Source: Gammaproteobacteria bacterium (GTDB lineage Bacteria > Pseudomonadota > Gammaproteobacteria > SZUA-140). Taken from it: a stretch of 64,000 nucleotides of DNA. The stretch lies in contig JBHHVB010000007.1 in NCBI GenBank assembly GCA_046754065.1, positions 6,881-70,880 on the forward strand, written 5' to 3'. Position numbers and translations under genes: made by a program. This document shows, in pieces, positions 1 through 64,000 of the stretch. The notes below the pieces were generated by a model that saw nothing but the letters and a program-made list of their open reading frames with translations, ran no database searches and was not told the DNA's origin. How positions within the stretch are numbered: position 1 is the stretch's first letter; each line of letters opens with the position of its first letter.

Positions 1-770
1 AATAGGTCAATCCCGGATCGATGACGAGTGCTTCAGCCGTATCGTAGGCAGCGACAACAAAACTAACCTGATGCCCCTGAAGGTGATATTCACTTTCGAC
101 CATTTTCTTTTCGCCATTAACCACCTGATAGGTCATCGGCGCGCTTTGCTTCATTTCCCCCGCGCTGGTTTCAACAATCAGGTTACCATCAACATCCAGA
201 CGCATAGAATGTAATCCGCTGTAGGACAATTTGATATCCGCCGGATCCGCACCCGGTGAAATGATAAAATCATATTCCAGATGCCGATCTTTATCATAGT
301 ACTCCAGATCTATCCCGGGGTAGATATTTTCATACTGGACCCTGGCAAAGTGGGGAATATCTCGCTGCCAGTTCGCCGGATTCTTGCCCTTGAAATAATT
401 GCTGCGGCTTTTCAGTTTATCCAGGCCTTTGATAACCGGATTAGCACTGCTACCCGTGGTCTCCATCGCTATCACATCCCTCGTTCCCGATAATTCATAG
501 ACGGCACGATTATCAGTCAGAAACAATGTATAGGCTTTATCCCGAACCAGAAACCTGACTTCATCCAGTACCTGCCCCGCATTTTTCTCGAATCGTAATG
601 AGGTTGACGGAACCGATAACGCTGCAGTCCTTGAGCCTCGCGACGAGGAATTATTATTATCTAAATCCGAACGTACTTGAGAAGGATTCTGCAGCTGAAT
701 TCCCCATACCGTCGATAAAACGACCAAAATAAAAACAGACAGGATTGAGAGAATATTTTGAGACGGTTTC
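1..770 (-). CDS. Secreted beta-propeller (SBBP-type) repeat protein, N-terminal part (partial; continues past window start)
   Basis: Reverse translation from ATG at 768-770 gives MKPSQNILSILSVFILVVLSTVWG (signal peptide), then a LSVPSTSLRFEKNAGQVLDEVRFLVRDKAYTLFLTDNRAVYEL motif. This is the conserved N-terminal domain of SBBP/beta-propeller secreted proteins. No stop occurs before position 1. Confidence 0.55.
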
Positions 771-965
771 ATAACTTGTTACAAGTGAGCATCAATCTCT
801 TTTAAGGCAGAATATCCGGTTAGCGGAAAAAACGGCCGGGCACCATGAAAAAAACGCTAACATTTTACCCTATTTCATCCGATATGTCCTTGAATATCAG
901 AATTTTTATTTGTCAGATTGTTTTACAACTTTCGTTATTTTTGGCACAGTAAGCGCATTACGCCT

Positions 966-1721
966 ATGACAAAATTCCATTTAAATCAACTTAGATCATT
1001 AACGCTCTTCATTGGCCTGGCCTCTATTCTATCCGCACAAGCCAATGAAGCCGTTGTCATTAACAGCTTTTCTACCAAATATACATTTGTTGTTGATAAC
1101 ATGGACCTGGGATTCGTCACTCGCACCATGCGTTACAACTCTGATGGCAGCTACCGGTTTGAGTCCTTTTCCGAGGCAACCGGCATACTGTCCTTTTTTG
1201 TCAGCGACAAGATTCTGGAAAAAAGTATCGGCAAACATATCAAGGACTCCTTGCGACCTGATACATATGTCTATCAACGCAGCGAAGGGAAAAAGGACCG
1301 CCATGTCAAGTTGAGTTTCGACTGGGACAAAAACAGGGTAACCAACAAGATAAACGGGGATCTGTGGAACATGACCGTACCCACTGGCGCACTCGACAAG
1401 CTCATTTACCAGTACGTTATGATGCTTGATTTACAAAAAGGGCAAACAACACTGGAATACAAGATTGCCGACGGCGGCAGACTTAAAGACTATCAGTTTG
1501 ATCTTGTCGGAAAAGAAACCATTGATACACCGCTTGGCAGTTTTAAAACCGTTAAGTATAAACGCGTCAACGATAAACGCGGCACGGTGATATGGTTTGC
1601 CGAACGATTAAATTACCTACCGGTGCGTATTGAGCAGCAGGACAACGGTAACGACCTGAAAATGGTCGTAACCAGGGTTAAGGGACTAAAGGCGGATGCA
1701 AGGAAAAAGATACAAGATTAA
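966..1721 (+). CDS. DUF3108-family periplasmic protein
   Basis: ORF with signal peptide MTKFHLNQLRSLTLFIGLASILSAQA. The C-terminal VIWFAERLNYLPVRIEQQDNGNDLKMV resembles the DUF3108 signature. Start moved to ATG 966, which is in frame with the track ORF 918..1721. Confidence 0.55.
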   Translation: MTKFHLNQLRSLTLFIGLASILSAQANEAVVINSFSTKYTFVVDNMDLGFVTRTMRYNSDGSYRFESFSEATGILSFFVSDKILEKSIGKHIKDSLRPDTYVYQRSEGKKDRHVKLSFDWDKNRVTNKINGDLWNMTVPTGALDKLIYQYVMMLDLQKGQTTLEYKIADGGRLKDYQFDLVGKETIDTPLGSFKTVKYKRVNDKRGTVIWFAERLNYLPVRIEQQDNGNDLKMVVTRVKGLKADARKKIQD

Positions 1722-1800
1722 TGGTTGTGCTTTCCAGGCTAAACCAGTCACCTATCGGGAAAAACACAACGTATCGCCATCGAATACTAGAACAACAACC

Positions 1801-3492
1801 TCAGGCCTTCGGCAGCGTAACACCTGTCTGTCCCTGATATTTTCCATCTCGATCCTTGTATGAGGTCTCACAAACCTCATCAGATTCAAAAAACAATACC
1901 TGGGCAACACCCTCATTTGCATAAACCTTGGCGGGTAGTGGCGTTGTATTGGAAAACTCCAGGGTCACATAGCCTTCCCATTCAGGTTCGAAAGGGGTTA
2001 CATTCACGATTATACCGCAATTGTGGACAAACACACCGGCATCTAGTGCAAAATTTCCGGCTTCAGGTACAGTCAAACAATAAACATCATGGTCACCTGC
2101 TAATTCGCGAACACCAGCAACTTTATGGTTCCTTACCGAATTTCCTTTAAAAGAATGAATTACATCAGGGAAACGACGGAACACTGACCGATCACACCCA
2201 AGCAGTCTTGCAGCACCACGAATCGAACCCGTCTGATCAAGCGCTTCACGCACAACATTGGCTGTAATTCCTGGGCGAAGTCTAATTTGTCGTGCGATTT
2301 CAGCCTGACGATTACGTCTTGATCCATCATCGCTAGCCCATGCATCTTTCATTAATTGAGACTGACGTTTGCGTTCAGATGGATCAGAATAACGTCTCTG
2401 CATTGCCAGACGGTGAGCGTTACGAGTTTCATCAGATGGATTTCTTCGGTTTTCTAGGACAATATTGCGCTTTTCTTGATAACGCTCATCATGCCAAAAA
2501 TTAAGTGCTCTTTTTCGCTGCTCCTGAGAATATTGCTTCGCCCAATCAGGATCTTCAGCTAAACGTGCTAAGGCGTCTCGAATTGAAATACTATGCTCAG
2601 CAGGATCAAAGTCGCCACCATATGATAATTTATTATGGTGACGAATATGCTCTCCAGCCTCCATACGGATAATATTCCATGGCCTGTTATTAATCCTGTC
2701 ATGATCTATATGGTGCCTATGGGTACCTGGCTTATCCAGATATACTCCATGCCGCAAATTCCATTCATCAGCTAATCTATGCGTTGGGTACAAGTGACCA
2801 TTTAATGGTTGGTAAACCATTTCATATCCTCGGCAGGTCTGCTTATATAATGGCATAAGCGAGCTCTCAGGACGCAAAAAACGAGCTTCAAGCATGCGGC
2901 CATCACGCATCATGAATTGATGATCAGGCGTACAGTGTATAATTTGACCTGAATCCAAAGTGATCTCTAACAGACTATCTCTTCCGATATACCTAGGAGC
3001 ATCAAGATGAGTCACCATCAATTGGCCATATTGTCCAATGCTATAACCCCAAAACTGTTCACCTGTATCCGCACGCTTAGCCATTTCTTCCAAAGTCGGG
3101 GAGCTTCCATCGACTAGTGCGACGCGCGTATCACCGCGGAAACATCTCGCATAGGTTGATTTTCCGAGGCAGATCGTCAACACATTACGAGGTATACGAA
3201 AATATTCAACCGTTCGCGCCAATGCAAACGAGTTGGGCGGAATAATACAAACATCTGATTTGATATCAACGAAACTGTTTTCATCAAAACACTTGGGGTC
3301 CACTATCGCTGAATTGATATTGGTAAATATCTTGAAGTCATCGGCACAACGAATATCATATCCATAGCTTGATGTGCCATAAGATACAATACGACCGTCA
3401 CCGTTATCCCGAACCTGACCCGCTTCGAACGGTTCAATCATGCCATGTTCCTGCGCCATTCGGCGAATCCATTTATCCGATTTAATTGACAT
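1801..3492 (-). CDS. dcd: dCTP deaminase precursor containing an intein (exteins 3145-3492 and 1801-2019)
   Basis: N-extein [22 protein letters not shown]...[11 protein letters not shown] and C-extein [40 protein letters not shown]...[14 protein letters not shown] are nearly identical to Pseudomonas-type Dcd (188 aa). They are separated here by a 375-aa insertion. Confidence 0.9.
2020..3144 (-). other. Intein (375 aa) with embedded HNH homing endonuclease inside dcd
   Basis: Insertion begins with Cys ([14 protein letters not shown], intein block A) and has a TPDH block B. It ends with block [25 protein letters not shown] followed by +1 Cys (CGIIVN). The internal HNH motif is [31 protein letters not shown]. 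Boundaries were mapped codon-by-codon on the minus strand. Confidence 0.85.
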
Positions 3493-3508
3493 ACTGGTCC
3501 CTGATCAT

Positions 3509-4597
3509 TTATGTATTTTGAATAACAATATTGGGAAACTTCGCGCTATAGTCTTTGGCCTGTACTGCCAAACGCGCAGATACCTGTCTGGCGATTTCCC
3601 GATAGATGTTTGCAATATGGCCTTCCGGCTCGGTGACAACGCTGGGCTTGCCACCATCAGCATCCTCACGGATACGAATGTCGAGTGGCAGTGATCCCAA
3701 CAGATCGACACCATACTGCTCAGACATCTGTCGCCCCCCGCCCTCGCCGAAAATATGCTCCTCATGCCCGCATCGGCTACAAACATGCGTGCTCATATTC
3801 TCAATTACACCCAGTACTGGTACCTCTACCTTTTCAAACATCTTTAACGCCTTGCGCGCATCGAGCAACGCAATATCCTGCGGCGTAGTCACGATGACAG
3901 CACCACTGACGGGTATTTTCTGTGCCAGCGTTAATTGGGTATCACCCGTACCGGGTGGCAGATCAATAACCAGATAGTCCAGGTCTTTCCAGTTTGTATC
4001 ATTTAGCAGCTGTTCCAGCGCAGTCGTCACCATCGGTCCACGCCAGATCATCGGGGTTTCTTCATCAATCAGATATCCGATCGACATCGACTGCAACCCA
4101 TAATTAGTAACAGGTTCCATCGATTTGCCATCGATAGTCTCGGGTTTTTGATCCATACCCAACATGCGCGGTTGACTGGGTCCATATATGTCTGCGTCAA
4201 GAATGCCAGTCTTGGCACCCTCTGCAGCCAGGGCTAAAGCAAGATTTATCGCCGTCGTGGATTTCCCGACCCCGCCTTTACCCGAGGCAACAGCAATGAT
4301 GTTCTTGATATCAGGCATCGGCTTAATGCCTTTTTGTACCGCGTGCGCGACAATATTGGTTGTAACCTTAACGTCAACATCATGAACGCCATCAATAGCT
4401 GATAAACGACGGCAGATCTCTTCCGAGAGCTTAGGGATATAACCGGCGGCCGGAAATCCCAACTGCACAACGACGTTAACCCTGCCGTCATCACCACTTA
4501 ATTCCTTGATAACGCCCGCAGTTATCAAATCACTGCCCATATACGGGTCTTTATATTCTTTTAACGCAACCTCAAGTTGCAAATCTGAATTGGCCAC
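3509..4597 (-). CDS. apbC: Fe-S cluster carrier ATPase Mrp/ApbC
   Basis: P-loop IIAVASGKGGVGKSTTAINLALALA and an N-terminal DUF59-like ALKEYKDPYMGSDLITAGVIKEL. Start reassigned to in-frame GTG at 4597 with AGGTGA SD, giving VANSDLQLEVAL.... This yields 362 aa, typical for Mrp. The track ORF started at a distant alternative codon. Divergent from metG as in E. coli. Confidence 0.85.
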   Translation of the reverse strand: MANSDLQLEVALKEYKDPYMGSDLITAGVIKELSGDDGRVNVVVQLGFPAAGYIPKLSEEICRRLSAIDGVHDVDVKVTTNIVAHAVQKGIKPMPDIKNIIAVASGKGGVGKSTTAINLALALAAEGAKTGILDADIYGPSQPRMLGMDQKPETIDGKSMEPVTNYGLQSMSIGYLIDEETPMIWRGPMVTTALEQLLNDTNWKDLDYLVIDLPPGTGDTQLTLAQKIPVSGAVIVTTPQDIALLDARKALKMFEKVEVPVLGVIENMSTHVCSRCGHEEHIFGEGGGRQMSEQYGVDLLGSLPLDIRIREDADGGKPSVVTEPEGHIANIYREIARQVSARLAVQAKDYSAKFPNIVIQNT

Positions 4598-4781
4598 ATA
4601 TTCACCTAAATATTTTGTCTTGGTACCGAATACCCAAACCAGGCTGGGCAAAAGCGGCATTCTACACCAAATTCCCGCCAACATAACAGGCCAACCTGGC
4701 AATGGACTATTTATATACAACCCCTAATTGCATTATAATGGAGCGTTTAACATTAGAATTAACAAGGAATTAGACGTCTCG

Positions 4782-6860
4782 GTGAAAAACACGCAGCAAA
4801 ATGGGAAACGGCAGATACTTGTCACCAGCGCATTACCGTATGCCAATGGATCGATTCACCTTGGCCATCTGGTGGAATATATACAAAGTGACATCTGGGT
4901 ACGTTTTCAGAAAATGCTTGGCAACACCTGTTTCCATGTTTGCGCCGATGACACACATGGCACCCCAATTATGCTTCGTGCAGAACAGGAAGGCATTACA
5001 CCAGAACAACTGATTGAAAAATCACACGCGGAACATTTAAAGGATTTTACAGACTTTCATATTGAATTTGACAACTACTATTCGACAAACTCTGAAGAGA
5101 ACAAGAAGCTATCACAGGGTATTTATAACAGGCTTAATGATGCCGGGCTGATTGAAACGCGCACTATCGAGCAATTCTATGATCCTGATAGATCCATGTT
5201 TCTCCCTGATCGCTTCATCAAGGGTCAGTGCCCAAAATGCAAAGCCGAGGATCAATATGGAGATGGATGCGAGGTCTGTGGTACGACGTATTCCCCAACA
5301 GATCTGTTAAATCCGGTATCAACCGTATCGGGAGCGACACCGGTTACGAAGGAATCCGATCACTATTTTTTCAAGCTTGGGCAATGTGAATCCTTTCTGA
5401 GAGGGTGGCTCGAAGGCGGTAACGGTGAATCACCCTTGCAAGCCGAAGCAGCCAATAAACTTTCCGAATGGTTTGAAGCGGGATTGAAAGACTGGGATAT
5501 CTCTCGAGATGCGCCCTATTTTGGATTTGAAATACCCGATGCGCCTGGAAAATACCTGTATGTCTGGCTGGATGCACCCATCGGCTACATGGCGAGCTTC
5601 AGGAATCTCTGCGACAAGCAAGGACTGGACTTTGATGCCTTCTGGAGCCCGGATAGCGAAAATGAACTTTACCATTTCATTGGCAAGGATATTCTTTATT
5701 TCCACGCCTTGTTCTGGCCAGCCACACTTCATTTTGCCGATTATCGAACACCAGACAAAATATTTGTTCACGGGTTCCTGACCATCAACGGTCAAAAGAT
5801 GTCCAAATCACGGGGCACCTTCATTACAGCCAGAAGCTATCTCAATCATCTGGATGCAGAATACCTTCGCTATTACTTTGCCGCCAAACTAACGGACCGG
5901 CTAGAAGATATAGACCTGAATCTCGACGACTATGTCGCTCGGGTAAACAGCAATGTCGTTGGAAAATATATCAATATAGCAAGTCGTACCTCGGGTTTTC
6001 TCAAAAAGTTTTTTGATGGCAAACTTTGTGACCATCTTGATAGCGAACACCTTGACCTTGTCAAACGGGTTCAAGGCCATAACAGCAATCTTGCGGAACT
6101 TTATGAACAAAGAAAATTCAGCGAGACGATTCGAGAGATTATGAATCTGGCAGATATGGCCAATGAATATATTAACCATCACAAACCCTGGGAAATTGCC
6201 AAACAAGCGGATGGAAAGGCGACCCTCCATCAGGTTTGCACAACCTGCATCAATATTTTCCGATTATTAACGCTTTATTTAAAACCGGTACTCCCGGTAT
6301 TGGCAAACAAGGTTGAAAAGTTTTTAAACATTTCCCCGTTAGAGTGGCAAGACTCAAAGTCCTTGTTATTGGGACATGCCATTAATCCCTATAAACATCT
6401 TGCTCAACGAATTGATGAAAAACAGATCGAAACCATGTTAAGCGAAAATCAAACCCCAATTGAAACCAATCCTGCTCCCAATTCACCTGCTCGCCACGGA
6501 GAAGCGCAACAGCAAAGCATTGATCCTATAGCGGAGACAATTCTGTTTGATGATTTCGCAAAGATCGATTTACGGGTCGCCAGAATTGAGAATGCTGAAT
6601 TTGTGGAAGGCGCAGACAAACTACTCAGACTTACGCTGGATATAGGCGATGGTACACGTAATGTGTTTGCGGGGATCAAGTCCAGGTATTCACCCGACGA
6701 ACTGCAGGGCAAATTAACGGTGATGGTCGCCAATCTTGCGCCGCGCAAAATGCGCTTTGGCATCTCGGAAGGCATGGTTCTCGCGGCCGGACCGGGAGGC
6801 AAGGACCTTTGGATTCTGCATCCGGACGAAGGCGCAAAACCCGGCATGCGGATTAAATAA
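4782..6860 (+). CDS. metG: Methionine--tRNA ligase
   Basis: Collinear with E. coli MetG over the full length ([24 protein letters not shown] motif as QKMSKSRG, C-terminal EMAP/tRNA-binding domain [15 protein letters not shown]). Start placed at in-frame GTG 4782 with AAGGA upstream. The track start at 4728 is TTG. A TATAAT lies at 4734-4739. Confidence 0.9.
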
Positions 6861-6953
6861 GGACGATTCTGTACTGTAAATGATCTACGTTAAGCATTAC
6901 ACAAGCTGTAGACATTATAGTGATTGCTCGACTGATTCAACGCCATTTTAATT

Positions 6954-7535
6954 ATGAAAGAATATATACTTATCCTTGTCAGTACCGTATTGGTCAATAA
7001 CCTTGTTCTGACCAAATTCCTCGGTCTGTGTCCGTTTATGGGCGTTTCAAAAAAGCTTGAAACGGCTACCGGCATGGCGCTGGCAACAACGTTTGTGTTG
7101 ACACTGTCCTCGATTTCCAGCTACCTGGCAAACACCTACCTGTTGGCACCATTGGGACTGGAATACTTAAGAACCATCACCTTTATCCTGGTAATCGCGG
7201 TTGTTGTGCAGTTCACCGAAATGGTTGTACACAAGACCAGTCCTTTGCTTTACCAGGTCCTGGGCATATTTTTACCATTGATTACCACCAATTGTGCCGT
7301 TTTAGGTGTCGCGTTACTTAACGTACAGCAAGAGCATGGGTTTCTTCATTCCGCATTTTATGGCTTTGGAGCCTCGATTGGCTTTTCGTTAGTGCTGATT
7401 TTATTCGCGGCCATGCGGGAACGCATCACCGTCGCCGACGTACCTGTTGCGTTCCGGGGACCCGCCATTGCATTAGTCACCGCGGGTTTAATGTCACTGG
7501 CATTTATGGGATTCTCCGGTCTGGTCAGGGGATAA
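6954..7535 (+). CDS. rnfA: Rnf electron transport complex subunit A
   Basis: [32 protein letters not shown]... matches RnfA/RsxA. First gene of the conserved rnfABCDGE order. Confidence 0.93.
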
Positions 7536-7541
7536 CCTTAG

Positions 7542-8093
7542 ATGATCACAGCTATTATCGCATTGACAGCGCTCGCCCTTGTTTTCGGCCTGATTCTGGG
7601 ATTTTCGGCCATACGATTCAAGGTTGAAGGCGATCCTTTGGTCGAGAAAATTGATTCGGTATTACCTCAAACTCAATGCGGCCAATGTGGCTACCCCGGC
7701 TGCCGTCCTTACGCAACCGCCATTGCCAATGATGAAGCAGACATTAACCAGTGCCCCCCGGGTGGAGAGGTAACGATCCATGCGTTAGCCGATTTGCTGG
7801 ACCGCGATCCCAAGCCCCTCAATCCTGAAAACGGCGAGATCAAACCCAAAATGGTCGCTATCATTGATGAACCGGTCTGCATTGGCTGCACACTATGCAT
7901 CCAGGCCTGCCCGGTTGATGCCATTCTTGGTGCAGCCAAACAAATGCACACCGTTATTGAAAAGGAGTGCACCGGTTGCGAATTGTGTGTCGCACCATGC
8001 CCGGTAGACTGCATCGAAATGATCCCGATTAAAACCGACATTCTGACCTGGAAATGGCCGTATCCCGATCAACAAAAAGAGGTACGGGCATGA
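7542..8093 (+). CDS. rnfB: Rnf complex subunit B (Fe-S ferredoxin)
   Basis: [13 protein letters not shown] plus two 4Fe-4S ferredoxin motifs ([24 protein letters not shown]). Collinear with E. coli RsxB. Confidence 0.93.
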
Positions 8094-9667
8094 GTCTCGC
8101 GCAGTCCAAATCAGGGAAAAGGCGTCTTTGGTCATTCAATGGCGGAATACACCCGGTGCAAAACAAGGAGTTTTCGAATCAGACTCCATGCATGCCTGCG
8201 TCATTACCAACAGTACTTAAGTTGCCATTACACCAGCATATCGGTGCACCTGCGATATCAATAGTGAACATTGGCGACGATGTTTTAAAGGGACAAATGA
8301 TTGCGAAGGCCAAGGGCTATGTCAGTGCGCCGGTTCACGCCCCCACGTCGGGCAAGGTTATCGACATTGGAAATTACCCAATCCCTCATCCTTCCGGACT
8401 CGATGCCCCCTGTATCGTGATTAAACCCGATGGCAAGGACAAATGGGGAAACAGGCCCAGCGTTGATCATTACGAAGATATTGATCCGAGTTCATTGCGC
8501 AACATCATTCGTGACGCAGGCATTGTCGGCCTGGGCGGGGCCGGTTTCCCCTCGTTTATCAAACTTAATCCTGGCCCGGGGAAGGTAGTCGACACACTAA
8601 TTCTAAATGGCGTCGAATGCGAACCCTATATAACCTGTGATGATCGCCTCATGCAGGAAAGAGCAGACGAAATCATCGGTGGCGCAAAAATTATTCAGCA
8701 TGCTATTAAGGCCAGGCAATGTGTCATCGCAATTGAGGATAACAAACCACAGGCCTTTAAAACAATGTGCATGACCGCTGAAGACGAGGCTGGCATTGAT
8801 GTCGTACAAGTACCTACCTGCTATCCTCAAGGTAGTGAAAAACAACTGATACAGGTGATCACTGGCAAAGAGGTACCTCGAAATGGACTGGCTATCCATG
8901 TTGGCGTTGTATGCCAGAATGTTGGCACCGCAGCCGCTGTCTATCGTGCCATTGAGCACGGAGAACCCCTCATCTCCAGATTCGTCACCATTACCGGCAG
9001 TGGTGTTAAACGGCCCGGAAATATGGAAGTACTCATTGGAACACCCATCAACGAACTCATTAACCAGTGCAATGGTGACATTTCGTCAATTACACGCCTC
9101 GTAATGGGTGGCCCCATGATGGGATTCGCACTCAAAAACATCGATATACCTGTTATAAAAACGACCAACTGCATTCTTGCAGCGACAAAGGACGACCTGC
9201 CCCCGTATCAGCCCGAAATGCCTTGCATACGCTGCGGATCCTGTACTGAGGTTTGTCCGGTTAGCCTGTTACCTCAGCAATTGTACTGGTATGCAAAAAA
9301 CAGGGAGCTGGACAAGGCACAGGACCATCACCTGTTCGACTGCATTGAATGCGGATGCTGTTCCTTCGTTTGCCCTAGCCACATTCCACTAGTACAGTAT
9401 TATCGATACGCCAAGGGTGAAATCTGGATCCAGGAACGTGAAAAGGAAAAGTCCGATATCGCAAGACTACGTCACGATTTCAGACAACAAAGAATCGAGC
9501 GCGAAAAATCTGAACGAGATGCCAAACGAAAAATGAAAAAGGCTGCGGTCAGTAAAAATAGTCCTGACAATTCCAATAAAGCGGAAATTCAGGCTGCCCT
9601 GGACAGAACAAAGGAAAAAAAACAGGCCCTGCAAAACACAGATAATGAAAGTTCTGAACAAACATAG
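8090..9667 (+). CDS. rnfC: Rnf complex subunit C
   Basis: NADH/FMN-binding RnfC domains with 4Fe-4S motifs [12 protein letters not shown] and [15 protein letters not shown] 8090 overlaps the rnfB stop (ATGA), so start set there rather than at the upstream track start. Confidence 0.9.
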
Positions 9668-9679
9668 ACCGAATTATAG

Positions 9680-10762
9680 ATGACATTTTTCACGCCAAGC
9701 TCGCCACATATCCAGCGACCCGAATCTGTGACAACGGTAATGTTGAGGGTCATCTATGCGTTGACTCCCGGTATTGCCGCCTATGTATGGTATTTCGGCT
9801 GGGGCATTGTGATAAACATTTTGCTTGCCTGCATCGTTGCATTAATTTGTGAATCTAGCGTTTTAACTTTAAGACGCAAACCGGTTTTGCCATTTCTGAC
9901 CGATGGAAGCGCGATTGTTACCGCAATGTTATTAGCCCTGGCACTACCGCCGCTCTCGCCCTGGTGGCTGGTCACAATTGGCGTTGCATTCGCAATCATC
10001 ATCGCAAAACATCTCTATGGTGGACTGGGTTATAATCCATTTAATCCCGCAATGATCGGTTATGTAGTCTTACTTGTATCATTTCCACTGGAAATGACCA
10101 ACTGGATCGCACCGCAAATTCATCATGAATTTGACCTGGGGTTTCTCGATTCTGTTATTTTCGTGCTCACCAACCAGTTACCCGCTAACATCAGCTTTGA
10201 CGCGCTTAGTGAGGCAACTCCTCTTGATGCACTAAAAACAAATATTGGCCTGGGTAATACCGTTGAGGAAATTCGGGCGCAGTTAGGTATGAGCGCAGAG
10301 ATCAGCGAGTTACTGAGCATCACTCCTATTTTTGGAAAAATCGGTGGCATTGGGTGGGAATGGGTTAGTGGTGGCTTTCTGCTGGGTGGCTTGTGGCTTT
10401 TGTACAAAAGGGTCATTCAGTGGCAAATACCGATTTCAATGCTTGGTGCGCTCAGCCTGATTTCGCTGATATTTTTCATAATAAACCCTGATCAATACGC
10501 TTCACCCATTTTTCATCTTTTTAGTGGGGCGGCGATACTTGGCGCTTTTTTTATCGCAACCGACCCGGTTACTGCAGCGACTTCACCACCGGCAAGGATT
10601 ATTTATGGGGCCGGTATTGGTGTACTGACCTACGTTATCAGGACATGGGGCGGTTATCCTGATGGTATTGCATTTGCCGTATTGCTTATGAACATGACTT
10701 CTCCAACGCTCGATTATTATTTCAGGCCGAGAGTTTTTGGCCATGACCGTAGAGAGGAATAG
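9680..10762 (+). CDS. rnfD: Rnf complex subunit D
   Basis: PWWLVTIGVAFAIIIAKHLYGGLGYNPFNPAMIGYVVLLVSFP is nearly identical to the RsxD core. Confidence 0.92.
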   Translation: MTFFTPSSPHIQRPESVTTVMLRVIYALTPGIAAYVWYFGWGIVINILLACIVALICESSVLTLRRKPVLPFLTDGSAIVTAMLLALALPPLSPWWLVTIGVAFAIIIAKHLYGGLGYNPFNPAMIGYVVLLVSFPLEMTNWIAPQIHHEFDLGFLDSVIFVLTNQLPANISFDALSEATPLDALKTNIGLGNTVEEIRAQLGMSAEISELLSITPIFGKIGGIGWEWVSGGFLLGGLWLLYKRVIQWQIPISMLGALSLISLIFFIINPDQYASPIFHLFSGAAILGAFFIATDPVTAATSPPARIIYGAGIGVLTYVIRTWGGYPDGIAFAVLLMNMTSPTLDYYFRPRVFGHDRREE

Positions 10763-10763
10763 T

Positions 10764-11393
10764 ATGTTTCGCCACATGTTAATGACTGGCATACTGCTGG
10801 GTATTTTTGCGATAGTCGGCACCGGTATTGTGGCACTGACATTCGATAATACCAAAGAGAGAATCGCGAAAAACGAGCATGAGGCCTTGCTGAAAAGCCT
10901 GCAGGAACTTGTACCGCAACAACTTTATAATAACGACATTACCAGGGATAAAATATCGGTTTCAGCCAAAGAATTATTGGGAACCGATAAACCGGTAACC
11001 ATCTATCGGGCGCGGCTCAACCGCATACCTGTCGCTGCGATCATCTCCCCTGTTGCACCCGATGGGTATAACGGCCCGATGAAATTACTTGTAGCCATTC
11101 AATATGATGGTAATCTGATGGGAGTACGGGTTGTGTCACACAGGGAAACCCCTGGCCTGGGCGACAAGGTCGATTACGAACGCTCAAACTGGGTTGACGG
11201 ATTTAAGGGCTATTCCATTAAAAAAACCGCAAACCTGGGATGGAATGTAAAAAAAGATGGCGGCATCTTTGACCAGTTTACCGGTGCGACAATCACCCCA
11301 CGGGCAGTCGTCAAGGCAGTATATAATAGCCTGAAATTTTATCACTTGAATAGAAATCGAATTTTTAACACACGAGCAAGTATTAATGACTAG
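10764..11393 (+). CDS. rnfG: Rnf complex subunit G (FMN-binding)
   Basis: Start moved to ATG 10764, which has a strong AGAGAGGA SD 5 nt upstream. N-terminal TM followed by an FMN-binding domain. Confidence 0.85.
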
Positions 11394-12078
11394 TCAAAAC
11401 TTCAGACGAATAACTCAGGACGGGCTTTGGAGTAACAACCCCGCGCTAGTGCAAATACTGGGGTTATGTCCATTACTTGCCGTCACCAATTCAGTGGTTA
11501 ACGGCTTGGGTTTAGGGCTGGCAACCATGTTAACGCTGATTCTATCAAACGTTATCGTATCAATGATACGGCATTCCGTTCGACCAGAAATCCGCATCCC
11601 GGTATTTGTTCTGGTTATCGCTTCAATTGTGACGGCTATTGAGTTGGCTATAAATGCCTATTTTCACGAGTTATATAAAATCCTCGGAATCTTCATTCCA
11701 TTGATTGTAACCAACTGTTCCATCATCGCACGCGCTGAAGCATTTGCCTCCAAAAATCCTGTACTCCCGTCGTTTGTAGACGGATTCATGATGGGATTGG
11801 GATTCTTGCTGGTTCTGGTTGTACTCGGTTCTATTCGTGAAGTACTCGGGCAAGGTACACTCTTCTCCCAGGCGCACTTGATGTTTGGCGCCTCTGCTGA
11901 CTGGTTAACCATTACCGTTATCAGTGACTACAAGGGGTTTCTGTTAGCGATTCTTCCACCGGGTGCCTTTATCGGATTAGGTTTCATCATCGCTGGCAAG
12001 AATATTATTGATAACAGAAAACAAAAAAAAGTAATGGTATCCAGTTCTGCGCTGGCACATGTCGAAACACCCGACTAG
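11386..12078 (+). CDS. rnfE: Rnf complex subunit E
   Basis: [39 protein letters not shown] is collinear with E. coli RsxE. The stop codon TAG (12076-12078) lies inside the left inverted repeat of the adjacent MITE-like element. Confidence 0.92.
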
Positions 12079-12366
12079 CCCGAATATTTCACCAAGGATC
12101 CCGGATGATGCCTAACGCCAGACAATTTAGACGCCGCTTTGGAACAAAATCCATAGATAATTCTATCGGTTGCGTGACAAATTGGTATGGAACCAATTTG
12201 AACATCATGGATGCAGCAGTTAGCGTAAAGTCTGGAACATTGACCGAGGGCCGGGATAGGCATCATCTCCGGGTACCATTTGTACTGTTGGGTCAATACG
12301 TTTTTTCTCAAATGAGTCATCAACTTATCTTATCATTTCGCCGCCTTGGTGAAATATTCGGGCTAG
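12075..12366. mobile_element. MITE-like non-autonomous element (292 bp) with perfect 23-bp terminal inverted repeats, between rnfE and nth
   Basis: Left end 12075-12097 ctagcccgaatatttcaccaagg. Right end 12344-12366 ccttggtgaaatattcgggctag is its exact reverse complement. Subterminal inverted repeats cccggatgatgcct / aggcatcatctccggg. No ORF of transposase size. The outer CTAG could instead be a 4-bp palindromic target-site duplication. Confidence 0.7.
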
Positions 12367-12405
12367 ACCTGTGATGATTTATGCAGTTCAGTATTGTACT
12401 CCGGA

Positions 12406-13041
12406 ATGAATAATCAAAAACGACAGAAAATTTTCCAGCGATTAAAAGAAGAAAATCCGCACCCGACTACCGAACTCCTATACAAATCACCATTTGAATT
12501 ATTGATTGCCGTCATTCTTTCTGCACAAGCGACTGACAAAAGCGTTAACAAGGCTACAACAGTTCTATATAAAGTTGCTAACACACCCGAGAAAATATCC
12601 AGGCTGGGAATAACCGGTTTAAAAAAATATATCAAAACGATCGGTCTTTATAACAGCAAGGCGAGGAATATCATCAAAACCTGTCATATAATACAGGAGA
12701 AACACCAGGGTCAGGTACCTGTAAGCCGGGAAGCACTCGAGTCTTTACCCGGGGTTGGCCGAAAGACCGCGAATGTCATACTTAATACGGCGTTTGGTCA
12801 ACCGACCATCGCGGTTGACACACATATTTTCAGGGTTTCAAATCGAACAGGTCTCGCACCCGGCAAAACAGTGCTCGAGGTAGAAAAAAAATTGATTCGA
12901 TTTGTGCCAAATGAATACAAACAGGACGCGCATCATTGGCTCATCCTGCACGGTCGCTATACCTGTATCGCAAAAAAACCCAGGTGTGCCGCTTGCGTCA
13001 TTGAGGATTTATGTGAATTCAAAAAGAAAACTGTGGATTAA
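12406..13041 (+). CDS. nth: Endonuclease III
   Basis: ENPHPTTELLYKSPFELLIAVILSAQATD, LPGVGRKTANV (HhH-GPD) and a C-terminal CX6CX2CX5C cluster. Canonical position downstream of rnfE. Start at ATG 12406; the track start at 12394 is TTG. Confidence 0.9.
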   Translation: MNNQKRQKIFQRLKEENPHPTTELLYKSPFELLIAVILSAQATDKSVNKATTVLYKVANTPEKISRLGITGLKKYIKTIGLYNSKARNIIKTCHIIQEKHQGQVPVSREALESLPGVGRKTANVILNTAFGQPTIAVDTHIFRVSNRTGLAPGKTVLEVEKKLIRFVPNEYKQDAHHWLILHGRYTCIAKKPRCAACVIEDLCEFKKKTVD

Positions 13042-13043
13042 GT

Positions 13044-13490
13044 ATGCTCTTTTACCATGACAGACAAAAGATTCGCCAGTTTTATTTCGATAGCTGGTCC
13101 AAATATCAAAACAACCAACCGCTCGAACCGGTCGAAATGATGATAGCTGAGGTGATCAAGCAGCACCCTGAATACCATATATTACTGGATAGCGAGGTTG
13201 AAAATCAGGATCAAGACTACTTTCCCGAGGCGGGCGAAAGCAATCCGTTTCTTCACATGGGCATGCATATTGCCATTATGGAGCAGCTTTCAACCCAGAG
13301 ACCCAAGGAAATTGTTGAAATTCATCAATCACTTAGTAAAAGTCTGGGTGACTGTCATCAGGCTGAACATCAGATCATGGAATGCCTTGCAGAGATGCTT
13401 TGGCAAAGCCAGAGACAGGGAGAAGCCCCCGATGAAAAAACTTACATTGAAAATTTAACTCAACTGGTAAAAAGGCGGAAAACACCATAG
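13044..13490 (+). CDS. DUF1841-family protein
   Basis: 148-aa ORF starting 2 nt after the nth stop. The EVIKQHPEYHILLDSE pattern is recalled as DUF1841-like. The assignment is weak. Confidence 0.5.
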   Translation: MLFYHDRQKIRQFYFDSWSKYQNNQPLEPVEMMIAEVIKQHPEYHILLDSEVENQDQDYFPEAGESNPFLHMGMHIAIMEQLSTQRPKEIVEIHQSLSKSLGDCHQAEHQIMECLAEMLWQSQRQGEAPDEKTYIENLTQLVKRRKTP

Positions 13491-13632
13491 AATACAACGA
13501 TTGCCAGGGAAATTAAAAATAAACTCATAAATATCAATATCATGGGTTAGCAATAGCAAACAGCAGCAGTGCTTTAAAAAAATAATAATGCGATAAAAGT
13601 TTTTGAACCCCCGAGTCTTTATGATTTAAGAA

Positions 13633-16600
13633 ATGATTTACGAAATAGTGAAAAATCGAGTTTTTTGGCTGGCAATCGTTGCTGTTTTTTTATCCCCATC
13701 AGCATTTTCTGCCGGGACGGCCTGGAAACCGGTCAATCCACTGCCGGTCGGGGCTCATTTGAACGATATTGCCCAAAACTCCAGCCTGCTCGTTACCGTC
13801 GGAGACCAGGGGAATATATTAATCAGCAATGACGGATTTAACTGGTCCAAACAGAACACAAGAACCAACCATCATCTGAATGGGATAGCCTGGACAGGTA
13901 ATCAATTTGTCAGCGTTGGTGAATTCGGGGATATTTTAACAAGTGCTAATGGCACAACCTGGGTCAAACAAAGCGTAAATTCCAGTCTTCATTTATATGA
14001 TGTAGCGGCCAACAACAATATTATTGTCGTCGTCGGGGCAACCGGCTCAATATTTACAAGTGGTGATGGTGTGAGCTGGACCAGCCAGACTTCGGGTACA
14101 GTCAACTCATTATTCGGTATTACCTGGACCGGATCTATGTTTTTTGCCGTCGGCAAATCCGGAACGATATTATCAAGCAGTGATGGATTGACATGGACTG
14201 CTCAATCATCAGGATCCGTTAGCTGGCTTAGATCGATTACCAGAATACAAACCAACAATATTGATAGCCTTTTTGCGGTTGGAGACAGCGCAACAGTATT
14301 ATCCAGCAATGATGGTGTCACCTGGGTTCCAGTTGATATGTCGACGGTCACGACAATGTCATTACGCGATATTGAGACTGATGGAACGGTAATCGTGGCG
14401 AGTGGCGTTGCTGGCACGATAGTCACAAGCTCAAATGACGGACAATTATGGCAATTGCAAAGCTCGGGAACCTCTAAGGCCGTTAATGCATTATTACGGA
14501 CATCCACTCGGTTTGTCGCCACCGGAGAATCTGGAGAGGTTTTGACCAGTCCGGACGCGCTAACATGGCGCTCACAAAAATCCGAATTCGAAACCAATTT
14601 CCTGGAAATTATCAGTACCGGCACGCAAAGTGGTATCGAGTACATTGCGGCTGGTTCCTCAGGCGCCATTTTTACCAGCACCGATGCATCCAGTTGGCAA
14701 TCAACGACCAACACCAGCAATCAACTTCGTGCTGTCGTCTGGAATGGCACAATCTATCTGGCGATCGGCACAAATGGAACACTGGTTAGCAGCAGCGATG
14801 CAGCATCCTGGGCTCCGCTAACTACCAATATCGCGGACTCCTTAACAGATATTGTCTGGGATGGTGCACAGTTTGTCATGCTCGGACAATCTGCAAGCAA
14901 CACTAGCAATATTCACCGAAGCACAGATGGCATTAACTGGACCACAACGCCCATTCCATCGGTTACGCTAAACGATTTATTATGGGCCGATAACCAGTTC
15001 ATCGGTGTAGGCAATGGCGGCGCAATCCTGACGAGTAATGACGCAATCCACTGGATGACGCAAAACTCCGGAACTACTAACAACTTGAACAGCGTAGCGT
15101 GGAATGGATCATCAGTTCCCAGTAAGCAACTCATAGCAATTGGAGAACTCGGGACGATTCTGCTCAGTACTGATGGTATTACGTGGACAGAGTCACTACT
15201 CAACCCGGTGGTAAAAGATATCATCTGGAACCCCAAGGATACCATTGATATTGAAGTTGAAGATGAAAAGTTTTTTACTGTCGGACCCAATGGTCTGATC
15301 GTCAGCAGCGATGACGGTCAGACCTGGTTTGTACAAATTTCCGGAACCACTCAAACCGTGGAAAGTATTACCTGGGATGGTGACCAGCTGGTTGCAGTTG
15401 GAAAAAGTGGAATAATTCTAAGTAGTCAGGACGGAATTAGCTGGAATACCCAGGCTTCAGGAACCAGCTCAAATCTGGTGGATATTGTCTGGAATGGGAG
15501 CCTTTTCGTCGCATCCGGAAAGAATGGCACAATACTGACCAGCCCCGATGCCATCACCTGGACGCAAAGAACCTCGGGAACATCAAATCAGATAGCTGAC
15601 ACGATCTGGGACAACGTCGCTGGCCAGTTTGTGTCAGTTGGTTCTGCCGGTACCATCCTGACCAGCCCGGATGCGATTACATGGACGCCCAGGAATTCTG
15701 GACTTCCCGGTGGAACTACCATTTACCTCGATACAATTACCTCGAGCGGTACAATATATGTTTTGGGCGGAACCCTGGGCACGATTCTAACCAGCCCCGA
15801 TGGCGTTACCTGGACATCACGAACATCCAATGTGACAGGTCAAATCCTCCGCATTATCTGGAACAGTGATCTTGGCCTTTTCGTTGGCGTTACATCATTA
15901 GGCAATGTTATTACTAGCCCCGATGGTATTACCTGGATAGTAAGCGCGTCCCCGGTGAATGATACTATCTATGACCTTGCGTGGAATGGACAAAAGCATG
16001 TGGGCGTCGGCATAAAGATTCCGGTCATTACCAGTAGCGATGCTGTTAGCTGGACCTCTGCACCTGATAAATTGGTAAATAATCTAACCAGCATCGTCTG
16101 GAACAATGATTTAAACCAGTATGCTGCTGTGGGTGCGCTCGGGACAGTCACAACCAGCCCGGATGGAATTGTCTGGACCAAATCATCCACATTTACATCG
16201 CAAAACCTGAATCACATCATTTGGGATAACGTTTCGCAATACCTGGTAACATCAGCGAGCGGTTCTGTTTTGACCAGCGCGGACGGGACCAACTGGACAC
16301 TCAGGCCAACGGGTAAGAATGTTAATCTTAATGAAGTTATCTGGAATAACACCCAGTCACTGTATGTAACCGTGGGATCAAACGGCGCTATTCTTTCAAG
16401 CCCCGACGGCATTAACTGGACTACCCGTTCATTGAATTCCAGTAGCGAACTTCGCACGCTACTCTATACAGGTACCAGTTTTGCGGCGGCAGGCGAAGGC
16501 GGCGCGTTTCTTACCAGTATTGATGGTCAAACATGGATTCAACAAAATACAGGCGTGAGTTTTCGCATTAACGCCATTGCGAGAAACAATTCGCAATACG

Positions 16601-17667
16601 TCGCAGTTGGTCAAAAACCGGGAATCGATCCGGCGACTAACCAGACTATTCAAACAGGAGCGGCTTTGACAAGCCCGGATGGTATCACCTGGACCGAGCA
16701 AAATCCAAATACATTGAATCAGCTACTAGACATCCTGTGGGATGGCTCTAAATTTATAGCAGTGGGTACGGTTGGTGAAATCATCACCAGTGCAGACGGT
16801 ATCAGCTGGAGCAAACAGTCTTCGAATACAACCCGTTCACTGCGATCAATTACGACCTCAGGGGCACAGATCGTCGCTGTTGGCCAAAACACAACAATTC
16901 TGACAAGCACAGATGGCGTAGGTTGGGAGACTTCGACCTTTGGATTGGCAAAGGCATTGGAAAGCGTTCTATGGAATGGCTCAAGTTTTATTGCCGTGGG
17001 CGAAGGCGGTACTATATTGACCAGCATTGATGGCAAAAACTGGACCGCTCAGTCTTCAGGTACTGATCATTGGTTGTACGATGTCACCTGGGATAATAAT
17101 AGCAAGCGGTATTTAATTGTCGGTGGTGGCAATGTAATTCTTAGCAGCTCAGGCAATGAACCTAACCTTTTAATTGAAAGTGGCGTTAATGCAAGTTCTT
17201 TTCTTGTCGACGACAGTATTAGCTATGCCATAACCGTCCGGAACAAGGGACAAATACCAGCCACAGGCATCAGCGTCTCAGACTCATTACCTGCCAAGCT
17301 TAGTTATATATCGGCTACCTCCAGCGACCCCCAGGTCTCCTGTAATCAAAGCAGCGCTTTATTGACGTGTAATATTGGAACCTTGGCCGCTAACCAAAGT
17401 GTCGTAGTCACGGTGAACGTCACCCCAACGGCTTCAGGAACAATCGATAACACCTTCCAGGTTGCAGCCAGTGAGGAGGAGCTCGATTTAACCGACAATA
17501 TATCAACAAGCAGCATTGTCGTTAGCGCAAAACCACTGGCAGGCGGTAACGATACCGGCTCTTCCGGTAGTGGCATCGGCGGCCTTGATTACTCTACAAT
17601 GCTTCTGTTGTTTCTGGGTAGCGTACTCGTCACCCAGCGCAGAACTAAAACGAAGAAAGCCAGGTAA
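13633..17667 (+). CDS. Secreted 1344-aa multi-beta-propeller repeat protein (Ycf48/BNR-like S-x-D-G-x-T-W repeats) with C-terminal DUF11 domain and putative C-terminal sorting signal
   Basis: Signal peptide. About 25 tandem ~45-aa repeats of the form GxxGTILTSxDGxTWTxxxSGTxxxLxxIxWNGxxFVAVG. A C-terminal DUF11-like segment (VRNKGQIPATGISVSDSLPAKLSYISAT...VVVTVNVTP). Terminal tail SGSGIGGLDYSTMLLLFLGSVLVTQRRTKTKKAR. Confidence 0.75.
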   Translation: MIYEIVKNRVFWLAIVAVFLSPSAFSAGTAWKPVNPLPVGAHLNDIAQNSSLLVTVGDQGNILISNDGFNWSKQNTRTNHHLNGIAWTGNQFVSVGEFGDILTSANGTTWVKQSVNSSLHLYDVAANNNIIVVVGATGSIFTSGDGVSWTSQTSGTVNSLFGITWTGSMFFAVGKSGTILSSSDGLTWTAQSSGSVSWLRSITRIQTNNIDSLFAVGDSATVLSSNDGVTWVPVDMSTVTTMSLRDIETDGTVIVASGVAGTIVTSSNDGQLWQLQSSGTSKAVNALLRTSTRFVATGESGEVLTSPDALTWRSQKSEFETNFLEIISTGTQSGIEYIAAGSSGAIFTSTDASSWQSTTNTSNQLRAVVWNGTIYLAIGTNGTLVSSSDAASWAPLTTNIADSLTDIVWDGAQFVMLGQSASNTSNIHRSTDGINWTTTPIPSVTLNDLLWADNQFIGVGNGGAILTSNDAIHWMTQNSGTTNNLNSVAWNGSSVPSKQLIAIGELGTILLSTDGITWTESLLNPVVKDIIWNPKDTIDIEVEDEKFFTVGPNGLIVSSDDGQTWFVQISGTTQTVESITWDGDQLVAVGKSGIILSSQDGISWNTQASGTSSNLVDIVWNGSLFVASGKNGTILTSPDAITWTQRTSGTSNQIADTIWDNVAGQFVSVGSAGTILTSPDAITWTPRNSGLPGGTTIYLDTITSSGTIYVLGGTLGTILTSPDGVTWTSRTSNVTGQILRIIWNSDLGLFVGVTSLGNVITSPDGITWIVSASPVNDTIYDLAWNGQKHVGVGIKIPVITSSDAVSWTSAPDKLVNNLTSIVWNNDLNQYAAVGALGTVTTSPDGIVWTKSSTFTSQNLNHIIWDNVSQYLVTSASGSVLTSADGTNWTLRPTGKNVNLNEVIWNNTQSLYVTVGSNGAILSSPDGINWTTRSLNSSSELRTLLYTGTSFAAAGEGGAFLTSIDGQTWIQQNTGVSFRINAIARNNSQYVAVGQKPGIDPATNQTIQTGAALTSPDGITWTEQNPNTLNQLLDILWDGSKFIAVGTVGEIITSADGISWSKQSSNTTRSLRSITTSGAQIVAVGQNTTILTSTDGVGWETSTFGLAKALESVLWNGSSFIAVGEGGTILTSIDGKNWTAQSSGTDHWLYDVTWDNNSKRYLIVGGGNVILSSSGNEPNLLIESGVNASSFLVDDSISYAITVRNKGQIPATGISVSDSLPAKLSYISATSSDPQVSCNQSSALLTCNIGTLAANQSVVVTVNVTPTASGTIDNTFQVAASEEELDLTDNISTSSIVVSAKPLAGGNDTGSSGSGIGGLDYSTMLLLFLGSVLVTQRRTKTKKAR

Positions 17668-17683
17668 TTTTTTCAAATTAAAT

Positions 17684-18091
17684 TTATTCGGGCCATTCAA
17701 GATGGTAGGTGAAAGGCTGGACATACGATTTATCGTTACAAGCCAGCGTTAACTCGATAACCCAGTCTCCTCCCATTGAGAACTCCGCGCTTTGCGCTTT
17801 AAAACGCCAGTCTCCCTCAGCAGTCATCTCGACAAATGTCTTGTCAAGTGACATCTCCATTCCAGGCATAAATTGCCTGAACCTGGCTTTGCAATCATCC
17901 GACGGTTGATTCTTATCAGACTTGAGCTTTACGCGAATGTCCGCATGACTTCCCACCTGCAAGGGCGCGGGGGTCGTCTGAAGCAGAATGATCAAGCCAT
18001 CCACTTCTTTACGTTGTGCACCTTGCCAATCCGAACAGGCGTTGACTAGCAACACAAATGGTATAGCTATCAAATATCTTTTTTTCATCAA
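17684..18091 (-). CDS. Lipoprotein, FixH/YtkA-like domain
   Basis: Lipobox LLVNAC. MPGMEMS and GGDWVIELT motifs are reminiscent of FixH/YtkA-type periplasmic domains. Confidence 0.5.
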   Translation of the reverse strand: MMKKRYLIAIPFVLLVNACSDWQGAQRKEVDGLIILLQTTPAPLQVGSHADIRVKLKSDKNQPSDDCKARFRQFMPGMEMSLDKTFVEMTAEGDWRFKAQSAEFSMGGDWVIELTLACNDKSYVQPFTYHLEWPE

Positions 18092-18252
18092 TCCAATTCC
18101 GATTCAGCTTTAGCATTCTACCTTGTATATTGATAACGATAACCTTTCTCAATTTACGCTATCATGCATCCGTTCCAACCTTTGAAAAAGGCAGTCACAA
18201 AATAATCTTGCCACGAATCATGGTATGCGAAATACACAAAGAACACGACTAA

Positions 18253-21177
18253 TTAATTCATCAATTCCGGTTTGGAAATTTTAAATCCTTGCGCATAGTC
18301 TACACCTAATGCTTGTAGTCTGGTATAGATAGCATTATTTTCCACGAATTCAGCAATCGTCTTGATACCCATGACATGACCAATATGATTGATAGACTCA
18401 ACCATCGCGCTATCTATCGGGCTTTCGGCAATCCCCCTGACAAATGAACCGTCAATTTTTAGATAATCAACCGGCATATTTTTCAGGTACGCAAAGGACG
18501 ACAAACCACTTCCAAAATCATCCAGCGCAAACAAGCAACCCATCTCCTTAAATTTCGCAATAAATTTAATTGCGCTACTCATATTTGCGATAGCAGCCGT
18601 TTCGGTGATCTCAAAACAAACATGCTGCGGTAATACGGCATTTGATTGAAATTCTTTTTCAACATAGGATATCAATTTTTCATCGCCAAGCGATGCGCCT
18701 GAAAGATTAATTGCAGCGATCATATTTTCTTTTTTCCATCCGTCGTATTCTGAAAACACACGCTTTATGACCCATCGGTCAATTAGTGGCATCAAATCGT
18801 ATCTCTCTGCTGCTGGAATAAACGCCATCGGATAAATATAATCACCATTGTAATCGTGCATCCGTATCAGCATCTCATGATATATTTTTTCCTGATTTTC
18901 TCTTCCCGGTTTAATTCCTCCCTGATTTTCCGTGCGAAGTGGCAGCACTGATTGATGAAATACACAAAACCGATCATCGTTTAGCGCCCTCTTTATCCTG
19001 GATACCCATTGCATTTCACCCTGACGACGCCTTAAATTGACATCATCTTCTTTATAAACATAAACCCGGTTGCGGCCCTTGTCTTTAGCTACATAGCACG
19101 CGGCATCGGCAGCACTCAACAAACCGGTCAAGCCCTCGCTTGCCTGATGTATTTCAACCAGGCCAATGCTCGCGCCAATCTCAAATGTCTTGTCCTGCCA
19201 GACAAACCTGAATTTCTTCACGGTCTGACATAATTTGGTTCCAATCGATAATGCCTGGTCAATTGAACACTCACCCAGCAAGACACCAAATTCATCCCCA
19301 CCTAATCGTGCTAACGTATCCCGTTCTCTTATCTGAGCCTGTATTAGCATGGAAAGTTGCCTTAACAACTCATCGCCCGCGACATGACCACAGGTATCGT
19401 TGACAATTTTGAATTGATCCAGATCAATGTAACAGAGCGCATGCTCATGCCCATCTTTTTTAGCATTCAGAATCATTAATTCGAGTATGCGCTCAAACTC
19501 ATGACGATTAATCAGCCCGGTTAATGCGTCATGTGTTGCCTGGTAGGAAAGTTTATGAGTCAGACCACGAATCTTAGTCACATCATGGAAAATCAGAACC
19601 GCCCCCATAACCTGATTGCTACGACCACGAATTGGCGCAGAGGTTGACTCAACAGCATACTCCTGACCACTCTGTCGGTTAATAATCAGGCCAACGGGAT
19701 AAGTAATGATACGACCATTTATCAGACTTGGGGCCACAATATCTTTAATCGGTTCCCTGGTTTCCTCGTTGACAACATTGAATACGTCTATGAGCAGTTC
19801 ACTTTCAGCTTCATCACATCCCCAACCCAAAATCTGTTCAGCAATCGGGTTCAAATACTCAACCCTGCCTGCAGAATCTGTCGTAATCACCCCATCCCCA
19901 ATCGATTTCAGCGTGACCTGTGCACGCTCTTTCTCAGCAAAAAGTGCCTCTTCTACGAGTTTTCTCCGGGTAATATCGGTCCTGATTCCAACATACTGGT
20001 AGGGTTTATTTAACTCATCCGTAAATGGAACGATCGTCGACTCAACCCAGAACGTACTACCATCCTTGCGACGATTCTTGATTTCGCCGTTCCACACGTG
20101 TCCTCTACTAATTGTTTTCCACATCTCAGAGAAATAGGAGCGCGGATGATAATGCGAATTTAACAGTCTATGATTACTCCCAATTAACTCTTCGCGTGAA
20201 TATTGACTTGTCTCACACATTTTCTCGTTTGCATACGTAATATTCCCGTTTACATCTGAAATAGTGACTATCGAGTGTTGATCCATCGCAAATTTCTGGT
20301 AGTTGAGATCATCGACCGTTTTTTGAAGCAGCTTTTCGCTGTGCATAAGCTTAAGCATGATGTAAGCAATATAGATGATCAGTAGAATCGCAACAACATA
20401 CAATCCCAACCGGTATGCGTTAGCCAGTCGAGATCGGACCTCGTATGACCGACCATAGGCCTCGCCTAGACTATTTACGTGTAATGGAATCGGCAATAGC
20501 GAAAGTTCAGTAATCAACTGGTCTACAACGGGTTTCTGGGAAACCACCGTATTGGCATGTTTTATCAGATGTTCTATATCTTGACGTACAAGCTCCGGAT
20601 ACAGATCAAGATCCGCAACCAGTTCACTGATATGCGATTGCACATGAATCTTAAAATTGTCATCCCCGGTAATATTATAACTTAATGTATCACTCAAAAA
20701 GTCTGACAAGTTGGTAATTCTCGCCGTTTCAAATTGCACCAGTGATAAATGAGTAACGATATCATCGGCAAGCACTGGCAGATAGTGAAGCGAATTTCTC
20801 AGAATTGCGTTTCTGGATTTATAGTCTTCAAGCAGGCCTTTCTTTCGGACGATCAATACATCCAGCTGTTCAATTTCCCTATCAACATCACTTAAACCAT
20901 TTTTGTAAATTGCAAATTGGCTTTCCTTGAATAGCCCCTGCCTTTCTATTAAAGATTTTATGCCGCTGACAAGGGTATCGTAATGCAGCAATAATTCATT
21001 TCGTGATTTTAGAAGGTCCTGGTTTAACGTAGCATCCGCCTGCTTGATAAGATGGACATTGTTTAAAACCTGATTATGTCTGACAAAATTCACAGATCTG
21101 GATTTAATAAATAGTCCCGTAAGAACAAGGATGACCAGGATACCGATGGTTAGCTGCCCTGTTCGTTTTTTTATCAT
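18253..21177 (-). CDS. Membrane sensor diguanylate cyclase/phosphodiesterase (periplasmic domain between two TM segments, PAS domains, GGDEF, EAL)
   Basis: TM1 LTIGILVILVLTGLFI, ~240-aa periplasmic region and TM2 LGLYVVAILLIIYIAYIML. PAS repeats. GGDEF with I-site (RERDTLARLGGDEFGVLL). EAL domain with variant motif YHEMLIRM and conserved ALDDFGSGLSSFAYL. Confidence 0.88.
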   Translation of the reverse strand: MIKKRTGQLTIGILVILVLTGLFIKSRSVNFVRHNQVLNNVHLIKQADATLNQDLLKSRNELLLHYDTLVSGIKSLIERQGLFKESQFAIYKNGLSDVDREIEQLDVLIVRKKGLLEDYKSRNAILRNSLHYLPVLADDIVTHLSLVQFETARITNLSDFLSDTLSYNITGDDNFKIHVQSHISELVADLDLYPELVRQDIEHLIKHANTVVSQKPVVDQLITELSLLPIPLHVNSLGEAYGRSYEVRSRLANAYRLGLYVVAILLIIYIAYIMLKLMHSEKLLQKTVDDLNYQKFAMDQHSIVTISDVNGNITYANEKMCETSQYSREELIGSNHRLLNSHYHPRSYFSEMWKTISRGHVWNGEIKNRRKDGSTFWVESTIVPFTDELNKPYQYVGIRTDITRRKLVEEALFAEKERAQVTLKSIGDGVITTDSAGRVEYLNPIAEQILGWGCDEAESELLIDVFNVVNEETREPIKDIVAPSLINGRIITYPVGLIINRQSGQEYAVESTSAPIRGRSNQVMGAVLIFHDVTKIRGLTHKLSYQATHDALTGLINRHEFERILELMILNAKKDGHEHALCYIDLDQFKIVNDTCGHVAGDELLRQLSMLIQAQIRERDTLARLGGDEFGVLLGECSIDQALSIGTKLCQTVKKFRFVWQDKTFEIGASIGLVEIHQASEGLTGLLSAADAACYVAKDKGRNRVYVYKEDDVNLRRRQGEMQWVSRIKRALNDDRFCVFHQSVLPLRTENQGGIKPGRENQEKIYHEMLIRMHDYNGDYIYPMAFIPAAERYDLMPLIDRWVIKRVFSEYDGWKKENMIAAINLSGASLGDEKLISYVEKEFQSNAVLPQHVCFEITETAAIANMSSAIKFIAKFKEMGCLFALDDFGSGLSSFAYLKNMPVDYLKIDGSFVRGIAESPIDSAMVESINHIGHVMGIKTIAEFVENNAIYTRLQALGVDYAQGFKISKPELMN

Positions 21178-22199
21178 AGTCGTTCGCCGTTGTATTCACC
21201 CGTAAGGGTGTGCAAGAATTTTGCGATTAAATCAACATCGCCAACAGATATTTTTCTTCCCAATTGGTAGGAGGCCATCACCATGATGGCTTGTTCAATC
21301 GTTTCTGCAAACCCATTATGGAAATAAGGCGCCGTCAGCGTTACGTTTCTCAAACTAGGCACCCTGAATCTGTAACGGTCTTCCTCTCTACCGGTCACAT
21401 TGAACCGGCCATAATTTACAGTAGATAAATCCTCTCTATCAAAGTAATAGTCCTGCATCACACCAAGCACCTGATAAAGGTTGCCTCCAACATTTGCTCC
21501 TTGATGGCAGGATACGCATCCATATACCTTGAATAACTGGTATCCCCTTTTCTCGTCCTTACTTAACGCATCATTGTCACCATTCAGGTATTGATCGAAT
21601 CTGGAATTGGGCGTAATTAATGACCGTTCAAATTCCATTATGACTGCTATAACATTCTCCCTGGTTACACCGTCCTTAAATATCATCCGAAACTGACGCA
21701 ATAAATCACTATCACCATTTATAACCTCGATAATGTGAGCCCAGGATGAATCCAGTTCGGTTGGAGAGATTAGTGACTCGGCAATTTGTTGTTCGACTGT
21801 GTCAGCTCGACCATCCCAGTAATAACTTGCATTCAACGCGCTATTAAATACGGTTGGGGTATTAATCTCCCCCAGATTGCCATGGTCTCCTACCGGCACC
21901 AATTCCCTGATTGCTCCCCCGGTTTCAAGTTGATGGCATGTTTCGCAAGAGGACTCCCCATCAGTGGATAATCGTGCATCGCCAAAAAGTCTTTTTCCGA
22001 GCGCTACTTGCTCAACCTTTAGCGAAGATGGATATTCTATGGGCAATATGGGTTCGGGAGACGACGAAGGTCGATCCGCGATTCGAGATTTATGCAATGA
22101 GATGGGTGGCGATTCTTCATCGTCGTTCAGCACTAGCATTGCAGCAGCAACCAACACAACAACCATTATCAGTATTGAAAAATGGATATTTTGCTTCAT
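21174..22199 (-). CDS. Di-haem cytochrome c peroxidase (CcpA/MauG family)
   Basis: Signal peptide. Two haem-binding motifs CETCHQ and CVSCHQ, and a conserved PSLRNVTLTAPYFHNG segment. The stop overlaps the start of the downstream sensor by 4 nt. Confidence 0.88.
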   Translation of the reverse strand: MKQNIHFSILIMVVVLVAAAMLVLNDDEESPPISLHKSRIADRPSSSPEPILPIEYPSSLKVEQVALGKRLFGDARLSTDGESSCETCHQLETGGAIRELVPVGDHGNLGEINTPTVFNSALNASYYWDGRADTVEQQIAESLISPTELDSSWAHIIEVINGDSDLLRQFRMIFKDGVTRENVIAVIMEFERSLITPNSRFDQYLNGDNDALSKDEKRGYQLFKVYGCVSCHQGANVGGNLYQVLGVMQDYYFDREDLSTVNYGRFNVTGREEDRYRFRVPSLRNVTLTAPYFHNGFAETIEQAIMVMASYQLGRKISVGDVDLIAKFLHTLTGEYNGERL

Positions 22200-22430
22200 G
22201 TTCTATCCCAATGATATACCTGCAGACGCGACAAGCACATCACTGGTTCAGGATGTCCCCACATAACATACACCGAACTAACACATGGGATATCAGTATA
22301 TTATAATGATTAAAGAGAAAGATACTGCAGAAAGCAAGGTTTTGCTTAAGGGAACATTAAGGCATGCCTGGAATACCGGTTTACTCTGATTCTGGAATCC
22401 CGAAGGATCCAGTTTAATTAATTGGGCGGC

Positions 22431-23654
22431 TTAGGGGTTAATGTTGCCCTTACTCTTTCTAGCTGCTATACGCATGCGTAACGCGTTAAGCTTGATAAAA
22501 CCAGCGGCATCTTGCTGATCATAAGCCCCTTTGTCTTCTTCAAAAGTAGCCACATCTTCATCAAACAAACTGTTTTCAGACTTTCTGCCAACCACAGTGA
22601 CATTACCCTTGTACAGTTTTATTCGAACAATGCCGTTTACAGTTCGTTGAGAGGCATCAATCATTTCCTGTAACATTTTACGCTCAGGACTCCACCAGTA
22701 TCCATTATAAACAAGACTTGCATAGCGGGGCATGAGTTCATCCTTGAGGTGCGTGACTTCCCGGTCCAGCGTAAGTGATTCCATGGCTCGATGAGCCCTT
22801 AGCATGACAGTACCACCAGGTGTTTCATAGCAACCTCGTGATTTCATACCTACGTAACGATTTTCAACGATATCCTGTCGACCAATACCGTTATCACCAG
22901 CAAGTTTATTCAAGCGCTCAAGCACAGTAGCAGGACTCATCGTTTCACCGTTTATTGCGATGATATCACCTTGTTGATAGGTTAATTCTATATAGGTTTC
23001 TTTATCCGGCGCATCTTCTGGCGACACAGACCATCGCCACATATCACTTTCTGGTTCAGCCCAGGGATCTTCGAGAATATCTCCTTCATACGAGATATGG
23101 AGCAGGTTTGCATCCATGGAATAAGGAGACTTACCCCCTCTTTTCAACTCTACAGGTATATCGTGCTGTTCTGCATAGGTCATCAGTTTTTCGCGGGAGT
23201 TCAGGTCCCATTCACGCCATGGAGCAATCACATGAATATCGGGATTAAGTGCGTAAGCACCTAACTCAAATCGAACCTGATCATTTCCCTTTCCAGTAGC
23301 ACCATGTGAAATCGCATCGGCGTCAGTTTCTGATGCAATCTCAATCAGACGTTTTGCAATCAATGGGCGCGCTATCGAGGTCCCCAGCAGATACTCGCCT
23401 TCATAAATCGTATTTGCACGAAACATTGGGTATACGTAATCCCGGACAAATTCCTCTCTAAGGTCTTCAATAAATATTTCCTTTACACCCAATGCCTCGG
23501 CCTTTGCCCGGGCTGGCTCTACTTCTTCACCTTGTCCAATATCGGCCGTAAATGTGACCACATCACAATGATAGGTATCCTGTAGCCAGCGAAGAATCAC
23601 CGAGGTATCCAGGCCACCAGAATAAGCGAGAACAACTTTCTTAATTTCAGACAT
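22431..23654 (-). CDS. argG: Argininosuccinate synthase
   Basis: [15 protein letters not shown] (PP-loop) and full-length collinearity with type I ArgG. Confidence 0.93.
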
Positions 23655-23710
23655 ATCAGAATCCAGACCTCAATCAGGCAAACAATTTTTCACACCGGCG
23701 TAGTGTACCA

Positions 23711-26700
23711 CTATTTTTGTGGGGTTTTCTTTGCTGATCTTCGTAATCTGGATTGTAGACGACGAGCCATTTCACCAAACATCTCAGTCTGCGTGGGGTG
23801 CGGATGAATCGCACCGGCCACTTGCTCCAGCGTCATTTGGCCGGCCACCATCATCACCGCTTCGCCGATTAACGTATCGGCGTGATCAGCAAGAAAGTGT
23901 ACCCCCATGATGCGTCGGGATTTCTTATCGACAACCATCTTGATTAATCCTGAGGTTTCATTGGTAATCATTGCCTTTGCATCGATACTCATCGGCATTT
24001 TAACCTCAACGGCGTCGATACCACTGGATTTAGCCTGCGCAATCGATAAACCAACAAATGCCGCCTGAGGTCGGGTAAATATCACGCCGCAGTCTTTGTC
24101 CTGATCATATTTTGCTATCTCCCCCAGAATAGTGGACGCTGCAACCCGACCTTGTTGTCCAGCTGTGTGCGCCAACATCAAGCCACCATTGACATCTCCA
24201 ACGGCGAATATATGCGGGACGTTAGTACGGCAACTTGGATCGACCGGTATTATGCGGCCATCTGAACGAACTCCTGCCGGCTCAAGCTTAAGTGCTTCAA
24301 GGACCGGGCGTTTACCGGTTGCGACAATGACATATTCACATTCACAAGCGTGGTTTTGATCTTCGCTATCTTGATAATTCACAACCATTTTGCCGGGCTT
24401 ACCGTGAATACCATCAATTTTCGCGTTCGTCAGGACTTTAAGCCTTGGTTCGTTGTTAAGAATAGTCGTTAACTGCCCGGCAATCTCTGATTCTACCTCT
24501 GCCAGAATTCGCTCCTGCACTTCCAGCAATACTACATCAGCGCCAAAATCATGAAAAATCTGCGCCATTTCAACGCCGATTGCACCACCTCCAATCACTA
24601 CGAGCTTTTTAGGTGCTGATGGCAAGCTCCATACCGTATCAGAGGTCAGCACACCGCCACTCTCCAGTCCGTCATAAGCACCCTCTATTGGAGGCACAAA
24701 TGGTGGAGCGCCGGTTGCAATAACTGCACAGCCAAAACTGATGCTATCTCCGGCCAAACCATCACCAGTTGTTGAACGGCGATGGGGATCATCCTGATTA
24801 CCACTTGTATCGACGAGTAATTGATGATCATTCTGAAATGATGCGTACCCCTGAATAACCTTGATTTTAACGCCTTTGTCGGTCTTTAACGCCATCTCTC
24901 CACGCGTTTCCAGTACTGATCGGCGAGTCCGTTCAAGTGACTTCCAGTCTAATTTTACCTTTGTTGTGCCCTCAACGCCCAGGTGTTGATCATGCGCCCT
25001 GTCTCGTATCCGATCAGCTGCTGCACGCCATGCCTTTGAGGGTATACATCCGCGCCACAGGCACTCCCCCCCCGGGAACGGCGCATCGTTCACCATCGCA
25101 ACGTTAACTCCGTGTTCAGCCAGCTCTCGGGCGCAATCCTCTCCTCCCGGACCACCACCAATCACAACAACATCATAATCCCAGTTGCCTTCCGGAATGA
25201 CTGAAACACCACCAATCCAGGTCTCTGGTTGCTCAATAAACCGCTTTAACGAATTGAGATACATCGCAACATGCGCCCCGTTGACAACCCGATGGTCAGC
25301 GGTAACAGTTAAGGGCATACCATTCGTCCCGGCTGATGAAATCGCAAGAATCGCAGCGATACCGGGGGTCGGAATGGCATCAAAGCCACTAACCCCCATC
25401 ATCCCCATATTTGAAACCATAAATGTCGGATTGGCGTATTCATCGGGAGATAATCGTCTGGTTCGGGCACGGGATACCAAATCCTGCCAATCACGACCCA
25501 GCTCATCCAGTTGCCTTGACTCGCAGTTTCTTAAAACCGGTACAACCAGGCTGCCATCGTCAGCCGCGACTGCCATACCAATATCAACATTGTCTCTTTC
25601 AATCAGTTTGTCTACAGGTTGATATGCCCAGTTGATCTGGGGGTGTTCCTGAATTGCCAGCGCGCAAGCCTTTGCAATCGCAATGGTCACTGAAACACCG
25701 TGTTTCTTCGCTGTAGCAATCAACCTGTCAGGCATAGCATTGACGGTTACATGGAAGGTGGGCATGGTTAGCGAGCCTGACATGTTCTTACTAATAGCAC
25801 GCTCCATCGCTGTCATCTTTCTCCCGGCACCCGGCACCTCTGCCTCGATAAACGGCGTAGTTGCGGTCGTTGATTGCGGCTGCGTCCTGAGAACATCGGC
25901 TGCAACAATTTCACCTGAGGGGCCTGAACCATTCACGGCATTCAGATTAACACCCTGCTCACCAGCTAATTTTCTTGAATAAGGTGTAGCCTGCTTACCT
26001 GCTGGGCGCGGAGCTGGACCAGCGTCGGTTGAGTTCGCTGTTATTCCGGATGACTCCTGGCTAATAGATGTCGCAGACCCGGATAATGATTGTCCGGCCT
26101 GTGCAGACACCACGGACGATACAGTATCTGTTTTCACCTGATCCTGATCTTCAACCAGGTACGCCATCGCACCACCCACAGGAATGACACAATCCACCTC
26201 GGCTAAAGGACCCGACAGGTAACCTTCACGAAATACTTCAACATCCATGATTGCCTTGTCAGTTTCTACCTGGGCAACAATATCACCCCTGGAAATTTTC
26301 TCTCCTGGCTGCCTCGTCCATTCCACAACCAGACCTTCTGTCATCGTGTCAGACAGTTGCGGCATTTTTATCGTATGAACAACGCCATCGGGTTCCTGAC
26401 TATCCGGGGTTTCCGGGCCCCGGCCTTCTGTGATATTTTTGTCTTCTACTTCTGGAGCAGGACTGGATGTAGCTGGAGTTCCCGCATCAACAACTTCACC
26501 CTGATTGGCAACTATGAACGCGATCGCCTCGCCTACCGGAATAGTGCTATCGACCTCAACCAGAGGTCCGGATAAAAATCCGTCTCGAAAAACCTCGACA
26601 TCCATGATCGCTTTATCGGTTTCGACGGTTGCGACAATTTCTCCACGGTTTACCTTGTCGCCGATATTCTTTTCCCAGCTGATCAATACGCCCTCAGTCA

Positions 26701-26746
26701 TCGTGTCAGACAGTTGCGGCATTTTGATCGTGTATTTATCAGACAT
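23711..26746 (-). CDS. Fused dihydrolipoamide acyltransferase (E2; two lipoyl domains, E3-binding domain, catalytic domain) and dihydrolipoamide dehydrogenase (E3) in a single 1011-aa ORF
   Basis: Two lipoyl domains (VETDKAIMDVEV, twice). A peripheral-subunit-binding domain (ATPYSRKLAGEQGVNLNAVNGSGPSGEIVAADV). An E2 catalytic domain with DHRVVNGA. Then a ~12-aa join directly into a full E3 (DYDVVVIGGGPGG, redox disulfide GGECLWRGCIPSK, NAD site VVIGGGAIGVEMA, C-terminal HPHPTQTEMFGE). Confidence 0.85.
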   Translation of the reverse strand: MSDKYTIKMPQLSDTMTEGVLISWEKNIGDKVNRGEIVATVETDKAIMDVEVFRDGFLSGPLVEVDSTIPVGEAIAFIVANQGEVVDAGTPATSSPAPEVEDKNITEGRGPETPDSQEPDGVVHTIKMPQLSDTMTEGLVVEWTRQPGEKISRGDIVAQVETDKAIMDVEVFREGYLSGPLAEVDCVIPVGGAMAYLVEDQDQVKTDTVSSVVSAQAGQSLSGSATSISQESSGITANSTDAGPAPRPAGKQATPYSRKLAGEQGVNLNAVNGSGPSGEIVAADVLRTQPQSTTATTPFIEAEVPGAGRKMTAMERAISKNMSGSLTMPTFHVTVNAMPDRLIATAKKHGVSVTIAIAKACALAIQEHPQINWAYQPVDKLIERDNVDIGMAVAADDGSLVVPVLRNCESRQLDELGRDWQDLVSRARTRRLSPDEYANPTFMVSNMGMMGVSGFDAIPTPGIAAILAISSAGTNGMPLTVTADHRVVNGAHVAMYLNSLKRFIEQPETWIGGVSVIPEGNWDYDVVVIGGGPGGEDCARELAEHGVNVAMVNDAPFPGGECLWRGCIPSKAWRAAADRIRDRAHDQHLGVEGTTKVKLDWKSLERTRRSVLETRGEMALKTDKGVKIKVIQGYASFQNDHQLLVDTSGNQDDPHRRSTTGDGLAGDSISFGCAVIATGAPPFVPPIEGAYDGLESGGVLTSDTVWSLPSAPKKLVVIGGGAIGVEMAQIFHDFGADVVLLEVQERILAEVESEIAGQLTTILNNEPRLKVLTNAKIDGIHGKPGKMVVNYQDSEDQNHACECEYVIVATGKRPVLEALKLEPAGVRSDGRIIPVDPSCRTNVPHIFAVGDVNGGLMLAHTAGQQGRVAASTILGEIAKYDQDKDCGVIFTRPQAAFVGLSIAQAKSSGIDAVEVKMPMSIDAKAMITNETSGLIKMVVDKKSRRIMGVHFLADHADTLIGEAVMMVAGQMTLEQVAGAIHPHPTQTEMFGEMARRLQSRLRRSAKKTPQK

Positions 26747-26877
26747 AGAACACCTTAATATAATTTTGATTTTTCAAATTCGCTGAACGCGCATGACAAA
26801 CCGCTTGCGCAGCGCGCTAATGATTCCCCACTCATGCTTACTGATACGAATGTATCATTATCGTGCCAGTTGCTATT

Positions 26878-27864
26878 TTATCTGGATTTACCAAACAATC
26901 CCAAAACGGCGTCAACTACTTCATTCGCATTGGGTATCGCAGCCTTTTCCAGCTTATGATTAAATGGAATAGGTACGTTTCGTGCGGACACGCGTCGTGG
27001 CGGTGCATCCAGTTCAAAGAAGCAACCTTCGTTTATGATTGCCATCACCTCCGAACCAACACCAACCGGTGCCTCAGCTTCTTCAGTGATGACTGCCTTA
27101 TGTGTTTTTGTAACCGATGCAACAATGCCTTCGCGGTCCAACGGATTTAACGCATACAGGTCGACAATTTCCGCCTCTATACCATACTGTCTGGAAAGCA
27201 TTTCTGCCGCCTGCAAACACCAATGAACTGAAATATTATAACCAAACAGCGTAACATCGTTACCCCTGCGAACAATCTCGGACCCCTCCAGCGGGTGAAA
27301 AAACTCCTCATCGGGCACTTCGCCTTTCAGGTTATACATCAGTTCGTGTTCATTAATAAAAACGGGATCATCGCATCGCACTGCCGACTTCAACAGTCCG
27401 TATGCCTGACGAGGTGTAGAGGGTGTTACAACGCGTAAACCCGCTATACCCATAAATACTTTTTCCATTCTCGCGGAATGTTGTGCCCCTAACTGATGAG
27501 CGGTACCACCTGGTGAACGAATTACAATAGGCGCAGTCAACTGACCGCCCGACATATATCGCACCTTGGCAGCGGTATTAATGATTTGATCTGTTGCCAA
27601 CCACACAAAATTGACCGACATAATTTCAATGATTGGCCTGACACCCACATATGAAGCGCCAATGCCCAGTCCAGTAAAGCCATTTTCTGATATAGGTGTA
27701 TCAATAATCCGTTCGGAACCATATTTTTCATACAGTCCTTGCGTAGCCTTATAGGTACCGCCAGCGATCCCAATATCTTCACCCATCGCAATGACAAGCG
27801 GGTCATTTTCCATTTCCTCATCATGGGCTCGACGAATCGCTTCCCAATACATTAAATCAGCCAT
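26878..27864 (-). CDS. 2-oxo acid (pyruvate/acetoin-type) dehydrogenase E1 component beta subunit
   Basis: Transketolase-like pyrimidine-binding and C-terminal domains (MGEDIGIAGGTYKATQGL, RVVTPSTPRQAYGLL). Start overlaps the E1alpha stop. Confidence 0.88.
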   Translation of the reverse strand: MADLMYWEAIRRAHDEEMENDPLVIAMGEDIGIAGGTYKATQGLYEKYGSERIIDTPISENGFTGLGIGASYVGVRPIIEIMSVNFVWLATDQIINTAAKVRYMSGGQLTAPIVIRSPGGTAHQLGAQHSARMEKVFMGIAGLRVVTPSTPRQAYGLLKSAVRCDDPVFINEHELMYNLKGEVPDEEFFHPLEGSEIVRRGNDVTLFGYNISVHWCLQAAEMLSRQYGIEAEIVDLYALNPLDREGIVASVTKTHKAVITEEAEAPVGVGSEVMAIINEGCFFELDAPPRRVSARNVPIPFNHKLEKAAIPNANEVVDAVLGLFGKSR

Positions 27865-28856
27865 TAGTTAATCGCCCCCGTAACAAAGGGATCGTTTTCT
27901 GCGAGAACATATTTTTCCAGCTCATCGACAGACGGCTCTGGAGATTCATCTGCATATTTAATTATCTCTTCTTCAATTTGTTTCAGTATACTCTTATCCA
28001 TCAGCTGATATTCTTCTGTAGTTAAATCTCCACTTTCAATCAAGCGATCCCTGAGAATATTGAGTGGATCACGATCTGACCATTCCTTCTCCTCATCTTT
28101 GGAGCGATAAGCGTTTGAATCAGACATCGAGTGCCCGCGATATCGATACGTCATGAGCTCCAGGAAATAAGGACCCTTGCCCGACCGAACATGATCAACT
28201 GCAATCTTTGCCGCGTCGTAAACAATTTCCACATCCTGTCCGTCAACCTGCGCTGACGGAATATCATATCCACTGACACGTTTGTACTGGTCAAGCACCG
28301 CGGTCGAACGTTCAATGCGGGTTCCAATACCATACAAATTGTTTTCGCAAACAAACATCACAGGTAGCTCCCATACCTTTGCCATATTCAGGGTTTCATG
28401 AAATGTGCCCTGATTGTTCGCAGCATCCCCGAGAAAGCAGATCGAGATATCATCTCCCCCTTTCATCTTGATGCCTTTGGCAATGCCAGCCGCTAATGGA
28501 AAAGGACCACCAACCAGCGAATACCCTCCCATGAATCGATGCTCAACGTCGAAAATATGCATGGATCCTCCACGTCCCTTGCTGGAGCCTGTTTCTTTTG
28601 CATAGAGCTCTGCCATGACCACTTTAGGATCTGAACCACATTTGATGGCATGTACATGGTCTCTATAACCGGTAATGACATAATCACGCCCAGGTCTTGC
28701 GGCCTCAAGTACGCCATGCGCACATGCCTCCTGCCCTGAGTACAAATGTAAAAAGCCACCGATTTTTCTTTCCACATACGCTTCATAACACCGCTCTTCA
28801 AATCGCCTGGCGAACAACATTTCATTCAGGAGACGTTTTCTGTCTGAAGTATTCAT
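27864..28856 (-). CDS. 2-oxo acid (pyruvate/acetoin-type) dehydrogenase E1 component alpha subunit (TPP-dependent)
   Basis: GFLHLYSGQEA and the TPP-binding motif GDAANNQGTFHETLNMAKVWELPVMFVCENNLYG. Confidence 0.88.
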   Translation of the reverse strand: MNTSDRKRLLNEMLFARRFEERCYEAYVERKIGGFLHLYSGQEACAHGVLEAARPGRDYVITGYRDHVHAIKCGSDPKVVMAELYAKETGSSKGRGGSMHIFDVEHRFMGGYSLVGGPFPLAAGIAKGIKMKGGDDISICFLGDAANNQGTFHETLNMAKVWELPVMFVCENNLYGIGTRIERSTAVLDQYKRVSGYDIPSAQVDGQDVEIVYDAAKIAVDHVRSGKGPYFLELMTYRYRGHSMSDSNAYRSKDEEKEWSDRDPLNILRDRLIESGDLTTEEYQLMDKSILKQIEEEIIKYADESPEPSVDELEKYVLAENDPFVTGAIN

Positions 28857-29023
28857 TTAGATCTCACTTGGTTTATATCACTAAATTGATTGTCATTAAC
28901 TCAAATTCATTTCCATTGACTGATCTTTTGTAAACCTGACCTGGTTCGCTAAAAAGATTTTGCTCTCATCCATACATATTCATTTAGATCTTATGCGTCT
29001 ATAATGATTCCAGATTAATTGGA

Positions 29024-29048
29024 AACCCGATATGATCGGGTTTTTTTA
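29024..29048 (+). terminator. Rho-independent terminator-like hairpin with T7 tract (plus-strand orientation)
   Basis: aacccgat-atg-atcgggtt stem followed by ttttttt. There is no annotated plus-strand gene upstream of it. Confidence 0.45.
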
Positions 29049-29094
29049 ACATAAAATCAAGAATATCACTTATATATCACGCGGTTATTGACAT

Positions 29095-30585
29095 ATGAAC
29101 ATCCACATAAGCCAGCCAAAAGACAGGGTTACCAAGCGGTTTCTGGACAGTTTTGAAAATCTGATATTGATACTTCCAGCGCCACAACCCAAAAAATGGT
29201 CCGTATTCCCGTATTGTGAGTTACTTAAACGTCGTTTGCATAAAAGTGGAACTACAAAACTTTCTTCGTCACCACTGGTAACTGATCTACCCAATATAAA
29301 TGACACTCATGTCACGTTGTGTCACATCAATGCAGATAGCAATAGCTTTGAATTATTGACAGTCGCCCGGAAACTGGCGTCGATCCATGATAGGCGTCAG
29401 GCCAAAAATGTCGCCGTCTATTTACCGGGGTTTACTGGTGAAAAGGCAGAAACACTCGCCCACGCGATTTGCGCAGCCGTACTCGCGACGAACTGTGAAC
29501 TACCTGTCTACAAAAGCGGATCAAAAAATCGTAAAAAAATACGGAAGCTTTCTATCCTCGGCCTGAGTCAACCTATCGATTTTCAGCGCGTTCGTGCCGA
29601 AGCGGAAGGCAATAATCTTGCCAGACAGCTGACAGCTTTACCACCCAACGAGTTAACCCCTGCCAGTTACAATAAAAAGGTCAAAAAGCTCGCCTCCGAG
29701 ATGGGATGGCGGTACGAGTTTCTGGGCCAGGCGAGGTTAAAGAAGGAAGGCGCTGGCGCATTTCTGGCCGTTGCACAGGGTAGTGAAAATAATGATGCAG
29801 GTATTATCCATCTGACCTACACACCCCCATCAGGGCAATTAAATAAAAAACTTTCGCTCGTAGGCAAGGGGGTCTGCTTTGATACAGGTGGCGTTAATCT
29901 TAAACCGGCCAAACATATGCACGGTATGCACGAGGATATGCAAGGCAGTGCAGTTGCGTTGGGCTCACTACTGGCCTTATCAACATTAAAGGCTCCGTTC
30001 CGGATAGACTGCTGGTTAGCATTGGCAGAAAATCATATTGGTCCCAGGGCGTACAAACAGAATGAAATTGTAACGGCAAGTAACGGGACTACCATTGAGG
30101 TCATGCACACCGACGCTGAAGGTCGCATGATGCTGTCTGATACCCTGGCGATTGCCAGCAAGCACAAACCGGATTTGATTATCGATTATGCCACATTAAC
30201 CGGAACCTGCGTCTATGCGCTTAGCTCCCGCTATAGCGGTGCATTTACCAACCAGGAAAACTTTCATACTGATTTGATTGAGGCTGGCAAACTCAGTGGC
30301 GAACGTGTATGGCCCTTTCCCATGGATGAAGATTTTGACAAGGCGCTGGACAGTGACTTGGCCGATATCAAGCAATGTACGCTGAGTGGAGATGCCGATC
30401 ATATTCTGGCTGCACGATTCCTTGGCAAATTTGCCGGCAAACAACCATGGGTCCATATTGATCTTTCTGCGGGCAATCACAAGGGAGGATTGGCTCAAAT
30501 ACCGACTGATATCACCGGATTTGGTGTACGTCTAACAACCAGCTTATTACTTGACCGCCGGGTGCTCGACGGGAACGAAAAATGA
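29095..30585 (+). CDS. M17-family leucyl aminopeptidase
   Basis: VGKGVCFDTGGVNLKP and HTDAEGRMMLSD (NTDAEGRL-type active-site motif) identify the M17 catalytic domain. Confidence 0.85.
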   Translation: MNIHISQPKDRVTKRFLDSFENLILILPAPQPKKWSVFPYCELLKRRLHKSGTTKLSSSPLVTDLPNINDTHVTLCHINADSNSFELLTVARKLASIHDRRQAKNVAVYLPGFTGEKAETLAHAICAAVLATNCELPVYKSGSKNRKKIRKLSILGLSQPIDFQRVRAEAEGNNLARQLTALPPNELTPASYNKKVKKLASEMGWRYEFLGQARLKKEGAGAFLAVAQGSENNDAGIIHLTYTPPSGQLNKKLSLVGKGVCFDTGGVNLKPAKHMHGMHEDMQGSAVALGSLLALSTLKAPFRIDCWLALAENHIGPRAYKQNEIVTASNGTTIEVMHTDAEGRMMLSDTLAIASKHKPDLIIDYATLTGTCVYALSSRYSGAFTNQENFHTDLIEAGKLSGERVWPFPMDEDFDKALDSDLADIKQCTLSGDADHILAARFLGKFAGKQPWVHIDLSAGNHKGGLAQIPTDITGFGVRLTTSLLLDRRVLDGNEK

Positions 30586-30791
30586 ACCAGCGAGATAAAT
30601 TGATTGACCTTGAAACCAGAATTACGTATCAGGAAGACACGCTACATACGTTAAATGCTATAGTTTCCGATCAACAGCAAATCATTGATAAACTGGAACA
30701 GGATATTACATTTCTCAAACAACGCATTGCTACACTAACCGAATCTGATATTCTGCATGAATCAGTAGAAACAAAACCACCTCATTATTAA
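30582..30791 (+). CDS. slyX: SlyX-family protein
   Basis: 69-aa coiled-coil ORF. LETRITYQEDTLHTLNAIVSDQQQIIDKLEQ and the C-terminal PPHY match E. coli SlyX. Start overlaps the upstream stop. Confidence 0.85.
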   Translation: MNQRDKLIDLETRITYQEDTLHTLNAIVSDQQQIIDKLEQDITFLKQRIATLTESDILHESVETKPPHY

Positions 30792-30810
30792 AGTAATCAA
30801 GGAAATACCT

Positions 30811-31812
30811 ATGAGTGAAACATCCCCCCTGGTCGAAGCACAAGAGCAATTTATTGCAGCCGTTCCATTTCGAAGCACAGGCTCAGAAATCGTCAGCCTG
30901 GCGGATGCCTGTGGCCGCACCTTATACCGCGATATTAAATCACCCACCGCATTGCCCCCGTATAATCGGGCAATTGTCGAGGGTTTTCTGGTGCGAACCG
31001 AGGATACGGCTGATGCGAGTGAAGAATCAAAAACAGGTTTTACCATTATCGGCAAGGTCAACCCGGGAGATGCTGAATGTGGAAACCCTGAGCCTGGCCA
31101 GGCAATCCAGGTAGTAACAGGCAGTCTTGTCCCTGATGGCCCGTATTCGATCGTAAGAATGTGGGAAGCCGATATTGATAACGATCATTTTTCAATCTCG
31201 CGTCCATTTCCACCGCGTTTTTTCATTGAAGACAAAGGATGCGATCTGGAACTTGACGCCACTGCCATTACTGCAGGCGCTATCATCACCCCTCAATCGA
31301 TTGGGACCATCGCGTCAATGGGTTTAAATGAAGTTGAATTATCAAAAAAACCAGTCGTTACTGTCTTCGCCTCGGGGGATGAACTGGTCCCTTACACCGA
31401 TCCGGTAACACCCGGCACGATGAGAGATAGTAATTCGATCATGCTGGCTTCAGCAATTAATGCGAACGGTGCAACAGCAAAGATAGCCGGCATTATGAGT
31501 GATGACTTTGAGCAATTTTCATCTGAATTGGGTGAGTCCCTGTCCCGATCGGACATGGTAGTCATCTCGGGAGGGACTGCCGTTGGCGGGCGTGATTTTA
31601 TATCTGATCTGGTTAAGGGAGCTGGCCAAGTCATTGTAGACGGTGTCCCGATGCGTTCAGGTCGCCCGTTGATTATGGGTGTTAGTGACAACAAACCCAT
31701 TGTATGTGTCGCTGGTCACCCGCCAGAAGCACTCCGAGGATTCAATTTATTTGGTGTCGCTGCGATCAACAAACTACTGGGAAACCACAAACCACTACCT
31801 GCTGACGATTGA
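30811..31812 (+). CDS. MoeA-family molybdopterin-binding protein, short form (lacks C-terminal domain)
   Basis: MoeA N-terminal domain plus MoCF-biosynthesis domain (TVFASGDELVPYTD, ISGGTAVGGRDF). At 333 aa it is about 70 aa shorter than canonical MoeA. Confidence 0.65.
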   Translation: MSETSPLVEAQEQFIAAVPFRSTGSEIVSLADACGRTLYRDIKSPTALPPYNRAIVEGFLVRTEDTADASEESKTGFTIIGKVNPGDAECGNPEPGQAIQVVTGSLVPDGPYSIVRMWEADIDNDHFSISRPFPPRFFIEDKGCDLELDATAITAGAIITPQSIGTIASMGLNEVELSKKPVVTVFASGDELVPYTDPVTPGTMRDSNSIMLASAINANGATAKIAGIMSDDFEQFSSELGESLSRSDMVVISGGTAVGGRDFISDLVKGAGQVIVDGVPMRSGRPLIMGVSDNKPIVCVAGHPPEALRGFNLFGVAAINKLLGNHKPLPADD

Positions 31813-31819
31813 TACGCTG

Positions 31820-32860
31820 GTGCAATCTATAACGCTCACACGACCGGATGACTGGCACGTACATTTACGTGATGGCCCACTGCTTGGCTTGACGGTTAAA
31901 CACTGCGCCCAGCGATTCGCTCGCGCCATTGTCATGCCGAACCTGGCAGACCCGGTAACGGCGACCATCAAGGCGCTTCAATACAGAGAACGTATCATTG
32001 CTTCGATACCTGAAGGTCTATCGTTTACTCCATTAATGACACTTTATCTAACGGACAATACAACGGCAAAAGAAATTAAAACTGCCAGGGATAGTGGCTA
32101 TATTAAGGCCGTGAAATTATATCCCTCTGGTGCCACAACCAATTCAAACTCAGGTGTAACCAGCATCGACAAGGTACTTAAAGCCATTGCAGCTATTGAA
32201 GAAAACAACCTGTTACTGCTTATACATGGTGAGGTAACCGATGATAAAACCGATGTCTTCGACCGGGAAAAGGTATTTATTGATAAAATCCTGGCTCCGC
32301 TGATTGATAGATTCCCGGGGCTGCGCATCGTACTGGAACATATTACGACAAAAGACGCCGTTGAGTTTGTCTCGTCAGCGCCGTCAACCGTTGCCGGAAC
32401 CATTACCCCTCATCATCTTTTGCTAAACCGGAATGCTATTCTTGTTGGTGGTATACACCCTCACTATTATTGCTTGCCTGTTCTCAAGCGTGAGTCCCAT
32501 CGCGAAGCGTTAATTTCTGCTGCCACCAGCGGTAATCCCAAATTTTTTCTGGGCACTGATAGCGCCCCACATGATGTAAGCAGAAAAGAATCGGCTTGCG
32601 GCTGCGCGGGTATTTATTCTTCTCATGCAGCATTAGAACTCTATGCAGAGGTATTTGACCAGGTTGGAAAACTCGACAAACTGGAGGCTTTTGCCAGCCA
32701 CTTTGGCGCTGATTTTTATGGCTTACCCAGAAACACCGATGAAATCACTCTAACCAGAAAAGACTGGTCTGTTTCTGAAGAACTTTCGTTTGAAACGGGT
32801 AAAATAGTCCCATTTCGCAGCAATGAACTGATTCATTGGCAACTCGACCTATCAGATTAG
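31820..32860 (+). CDS. pyrC: Dihydroorotase, class II
   Basis: [35 protein letters not shown] and CGCAG are collinear with E. coli PyrC. The track ORF starts at 31679 and overlaps the upstream gene by 134 nt. The start was placed at in-frame GTG 31820 (9 aa before RPDDW). No clear SD, so the start is uncertain. Confidence 0.85.
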
Positions 32861-32913
32861 ACGTTAACCATGACCCAAATACCAGACCAGTTAATGCCAC
32901 AAGCAACAAACGA

Positions 32914-33534
32914 ATGAATGGAAACAGTTTATTTGCTTCACGTTTTCGGGGTTATCTGCCCGTAGTTATCGATGTAGAAACTGCAGGTTTTAATCCTCAA
33001 ACCGACGCGTTACTGGAAATGGCAGTGGTAACGATCGACATGAGCGACGAAGGGTATCTAACACCCGCAGAGACCCATGCACACCATATTATTCCTTTTG
33101 AAGGCGCAAATCTTGAGCCTAAAGCCCTGGCCTTTAACGGGATAGACCCCTATCACCCGTTAAGAAATGCGATCGACGAAAAAACAGCGCTCAATTCTCT
33201 GTTTCGAGTGATTCGCAATAAAGTAAGACATTTTGAATGCAATCGGGCAATTCTGGTGGGGCATAACGCCTCATTTGACCTGAGTTTTGTTAATGCTGCG
33301 GCCAATCGTGCCGATATAAAACGAAACCCCCTACATCCATTCAGTAGTTTTGATACTGCAACACTGGGGGGAGTGGCATTTGGCCAGACAGTGCTCGCGA
33401 AAGCGCTGGCTGTTGCTGGCATCGACTGGAATAATGAACTGGCTCATTCCGCAATTTATGATGCCGAGAGAACAGCAGAATTATTCTGTCAAATTGTCAA
33501 TCAGTGGGATAGCTATAGAAAGATGACTGATTGA
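32914..33534 (+). CDS. rnt: Ribonuclease T
   Basis: [36 protein letters not shown] and [15 protein letters not shown] (DEDDh exonuclease) are collinear with E. coli RNase T. Start at ATG 32914. Confidence 0.88.
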
Positions 33535-33563
33535 CTTGCAATACAACGGGTCTACATATTGTC

Positions 33564-34517
33564 ATGACAGCAAAACCTGATTTATCCATCATCGTGGCAG
33601 ACGATGTTGAACTAACGCGTGCAATCATCAAGTCTGCGCTCACCAAGGCTGGGTACCAGGATGTTCGGCTAGCTGAAGATGCTGACCAGGTTCTGGTACA
33701 AATCAATGAGCGTCGGGCAGATATTATTCTCGCTGACTGGGTGATGCCGGAAATGGATGGCCTTGAACTCACAAACTGTGTCAGGCAACATGATGAAGAT
33801 GCCAATCATTACACATCCATCATCCTCATAACGTCAAAGGATGGTATGGACCACCTGGTTGAGGCATTCGACCACGGCGTTGACGATTACCTCCAAAAAC
33901 CGATTAACGAAAGAGAACTTGCTGCCAGGGTCTACGCAGCAGGTCGATCAGCCACGCTACAAAACACGCTACTGGAAACAACCCAGGCCCTGGAATACAG
34001 CAATCGGCAGTTACAGGAACTTGCGACCACAGACCCGTTAACGGGCCTGGGCAATAGACGTCATATTGTGCAGAATTTAACCGCTGTATTACACGACACC
34101 GAAGCGCGTGGCGGGATGGTTGCTTGCCTTAGCCTGGATCTCGATAATTTCAAGGACATTAACGATAACTTCGGCCACCAGGTCGGGGATGAGGTGCTCG
34201 TCGGTTTGGCCAGACGCCTGCGCAGGGCGATAAGACCAACAGACACCATTGGTCGCATGGGCGGAGAAGAATTTTGTATCGTGATGTACTTCATGGATCC
34301 GGCACACTGTAAACCAGGCATCTTCGACAGAATTCTTACCTCAATCAGTAAACGCCCCTTCCAGACATCTGCTGGAGAAATGGCGATTACCGCCTCAATT
34401 GGTGTAAGCTATTTCGATAGTAAAGAACATAACGATCCGCTGGAAGGTGTACTAAAAAAAGCGGATGACAAACTTTATCAGGCAAAGGCGTCGGGACGTA
34501 ATATTGTCATTTCCTAA
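33564..34517 (+). CDS. Response regulator with receiver domain and GGDEF diguanylate cyclase domain
   Basis: Receiver (IIVADDVELTRAI...ADWVMPEMDGLEL, with the phospho-acceptor Asp in ILADW). GGDEF domain with I-site RPTD and active-site GGEEF (RMGGEEFCIVM). Confidence 0.88.
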   Translation: MTAKPDLSIIVADDVELTRAIIKSALTKAGYQDVRLAEDADQVLVQINERRADIILADWVMPEMDGLELTNCVRQHDEDANHYTSIILITSKDGMDHLVEAFDHGVDDYLQKPINERELAARVYAAGRSATLQNTLLETTQALEYSNRQLQELATTDPLTGLGNRRHIVQNLTAVLHDTEARGGMVACLSLDLDNFKDINDNFGHQVGDEVLVGLARRLRRAIRPTDTIGRMGGEEFCIVMYFMDPAHCKPGIFDRILTSISKRPFQTSAGEMAITASIGVSYFDSKEHNDPLEGVLKKADDKLYQAKASGRNIVIS

Positions 34518-34537
34518 CCGATTGTTCAGGGCTACAA

Positions 34538-34867
34538 TCAAAGGACTTCCTGCTGCATTGCACTCTTCACCATTTGCTGCAGTTCACCTTGCTGGTATAA
34601 CTCCATGACAATATCGCAACCACCAATAAGATCGCCATTAATGTACAATTGCGGAAATGTGGGCCAATTCGCATATCGAGGAAGATTTTCACGTAATTCG
34701 GGATCTGCCAATACATTAAAATGCGCAAATTCAGCGCCGCACGCCTGAAGCGCCTGGGCCGTGTGACTGGAAAAACCACACTGTGGAAACTGAGGGGTGC
34801 CTTTCATATATAATACGATTGGCGCACTTTCTATTTGCTGCTTAATTTTTTCCATCACATCCATCAA
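34538..34867 (-). CDS. grxD: Monothiol glutaredoxin Grx4
   Basis: CGFS active site (PQFPQCGFSSHTAQAL) and collinearity with E. coli GrxD. Confidence 0.9.
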   Translation of the reverse strand: MMDVMEKIKQQIESAPIVLYMKGTPQFPQCGFSSHTAQALQACGAEFAHFNVLADPELRENLPRYANWPTFPQLYINGDLIGGCDIVMELYQQGELQQMVKSAMQQEVL

Positions 34868-34969
34868 CTCTACCTCAACATATTAATCAGTGTATAAATA
34901 TTCCATTATACACCTAATTCCTGACTAAATGAATAGGGAATTATTGGTGCAGATGTTCATCGACCTGGA

Positions 34970-36538
34970 TTACTCCATTTTCCCTGGTTTTATATTCGCG
35001 CTACCCCACCCACCACCACCGGGTGTATAAATCGCCAAACGTTCGCCTTTCTTGACACTGAAACTAACCTTCGGTGGCACAATTTCTCCGGAATACACAT
35101 TTTTGCCCGGTAATCCGGGTTTCCCTCCGTTGAGACCCCAGGGTGCATGCAGGCGTCTTTCCGTCAGCAACGTAACTGAACTGTCCGCTAAAAATTCAAA
35201 CTCTCTTTTCAATCCTTTGCCGCCGCAATGAATACCCGTACCCGCAGAATTCTGCCGAATGGAATACTCGGTGACTCTTAATGGGTAGACCATTTCAACG
35301 GTTTCTACCGGTGTATTCCGTGTATTGGTCATATGGGTTTGTACCGCGTCAAGTCCATCTGATAATGGACCACCGCCCATTCCACCACCCAGTGTTTCGT
35401 AATAATCCCAATTTTCACCCTGGCTGGTTCCCCCCATTGCAATATTATTCATGCTGCCCTGACTCGCTGCAGGAACCAGAGTGGGAATGGCCTGCGCCAG
35501 TGCGCCCATGACTACATCGACAATGCGTGTGCTTGTCTCCACATTTCCCGCTGCGACCGCCGCCGGGTACCTTGCATTTAATAAAGAACCCTCCGGAGCA
35601 GAAATCTCTATTGACCGAAAACTCCCCGCACACGCTGGCGTCTCAGCGGGCATCAGGCATCGAAAAACGTAGAAAACAGCTGCCGCTGCGACTGACAGAG
35701 GGCAATTAATATTACCGGTAACCTGTAACGAAGTGCCTTCAAAATTGACATCAATACTACCTTGTATAACCTTCAAGTTAGCCTTTATGACGATATCAAC
35801 CGATCCGACCCCATCATCGTCCATAACATCTGAAAATTGATATTCTCCATCCGGAAGAATCGCCAAACCAGATAGCGCCATTCGTTCAGCATAATGATCC
35901 AATTCGATGAGCCCCAGCCTGTATTGATTGATGCTCATACTGCTTACCAGATCCTTTAAACGAGCCTCACCGCAGCGATTTGCGCTCATTTGGGCAGCAT
36001 AGTCTCCATAACACTGGAATTTATTTCTTGTCGCACCGGTAATGGACGCAAGCAAATCTTCGTCCAACACACCCTGTTTAACAATCAATGTCGGGGATAT
36101 GATGATCCCTTCTTCTTGCAGTGTTTGGGATATCGGCATAGAGCCAGGGGAAATCGCGCCTATATCCGCGTGGTGCGCACGATTCGCAACAAAACCGCTT
36201 AATTCATCATCAACAAAAACTGGCGATATCAGCGTTACGTCAGGAAGATGTGTTCCGCCGAGATAGGGATTGTTCACTATCAACATATCACCATCGTGCC
36301 AGGACACTTTTTCCACAATATCCCGCATGGCAAATGCCATGCTGCCAAGATGGACTGGAATGTGAGCTGCCTGGGCACAAAGTGATCCATCAACGTCAAA
36401 GACGGCACAGGAGTAATCCAGTCGATCTTTGATATTTGGCGATAAGGCTGCACGCTTTAATGTGGCACCCATTTCATCGCATACAGCCGTCAATCGACTG
36501 GAAAAAACACCTAATTCTATAGCATCCATATTAACCAT
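34970..36538 (-). CDS. Hydantoinase B / oxoprolinase (HyuB) family protein
   Basis: Full-length HyuB-family similarity (MVNMDAIELGVFSSRLTAVCDEMGATLKRAALSPNIKDRLDYSCAVFD...). Start set at ATG 36538; the track ORF begins 73 codons upstream. No hyuA-like partner in the window. Confidence 0.75.
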   Translation of the reverse strand: MVNMDAIELGVFSSRLTAVCDEMGATLKRAALSPNIKDRLDYSCAVFDVDGSLCAQAAHIPVHLGSMAFAMRDIVEKVSWHDGDMLIVNNPYLGGTHLPDVTLISPVFVDDELSGFVANRAHHADIGAISPGSMPISQTLQEEGIIISPTLIVKQGVLDEDLLASITGATRNKFQCYGDYAAQMSANRCGEARLKDLVSSMSINQYRLGLIELDHYAERMALSGLAILPDGEYQFSDVMDDDGVGSVDIVIKANLKVIQGSIDVNFEGTSLQVTGNINCPLSVAAAAVFYVFRCLMPAETPACAGSFRSIEISAPEGSLLNARYPAAVAAGNVETSTRIVDVVMGALAQAIPTLVPAASQGSMNNIAMGGTSQGENWDYYETLGGGMGGGPLSDGLDAVQTHMTNTRNTPVETVEMVYPLRVTEYSIRQNSAGTGIHCGGKGLKREFEFLADSSVTLLTERRLHAPWGLNGGKPGLPGKNVYSGEIVPPKVSFSVKKGERLAIYTPGGGGWGSANIKPGKME

Positions 36539-36687
36539 TATATTTTCGGGGAAAAATGAAAAAACCCGTAAACTGCTCGTCCCACCGCTTTTCCCTTGCA
36601 TCTTGCATCCTAATTGCTGACAATTATCGGCTACAATTAACGAATAGCAAAATTTAGCCATGATATCGAACAAACAGGAGATACAAG

Positions 36688-37266
36688 ATGGAACATAAGT
36701 TACCCGAATTACCATACGCAAAAGATGCACTTGAACCCCACATCTCTGCCGAGACACTTGAATTCCATCATGGTAAACATCATCAAACTTATGTGACCAA
36801 CCTGAATAACCTCATTCCTGGTACCGAGTTTGAGAATATGTCATTGGAAGAAATTGTCAAAAACGCGTCCGGCGGTATCTTCAATAATGCTGCACAAATC
36901 TGGAATCATACTTTTTACTGGAATTGTCTGAGCCCTAATGGCGGTGGCAACCCCGAAGGCGCACTTGCGGATGCCATTAACAAGGCCTTTGGTTCTTTTG
37001 AAGATTTTAAAAAACAGTTCTCGCAAACGGCGATTACGACTTTCGGCTCCGGATGGGGGTGGCTGGTAAAAAATGCAGATGGATCTGTTGAACTAATGAG
37101 CACCAGCAACGCGGGAACACCCATGACCGAAGGGAAAACAGCATTACTGACCTGTGATGTCTGGGAACACGCTTATTATGTCGACTATCGAAATGCGAGA
37201 CCACAATACGTCGAGAATTTCTGGAACATCGTAAACTGGGATTTTGTTAGTCAGAATTACGCATAA
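36688..37266 (+). CDS. sodB: Superoxide dismutase [Fe]
   Basis: [32 protein letters not shown] and the C-terminal [11 protein letters not shown]. Confidence 0.93.
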
Positions 37267-37274
37267 TTCAGGTA

Positions 37275-37310
37275 CCCACGAGGAAGACAGCTTGTTTTCC
37301 TCGTGGGCCA
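37275..37310. terminator. Stem-loop downstream of sodB (no U-tract)
   Basis: cccacgagga...tcctcgtggg forms a 10-bp stem. No T-run follows on either strand, so the function is uncertain. Confidence 0.3.
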
Positions 37311-37340
37311 AAAACGCATCAGACTTTCAGGCTAGTCCCC

Positions 37341-37895
37341 ATGGATCCAGGCTGGATAATTCAAAGAATTGAATCGTATCGGCCTTATGACTCAACCGAG
37401 CATGGCTTTCATCAACAAATTTTAAAATTCATCTCGGACGAACCAGACTTTTGCGCTCGCAGCACGAAAACTGGACATATCACGGGCTCAGCCTGGGTGA
37501 CAAACGTCAACTACACGCATGCGTTATTGATTCATCATAAAAAGCTTGATCGATGGCTGCAACCCGGTGGACATGTTGAAAATGATACCAATATTCTGGA
37601 AACCGCGCTCCGGGAGGCCAAAGAGGAAACAGGTATCAACGATTTCCAGATTCCCCTGGAGAATATTTTCGACATTGATATACACACGATTCCGGCCATT
37701 AAAAAAGAGCGGGAACACTATCACTACGATGTCAGATTTCTTCTGGTTGCAGATGAATATTCTCCAATAACAATCAGTCATGAATCCAATGATTTGAAAT
37801 GGTTTTCATTAGCAGAAATATCTGCAATGAATGAGGGCCCATCAATTCAACGAATGGTTGATAAAACGTTAGCTAAATATGCGGGAATAAAATAA
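37341..37895 (+). CDS. NUDIX hydrolase
   Basis: Nudix box GGHVENDTNILETALREAKEETGI. Confidence 0.8.
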   Translation: MDPGWIIQRIESYRPYDSTEHGFHQQILKFISDEPDFCARSTKTGHITGSAWVTNVNYTHALLIHHKKLDRWLQPGGHVENDTNILETALREAKEETGINDFQIPLENIFDIDIHTIPAIKKEREHYHYDVRFLLVADEYSPITISHESNDLKWFSLAEISAMNEGPSIQRMVDKTLAKYAGIK

Positions 37896-37920
37896 TCTGG
37901 TACCTCACAACCCATGGTTA

Positions 37921-38436
37921 ATGGAAAACAACGTGTCGAACCATCTCTTATATTTTGCCTATGGCTCCAATATGCATCCCCGACGGATGAAAAAACGTGC
38001 GCCACATAGCCAATTTGTTTGTACCGCTACACTCCACAGATACAAGTTATATTTCCATAAAAAAGGTAAAGATGAATCGGGAAAATGTAACGCTTACTTT
38101 ACAGACAACCCGTTCCATCGGGTATTCGGGGTCGTTTATAGAATCAGCGCTAGCGATAAATTAGCGCTTGATAAGGTAGAGGGACTGGGGAGCGGCTATG
38201 ATGCGGCCAAAATAGACGTTTTTGCCAACAATCACTATTCGCACGTTTTCGCCTATCTTGCCAATCCCGACTATATTGATGACCAGCTAATCCCCTTTTC
38301 ATGGTATAAGCAACTTGTGATCCAGGGTGCTGGCATTCACGGATTCCCGGCAAGCTATGTCAAACGCATTCAAAATATAACTGCGATTGCCGATACCGAT
38401 GCTATCCGGGCAAGAAACCATCTGAATCACCTGTAA
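37921..38436 (+). CDS. Gamma-glutamylcyclotransferase (AIG2/GGCT)-like protein
   Basis: N-terminal LLYFAYGSNMHPRRM (YGS-x-M motif of the GGCT fold). Confidence 0.7.
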   Translation: MENNVSNHLLYFAYGSNMHPRRMKKRAPHSQFVCTATLHRYKLYFHKKGKDESGKCNAYFTDNPFHRVFGVVYRISASDKLALDKVEGLGSGYDAAKIDVFANNHYSHVFAYLANPDYIDDQLIPFSWYKQLVIQGAGIHGFPASYVKRIQNITAIADTDAIRARNHLNHL

Positions 38437-38538
38437 TTCAGGGTTAATGCGTAAATTCCCCAATCCGGAGTTTGACTGTGGTTTTTTTCCGTTATAATTG
38501 ATCGTTTCACAAAAATTGAGTGCTAACCAGGAAAAGCG

Positions 38539-39702
38539 ATGCAGGAACATTTAATGACAACCTATGCCAGATTACCCGTTGAATTTGTTCGCGGTGAAGG
38601 TTGTTGGTTATGGGATAGCAACAATAACAAATACCTCGATGCCTTGAGCGGAATCGGGGTTTGTGGTTTGGGGCACGCACATCCATCGGTATCAGATGCA
38701 GTCTGCAAACAAGCCAAAACGCTCGTCCATACTTCGAATCTGTACCAAATTCCTCTCCAGCGCCAATTGGCCTCCGAGCTTTCTCGCATCACCGATATGG
38801 AGAATGCGTTTATTTGCAATTCCGGAGCGGAAGCCGTTGAGGCCGCAATAAAGCTGGCAAGATTACATGGACATAATAAGGGTATTCACGAACCCGTTAT
38901 CATCGTCGCGGACAACAGTTTTCATGGCAGAACAATGGCAACATTATCTGCGAGTGGCAATCGCAAGGTTCAGGCCGGGTTTGAGCCGCTGGTTACCGGC
39001 TTTATCAGGGTTGCCTATAACGACGTCAAGGCATTGGAGAATATTGTCAGCAATACCTCCAGTGTCGCGGCAATATTGATAGAACCAATTCAGGGTGAGG
39101 GTGGTATCAATGTTCCATCTCCGGCATACCTTAATGCTGTAAGAGATATTTGTGATGATAATGATTGGCTAATGATGCTTGATGAAATTCAAACCGGCAT
39201 GTGTCGTACTGGCAAGTGGCTTGCCTACCAACACAATGGAATTACACCCGATGTCATCACGCTTGCCAAGGGGCTGGCTAATGGTCTGCCCATTGGCGCG
39301 TGCATGGCCAATGGTCCCGCGGCCTCGCTGTTTAATCCAGGCAATCACGGCTCCACATTTGGAGGAAATCCCCTAGTTTGCAGCGCAGCATTAGCAACTA
39401 TTGAATCGCTTGAAAACGAATCTCTTGCTGAAAATGCTGCCGCTCAGGGACAGTACCTTCTCAAAGGCATCAGCGAGGCCACGAAAAACATCCCCATTGT
39501 CAAGGAAGTTCGCGGTAGTGGGTTGATGATAGGTATCGAGCTCAACTCCCGTAGCACTGACCTGATTCAGATGGCACTGGCACAAAGGTTGCTCATTAGC
39601 ATTCAGGCAGAGAAGGTGATTCGCCTGTTACCACCTCTCATTCTTAACCGGGAGGAAGCGGATCTGATCATTGAAAAAATCACCGTACTTCTTACCAACT
39701 AA
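38539..39702 (+). CDS. argD: Acetylornithine aminotransferase
   Basis: Class III PLP aminotransferase (DEIQTGMCRTGKWLAYQH, TLAKGLANGLPIGA) collinear with ArgD. Adjacent to argF. Confidence 0.88.
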   Translation: MQEHLMTTYARLPVEFVRGEGCWLWDSNNNKYLDALSGIGVCGLGHAHPSVSDAVCKQAKTLVHTSNLYQIPLQRQLASELSRITDMENAFICNSGAEAVEAAIKLARLHGHNKGIHEPVIIVADNSFHGRTMATLSASGNRKVQAGFEPLVTGFIRVAYNDVKALENIVSNTSSVAAILIEPIQGEGGINVPSPAYLNAVRDICDDNDWLMMLDEIQTGMCRTGKWLAYQHNGITPDVITLAKGLANGLPIGACMANGPAASLFNPGNHGSTFGGNPLVCSAALATIESLENESLAENAAAQGQYLLKGISEATKNIPIVKEVRGSGLMIGIELNSRSTDLIQMALAQRLLISIQAEKVIRLLPPLILNREEADLIIEKITVLLTN

Positions 39703-39755
39703 CAGGATTTTCAGCGATACTGAATAGTCCGGAACAATAAAGTTTAGCCAGACCT

Positions 39756-40676
39756 ATGAAAAAAGCGCGTCATTTCCTAACCCTGCTGGACCTCACTGCC
39801 GGAGAACTCGATCGACTGATTGTCAGGGGATGCGAACTAAAGAAACTTCACGCTGAAAATGAGATCTACGAACCATTAAAGAACAAAGTACTAGGCATGG
39901 TCTTTGAAAAGTCCTCGACTCGCACTCGCGTATCTTTCGAGACCGGCATGATACAGTTTGGCGGAGACGCAATTTTTTTATCGCCACGCGACACCCAGTT
40001 AGGCCGCGGTGAACCCATTGAGGATTCCGCGAAGGTTCTGTCTCGTATGGTTGATATCATCATGATCCGTACTTATGCTCATCAGTCTCTGGTAACCTTT
40101 TCCGATAACGCCAATGTACCGGTTATCAATGGCCTGTCGGATATGTATCACCCGTGTCAATTGCTTGCTGATATGCAAACTTATTACGAACACAGGGGTG
40201 ATATCAGGGCAAAAACCGTCACATGGATCGGTGATGGTAATAATATGTGTCACTCGTACGTCAATGCAGCCCGCCAGTATGGATTTCATTTAAATATCGC
40301 TTCTCCCGCTGGTTTCGAACCCGACGACGCTGTAATCAACAACAATTCAGATATTGTCTCATTAAGCCGGAATCCGCTAGAGGCTGCCGACGGCGCCGAT
40401 TTGATTGTCACTGATGTCTGGGCAAGCATGGGACAGGAAGATGAATCTACAGAACGGGCCAGAGCCTTTCAGGCATTTCAGGTCGATAAAAAGGTTATGG
40501 CAGCAGCAGATAAAAATGCACTTTTTATGCACTGTTTGCCCGCTCATCGTGGCGAGGAAGTCAGCGCCGATGTAATAGACGGCCCACAAAGCGTCGTCTG
40601 GGATGAGGCCGAAAACAGGCTTCACGCGCAGAAGGCACTTTTGGAACATCTCTTGAAGCCGAATCAAACCGTTTAG
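39756..40676 (+). CDS. argF: Ornithine carbamoyltransferase
   Basis: STRTRVSFE carbamoyl-phosphate motif, and [11 protein letters not shown]. Confidence 0.92.
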
Positions 40677-40682
40677 ATACCC

Positions 40683-41732
40683 ATGACGAGCACAATTCTT
40701 GAATTAAAAGAGCTTGGGTGCGAATACGAAAAACTGGTAGTCGTCAATAACTTATCGTTACATGTCAGAAAAGGCATGTTCGTCTGTTTATTGGGCCCTA
40801 GCGGCTGCGGCAAAACGACGGTACTTCGGGCTATCGCGGGTTTCGAACCGATTACCCACGGCGAAATCAAGCTTCAGGATCAGATCATTTCCAAACCCGG
40901 TTATACGTTACCTCCAGAAAAACGTCATCTTGGTATGGTCTTCCAGGACTACGCACTGTTCCCGCATATGACTGTCGCGGACAATATAGGCTTCGGCTTA
41001 CGTGGAATGCAGCGAAAAGAAAAAAATACCGTCTGCGAAGATTTACTGCAAACTGTTGGCCTTGAAGGATTTGAGAAGCGCTTTCCGCATGAGCTCTCTG
41101 GTGGTCAGCAACAACGCGTAGCGTTGGCACGCTCACTCGCTGCCAAACCCCGGCTGGTATTGCTCGATGAGCCCTTCTCGAACCTTGATATCGAACTGCG
41201 CGAACGACTGGGGCAGGATGTACGCGATATCCTCAAGTCACAGGGAATTACGGCTGTGCTGGTTACACACGATCAACAGGAGGCGTTTGCACTGGGAGAC
41301 ATGGTTGGCATTATGCACCAGGGGAAAATTGTCCAATGGGACACACCGTTTAATCTTTACCATGAACCCGCTGAGCGATTTGTCGCCGACTTCATCGGCC
41401 AAGGCATATTTCTAAACGGCAGGATGCTTTCACCAGAATCCGTTGAAACCGAACTGGGAATAATCCAGGGAGACAGAGCCTACCCCTTACAACAGGGAGA
41501 TAAAGTCGATGTTCTTATCCGACCGGATGACATCGTGCCGGATATGCGCAGTCTTTTGCGTGGCGAGATCATTCAAAAGGCATTCAAGGGCGCGGAAATT
41601 ATGTACACACTAAGACTCCCCACGGGAAGCAAATTATTATCACTTTTTCCAAGTCATTATGACCACAAAATCGGGGAACAGGTAGGGATAAGGGTAGCGG
41701 CAGACCATCTGGTGATATTCCCCAACCGATAA
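40683..41732 (+). CDS. ABC transporter ATP-binding protein (PotA/FbpC type with C-terminal TOBE domain), orphan
   Basis: Walker A GPSGCGKTT, signature LSGGQQQRVALAR and Walker B LLDEPFSNLD. No adjacent permease or binding-protein gene. Confidence 0.85.
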   Translation: MTSTILELKELGCEYEKLVVVNNLSLHVRKGMFVCLLGPSGCGKTTVLRAIAGFEPITHGEIKLQDQIISKPGYTLPPEKRHLGMVFQDYALFPHMTVADNIGFGLRGMQRKEKNTVCEDLLQTVGLEGFEKRFPHELSGGQQQRVALARSLAAKPRLVLLDEPFSNLDIELRERLGQDVRDILKSQGITAVLVTHDQQEAFALGDMVGIMHQGKIVQWDTPFNLYHEPAERFVADFIGQGIFLNGRMLSPESVETELGIIQGDRAYPLQQGDKVDVLIRPDDIVPDMRSLLRGEIIQKAFKGAEIMYTLRLPTGSKLLSLFPSHYDHKIGEQVGIRVAADHLVIFPNR

Positions 41733-41773
41733 TCAATCTCGGGCCGAAACAAGCTTCACATTTGTACCAAAAC

Positions 41774-41812
41774 AAAAGAGCAAGCCAAACGGAATCTGGC
41801 TTGCTCTTTTCA
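41774..41812. terminator. Bidirectional rho-independent terminator between convergent genes
   Basis: aaaagagcaagcc-aaacggaatct-ggcttgctctttt forms a 10-11 bp stem flanked by an A-tract and a T-tract. Confidence 0.65.
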
Positions 41813-41824
41813 AAATAATTAATC

Positions 41825-42469
41825 TTATAATTGTGCTGACAGGTATTCGGCTACTGCCTTAATCTCCGCATCAGTCAGTTTTTTCGCAATGTCGGCCATC
41901 ATACCGCCAGGATCATTCGAGCGAGTACCTGCTCTTAAATCGGTCAGATTCTTGATAATGTAATCTCGATGCTGGCCACCAATAACTGGAAACTGAGATA
42001 TCGATGCAGATTTGCCTTTACCTCGTTCGCCATGGCAGTTGATACATCCATAGACGCCGCTTTTAGGATTACCGTTTTTAAAGAGCTTTTCACCCTGGGA
42101 AGCGAGCTTCTTGTTTACCTTCGTCAGTGGTTTTTTGGCCATTTTTTGTTTGGAAAAATAAGCGCCAATATCCTTGGCATCCTGCACACTTGCGACCGTA
42201 GCGGCCATGCCAGCCATCGTATCATTGTTGGCCCTTGCGCCGGTCTGGAATTCTCTAATCTGTTTTACAATATAGGCTTCATATTGTCCAGCCAGGCGAG
42301 GAAAGGTGGCATCTTGACTATTACCATCCACTCCATGGCAACCACCGCACAAAGCAGACTTGGCTTCTCCGGCTGCAGGATCACCAGCTGTTGCTGCAAG
42401 CGCGCCCCCCGCGAACACGATAGAAATCAAGAACCCAATGATAGTAAAACTGTATGAATTTCTGGTCAT
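41825..42469 (-). CDS. Cytochrome c4 (di-haem)
   Basis: Two CxxCH motifs (CGGCHG, CINCHG) and a signal peptide. Start set at ATG 42469 (MTRNSYSF...), which has an AAAAGGA SD. Confidence 0.85.
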   Translation of the reverse strand: MTRNSYSFTIIGFLISIVFAGGALAATAGDPAAGEAKSALCGGCHGVDGNSQDATFPRLAGQYEAYIVKQIREFQTGARANNDTMAGMAATVASVQDAKDIGAYFSKQKMAKKPLTKVNKKLASQGEKLFKNGNPKSGVYGCINCHGERGKGKSASISQFPVIGGQHRDYIIKNLTDLRAGTRSNDPGGMMADIAKKLTDAEIKAVAEYLSAQL

Positions 42470-42924
42470 AAGCAGGATCCTTTTGTTTTTATAATAGCCC
42501 ATCTGATGTTGTAATTTATTTTTTTGGGCCCACATGGTTTAAACAGCATAACCCTATCAATCTCTTAGCAATTCGTCAATCATGCGCTTGAATATTTCGG
42601 CACATTCTGACTCGTTAGCCATGCTGTAGATTCGCCTCCCAACGCCATAAATACCCATACTACCATTAATCCCGCGATAACCCTATCTATTTGACTCGTC
42701 GCGGGTTATTTGATCACCTGAATATTCTATCGGGGTATACAGTCCTTCGTATTCAGCCCCTACTGGCTTTGGGCCAATTTTAACAGTTTGAAATATAGTA
42801 TACGCCTAACATGGACTAAATAAGGGCAATCCGGGCATGGGTCGAGGCAAGCCCGTCATTTTGATATGGTTTCTGGACAACGACCGGAGACGATCTGGCT
42901 GGATACAGTCTAATTAATCAAGGG

Positions 42925-44313
42925 CTAGTAGGCATTCTTACCCACAAATCCTTTTATCAGTGTCATCAATATAATCTTGAAATCTAGCCACAATGACCAG
43001 TTACGAATATAGGCCAAATCATATTCCACCCGTTTTTGCATTTTGTCGAGCGTGTCCGTTTCACCACGCCAACCACTAATCTGAGCCAGCCCGGTTATTC
43101 CTGGTTTGACTTTATGTCTAAGCATATAACCACTTATGAGTTTACGGTATTGTTCATTATGCACAATCGCATGCGGCCTGGGTCCAACAATGGACATACT
43201 ACCCTGTAACACATTAATAAACTGAGGCAATTCATCCAGTGATGTCTTTCTTAAAAATGCGCCTATCGGGGTCACTCTGGGGTCAGATTTCGTCGCCTGC
43301 GCCACATCGATATCATTTTCACAAACCTTCATGGTCCTGAATTTCCATACTTCAATCTTGTTTCCACGCAAACCATACCGGTGTTGTTTAAACAATGCAG
43401 GTCCTGGTGAGGTCACTTTCACTGCAATCGCAATTAACATCATCGGGATAAATGTTACCAGTAAAATGATACATGCCATCACAAAGTCCTCGACCCGCTT
43501 GACCCAACCATCAACACCATAAAATGGCGTCTCAAAGATGTCGACTGTCGGAATATCTCCAACGCTTCCCCAGCTTGCATTCATCAGGTCAGATAAAAAG
43601 AAATCGGGGACCAGACAGACCGACACCGTTGTATCAGACAGTTCTGAGATAATACGCTGTATACGCTTCTCTGCACGCATAGGAAGTGTGATATAGACCA
43701 GATCCAGCCTCCCCTCGCGGGCATCCCTAATCAGGGTTTCCAGATTCCCAATCACCTGAACCGGCTCATTTACCAAAGGACGAGTCCCGGTCACCTTACG
43801 ATCATCATAAAACCCAATTGGGCGTAACCCCATCCAGGGGGCCTCGAGTACTGTGCGCGCCAATTGGGCACCCAGATCTCTTGCACCGACAATCGCAACA
43901 TGACGCATATTTGCACCATGTTCGCGGAGAGAACCCAAAATCATTTGCAGACTTGCTCGCCATACAATGACAGAGAAAGGCGCTACCAGAAACCAGCTTA
44001 AAACGAGGCGTCTTGAAAAATAGGCTGAGGTCTTCGTTGCATACGCCAAAAATAACAGGCCGAGGATCACCGCCATCCAGGCCAGCCAAATACGCACAAC
44101 CTCCTGGCGAATAGTGCCACCTCGCCAGGAACGATATAAATCCCGGGACTGACCGAAGAAAAAGAATAATCCAATCGACCAGGCAACTGCGAGGTTGTAA
44201 TTGTTATCCCATTGAATGCCAAATAATAATGCCAGGAGCCATAAGGATCCGCCGACCACTATCGCGTCGACAATGCGAATGATCGGAGCAAGTTTAGAAT
44301 GTTGCGGTTGCAT
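42925..44313 (-). CDS. Undecaprenyl-phosphate sugar phosphotransferase (WbaP/EPS priming glycosyltransferase family)
   Basis: Multi-TM N-terminus, a CoA-binding-like central domain and a C-terminal bacterial sugar transferase domain (PRPHAIVHNEQY, KPGITGLAQISGWRGETD). Start at ATG 44313 (MQPQHSKL...). Confidence 0.85.
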   Translation of the reverse strand: MQPQHSKLAPIIRIVDAIVVGGSLWLLALLFGIQWDNNYNLAVAWSIGLFFFFGQSRDLYRSWRGGTIRQEVVRIWLAWMAVILGLLFLAYATKTSAYFSRRLVLSWFLVAPFSVIVWRASLQMILGSLREHGANMRHVAIVGARDLGAQLARTVLEAPWMGLRPIGFYDDRKVTGTRPLVNEPVQVIGNLETLIRDAREGRLDLVYITLPMRAEKRIQRIISELSDTTVSVCLVPDFFLSDLMNASWGSVGDIPTVDIFETPFYGVDGWVKRVEDFVMACIILLVTFIPMMLIAIAVKVTSPGPALFKQHRYGLRGNKIEVWKFRTMKVCENDIDVAQATKSDPRVTPIGAFLRKTSLDELPQFINVLQGSMSIVGPRPHAIVHNEQYRKLISGYMLRHKVKPGITGLAQISGWRGETDTLDKMQKRVEYDLAYIRNWSLWLDFKIILMTLIKGFVGKNAY

Positions 44314-44852
44314 AACCCCCCTCAGATTTTGCGAACCCTGTTTTCTCTTGTTTGTCGTAGGTAACCCTGTACTATACAGCATTTTTTATAAATATTTATT
44401 TGGATTTTCTATGCCTTATAAATAGAGTCAACACAACTCTTCCCGAACCACTCTAAATCATGTCTCTATCCGTCCAGAGCTCTGGATAGACTCGTCAGCC
44501 ATTCGGCTTAAGATGACTTTCATCCTACCAATAGCAGTATCCATGCCACCCGAAAGTTACTGGCAAATATCGAAGCGCTAGTTGTTGTATATAATACAAA
44601 AAAAATCAACTTTCGCTTACCAGGACAGTTCATTAAGTAATAAAGGCAGCTCATGAAGTGTTAAAAGTATCGACACTTGCTGTTTGCAATCCAGGCTGTA
44701 AAAAATTACAGAGTTGTCGTATCACGTTAACAATCCCGTCATGTTCACAGGTCTAACGAGTGAACCCGGTTTAATCTACCAGTCGATATGCAGCTCGTTG
44801 TAGCCGCACCAATCAGATATTCTATTGACGACAGTTTATTGCCAAAGAAAGA

Positions 44853-45818
44853 CTAGCCTGCGGACGAGGCACTGCCAATACGATGATGAATCATTGCGAT
44901 ACCAATTGAGACGATAAGGCTTAGAATGAAGACCAGTGAAATGAGATGGTGTGAAGGTGAAATCTGCTTTTCCGGAACGACTGCAGGATCAATGACCTTA
45001 AATGAAAATTCACCCCTGGATTTTGCCAGCATAATGGTTTTTTGTTGCGCCTCAATTAATCGGTAAATTGCTTGCTGTATTTCCACGGAGCTGGTATTTT
45101 CCAACTGATCAGTTAGATATTTTATGCCTGTCTCCGATTCAAGTATTGTTTCCTCACGACGCTTTTCATTGACGCGTTCAACCAGTTTATTAGCCCATTC
45201 GGCCGCAATTTGGGGATCAGTCCAATCGATTGACAGGGTCACCAAACCAGTATTTCTATCCACATTGACTTTACGGATACGACTCGAGAACAAGTCATAT
45301 GCCTCTCGTTCGGTTGGAACCTCTGACAGATTTTTCCATCGCTTGTTATTCTCATCCCAGGCCTCTGAAAACAGTATTGGCATCAGATTTTCGTCTTTAA
45401 TGAATTGATCCGAGAGTTTTCTCGATTTCAATGCCGCAACCGCCTCTGCAGATGAATTATTCTTGAACATCGTATTGATACTGGCCAGGTCCTCAAGTCC
45501 GGAATACTGGGTAAAAAAAGAACCAAAGCCGGTACTCCTATTAGACTCAGTTGGCGCCAATAAAGTTTCAGCCCGATAAACCGGTTCCATCGTAACAAAA
45601 ACGATTGCTGCAACCAGTGAAGCAAGCAAAGAAAATATAAATATAAACGTTTTATATTTTTTAAGTACTTGCCAAATATCCAGCAAGTTTACTTCATCGC
45701 TGTCAGGGATGTTATTATCAGGGATATTCCGAGGTACACGAAAGGGTACTTCTTCCCGCAATCGTGAGACCGGGCTTTCCTCTTTATCTTTATCGACAAC
45801 CTTATACTCGGGAATCAT
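44853..45818 (-). CDS. Wzz/polysaccharide co-polymerase (chain-length determinant) family protein, short form
   Basis: N-terminal Wzz-like segment (EVNLLDIWQVLKKYKTFIFIFSLLASLVAAIVFVTMEPVYRAET) and a C-terminal TM segment. No kinase domain. Confidence 0.75.
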   Translation of the reverse strand: MIPEYKVVDKDKEESPVSRLREEVPFRVPRNIPDNNIPDSDEVNLLDIWQVLKKYKTFIFIFSLLASLVAAIVFVTMEPVYRAETLLAPTESNRSTGFGSFFTQYSGLEDLASINTMFKNNSSAEAVAALKSRKLSDQFIKDENLMPILFSEAWDENNKRWKNLSEVPTEREAYDLFSSRIRKVNVDRNTGLVTLSIDWTDPQIAAEWANKLVERVNEKRREETILESETGIKYLTDQLENTSSVEIQQAIYRLIEAQQKTIMLAKSRGEFSFKVIDPAVVPEKQISPSHHLISLVFILSLIVSIGIAMIHHRIGSASSAG

Positions 45819-45927
45819 AGGAGATACATATCACAGCTCTGCAGGAATGTATACCCACAAGCGAAACATTAACCTGTAACATACATTTGACACGCAAAGT
45901 TTATATAACAACCTCACAAGGACGAAG

Positions 45928-48585
45928 CTAAAAAACGTTGATCGCTTTCAAACTCGCAACCGTGATTGCCAACTGATAAATAACCTGTGAAATATCAGTA
46001 TATAGCTTGAGCTGACTAACCCGATCCACCTTGGGGGGAACCACGATGATATCCCCTGGCCCAATGTCAATCCTTCCACCAAACCAGTTTTGAGTGACGC
46101 TCACTGCACCATTGGCATGTACTACGTAAATTGCACTTTTATTACCGTTTTCATTCACCCCACCACTCAGGCGAAGATAATCTTTCTTTTTATATTTAGC
46201 CTTATAAAGATGAGAGGTTGGATAATACACCTCCCCCAAAACCGTGACCTCTTCATATTTCTGGGGAATATACAATCGATCACCGGGTTGAACCGTTACA
46301 TCCAAATCATCATTTCCGTCTAATATGGCCTTTAGCTCGATGACCATCCTCCCGGTTGCTTTCGCTTTACTAATCTCCTCCAGTAACGTCTCTCCTTCTA
46401 TCAGGGCCTTAGGATCACTCATTTCCTCTGCTTCAGCGATTTTAATATCTCGCTGCAATTGTTTGGTCAGTTTTTTCAACTGTTCCTGTTCACGAAGCCT
46501 GATCGATTCCCTGACAAATATGGCACCATCAACAAATGCGCTTTTAGTGATACCACCAGCCCTTTTCAAAACGGAGGATAATTTTTCGCTTTTTGAAACC
46601 GGATATTTACCCGGAAAAACGATTTCACCTTCAATCTGAACAACGCCAATCTCATTCCAGTTCGGGAGGCGTTTTATCACGACCTGATCATATGGCGACA
46701 GTTGAATATTGGACGCATCGTCTTTCATTACTGCTGCGAGTTCTATATCCAAACGATTGTGCTCACGATACTCATTATCAACGTTTACAAACCTCGTCAA
46801 TTCTGCATTAAGCAGATATGCGCTGTCTAACAAACCACCGGCAGCAAATATCAAATCTCTTATGGTCATTCCTGATGTCAGTGGAAAATCTCCCGAATGG
46901 TGCACCATGCCCTCGATAGATACGACGTGAAGCGGTTTCTCCGGCGTAGCTATCGCACTCGCATTTTCAATCAGTGGTTTTAAATAAGCTCCTCTATCCC
47001 CAAGAATATCAAACACATGAATTTCATCTCCCGATTCCAGTCTTGTATTGTATTCACCCTCTGGGTTTGACCATGCCAACGAAAGATTTGTGCTTACTAA
47101 CTCATAGGCATTGTTCAGCGGGTTTATCCGTCTTATAAGCACATAACGACTGTCCGCATCAATCGCAAGGTCTTGCACCGACTTAATGACGTCCGTCAAA
47201 CGCATATCCTGATGCCATTGAACATTGCCCGGTCTAACCACATAGCCACTAACCTTTACAGTCGCCGCAAAATTATCCAGCACAGAAAACACACGGATAC
47301 TATCACCAGCTTTTAACTCAAATTTGCCAGCATCTTTTGTGGAAAGATCCACGTCCAAAACGACTCTTTCCCTATTATTTTCTATTCTCTTTAGCTGCAC
47401 TCGCCCGATAAATGCATCAGGCATCAAACCACCCGACAGGTTGAAGACCTCACTCAAGGTCTTTTCATTTTTAAGCTCGTATATTGCAGGACGCCGGACT
47501 TTCCCAGAAATTGAAACCTTATTTTTGGCCGGAGGAACGAAAATGACATCCCCGGGTTGAAGCCTTGCGTCCCCACTGGTGTCCCCATCGAGCAAAAGAT
47601 CGTACAAATCCAGTTCAGAGACCAGTGATCCATTTCTCTTAAGCTGTATCTGGCGCAGGCTTCCGATGGTTTTAACACCACCGCTGCTTAACAGCGCATT
47701 GGTCAACGTAGACAAACTACTAACCGTATAGGAACCAGGGTGATTTACCTCGCCCAAAACAAAAACCCGAATGGATCTCAGTTTACCCAGTGTCACCGAC
47801 GCCTTCACGCCGATCAGCTGGCGACTTACTCGTGATTCAATTTCACTTTGTAGCTGTTTAAACTCAAGCCCGGAAACGGATATCGGACCAATACTGGGAA
47901 ATAACAGTTGCCCATCGCGGTTGATTGGCAATTCATACTGAGCATTTTCCTTGCCAAATAGCTGGACAACAACCGTATCACCTGGACCTACGACATAATC
48001 AGTCGGAACCGGAATATTGGTGACAGGCGTAAATGTATCTGGCACTGCCAGAAACAGTTCATAACCGAACTCTTTCAGTTCCTGGTCAATCATCAATAAC
48101 TTCACCTTCACATCCAGACCGGAAAAAACAGGCTCAGCCATTAGTCGTGCGGCAGCTTCTTTTTCACTGAGTCCCGACAAGTGAAAACGGCCAAAATTTG
48201 GTATGTAGATTGTTCCTGACTTATCAAGAACAAATAATTTTTTTTCAGGAAGACGACGCAGGATTTCTTTTAAGTAATCGTCGTCTGTCTCATCGCTGAA
48301 TTGTAAAATAAGGGTATCACCCACATGCATACGCGGGATTCCCGTGTAGTCATCCGCATCCAGCCTGGAGGGGACGATTGATCTTTCTTCTGTATTTTCA
48401 ACTTGTGATTTTTGGTCGCTGATCTGGTGTTGATTAACCAGCATATGATTTTCTGGAGAGTTCGCATATTTTTTTAGCGCTGCAATGTCTTCCTGGGAAA
48501 TGGTCGGCACTTCTGCTAGCCCGATCGGGGCATAACAAATGAAGCCGATAACAGCGAATATATATAATTGCAGGAGTTTAATCAT
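45928..48585 (-). CDS. Polysaccharide export protein, Wza-like with N-terminal extension and multiple SLBB (beta-grasp) domains (885 aa)
   Basis: Signal peptide. Poly_export motif YVVGPGDTVVVQLFGKENAQYELPINRDGQLLFPSIGPISVSGLEFKQLQSEI. Then several repeated GD-x-[IVL]-x-[IV]-P-type SLBB units. Confidence 0.78.
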   Translation of the reverse strand: MIKLLQLYIFAVIGFICYAPIGLAEVPTISQEDIAALKKYANSPENHMLVNQHQISDQKSQVENTEERSIVPSRLDADDYTGIPRMHVGDTLILQFSDETDDDYLKEILRRLPEKKLFVLDKSGTIYIPNFGRFHLSGLSEKEAAARLMAEPVFSGLDVKVKLLMIDQELKEFGYELFLAVPDTFTPVTNIPVPTDYVVGPGDTVVVQLFGKENAQYELPINRDGQLLFPSIGPISVSGLEFKQLQSEIESRVSRQLIGVKASVTLGKLRSIRVFVLGEVNHPGSYTVSSLSTLTNALLSSGGVKTIGSLRQIQLKRNGSLVSELDLYDLLLDGDTSGDARLQPGDVIFVPPAKNKVSISGKVRRPAIYELKNEKTLSEVFNLSGGLMPDAFIGRVQLKRIENNRERVVLDVDLSTKDAGKFELKAGDSIRVFSVLDNFAATVKVSGYVVRPGNVQWHQDMRLTDVIKSVQDLAIDADSRYVLIRRINPLNNAYELVSTNLSLAWSNPEGEYNTRLESGDEIHVFDILGDRGAYLKPLIENASAIATPEKPLHVVSIEGMVHHSGDFPLTSGMTIRDLIFAAGGLLDSAYLLNAELTRFVNVDNEYREHNRLDIELAAVMKDDASNIQLSPYDQVVIKRLPNWNEIGVVQIEGEIVFPGKYPVSKSEKLSSVLKRAGGITKSAFVDGAIFVRESIRLREQEQLKKLTKQLQRDIKIAEAEEMSDPKALIEGETLLEEISKAKATGRMVIELKAILDGNDDLDVTVQPGDRLYIPQKYEEVTVLGEVYYPTSHLYKAKYKKKDYLRLSGGVNENGNKSAIYVVHANGAVSVTQNWFGGRIDIGPGDIIVVPPKVDRVSQLKLYTDISQVIYQLAITVASLKAINVF

Positions 48586-48685
48586 ATGAATTTATAAGGT
48601 AATTCCATTTAATGAATAAGCTTTCATATTGCCACAATATTGGTAACGGTATAGCCTACCTCTTTTCGAAAGCGCTAACAAATCA

Positions 48686-50788
48686 TCAATGATTGAAATC
48701 TGTTAAAAAGCCCTGGTCACGGCTACCAAGCCCCATCGGCCTTTCTATCAGTTGGTACAGGTCTCCAGGTGAAACAACCATTTGACCCACATCACGCGTC
48801 CATGGCGATAGGGACAGAAAAGCGCTTTCATGCGTATCCCTGGTTAGCATCGAACTCAAAGGAACATACATCAATACACCGTGATCCTGGTAAGGGTCTC
48901 CAGGCCTACCTGGCGACGTATTATCGTTTCCGTTAGTATGGGTATACCATGCTCCGACTTCGACACCCGAACGAAAACGCCGCTTCATCTCAATTCGCAT
49001 CCCTTCATCTTTGGCCAAAAAACGTCCGACTTTTGCTGAGAGGGTTATATCATAACGAGAAAACCGGTGATGCAATCCCGCAAATCCAGATATAACTGAA
49101 TAGTCCATCAGGCTAAAGGTATCCCCCGGCCTTCTTTGTTTTAATTGATCCAGAGTTAGATCAAAAGCCCAGCTTCCACCATCTTTTATATATAGTAGCT
49201 GCCCCCCGTAGCCAGCGAACATCGACTCATAATAGCCTGCCGAGGCTCTTGCAAATAACCGCCTATCAATATTCAGGTACTTATTAAGAATCAACCTATC
49301 CAACCTTAACCTGTTGTTTTCACTATTGTACCTGGCAATATCCGTTCTTACGTGGGGCAATAAACTATTTGATTCCTGAGTTACATCGCTCACGTCTTCA
49401 ATCAACGTTAATCGTAATGACGAATCTATAAACAATGAATTACCAATATTTTTGTGAACATCGAGTAGAGAGAAGGTATCATAATGAAATACTCCACTCG
49501 GATCGTTAAAGAAAAACTGCATATTAAATGGTTTAAAGCGGAAGGGGCTATATGCCTGAACATCTCCCGACAAATCCGGTTGATCTGCATCCATTAGAGT
49601 GCGGGACTTCCCCGGATCATCAAAATACAAACCTTCGTCACTATTCTCGACCTTGTTAGTCGAAGACTGAGGATCATAATGATCAAAAGCAACAAGATCG
49701 ATAAGCTCACTGGCATCAACGCCCCGAGCAACCTCTTGGGCAAATCTGGAAGGATCCGTGATTCTATATGTTGCAACTGAAATATCGTTCAGCGTATAGG
49801 TAATCACAATCTCCTCGATTTCCTTCGGAACCAGGTTAACCACCACCTTGGCCGCCCGTCCGACTGCTCTGCTCATCAAGCTTATTCTGTTGTGCGATAA
49901 AGATACGCTAACTTTATGATTAGAGACATTCACAATCACTCGACCAAACCCCCGGCGAACTAGCTCCAAATATAATTTATCCGTTAGATTTACCAATGAT
50001 CTGGAAGTTTTACCTACGGTACCTGGCTCTGACAAACTGGTAAATGATTCAGGTTCATCAATTTTTGGTACAAATTCCTTTTTCATCAGGGGCGCCCCCA
50101 CATAGATATTAAACCCCACTGTATGCGAATTCATTGAAAGCTGCGCACCGTACCAATCGCCAGTATACTCAACGCCGTACCCGAGTTTACGCCTATGATT
50201 TCCTACCTCCGATAACTCTGAATGTGGATCCGTTCTATAGTCATTGGCATCGTACTCCAGAAGGAACGCAAATCGCCTGTTTTTGAACGGCCTGTAACGA
50301 GCCCCACCAAAAAGGCCTTTTATTCGTTCCTTCCCGTATCCGATTGATACATCAAGGGCATTTAACTTTTTGTTCGCAACCACGTACGTGGTTGAAAAAA
50401 GCTGTGTTCCGGTAAAGTCCTGAATACCCACCGCTAACTGAGGCCAATATTTTTTTTCTCCGAATAAAAGTAACTTGGCATCAAATGCCTTGTCCTTTAA
50501 GTCTCCGAATGCGGTATTGGGCCCAAGACCAGGAACATTATCAATCTCGGTATATCGAGCTGATAGTTCCAGATAAGGTAAAACAGTTACGCTGCTCCAC
50601 AGCGCTCGATAGGGTTCAGCCATACTGACTCCTAGCATGAACTGACCATCGCTGCTTAGACGACCATCAGGCATATTGATCAAGCCTGACTGACCAATTA
50701 GCGACGGACCGGCAAAAGCTGAACTTGCATATAAGAAAATGGATACATGAAGTGAACGAAAGAAGCGAAAGCAGGCACTGACCATCAA
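48686..50788 (-). CDS. YjbH/GfcD-family outer-membrane exopolysaccharide protein
   Basis: 700 aa with a signal peptide. N-terminal GQSGLINMPDGRLSSDGQFMLGVS...PYLELSARYTEI resembles the conserved YjbH start (GGvGLlqtPtAR...). Size matches E. coli YjbH/GfcD (~698 aa). Confidence 0.65.
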   Translation of the reverse strand: MMVSACFRFFRSLHVSIFLYASSAFAGPSLIGQSGLINMPDGRLSSDGQFMLGVSMAEPYRALWSSVTVLPYLELSARYTEIDNVPGLGPNTAFGDLKDKAFDAKLLLFGEKKYWPQLAVGIQDFTGTQLFSTTYVVANKKLNALDVSIGYGKERIKGLFGGARYRPFKNRRFAFLLEYDANDYRTDPHSELSEVGNHRRKLGYGVEYTGDWYGAQLSMNSHTVGFNIYVGAPLMKKEFVPKIDEPESFTSLSEPGTVGKTSRSLVNLTDKLYLELVRRGFGRVIVNVSNHKVSVSLSHNRISLMSRAVGRAAKVVVNLVPKEIEEIVITYTLNDISVATYRITDPSRFAQEVARGVDASELIDLVAFDHYDPQSSTNKVENSDEGLYFDDPGKSRTLMDADQPDLSGDVQAYSPFRFKPFNMQFFFNDPSGVFHYDTFSLLDVHKNIGNSLFIDSSLRLTLIEDVSDVTQESNSLLPHVRTDIARYNSENNRLRLDRLILNKYLNIDRRLFARASAGYYESMFAGYGGQLLYIKDGGSWAFDLTLDQLKQRRPGDTFSLMDYSVISGFAGLHHRFSRYDITLSAKVGRFLAKDEGMRIEMKRRFRSGVEVGAWYTHTNGNDNTSPGRPGDPYQDHGVLMYVPLSSMLTRDTHESAFLSLSPWTRDVGQMVVSPGDLYQLIERPMGLGSRDQGFLTDFNH

Positions 50789-50888
50789 TAGAATCGCTTA
50801 TTCATTAGACCGGATAGCGATGCGAAAACAGATCCAATTAAACATTAACCACTTTCAAAGAACCGGCCTGGTTAGAAGCTCCCGGGCT

Positions 50889-51266
50889 CTAATGCTGGGT
50901 TGTTGAACTGCCTCCGCCACCAGCGATAGCACCCAACGTTACAGCTATACCTGCACCAATTGCGATGGCCATTTTAGAAACGCCTGACCCGCTAATTTCT
51001 GGTAGCTTTGTCGCCGGAGGAATCGGCAATTCATCTGACAGTATAGTCGGTTCAGGTTGTATCTCCTCGACGACCGGTTCCCGTTGCGGTTTGACCGTAG
51101 GCTCATCCATCCCAATGGCCGCTGCCATTTGTATTTCTGTTTCGACAGAAGACGGGCGATCCCCGTCAACAAATTGCAGCAGTTCATCAAGAATACCCTC
51201 CGAGTCTGAATAAGCCGGTGCTGTAACAAAAAGGATAGTAATAAGAACTATTCGTTGAATCGCCAC
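50889..51266 (-). CDS. Small secreted Gly/Ala/Ser/Thr-rich protein (YjbE/GfcA-like)
   Basis: Start set to GTG 51266 with a strong AAGGAAGG SD, giving signal peptide (M)AIQRIVLITILFVTAPAYS. The C-terminus AIAIGAGIAVTLGAIAGGGGSSTTQH resembles the low-complexity tails of YjbE/GfcA. Confidence 0.5.
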   Translation of the reverse strand: MAIQRIVLITILFVTAPAYSDSEGILDELLQFVDGDRPSSVETEIQMAAAIGMDEPTVKPQREPVVEEIQPEPTILSDELPIPPATKLPEISGSGVSKMAIAIGAGIAVTLGAIAGGGGSSTTQH

Positions 51267-51350
51267 TGGATTGCCTTCCTTATGCGTCAATTAATGCGGA
51301 CAATTTATTCCACTATTACAATCAAATTCGGGATGTCCTAGACTAAAGTT

Positions 51351-53444
51351 TTAATGATATGTATGCACTACTTTGGTTATCAAGTTGGCATTATCACGTT
51401 TTTCTACATTAAATTCCACCTGGCCATAATACGACTTCAACTCGTCACTATTAACCCTTTGTACCCTGACGTGAAAATCTGCACTACCGCTAGCGAAACC
51501 ACCCTGTATTTGCCAAACTATTTTACCTAGAAAAAATTCTCTTTTTTCTGTCGCAGCGAATAACGCACGATAATCTTTCATAACACCGACAAGACTATCA
51601 TGATCATCCGTCACAACATCGTGTGAAAACAACGAGATAAACCGCGCCAAATTGCCTTCCTCGTAAAAGGTAACGAAGTTATCAATCGTCACTTCTAACT
51701 CATCCCGTGTGAGTGCTGTTTGCACTTCAACGGTTTCAGAATTGCCTGAAGGCTCTACCGGGCTATCGCTGCTTCCCGGCACCAAAAAATCATCAACAGT
51801 AGAATTGTCAGGAATTTCGGCAAACTCTCTATTTGAAGCGAACTCATTAATACTGTTTTCAATCTCAGCGTCTACAAACGCATTCTGAACATCAGGCATA
51901 ATAGTCGAAGTATCTTGAGATTGCTCAGGTTGATTGGGCTGATCGAGTAGCGGCCCGGATACCATACTCATCTCGGCATCCTGTTGAGCCGTCAGATGAT
52001 TGACAGGCTGATCCGCCCCAGGAGTAAAACGTTCAGCATTCAGGTTGGCTGTACTGATGGGCTGCAGGACTGAGTCATCGCTTACCGAAGCAGGATTCTT
52101 GCCCGACTGGATATCCCCATTATTATCAATATTTTTTGCAAATTCATTATCTTCAAGCACATTTGGGATATCCGCGGCTGGCAGTTTTTCAACGTCAGCG
52201 GTGCTGGAAGCAGGACTAACTGAGATAGGTCCCGAATCTATCGGTGCCTCCGGCTCCACCAAATCATTATTGACCGTTTGGGATTCTTGTTCTGCCATAC
52301 CCACAGAAAGCGATGCATTAACCTCTGTTTCAACAACAGGTTCTTCTGTATCAACAGGCGGCAGATTTGCTAACTGGTCGCGGTCGATACGGTCAGATTG
52401 TACTATATCCGTCGGCGGGATTTGTTCATCATCACTGGATGAAAGCATCGTAAAACCAACATACAAAAGAATGATAGCTAATGCCGTAATCCCTCCCACC
52501 ATTACTGGTTTACTATTAGAGGGTTGTGAATATCTGTCACGTGCAGTGGCAGCCCGCGTCTTTTTTTGGCCACTGCCTTGATAATCCAGACTTTCCTTTT
52601 TCAATACAATCGTAACATCCGATTGCATATTACTTTGTTTTGGAGAGTCTTCTGAATAATTGCTTTTTTGTTCGCCGATATTATCCAATTTTGGCGGGAC
52701 GACATCATTAACGTCATTTACCGCGTCATATGCGCGGTCAATATTCCTCGCAACATATGATTTACCTATTGGCTTGATTTTTGGTTGGGAGCCGTAGTCT
52801 TGCTCCAGTTCATCGGAACTGTCTTTATGCGGATGATTCACTTGATCAACGAGACTTCCCCCCGGCGAGGATAATACTGACGCTGAAAAAGACACAACGG
52901 GTTTTTCGTTAATCTGCTCACTAGAAGACGCACCAAACCCGGTTGCTAGATTTGAAGCGGTTGATGGCCTACTAAAATCGATGCCCTGAGCACGTAATTT
53001 ATTGTCATATAATCGCTTCTTTTCCGGATCTCGCAAAATACTGTAAGCGCGGTTAAGACGCATAGCATATTCAGCATTCCATTCATCGGCCTTATCGGAT
53101 TTATCCAGGTGAAATAAATGCAGCAAAAGTTTGTAGTTTCGACTTACTTCCTGGAGGGACGCTCCAGGGAATAAGCCTAGCATTCGATACCAGTTACCCC
53201 GGCTTGATAACAGCACACGTTCTGCAAAAAAGGTGACGGCAGCCAGCAGTTCTGTAGGCGGAACATTCTTGAATTCTGGAGAAAGTAAAACAGAGGGTTT
53301 CTGCGAATTACCTGCTGCCAATTCGAGCAATAGATCCACATCTTGCGGCAAATCAACAGAAGAATCTGTTAAATAGTCGTATTGCGAAGGAGCGCGGAAG
53401 AAATCCAGCGCCAGCTGTAAAATATTCTGTATCATTATTACCAA
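51351..53444 (-). CDS. Membrane protein with cytoplasmic degenerate J domain (HLD instead of HPD), single TM, acidic disordered periplasmic linker and C-terminal NTF2/SnoaL-like domain
   Basis: WYRMLGLFPGASLQEVSRNYKLLLHLFHLDKSDKADEWNAEYAMRLNRAYSILRDPEKKRLYD aligns residue-for-residue with DnaJ J-domain helices II-IV except HPD->HLD. TM VMVGGITALAIILLYVGFTML. C-terminal LTRDELEVTIDNFVTFYEEGNLARFISLFSHDVV has an NTF2-like pattern. Confidence 0.65.
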   Translation of the reverse strand: MVIMIQNILQLALDFFRAPSQYDYLTDSSVDLPQDVDLLLELAAGNSQKPSVLLSPEFKNVPPTELLAAVTFFAERVLLSSRGNWYRMLGLFPGASLQEVSRNYKLLLHLFHLDKSDKADEWNAEYAMRLNRAYSILRDPEKKRLYDNKLRAQGIDFSRPSTASNLATGFGASSSEQINEKPVVSFSASVLSSPGGSLVDQVNHPHKDSSDELEQDYGSQPKIKPIGKSYVARNIDRAYDAVNDVNDVVPPKLDNIGEQKSNYSEDSPKQSNMQSDVTIVLKKESLDYQGSGQKKTRAATARDRYSQPSNSKPVMVGGITALAIILLYVGFTMLSSSDDEQIPPTDIVQSDRIDRDQLANLPPVDTEEPVVETEVNASLSVGMAEQESQTVNNDLVEPEAPIDSGPISVSPASSTADVEKLPAADIPNVLEDNEFAKNIDNNGDIQSGKNPASVSDDSVLQPISTANLNAERFTPGADQPVNHLTAQQDAEMSMVSGPLLDQPNQPEQSQDTSTIMPDVQNAFVDAEIENSINEFASNREFAEIPDNSTVDDFLVPGSSDSPVEPSGNSETVEVQTALTRDELEVTIDNFVTFYEEGNLARFISLFSHDVVTDDHDSLVGVMKDYRALFAATEKREFFLGKIVWQIQGGFASGSADFHVRVQRVNSDELKSYYGQVEFNVEKRDNANLITKVVHTYH

Positions 53445-54162
53445 ACATCCACGATGTAGCTTTCCAATATATTGTTTATCGGTAGTCTATCAAGAAATTT
53501 GAATAGAGAGGCACTATATTTAGGGTACTATTACCCGGATTTCAAAAATTCCAGGGGAAGCTAGCTAAATCCAGGCTATTGACGAAGTTATTCAGTCTTT
53601 TTGTTCACTTTCCGATCAGTCCAACACAAAGCTATTTCTTTTTCAAATAGTTCATTCTGAGCAATTATACTATAATTTTCATAAAGATACGAAAAACCAG
53701 GAAAAGTAGCCAAAATACGGCAAAAGTCAGAATGATGCGTGGACAACCCATGGGTGCTGGCAAAACCGTCTGATGCGGTTTTTGAATTAATACAGGAACG
53801 TCGATATAACCGGGCTAGTTCATCCGCACGGCATTCCCAAACAGCGAGCATACTGAATTTAGAAAATCTTCCAAAGCATATCAATAAACAGTTCCTTTTG
53901 CCGATAGTTTTACCTAATCAGGGAGATAAATTTGAAATAATGGCTTGAGTCCAGCTCACACAAAGAGTCCAAAACAAGTTTTTAGTCTCCCCCCGTTTTT
54001 AATATAGAATGCCAAACTGTGAAATAATTTCATATGCCACATTGATAAAAACGAAACTCTAAACCAGGTTAAGATGTTGAGTCTTTTCCGACAAAGTGAA
54101 GTCAGTATCTTTTTAGACTGCACAACAATTCGCACTGCCTAACTTTTAAAAAAGGAAAATCC

Positions 54163-56133
54163 TTGTCAATTTTCTCAATCAAACACCCATTAATTATCAA
54201 AACAATTTCGTTAATATTTGCGGTTGTTCTTCTGGCAATAATGTTGCTACAGTTTAGCAGCAATGAATCCGTAGGCCGCCTCGCCAAGTTTCCCAAACAA
54301 CCTTTCTCACTTGCTGAGTTTGGTCTTTTCGATATGGGGATAGCTGACATCAATGATGATTTATACCTGGATATCTATACAGTTAACCATTCGGGAACAC
54401 AGAGCCTTCTTGTTAATCAAAGCGGCAAAGGATTCGTTGAATCTTTCAACTCAATGGATTTAGATCAGGATCCTTCGTTTCCCGGTCTGGTCGTCAGCCC
54501 GGATAAACCTGAATTTGATAAACCTGGGCTTTATATATACTGGCATGGACCCAAACTGGTTGTAGAGGCATATAGCCTGGTTAGATCTGAACCGGTAAAA
54601 GGTAGCATAGAATTGTTATCTCCAACTGAAGATCATGCTGACCCGGTCGTAAAATTCTCAAAGCGAGAAACTGCACTGGATCATGGTATCAATAAAACAA
54701 GTATCTCCTTCACCTTTGAAAAAGATGGCGTTTTCGCCATCAAACCCCTTTTACATGCACTGCCTATCCAGTTTGATATTGATAAAAAAGTTGAACCCGA
54801 ATCAATTTTTATCGGGCATAAACACATAGCACCTGATTTCAATTTTTTCTCCATAAACATGCGTGATCGCCATGGCATGTCCTGGGCAGATCTAACCAAT
54901 GACGGAAACACCGATTTATTAATTACACGAGGCGGACAGAGAGGGTGGATGGTACGCATGGATGAGAATTACTGGGATGAACTGTTTATCAGCGATGGTA
55001 ATAAATTTCATGAAACTGGCAAATCCGCTTCGCTACTGAAGGATGGATGTTCAGGCAGAAAAATAGCGTTAGTTGACTATAACAACGATAACAATCTCGA
55101 GTTTTATATCGTGTGCGGCAAGGGTCGCTCCTACCAACCTAACAAACTGTTTGCTCAGCAAGCAGATGGTACCTATTTTGATATTGCCAGCCAGGTCGGG
55201 TTAGATATAGGCCAGGATGGTAATTTTATCTGGACAGATGCCGATGCAGATGGGGATCTGGATATGTTTTGGGTTGATCACCAGTCATTTTATATCTATC
55301 AAAATCAATCTGGACATTTTGAAAAATTTCATCTTGGAACCAACCCAGCCCAACGAGTAAGCGAAAAACTCACAATCGCCGATTTTGATAACGATGGTGA
55401 TTTTGATATTTTTTCAGCATCGCCCGGCGGAAATGTATTATGCATTAACACCGGGAGCACCTATGCGATCACGAATCCCGTGCAGTGGGGGTTGCCTGCC
55501 AAAAGTGCCGTCGCAAACTGGGTAGACTATGACAACGATGGATTAAAAGACATACACTTTATTCCGAACGGAATATACCGCAATCTTGGAAACGGGAGAT
55601 TCAAACGAACATCTATATTATCGTTACAAGAAAACAAATACTCTTCCCGGCGCCTATATAAATCGAGGGTTTCGTGGTTTGATATCGACAACGATGGTAC
55701 GCGCGATGCAGTCATTGCCATGGAATTCGGTTTAAACCAAGGATTCCCGGCTTCAATTCTGGCCAGACTTAATGGTGACAGCAATCGCCTGGGAGGATTA
55801 AGGTCATTCTGGGAAGCCGGTCTGTATAGGAATGATCATACCGTTAATAACTGGCTTCAAATAGACGTGACCGGACCTCCAGGAAACAAACCTGGCATAG
55901 GCGCTAAAGTGACTGTTGAAACCAGCAACTTCATCCAGGTTCAGCAAGTCGGGGAAAATGAGGGAGCACGATACTCCCAAGGTCACTACCGATTATATTT
56001 TGGTCTCGGGAAGATGCATGAAATAAAATCCATTACCGTCGACTGGCCTGATGGGCGAGCACAATCCATACAATCGCAACAGCCAAACCAGTTAATCACA
56101 ATTGACTGGGTTAACGCCGATAGTGCAGTATAG
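54163..56133 (+). CDS. CRTAC1-family protein (FG-GAP/VCBS repeats + ASPIC/UnbV C-terminal domain), paralogue 1
   Basis: FG-GAP-like Asp-rich repeats (DFDNDGDFDIF, DADGDLDMFWVD). C-terminal UnbV_ASPIC signature NNWLQIDVTGPPGNKPGIGAKVTVETSN...YRLYFGLGKMHEIKSITVDWPDGRAQ. TTG start with AAGGAAAA SD. Confidence 0.75.
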   Translation: MSIFSIKHPLIIKTISLIFAVVLLAIMLLQFSSNESVGRLAKFPKQPFSLAEFGLFDMGIADINDDLYLDIYTVNHSGTQSLLVNQSGKGFVESFNSMDLDQDPSFPGLVVSPDKPEFDKPGLYIYWHGPKLVVEAYSLVRSEPVKGSIELLSPTEDHADPVVKFSKRETALDHGINKTSISFTFEKDGVFAIKPLLHALPIQFDIDKKVEPESIFIGHKHIAPDFNFFSINMRDRHGMSWADLTNDGNTDLLITRGGQRGWMVRMDENYWDELFISDGNKFHETGKSASLLKDGCSGRKIALVDYNNDNNLEFYIVCGKGRSYQPNKLFAQQADGTYFDIASQVGLDIGQDGNFIWTDADADGDLDMFWVDHQSFYIYQNQSGHFEKFHLGTNPAQRVSEKLTIADFDNDGDFDIFSASPGGNVLCINTGSTYAITNPVQWGLPAKSAVANWVDYDNDGLKDIHFIPNGIYRNLGNGRFKRTSILSLQENKYSSRRLYKSRVSWFDIDNDGTRDAVIAMEFGLNQGFPASILARLNGDSNRLGGLRSFWEAGLYRNDHTVNNWLQIDVTGPPGNKPGIGAKVTVETSNFIQVQQVGENEGARYSQGHYRLYFGLGKMHEIKSITVDWPDGRAQSIQSQQPNQLITIDWVNADSAV

Positions 56134-56169
56134 AAACATAAACTTATTCAGCAAATCCTGGAATAAAAA

Positions 56170-57138
56170 TTGCTCCAATCAAATCAAAAAAACGACTTAG
56201 CCGCCGACCAAAAGCCTATTTTGGTGACTGGTTCACCTCGCTCGGGCACAACCTGGGTGGGGCAGATGTTGGCAAAAGATCATCGCCTATATTACGTTCA
56301 CGAACCGTTTAATCCGGCAAGCAAGTATGTAAAAAAACATTATAATCTCAGGCTCAATCAACATTTCATACACATTTGTGATGAAAACAGCCAACAATAT
56401 TACTCAGCGATCACAGATTTAATAAACGGCAAATATAACTTGCTAAATGCACTTACCTACGCGCGTTCTCTTCAGGATCTTAGATCCACCTTCAGGGAAT
56501 GGCGGCAGACCACCGTCCAAAAGAACAAGGGCATATTACCTCTAATCAAGGATCCGATTGCCCTGATGTCTGCGGAGTGGCTGTACAACAACTTTGATAT
56601 TCGCTGCGTGGTATTGATCAGACATCCAGCTGCGTTTGTTTCAAGCATGAAACGATTAAACTGGGTATCACACCCTGAAAACTGGGCACTGTCTCAACCC
56701 CTGCTTATCCGGGATTTTCTTAAGCCACTGGAATCAGAGATCAATGCACTTCGGACTGGTGAGCATGACATTATTGAACGGGCAGCATTAGCGTGGAAAA
56801 TCCACCATTTAGTGATTTCGAAATACTATGCCAAGCACGAAGACTGGATATTTCTGCGTCACGAAGATATATCGAAAACCCCAATGGATTCCTTTGAGAA
56901 ACTATATCACAGCCTGGGATTGACATTTAATAATGAGATTCGACAAATCATAAACGAGCATAGCAGCGAAACAAACCCTGACAGCTCGACTGGAAAAGAC
57001 AAACCCATCAGACTCAACAGCCAGCAAAATATTTCAAGCTGGAAAAAACGTTTGGCATCGGACGAAGTAGCCCGAATACGAGACAGCGTTGAAGATATTT
57101 CAACTCAGTTCTATTCGGATGACGACTGGCTTACCTAG
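56170..57138 (+). CDS. Sulfotransferase-family protein
   Basis: PAPS 5'-phosphosulfate-binding loop LVTGSPRSGTTWVGQML near the N-terminus. TTG start. Confidence 0.7.
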   Translation: MLQSNQKNDLAADQKPILVTGSPRSGTTWVGQMLAKDHRLYYVHEPFNPASKYVKKHYNLRLNQHFIHICDENSQQYYSAITDLINGKYNLLNALTYARSLQDLRSTFREWRQTTVQKNKGILPLIKDPIALMSAEWLYNNFDIRCVVLIRHPAAFVSSMKRLNWVSHPENWALSQPLLIRDFLKPLESEINALRTGEHDIIERAALAWKIHHLVISKYYAKHEDWIFLRHEDISKTPMDSFEKLYHSLGLTFNNEIRQIINEHSSETNPDSSTGKDKPIRLNSQQNISSWKKRLASDEVARIRDSVEDISTQFYSDDDWLT

Positions 57139-59144
57139 TCTATTTCTACCAGCCCACCACTTTCCGTTATTTTGACAATCTGGTCTGCACTGATATCTGT
57201 AAACTCTTGTTCCATTCCGCTCGGCCACCTGAGTTTTAATCTATCGATCTTTTCGTTAGAACCTAAACCAAAATGAAGCCGTTGAAAATTTTGTGCAATT
57301 CGATGATACCCACCACGTTGTTCTCTGACCTGCTTATGACCTCCGGCGTCAATCCAAACCGTTGCGCCTATACCGTCCCGATTAGATTCCTGCCCCTCAA
57401 GGTCTATTTCCAGCCAATGATTATTATTTCCCTTATTACGGTATAACTGATGCGGGCCGGCTGCTACAAAAGGCGAAGCGGGGTCCAGGCCATTGGTGAT
57501 AAAGAGATCCAGGAACCCGTCATGATCATAATCGGCTAACGCAACCACATCACCGCGCCCCAGATGACTACCTTCAGCCCCACCTGCATATTTTACCTCT
57601 TTAAAATTACCCGACCCGTCATTCTCTAATAACCGGTTAGGTATATTCTGTACTGGGCCGGAACAGACCAGGTACAGATCAATATCCTGATCATTGTCAA
57701 AGTCGCCTTCAGCGACCGAATGACAGGATGTATCGTTAGCCAACTCGTCTTTCATAGCTCGCCTTGCAAATTTACCACCTTCCCTGATCAACAGGACATC
57801 GGCACCTGTTTCTGCAAAAGGTCGAAATCCCTGCATCTGAATATTCTTTACAGGCTTCTCTGACTTGACGATAAAATCGACAAATGCACTCCTTGATGTA
57901 TTTCTTATTGTCCAGCTTTTTTTCTCTGTATCATAAAAGATCGCGACCCCCTTGTGCTTGACTGTTTCCGGAAATTCTGGACCATGGATGCTAACATCAT
58001 CATCAGATAGCCTGAATAACCTTTTTACCGGGTTACGCCCCTGATGGCCAAGAAATATGTTCGACAGTTTCAGGAAAGTAGGATGTATCTCTACGCTAAT
58101 ACTTCCGTCCGTTTGAAAGTCCACAGATTTGATTTGCCCGCCCCGGCGCCCCATCAATGATCCCCGAATCTCCTTATCTCCCAGCTGAACAACATCCGAC
58201 ACCAGGAATGGCCCTTTCGTTAAATACATATCAGATTGCCCATCACCGTTATAATCTGCAATCGCCACATCACTAACCGTATCAACAGAAGGAAAACCGG
58301 CAGCGGCAGTTTCTTCATTTAATTCATTTTCAACAAGAGAGAACAGCCTGGTCGGTGATGAAAAGAAGACGAGATCCAGCCGCTTGTCATCCAAAAGCCT
58401 GGTTAACTGCGCATGTTCCTGGTTTAAATCCATATGAAGCAGGCCCACATCTTCAAAATTCAGATCTAATGCGTTGTATAACATTGCCAAATAGTGGTCC
58501 GTAGTCGACCATTCTTCGTCTACGAATCCGATCTCATCATTCGCCGCGACAAACCTGGCCGCCTGTTGAATAAAAAGTGTTGACGAAGGCATACCCCGAC
58601 TTCGGTTCCGGGTATTGATTGCCAAAAGATCAAGCCGACCGTCATTGTTGGCATCAAGCCACAGCGGAGAACGGCCCAGACCTTTGACAGCCACACCCAG
58701 CGTCCTTGCACTTTCAATCAGCTTCCCCTGATCATTAACAAACAGGTGATTTCGCCCGCAACCAAAACACAAGGTTCCATCGTTATTGACCGTAGCGCCA
58801 ACAATCTCTACAAGGTCCTGGTCCCCATCATTATCAAAATCTGCCCATGCAGCGCCATGAGTATCAGCTTCAGGATTCTCATTCCATATATTGTCAATAA
58901 TGTTATCAAAAGTGCCATCTTGCTTATTCAGGTATAAACTCGGTTTGCTGTTATGATTCCCTACCCATAAATCTGGCCAGCGATCACCGTTAAAATCTCC
59001 CCACGCGGCACCATAACTCTGCCCGGCATGACCCATATTGACTTTTTCGGTGACCTCCTCAAACTGAATATCAGCGACAACCACTTCAGAAACCAGCAGC
59101 ATAGCAATAATCGCTGACAACCATTTCGTTGACATTAATTTCAT
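57135..59144 (-). CDS. CRTAC1-family protein (FG-GAP + ASPIC/UnbV), paralogue 2
   Basis: Signal peptide MKLMSTKWLSAIIAMLLVSEVVVA. Repeats WGDFNGDRWPDLWVGNH, WADFDNDGDQDLV. UnbV_ASPIC end NHWLEIDLEGQESNRDGIGATVWIDAGG...RLHFGLGSNEKIDRLKLRWPSG. About 50% identical to paralogue 3. Start uncertain (59144 vs 59216). Confidence 0.75.
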   Translation of the reverse strand: MKLMSTKWLSAIIAMLLVSEVVVADIQFEEVTEKVNMGHAGQSYGAAWGDFNGDRWPDLWVGNHNSKPSLYLNKQDGTFDNIIDNIWNENPEADTHGAAWADFDNDGDQDLVEIVGATVNNDGTLCFGCGRNHLFVNDQGKLIESARTLGVAVKGLGRSPLWLDANNDGRLDLLAINTRNRSRGMPSSTLFIQQAARFVAANDEIGFVDEEWSTTDHYLAMLYNALDLNFEDVGLLHMDLNQEHAQLTRLLDDKRLDLVFFSSPTRLFSLVENELNEETAAAGFPSVDTVSDVAIADYNGDGQSDMYLTKGPFLVSDVVQLGDKEIRGSLMGRRGGQIKSVDFQTDGSISVEIHPTFLKLSNIFLGHQGRNPVKRLFRLSDDDVSIHGPEFPETVKHKGVAIFYDTEKKSWTIRNTSRSAFVDFIVKSEKPVKNIQMQGFRPFAETGADVLLIREGGKFARRAMKDELANDTSCHSVAEGDFDNDQDIDLYLVCSGPVQNIPNRLLENDGSGNFKEVKYAGGAEGSHLGRGDVVALADYDHDGFLDLFITNGLDPASPFVAAGPHQLYRNKGNNNHWLEIDLEGQESNRDGIGATVWIDAGGHKQVREQRGGYHRIAQNFQRLHFGLGSNEKIDRLKLRWPSGMEQEFTDISADQIVKITESGGLVEID

Positions 59145-59236
59145 TACCTTTGTTTTGTACTTTCTGTTCATCGCCATACCCTGTAACTCAGCACCAACAT
59201 TAACGGCAAACCACAAAACGTGGTTAGCCTTCCAAT

Positions 59237-61168
59237 TCAGGATTCTTCATTAACAGTAAGAATCTGATTCGCGCTTATATTTCGCAATTCCTGCACTACA
59301 CCGCTTGGCCAGAAAATAGTTAACTTCTTTGCATTGACGTAATTTCCCAGCCCAAAATGCACGCGCATCGCGTCCTGGGAAAAACTGTGCATACCACCAT
59401 TGTTAACCCTGACCTGTCTGACTCCACCCGTTTCGAGTATTAACCTTGCCCCAATTCCATCTCGATTGGACTGTTTACCTACCAGGTCTATTTCAAGCCA
59501 GTGATTGGAATTACCCGCATTTCTGAATAATTGATGTGATCCTTCATTCGCAAAAGGAGGAGGACCGAAACCGTTGGTTACAAACAAATCCAGAAACCCG
59601 TCCTGATCAAAATCTGCCACCGAGACCTGATTTCCCCTACCAGACATACTTCCGGAGGCACCACCGGCTCGTGCTACCTTTACAAACCTACCCTGTCCAT
59701 CGTTTTCATATAACAGGTTTGGGTAATTTGATGTTGGTCCCGAGCAAACCAGATACAGATCGATATCCATATCATTGTCAAAATCCCCTGATGCGGCGGA
59801 TGCACACGCAGTAAAGTGGTCAACCAACCCCATTTGCCGCTGCTTGTAATCTCCATTTTCATTTAGCAGTAACACATCACTCAATGCACCATCAGATGGT
59901 TTAAAGCCTTTTGTCTCCACATAATCAATAAAATCAGTTGAAGAAACCCTGAAATTGATCATGCGCAGGGAACTGCCAAAACTCCACTCTCTTGATTTGG
60001 CGTCAAAACGAATCCAAGTTGCTAAATCTTTACGATTTTTAGAGGGTACTGGCCCAATCACAGCGGGATCACTGGGCGAGACCGTCACTGTTGAACTTGT
60101 CAATTCAACTTTTTTTGATCCAACAAACAGAATAGTTTTCTCATTCCGTCTTGGGTCGGATGGGTCCATCCAGGGAAGGTGTACGTCAAGGGTAATCTCT
60201 CCCTCACTTCGAAATAACACTGTTTTTGTCTGATTTTTCCTGTTTGCCAACTTTCCCTGTATATGCTGCCTATCTGTTTGCAGCACCGTCATCGCAGACT
60301 GCCTAGAACGAACCAGAAACCAGTCGAACACACCATCACCGTTAAAATCATTGATCGCTATATCCCTGATGGCGCGAATTTTGGGAAGTTTTATCTGACC
60401 CGTGATTTCCTCGTAATCATCCAACCCAATATTTATAATCCTCTCTGGATTGGTATAGGTTATTAACTCTATCCCTTCATGTTTGGATATGTCCGCGAGT
60501 TGAGCAAATTCATCCGCAACTTTTAGCCCAGGTGATTTTGCGGTACTTTTTTTTGTATTTTTGAAAATATCTACCATTTTACCCGAGGAGAATTTTCCAT
60601 CAATTGCCTGCAGGAATACATCCGTCGGTGCCTCTGCTCTATAGCGATTCATGAGCAAGGCATCAAGCAATCCATCAGCGTTATAATCCAGCCACAATGG
60701 TGTTCTACCTCTACCAAGAGGATAACTTAGTCCCACTTCCTCCGCCTTCTCAACCAGATTGCCCGATTCATTGACAAAATAATGATTGGGACTAACACCA
60801 TGCCCGGCCCCTCCACCCGTGACAACGAGCAAGTCCTGATCGCCATCATTATCAACGTCGGCCCATGACGCACCGTGGTAATCCAGCACAGGAGTTCCGT
60901 CCAGCAGCTCGCTGGCAATATCCCTAAAACGACCGTCACGTTGATTCAAGTAGAGGCTAGGTGCTATCCCATGGTGATTTGATACCCACAGGTCCGGCCA
61001 GCCATCGTTATTGAGATCACCCCAGGCAGAGGCTGCCGTGGGTAAACCGGATTTCATACCAGCCTTATTTGAAACATCCACGAATTGAATTTCGCAAAAA
61101 GACGTAAGGGGAATGACGAATAATAATAGTGCACCCGAAATTCGGGATAAAACGCTGCTATCAGTCAT
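59237..61168 (-). CDS. CRTAC1-family protein (FG-GAP + ASPIC/UnbV), paralogue 3
   Basis: Signal peptide. WGDLNNDGWPDLWVSNHHG, WADVDNDGDQDLLVVTGG. C-terminal NHWLEIDLVGKQSNRDGIGARLILETGG...RVHFGLGNYVNAKKLTIFWPSG. Confidence 0.75.
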   Translation of the reverse strand: MTDSSVLSRISGALLLFVIPLTSFCEIQFVDVSNKAGMKSGLPTAASAWGDLNNDGWPDLWVSNHHGIAPSLYLNQRDGRFRDIASELLDGTPVLDYHGASWADVDNDGDQDLLVVTGGGAGHGVSPNHYFVNESGNLVEKAEEVGLSYPLGRGRTPLWLDYNADGLLDALLMNRYRAEAPTDVFLQAIDGKFSSGKMVDIFKNTKKSTAKSPGLKVADEFAQLADISKHEGIELITYTNPERIINIGLDDYEEITGQIKLPKIRAIRDIAINDFNGDGVFDWFLVRSRQSAMTVLQTDRQHIQGKLANRKNQTKTVLFRSEGEITLDVHLPWMDPSDPRRNEKTILFVGSKKVELTSSTVTVSPSDPAVIGPVPSKNRKDLATWIRFDAKSREWSFGSSLRMINFRVSSTDFIDYVETKGFKPSDGALSDVLLLNENGDYKQRQMGLVDHFTACASAASGDFDNDMDIDLYLVCSGPTSNYPNLLYENDGQGRFVKVARAGGASGSMSGRGNQVSVADFDQDGFLDLFVTNGFGPPPFANEGSHQLFRNAGNSNHWLEIDLVGKQSNRDGIGARLILETGGVRQVRVNNGGMHSFSQDAMRVHFGLGNYVNAKKLTIFWPSGVVQELRNISANQILTVNEES

Positions 61169-61576
61169 TAGTTATTTAAGATCCTGTTAATTTGGAATAA
61201 GAGAAACAAGCACCGCATACCGAGTTTTTCCTTACAGATTGCTGATTGAAGATACTGCTAACGATTCATCACATCAACTAAAGTTAACGGCCAAAATACG
61301 CGTTGCTTGATCACGCAAATCCTGTAACGGAATCATTAAAATAGGTTTTACAACCTAATCCGGGAAATTGATCATTTCTTATGGCCAGGAGCGCACGAAC
61401 TCAGTGAGTTGACTAACATAGTAGATTTTCACTATGGAAACCAGGCCACGCGTTTGAAACACCATTTAAACCGACATTTACATAGACCTCTTTAAAGTAC
61501 AAACATAAACCATTGAGTGACAAGTTCATTTTATCAGGCGGTATTTTTTAACCTATGTTATTGAAATAATTTTAGA

Positions 61577-61604
61577 ATTTCCGCCTTGACAAGCCAACAA
61601 CGCC
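61577..61604 (+). promoter_or_regulatory. Near-consensus sigma70 promoter (TTGACA-16 nt-TATAAT)
   Basis: ttgaca at 61577-61582, a 16-nt spacer and tataat at 61599-61604. This predicts a TSS near 61611, about 380 nt upstream of the next ORF. Confidence 0.5.
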
Positions 61605-61990
61605 CCCTATAATAGCCGCTTTTTGGCTTGCAGGACGTTGTAGAGCTGGAAATTCAAGGGATAAGCTGTTAGTTTTCTTGTTTTTTAATTAGAAACACCA
61701 TATAGTACACAGGTTTTGTTAAAAGACACTATATATAGTTTCCTCCTTGCAGTGGCAATACTTGATAGGCCAGTAAGGTGACTCGAATTGGTAGCCTGAG
61801 GGAACCGTCGATTAATTCCGACGGAGGGCAAAGGTCAAATACTAGTTCGAAAATAAATTCCTAATAATAATAATTGTTTGACCGATACAGTATCTTTAAT
61901 GAGGTGCATGGCCAGGCGAAATCGTCGGCCAGACAAGTTGGTATGAACAATAGTTTTTGCTGGTTGTGAAAAGCTTATTTTAGGAAATTT

Positions 61991-63364
61991 ATGAAATCGT
62001 CACCAAAATTTAGTTTGTTGTTGCGAATCTGCTTAACGGTTTTTATATCGTTATGCTTTGCTGCGTGTAATAACCTAAACGATTTACACGGTAATAATTC
62101 TAGCGGAACTGATTTTTCCATTGGTGTCTCAGCCAATTCGGTCGTTGGTACCCAGACCGTTACCGAATCAAAAATTGAGATCAACGGCCAGACAAACAGT
62201 GAAGCCATAGAAGCCCTAAATATTTCCGGGGCTGACTTTACGCTTGATATTTCTGCGAGTGCGACCTACCCCGTGATCATAAGTACCGTGGATGGAACTA
62301 ATGTTGTTACCGGATTATCTGAAGAACTCACTTTGCATTCAGTAATAATGTCAGAAAATCAAAAAACGGCGAACCTCAATTCACTTTCCACAATCATCGC
62401 CAAAACCGCGCAAGCCATGCCAGGCGGATTGACAGATGATAATTTTGCGCTTGCAAATCAATACGTCCAGCAAAGCCTGAATTTTGGTCTGGACACGCAG
62501 CTGATCGAGAATGCTGTGACATCAACTGTCAATGAAAATAATGTAGCGGCCTTGGTCAAAGCCAGCGAATCTTTTTCAGAGTCGCTTCGTAGAACAATAT
62601 CTGCACTACAAATAATCGGGTTGACGGTGACGCTTGATGATCTTGTTGAGGCCTTGGCTGCTGACCTGATCGATGGGTACCTGGATGGATCCGGAGGCGA
62701 AAAAGCAAAAGCACTCTATACGGCAACGACCCTCATCGTAGCCGGACAGGTCATCATTGAAGCACTTAGCAATAATCTGGCTCTAAACCAAATTCAGGAT
62801 AATGGCCAATTGGATAATGCGGTGAAAATTATGGTCCCTGCTACCGAGACCACTATTGAAGATGTATCAATTACTCCAGAATTATTGATTCAACTTCGTC
62901 ACGCACTAAACGTAGCAAAACTGGTGACTCCTGGAGAAAATATATCCACACTGATGCTTGCATTAAACACACTTGATGCAGGCCAAAGCGCAGCAGAAAT
63001 GGGTTCATTATTGCCACCATCAAGAGGCGCTGAACTTAACGATGCCATTACACTTGCATCATTAACTATAAACATTGAGCTTAGCAAAGTTTACGCGATG
63101 GAAAACATCGCCGCACCATCAGATTCGAATCTAACACTTGCATGGAATTCACCAGATCAGAACATCATAGGTTATATCGTCTATTACGGTGATTCTCCCC
63201 TTACTGCGTCATCCATCGTCTCAGAAACTAATCAATCGGCGATCACATTTGATGTCGACAAGGACCTGGGTCTGAAACCTGGAGACAACCTGTGCCTGAG
63301 ATTAAAAGCCTATAATCAGTTTGGCCTGTCAGATTTCTCAGGCGCTGCCTGTATGGTATTATAA
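61991..63364 (+). CDS. Lipoprotein with C-terminal fibronectin type III-like domain
   Basis: Lipobox LCFAAC. Thr/Ser-rich N-terminal region. C-terminal NLTLAWNSPDQNIIGYIVYYGDSPL...LKPGDNLCLRLKAYNQFGLSDFS is FN3-like. Confidence 0.6.
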   Translation: MKSSPKFSLLLRICLTVFISLCFAACNNLNDLHGNNSSGTDFSIGVSANSVVGTQTVTESKIEINGQTNSEAIEALNISGADFTLDISASATYPVIISTVDGTNVVTGLSEELTLHSVIMSENQKTANLNSLSTIIAKTAQAMPGGLTDDNFALANQYVQQSLNFGLDTQLIENAVTSTVNENNVAALVKASESFSESLRRTISALQIIGLTVTLDDLVEALAADLIDGYLDGSGGEKAKALYTATTLIVAGQVIIEALSNNLALNQIQDNGQLDNAVKIMVPATETTIEDVSITPELLIQLRHALNVAKLVTPGENISTLMLALNTLDAGQSAAEMGSLLPPSRGAELNDAITLASLTINIELSKVYAMENIAAPSDSNLTLAWNSPDQNIIGYIVYYGDSPLTASSIVSETNQSAITFDVDKDLGLKPGDNLCLRLKAYNQFGLSDFSGAACMVL

Positions 63365-63586
63365 CGCGAGAATAATTAACGCAATCTCGTTAGTAGTACA
63401 AAATTCCCAATCTATATCGGCAATTTCTGATACTGGAAATCCGGTACCGGCGATTCATGGTCTACAGTCATTCGCATGAAAAATTAAGTTTTCGTTAAGA
63501 ATATCTTATTAAGATGACATTCAACTTCTGCAATATATAGTGCTTCACATTTTTTATCGAAACGGAACTTTTCAATAAATCGCATC

Positions 63587-64000
63587 ATGCAGCCAACCAG
63601 ACAAAGATCATCGCAAACGGGTAAAGCCGGTACTACTGTTGCAGTCCTCACAGCAGGTTTGATACTGGGCATATCTACCGCAGCAACTGCTGCGGTTGGC
63701 ACTCCCACTGTCACCTATAACCTGTTCTCCAGCGATAGTTCAATCCGACTCAATAGCCAACTATTATCTAGCGATGCCATAACACACAATGAGAACAGGT
63801 ACATATACGTTTATCCAACAGATAACATAGCCAAAGTCGAATATTACCTTGATGGAATTGCGTACCAGACAGAATATTATCGGCCATATGATTTCTCCGG
63901 TACTGTTAAGGGAGTTGCGTCTCCGTTCTTTACCGGCGACCTGTCACCCGGTACTCACAACATCACGGCAGAGTTATTCCTTAAAAACGGAACCGTTATT
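63587..64000 (+). CDS. Secreted hypothetical protein (partial, continues past window end)
   Basis: ATG 63587 and signal-like AGTTVAVLTAGLILGISTAATAAVG. No stop before 64000. Confidence 0.45.
   Translation, partial: MQPTRQRSSQTGKAGTTVAVLTAGLILGISTAATAAVGTPTVTYNLFSSDSSIRLNSQLLSSDAITHNENRYIYVYPTDNIAKVEYYLDGIAYQTEYYRPYDFSGTVKGVASPFFTGDLSPGTHNITAELFLKNGTVI

Follow-up and report, generated by a model that had tools for sequence, protein, structure and literature searches.

The locus described here raises the question of what bacterial proteins of the CRTAC1 type do, and why a sulfotransferase gene should lie among three of them. The window, a 64,000-nucleotide stretch of contig JBHHVB010000007.1 from a gammaproteobacterium, carries three FG-GAP plus UnbV_ASPIC (CRTAC1-type) genes and one sulfotransferase gene in the following arrangement:

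54163-56133, plus strand: P1, CRTAC1-type, 656 aa
56170-57138, plus strand: ST, sulfotransferase, 322 aa
57135-59216, minus strand: P2, CRTAC1-type, 693-aa ORF
59237-61168, minus strand: P3, CRTAC1-type, 643 aa

These genes, families and coordinates had been given in a preliminary description of the DNA and were recovered exactly, with FG-GAP_3 and UnbV_ASPIC in P1, P2 and P3 and Sulfotransfer domains in ST, all of these Pfam matches lying above the gathering score; the names "CRTAC1 family protein" and "sulfotransferase" are already in use at NCBI. The convergence of ST on P2 with a 4-nt overlap also held, the two stop codons spanning 57135-57138 (TAG at 57136-57138 and the reverse complement of 57135-57137), and the UnbV_ASPIC motifs quoted in that description are in place except in P1, where IDV and WPDG replace IDL and WPSG. 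ST starts 36 nt 3' of P1 and the two are probably co-transcribed, while P3 lies upstream of P2 across a 20-nt gap, and this pair probably shares one operon.

ST is a cytoplasmic PAPS-dependent sulfotransferase. It matches Sulfotransfer_3 (1.9e-14) and Sulfotransfer_1 (4.4e-8), a hydrophobic N-terminus was looked for and none was found, and the AF2 model (pLDDT 91.4) has the PAPS-sulfotransferase fold. The 3'-phosphate-binding (3'-PB) motif, on which the earlier assignment had been made to depend, is present: R151-H152-P153 and S159 are invariant among 30 homologues, as are G21, R24, S25, G26, T28 and W29 of the 5'-PSB loop and, further, E45, K127, D128, P129 and S284. In fold, 5'-PSB loop and 3'-PB motif the enzyme resembles its nearest structures, TPST1/2, CurM ST, the olefin-synthase (OLS) ST and mycobacterial Stf1, and it has a Glu and a Lys at positions used in TPST catalysis. 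It nevertheless differs from every solved enzyme, with just 14-16% identity and a TM of ~0.5 to any of them, and thus stands in a clade of its own. Bacterial sulfotransferases that act on carbohydrates include NodH and LpsS.

The pairing of the two gene families recurs elsewhere. In all eight independent contigs with close relatives (proteins ~50% identical to those of the window), a sulfotransferase gene lies beside the CRTAC1 genes or at most two genes away, in glycan-biosynthesis clusters with these gene orders (CR, CRTAC1 gene):

L008: ST-CR-ST, with overlapping stop and start codons
L005, L090, L091: ST-CR-ST
L004: ST-CR-CR-ST
L003: ST-P1-ST-P3-P2-ST
JGI 3300075153: CR-CR-P1-ST
L006: ST within two genes of CR

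The sulfotransferase gene is the immediate neighbour of the CRTAC1 gene or array in seven of the eight and flanks it on both sides in six. The whole P1+P2+P3 set was found again in two contigs, L003 and JGI 3300075153, where 46-58 nt separate the P1-type orthologues from sulfotransferase genes; L003, L004 and L006 have P2-type and P3-type genes in tandem. These clusters also contain sugar-nucleotide genes, glycosyltransferases and Wzm/Wzt; that of Thiogranum (L012) has PAPS synthase and Wzx in addition, and those of Poribacteria have Wzx, Wzy and four sulfotransferases. In Methyloprofundus (one genome), a P1-type propeller is fused behind a Wzx flippase with consistent topology. C-terminal surface modules (dockerin, FlgD_ig or Big_9/cadherin) are found on the CRTAC1 protein in other phyla, and Big_9/cadherin domains are fused onto the CRTAC1 protein itself in Thiogranum. 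Three different export systems accompany the pairing, which was seen in Gammaproteobacteria, Poribacteria, Zetaproteobacteria, Cyanobacteria, Planctomycetota, Myxococcota and Burkholderiaceae.

The co-occurrence that the preliminary description had proposed as a check is statistically supported across phyla by a scan of species-representative genomes, in which a sulfotransferase was counted if within 10 kb of a CRTAC1 locus: in the P2/P3-type clade 20 of 43 loci were positive, as against 0 of 37 distant CRTAC1 loci (Fisher p = 4.9e-7, a value that overstates independence because Poribacteria supply roughly half of the positive genome loci). With falling similarity to P2 the count declines in the manner of a dose-response, from 2/2 through 10/12 and 8/29 to 0/37 loci, and a permissive sulfotransferase search gave no extra matches in the scanned loci. 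From the other side, sulfotransferase homologues of 35-46% identity have a CRTAC1 neighbour in 1 of 80 loci. The link is clade-specific both ways, being lacking in distant CRTAC1 proteins and in more distant sulfotransferase homologues. Clade members without a sulfotransferase sit in unrelated contexts (TonB receptor, peptidases, haem genes), and no alignment column tells them from the linked ones. We consider it very likely that this CRTAC1 clade is functionally linked to sulfotransferases of glycan biosynthesis.

It is improbable that there is no specific coupling in this genome and that both kinds of gene merely hitch-hike in variable islands of cell-surface genes in marine and sediment bacteria. 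Such a view would accommodate the missing link in about half of the insertion-bearing clade, in distant family members and in most sulfotransferase homologues, as well as the fact that ST converges on P2 from outside its operon with no glycosyltransferase nearby. It sits poorly, however, with the immediate adjacency in seven of eight contigs, with flanking on both sides in six (by a rough estimate, expected by chance in ~2% of cases when a cluster of 20 genes has three sulfotransferases), with recurrence in seven lineages and three export systems, and with the reappearance of the whole three-gene set in two contigs.

A second alternative, which we rate as highly improbable, is that the sulfotransferases act on the CRTAC1 proteins and not on a sugar, O-sulfating Tyr or Ser residues in the cytoplasm ahead of Sec export. 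Of the solved relatives, human TPST1/2 rank with the closest by sequence profile (E about 1e-3) and have in common with ST the G-x-P-R-S-G-T-T loop, a K-D-P motif and a Glu that follows the loop Arg by 21 residues, and the ST and CRTAC1 genes are directly adjacent, often with no glycan gene between (L005, L008, L090, L091). HMW1C and TibC are precedents for modifying Sec substrates in the cytoplasm, and RaxST for sulfating a secreted peptide. The TPST matches are marginal, however (TM ~0.5, 15% identity), two enzymes with non-protein acceptors, CurM ST and Stf1, give equally good scores, and two to four sulfotransferases together with PAPS synthase, sugar-nucleotide genes, glycosyltransferases and flippases make up a gene set for a sulfated glycan. 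No conserved Tyr in an acidic context was found besides the ordinary core positions of the FG-GAP Ca loops.

The propeller proteins are suited to act outside the cytoplasm, with export signals on P1, P2 and P3 and none on ST. P1 (FG-GAP_3 1.7e-26; UnbV_ASPIC 2.8e-16) is strongly hydrophobic over residues 11-29 (Kyte-Doolittle 2.78) and is predicted to be a periplasmic propeller on an N-terminal membrane anchor; it has the "short" architecture, without the central insertion. P2 (FG-GAP_3 5e-32; UnbV_ASPIC 2.6e-18; FG-GAP 6e-13) probably starts at M25 or M28, yielding a Sec signal peptide, and its product in NCBI is 666 aa. It shares with P3 (FG-GAP_3 2.2e-28; UnbV_ASPIC 7.2e-17; FG-GAP 1.4e-14) a central insertion of ~250 aa that is not present in distant family members. 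Each protein has four to five Ca loops (four canonical motifs in P1, five in P2), all are strongly acidic (net charge -18 to -36), and an Arg/His/Gln cluster in the UnbV_ASPIC part is invariant (R613, Q629, R631, H638, Q642, R646, H648). P2 and P3 had been described as ~50% identical products of a local duplication; their identity is 38% (57% similarity) over 663 columns, and P2-type and P3-type lineages form old sister clades, the duplication being ancient rather than local. P1 can be aligned with either only over its last 208-245 residues, at 29-30% identity.

The only PDB relative found by sequence is vertebrate CRTAC1 (phmmer 1.1e-14; profile 7.7e-25). Murine CRTAC1 (9etn) is also the best PDB match that Foldseek returned for the AF2 model of P2 (pLDDT 89.3), with E 3.8e-26 and a target-normalised TM of 0.70. 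Like the vertebrate protein, the bacterial ones are secreted and acidic, with FG-GAP Ca2+-binding propeller repeats followed by UnbV_ASPIC, but identity is ~15%, P2 and P3 have the additional insertion, Pfam finds no EGF-like C-terminal domain in them, and the bacterial genes, unlike the vertebrate ones, are located in glycan and sulfotransferase clusters. The top 50 Foldseek matches of P2 include CRTAC1, integrin alpha, DDB1-type propellers and the PVL lectin, and no enzyme and no lyase is among them. In the literature searched, nothing was found on a CRTAC1-sulfotransferase link or on experiments with any bacterial CRTAC1 member.

Our preferred reading, to which we give somewhat less than even confidence, is that the propellers are Ca2+-dependent, lectin-like binders or organisers of a polymer, by analogy with Vibrio cholerae Bap1/RbmC. 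The latter are secreted beta-propellers tied to a specific exopolysaccharide, which they bind directly through a metal-containing site and organise, and they carry an extra beta domain inserted in the propeller (PMC10102183; bioRxiv 10.64898/2026.08.03.742583). They come closest as a model of the way the module may work, as an analogy and not through family membership, for no homology to the propellers was found by sequence profile search or within the top 50 fold matches, and Bap1/RbmC, unlike P1-P3, are without a UnbV_ASPIC domain. To our knowledge, VPS is not sulfated and no sulfotransferase partner has been described for it. A precedent for the genomic logic is that of SLH-domain surface proteins and the pyruvyltransferase CsaB, in which exported proteins that recognise a modified cell-wall glycan are encoded together with the enzyme that adds the anionic group, although folds and chemistry are unrelated.

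It is also possible, if unlikely, that the propellers are extracytoplasmic enzymes (lyase, hydrolase, epimerase or chain-release factor) that process a sulfated glycan, in parallel with periplasmic AlgL, PelA, PslG and BcsZ of other exopolysaccharide operons. CRTAC1 genes are translationally coupled within biosynthetic operons (L008), the Wzx fusion puts the P1 type where lipid-linked units emerge, PL11, PL22, PL24 and PL25 are Ca2+-dependent beta-propeller polysaccharide lyases, and the UnbV_ASPIC part contains the invariant Arg/His/Gln cluster given above. That cluster, however, marks the entire family, vertebrate CRTAC1 included, and no catalytic activity is known for the latter; the propeller sequences match no enzyme family in Pfam, NCBIfam or PDB sequence searches, in keeping with the Foldseek result; and two to three anciently diverged paralogues per cluster would be unusual for one processing enzyme. 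Two observations are counted against the binders preferred here: acidic propellers would not readily bind a polyanion without Ca2+ as a bridge, and operon coupling and flippase fusion suit a biosynthetic enzyme equally well.

The exopolysaccharide-export locus that neighbours the cluster is real, and with the remaining surroundings it comprises:

42925..44382, minus strand: priming undecaprenyl-phosphate glucose phosphotransferase, WcaJ type (Bac_transf, CoA_binding_3; NCBIfam TIGR03023 1.1e-166, 555.7 bits against a cut-off of 410.75)
44853..45818, minus strand: polysaccharide co-polymerase-like protein, Wzz (3.3e-9) and GNVR (2.9e-7), no kinase domain
45928..48585, minus strand: Wza-like outer-membrane polysaccharide export protein (OPX), 885 aa (Poly_export 1.1e-22, SLBB/SLBB_2 3e-38)
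48686..50788, minus strand: YjbH-family outer-membrane exopolysaccharide protein (Pfam YjbH 1.8e-128)
50889..51290, minus strand: small 133-aa protein with a Gly/Ser/Thr-rich C-terminus
51351..53444, minus strand: 697-aa DnaJ (J) domain protein, first gene of the export operon (DnaJ 9.5e-10)
53445..54162: 718-bp divergent intergenic region between the P1-ST and export operons, by geometry
61991..63364, plus strand: 457-aa putative lipoprotein/surface protein divergent from P3 (C-terminal fn3 5e-4, under the cut-off)
63587..64000, plus strand: start of a 473-aa Big_9/Big_7/fn3 surface protein that runs past the window end (L094 11597-13018: Big_9 4e-12, Big_7 2e-7)

The 133-aa protein has no family match in Pfam or NCBIfam and may resemble small proteins of the YjbE/GfcA type. 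The intergenic region contains an unannotated 98-aa ORF (53588-53884, minus strand) with no Pfam match, and promoter-like sites in it are no commoner than in shuffled sequence. On the other side, the gene at 61991..63364 is the first of four for surface proteins, after which (order from L094) a second sulfotransferase gene follows ~7 kb past the window end. The locus resembles E. coli colanic acid, yjbEFGH and group 4 capsule systems in its Poly_export+SLBB OPX, Wzz/GNVR PCP-like protein, YjbH and TIGR03023 transferase; it differs in that the PCP is without a kinase domain, a DnaJ-domain gene heads the operon, and genes for glycosyltransferase, Wzx and Wzy are absent from the window. The adjacency of an exporter, as previously described, stands for this genome, but the Wza/YjbH exporter is not the conserved partner: relatives adjoin Wzm/Wzt ABC exporters or Wzx/Wzy systems.

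Taken as a whole, the four genes may quite plausibly form a sulfated-glycan accessory module joined to the exopolysaccharide pathway, with the propellers binding or organising the polymer, a reading to which we give slightly less than even confidence. In this scheme, ST would use PAPS to sulfate a lipid-linked sugar chain begun by the WcaJ-type transferase, the enzyme class being established and the acceptor what we infer, and the glycan, to judge from the gene set, would be exported through the adjoining PCP, Wza and YjbH machinery. Outside the cytoplasm the acidic, Ca2+-loaded propellers would meet the sulfated polymer, P1 tethered to the inner membrane beside the flippase exit and P2 and P3, exported by Sec, either soluble or surface-associated. 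There they would most probably bind, hold and organise it in a Ca2+-dependent, lectin-like manner, as Bap1/RbmC do with VPS. The module of CRTAC1 proteins, sulfotransferase and exported polymer envisaged in the preliminary description is upheld in its co-occurrence and PAPS motifs, and that it binds or modifies a sulfated polymer is the part we infer. Weighed against this explanation are the window's want of glycosyltransferase, Wzx and Wzy, the unrelated contexts of members without a sulfotransferase, and the single CRTAC1 neighbour among 80 sulfotransferase homologue loci. CRTAC1 is an orphan family that includes a human cartilage protein, and its pairing with sulfotransferases provides a first testable lead to its function, pointing to sulfated sugar polymers.

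The window, part of a gammaproteobacterial metagenome-assembled genome, carries a compact module in which three CRTAC1-type proteins (P1, P2 and P3) surround a sulfotransferase (ST). ORF calls and Pfam place the four genes exactly where the preliminary description had put them:

54163-56133, plus strand: P1, FG-GAP_3 repeats and a C-terminal UnbV_ASPIC domain
56170-57138, plus strand: ST, Sulfotransfer_3 and Sulfotransfer_1
57135-59216, minus strand: P2, FG-GAP_3 repeats and a C-terminal UnbV_ASPIC domain
59237-61168, minus strand: P3, FG-GAP_3 repeats and a C-terminal UnbV_ASPIC domain

All of these Pfam assignments exceed gathering thresholds. UnbV_ASPIC (PF07593) scores 59.6 bits in P1, 66.1 in P2 and 61.5 in P3 against a cut-off of 23.4, and covers positions 1-67 or 1-68 of the 68 in the profile. 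Each propeller protein features 4-5 canonical Ca2+-binding D-x-D-x-D-G loops, and all three are strongly acidic. ST lies 36 nt downstream of P1 and P2 lies 20 nt downstream of P3, and the reported 4-nt overlap of ST and P2 is borne out, with the stop codons of both genes interlocking in CTAG. The products are already named 'CRTAC1 family protein' and 'sulfotransferase' by NCBI. NCBIfam has no family for P1, P2 or ST, and a P3 match to its XAC2610 domain was set aside as a repeat-level match to the Ca-loop motif that carries no functional information. The likeness of P1 to P2 and P3 is confined to its last 208-245 residues (29-30% identity). For P2 and P3, pairwise alignment gives 38% identity instead of the ~50% first claimed, and in a rough neighbour-joining tree the P2-type and P3-type proteins are sister lineages, each with genes of the window and of the related contigs L003, L004 and L006. 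Because each lineage spans four different organisms, the recent local duplication that had been proposed is rejected, and the duplication is old.

ST retains the motifs expected of an enzyme that uses the sulfate donor PAPS. In its 5'-phosphosulfate-binding loop, PRSGTTW (residues 23-29), G21, R24, S25, G26, T28 and W29 are invariant among 30 homologues. The 3'-phosphate-binding motif, whose absence was to have counted against the original reading, is present, with R151, H152, P153, A154 and S159 invariant in the same set, as are E45, K127-D128-P129 and S284. An AlphaFold model of ST (pLDDT 91.4) has only sulfotransferases among its 50 listed Foldseek matches (50/50); the best is CurM ST (E 4.4e-7), joined by TPST1/2, olefin-synthase ST and Stf1, all at TM ~0.5 and ~15% identity. 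The motifs are intact and the fold is that of a sulfotransferase at low identity, and the sequence and model thus indicate that ST is a true PAPS-type sulfotransferase belonging to a separate clade. The modelled structure does not reveal which acceptor it uses. A profile search finds Stf1 and TPST1/2 at E 1e-4 to 1e-3. Outside the PAPS motifs no significant similarity to TPST was found, the E values of 6e-4 to 4e-3 coming from short motif stretches, and the structural match to TPST (TM ~0.5) is not above that to CurM ST. Such sulfotransferases might act on the CRTAC1 proteins, but support for this is poor. As a separate point of annotation, the NCBI product of ST is 304 aa long, which implies a start at V19, 18 codons inside the ORF. 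This start would delete a conserved K-P-I-L strand ahead of the PAPS loop, and the longer ORF is therefore probably correct; P16 is invariant among homologues.

The association of CRTAC1 genes with sulfotransferases extends well beyond the window. Among eight independent contigs from different samples or assemblies, with proteins ~50% identical to those of the window, all eight have an ST beside a CRTAC1 gene or at most two genes away; the two kinds of gene share a strand and lie within clusters for glycan biosynthesis.

Gene order in the eight contigs (CR, CRTAC1 gene)
L003: ST-P1-ST-P3-P2-ST
L004: ST-CR-CR-ST
JGI 3300075153: CR-CR-P1-ST
L005, L090, L091: ST-CR-ST
L008: ST-CR-ST, with overlapping stop/start codons
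L006: CR at most two genes from an ST

P1-type genes, which have the short architecture, adjoin STs in L003 and JGI 3300075153, and P1-type genes are also present in cyanobacterial isolates of Coleofasciculus and Phormidesmis. The other genes of these clusters encode sugar-nucleotide synthesis enzymes, C-methyl-, carbamoyl-, acetyl- and glycosyltransferases, and Wzm/Wzt. More distant loci are similarly composed but use different export routes. In Thiogranum, three STs and Wzx occur together with rml genes, a PAPS synthase of the bifunctional type and a CRTAC1 protein that carries fused Big_9/cadherin modules. Poribacteria loci combine CRTAC1 proteins bearing dockerin and FlgD_ig modules with four STs, a Wzy_C protein and a flippase resembling MurJ/Wzx. 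In L008 and JGI 3300075153, the clusters are bordered by giant surface proteins with Big_9/He_PIG/CBM6 domains.

A scan of 80 CRTAC1 loci in species-representative genomes, binned by A1-HMM score, shows that the share of loci with an ST drops as similarity to P2 drops.

CRTAC1 loci with an ST within 10 kb, by A1-HMM score
At least 800: 2/2
600-800: 10/12
400-600: 8/29
Below 400: 0/37

The contrast of 20/43 with 0/37 loci supports the co-occurrence statistically (Fisher p = 4.9e-7), although this p value overstates independence because 9 of the 20 positives are Poribacteria. ST density per 100 kb is 16-18 at scores of at least 600 and 4.2 at scores of 400-600, and near distant CRTAC1 proteins it is 0 in 480 kb; a permissive sulfotransferase search of the scanned loci returned no additional matches. 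Positive loci come from Gammaproteobacteria, Poribacteria, Zetaproteobacteria, Cyanobacteria, Planctomycetota, Myxococcota and Burkholderiaceae. Mere hitch-hiking of the two gene families would also place them together, but it is unlikely since STs are the immediate neighbours of CRTAC1 genes on both sides, across phyla. A co-occurrence proxy that paired entries of different match lists by the length of the longest contig gave many concordant pairs, one of them proven false (on a 5065-bp contig), and it was kept for supporting use only and restricted to contigs no shorter than 8 kb.

The partnership also has clear limits. CRTAC1 genes flank the ~49%-identical ST homologues of L090 and L091. 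A 44%-identical homologue from Betaproteobacteria (P0233) has no CRTAC1 neighbour; its gene is flanked by one for an APS kinase and one for a 647-aa protein of the Sulfatase family (L092 9247-12855; MAG GCA_016208415.1). Near ST homologues of 35-46% identity on JGI metagenome contigs, a CRTAC1 gene was found at 1 of 80 loci, as a weak match, and the link therefore does not extend to sulfotransferases in general. On the propeller side, ST-less members of the P2/P3 clade adjoin a TonB-dependent receptor, peptidases or haem genes and not glycan clusters. Alignment columns separating ST-linked from ST-less members yielded only the weak column S550, and by this sequence comparison the clade appears to have no sulfate-specific signature. 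The partnership, although real, is thus restricted to particular lineages of both families. In one ST-less case (L024 6950-12355), the CRTAC1 gene lies directly downstream of the TonB-dependent receptor; by analogy, this layout recalls loci for the uptake of glycans, a hint that proteins of the clade may deal with exogenous glycans as well.

P2, the one propeller protein of the three that was modelled (AlphaFold pLDDT 89.3), has a sole strong relative in the PDB by both structure and sequence, murine CRTAC1 9etn (9etn_A: Foldseek E 3.8e-26, TM 0.56/0.70; profile search E 7.7e-25). Far weaker fold matches include integrin alpha headpieces, generic propellers and the FG-GAP lectin PVL, and no enzyme occurs among the best 50 Foldseek matches. 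A central insertion of ~250 residues (215-470 in P2, with 335-470 all beta-strand in the model) is found in every P2/P3-clade protein and is missing from distant CRTAC1 proteins and P1. The ASPIC domain features an invariant Arg/His/Gln cluster (R613, Q629, R631, H638, Q642, R646 and H648). PAPS-independent arylsulfate sulfotransferases are periplasmic propellers; an assignment of P1-P3 to that class had no Pfam support and was rejected.

By hydrophobicity, P1 begins with a very hydrophobic segment consistent with a membrane (signal) anchor, and the N-termini of P2 and P3 are signal-peptide-like, with a homologue consensus ending in A-x-A; the true start of P2 is likely M25 or M28. The N-terminus of ST is neither anchor-like nor signal-peptide-like. 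In a Methyloprofundus MAG (GCA_013138565.1; L093 5258-8663 (+)), protein P0328 is an apparent in-frame fusion, read from one assembly and running off the contig end, in which a Wzx-type flippase part (Polysacc_synt/Polysacc_synt_3) is followed by a P1-type propeller. An extra transmembrane helix joins the two parts and, as predicted from the sequence, would give the propeller a periplasmic location. Close by is a Sulfotransfer_4 gene that also gives a faint Inositol_P match.

Upstream of P1 and divergent from it, a minus-strand operon encodes a DnaJ-domain protein, a small Gly/Ser/Thr-rich protein, a YjbH-family protein (Pfam YjbH 1.8e-128), an 885-aa Wza-like exporter (Poly_export and SLBB) and a co-polymerase-like protein (Wzz and GNVR), followed after a gap by a WcaJ-type priming transferase above the TIGR03023 cut-off. 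The locus thus has the OPX (Wza), PCP, YjbH and priming phosphoglycosyl transferase components of a Wzx/Wzy or group-4-capsule-type system, but Wzx, Wzy and glycosyltransferase genes were not found in the window or the 5 kb past it and may lie elsewhere in the genome. Downstream of P3, same-organism contigs carry four surface-protein or unknown genes of 457 aa (putative lipoprotein), 473 aa (Big_9/fn3), 482 aa and 401 aa (the last two without a family match). After them, ~7 kb past P3, a second sulfotransferase gene follows beyond the window end:

L094 16096-16974 (window-equivalent 68086-68964), minus strand: Sulfotransfer_3, 292 aa, E 7.5e-23

Because this gene follows the surface-protein genes, the module probably reaches beyond the window. 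A promoter and terminator scan of 53300-62100 gave no excess over shuffled controls. Within that result, a perfect sigma-70 consensus (TTGACA, 16 nt, TATAAT; 12/12) lies at 61586-61613 (+), between the divergently oriented genes of P3 and the putative lipoprotein and ~380 nt upstream of the latter gene. Elsewhere in the window, two c-di-GMP proteins less than 35 kb from the exopolysaccharide locus (18253-21177 (-), DAHL-PAS-GGDEF-EAL; 33531-34517 (+), REC-GGDEF) are possible regulators of it, and a 1344-aa protein with DUF6242 and DUF11 repeats (13633-17667 (+)) is probably a large surface protein. The window also encodes a 563-aa dCTP deaminase at 1801-3492 (-) (PF22769 in two stretches) that an intein (PF14890, Intein_splicing) interrupts at residues 125-491, and a 1011-aa single-chain fusion at 23711-26746 (-), downstream of E1 alpha and beta genes. 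In this fusion a lipoyl/E2 acyltransferase part (Biotin_lipoyl, E3_binding, 2-oxoacid_dh) is joined to an entire dihydrolipoamide dehydrogenase, E3 (Pyr_redox_2 and Pyr_redox_dim).

The most likely reading of these features is a scheme in which one or more STs would sulfate a lipid-linked glycan in the cytoplasm and the propellers would engage the sulfated polymer after its export. We favour Ca2+-dependent binding and organising of the polymer as the role of the propellers, because their structural neighbours are lectin- and integrin-like, the clusters contain two or three anciently diverged paralogues each, the proteins of other phyla have additional modules for surface anchoring, and the propeller of the Vibrio cholerae matrix adhesins Bap1/RbmC, which binds and organises the polysaccharide VPS via a metal-containing site, is a direct precedent (PMC10102183; bioRxiv 10.64898/2026.08.03.742583). 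This likeness is one of analogy and not of homology, as Bap1/RbmC are missing from the PDB profile matches of P2 at E <= 1 and from its best 50 Foldseek matches. A serious rival is that the propellers are periplasmic processing enzymes, which would fit the coupling in operons, the fusion to a flippase and the invariant Arg, His and Gln residues in the ASPIC domain; beta-propeller polysaccharide lyases (PL11/22/24/25) would be one candidate class. A far broader proposal is that the whole CRTAC1/ASPIC family consists of ancient Ca2+-dependent receptors or handlers of sulfated glycans, which we consider improbable. If it were true, the bacterial clade would be a dedicated extracytoplasmic partner of sulfated-polysaccharide biosynthesis; P1 would sit at the flippase exit, with P2 and P3 in the periplasm or matrix; P1-P3 might form a three-paralogue complex; and vertebrate CRTAC1, a biomarker of osteoarthritis located in cartilage rich in sulfated glycosaminoglycans, would retain this ligand class.

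Bacterial CRTAC1-type proteins number in the thousands, and no experimental function for any of them was found in the literature; vertebrate CRTAC1, widely measured as a disease biomarker, has no established molecular function. In the full-text library searched, no paper links bacterial CRTAC1/ASPIC proteins to sulfotransferases; related mentions are limited to counts of the domain in Poribacteria and to one CRTAC1 gene located close to homologues of hydrazine synthase. One apparent match for the pairing concerns coccolithophore orthogroups and was discarded. The genes themselves are new members of annotated families, and the novelty lies in their conserved arrangement as a CRTAC1-sulfotransferase cassette inside glycan clusters. 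The module occurs with ABC-, Wzx/Wzy- and Wza/YjbH-type export systems, and its movement between these three types suggests a portable cassette that serves to 'sulfate and handle'. To our knowledge, sulfated polysaccharides are rarely documented in bacteria, and such polymers are relevant to carbon cycling, host mimicry and biotechnology. The conserved, clade-specific partnership with sulfotransferases provides the first concrete ligand hypothesis for the family, namely sulfated sugar polymers, and points to a set of uncultured bacteria, marine, sediment-dwelling and sponge-associated, that probably produce sulfated polysaccharides.
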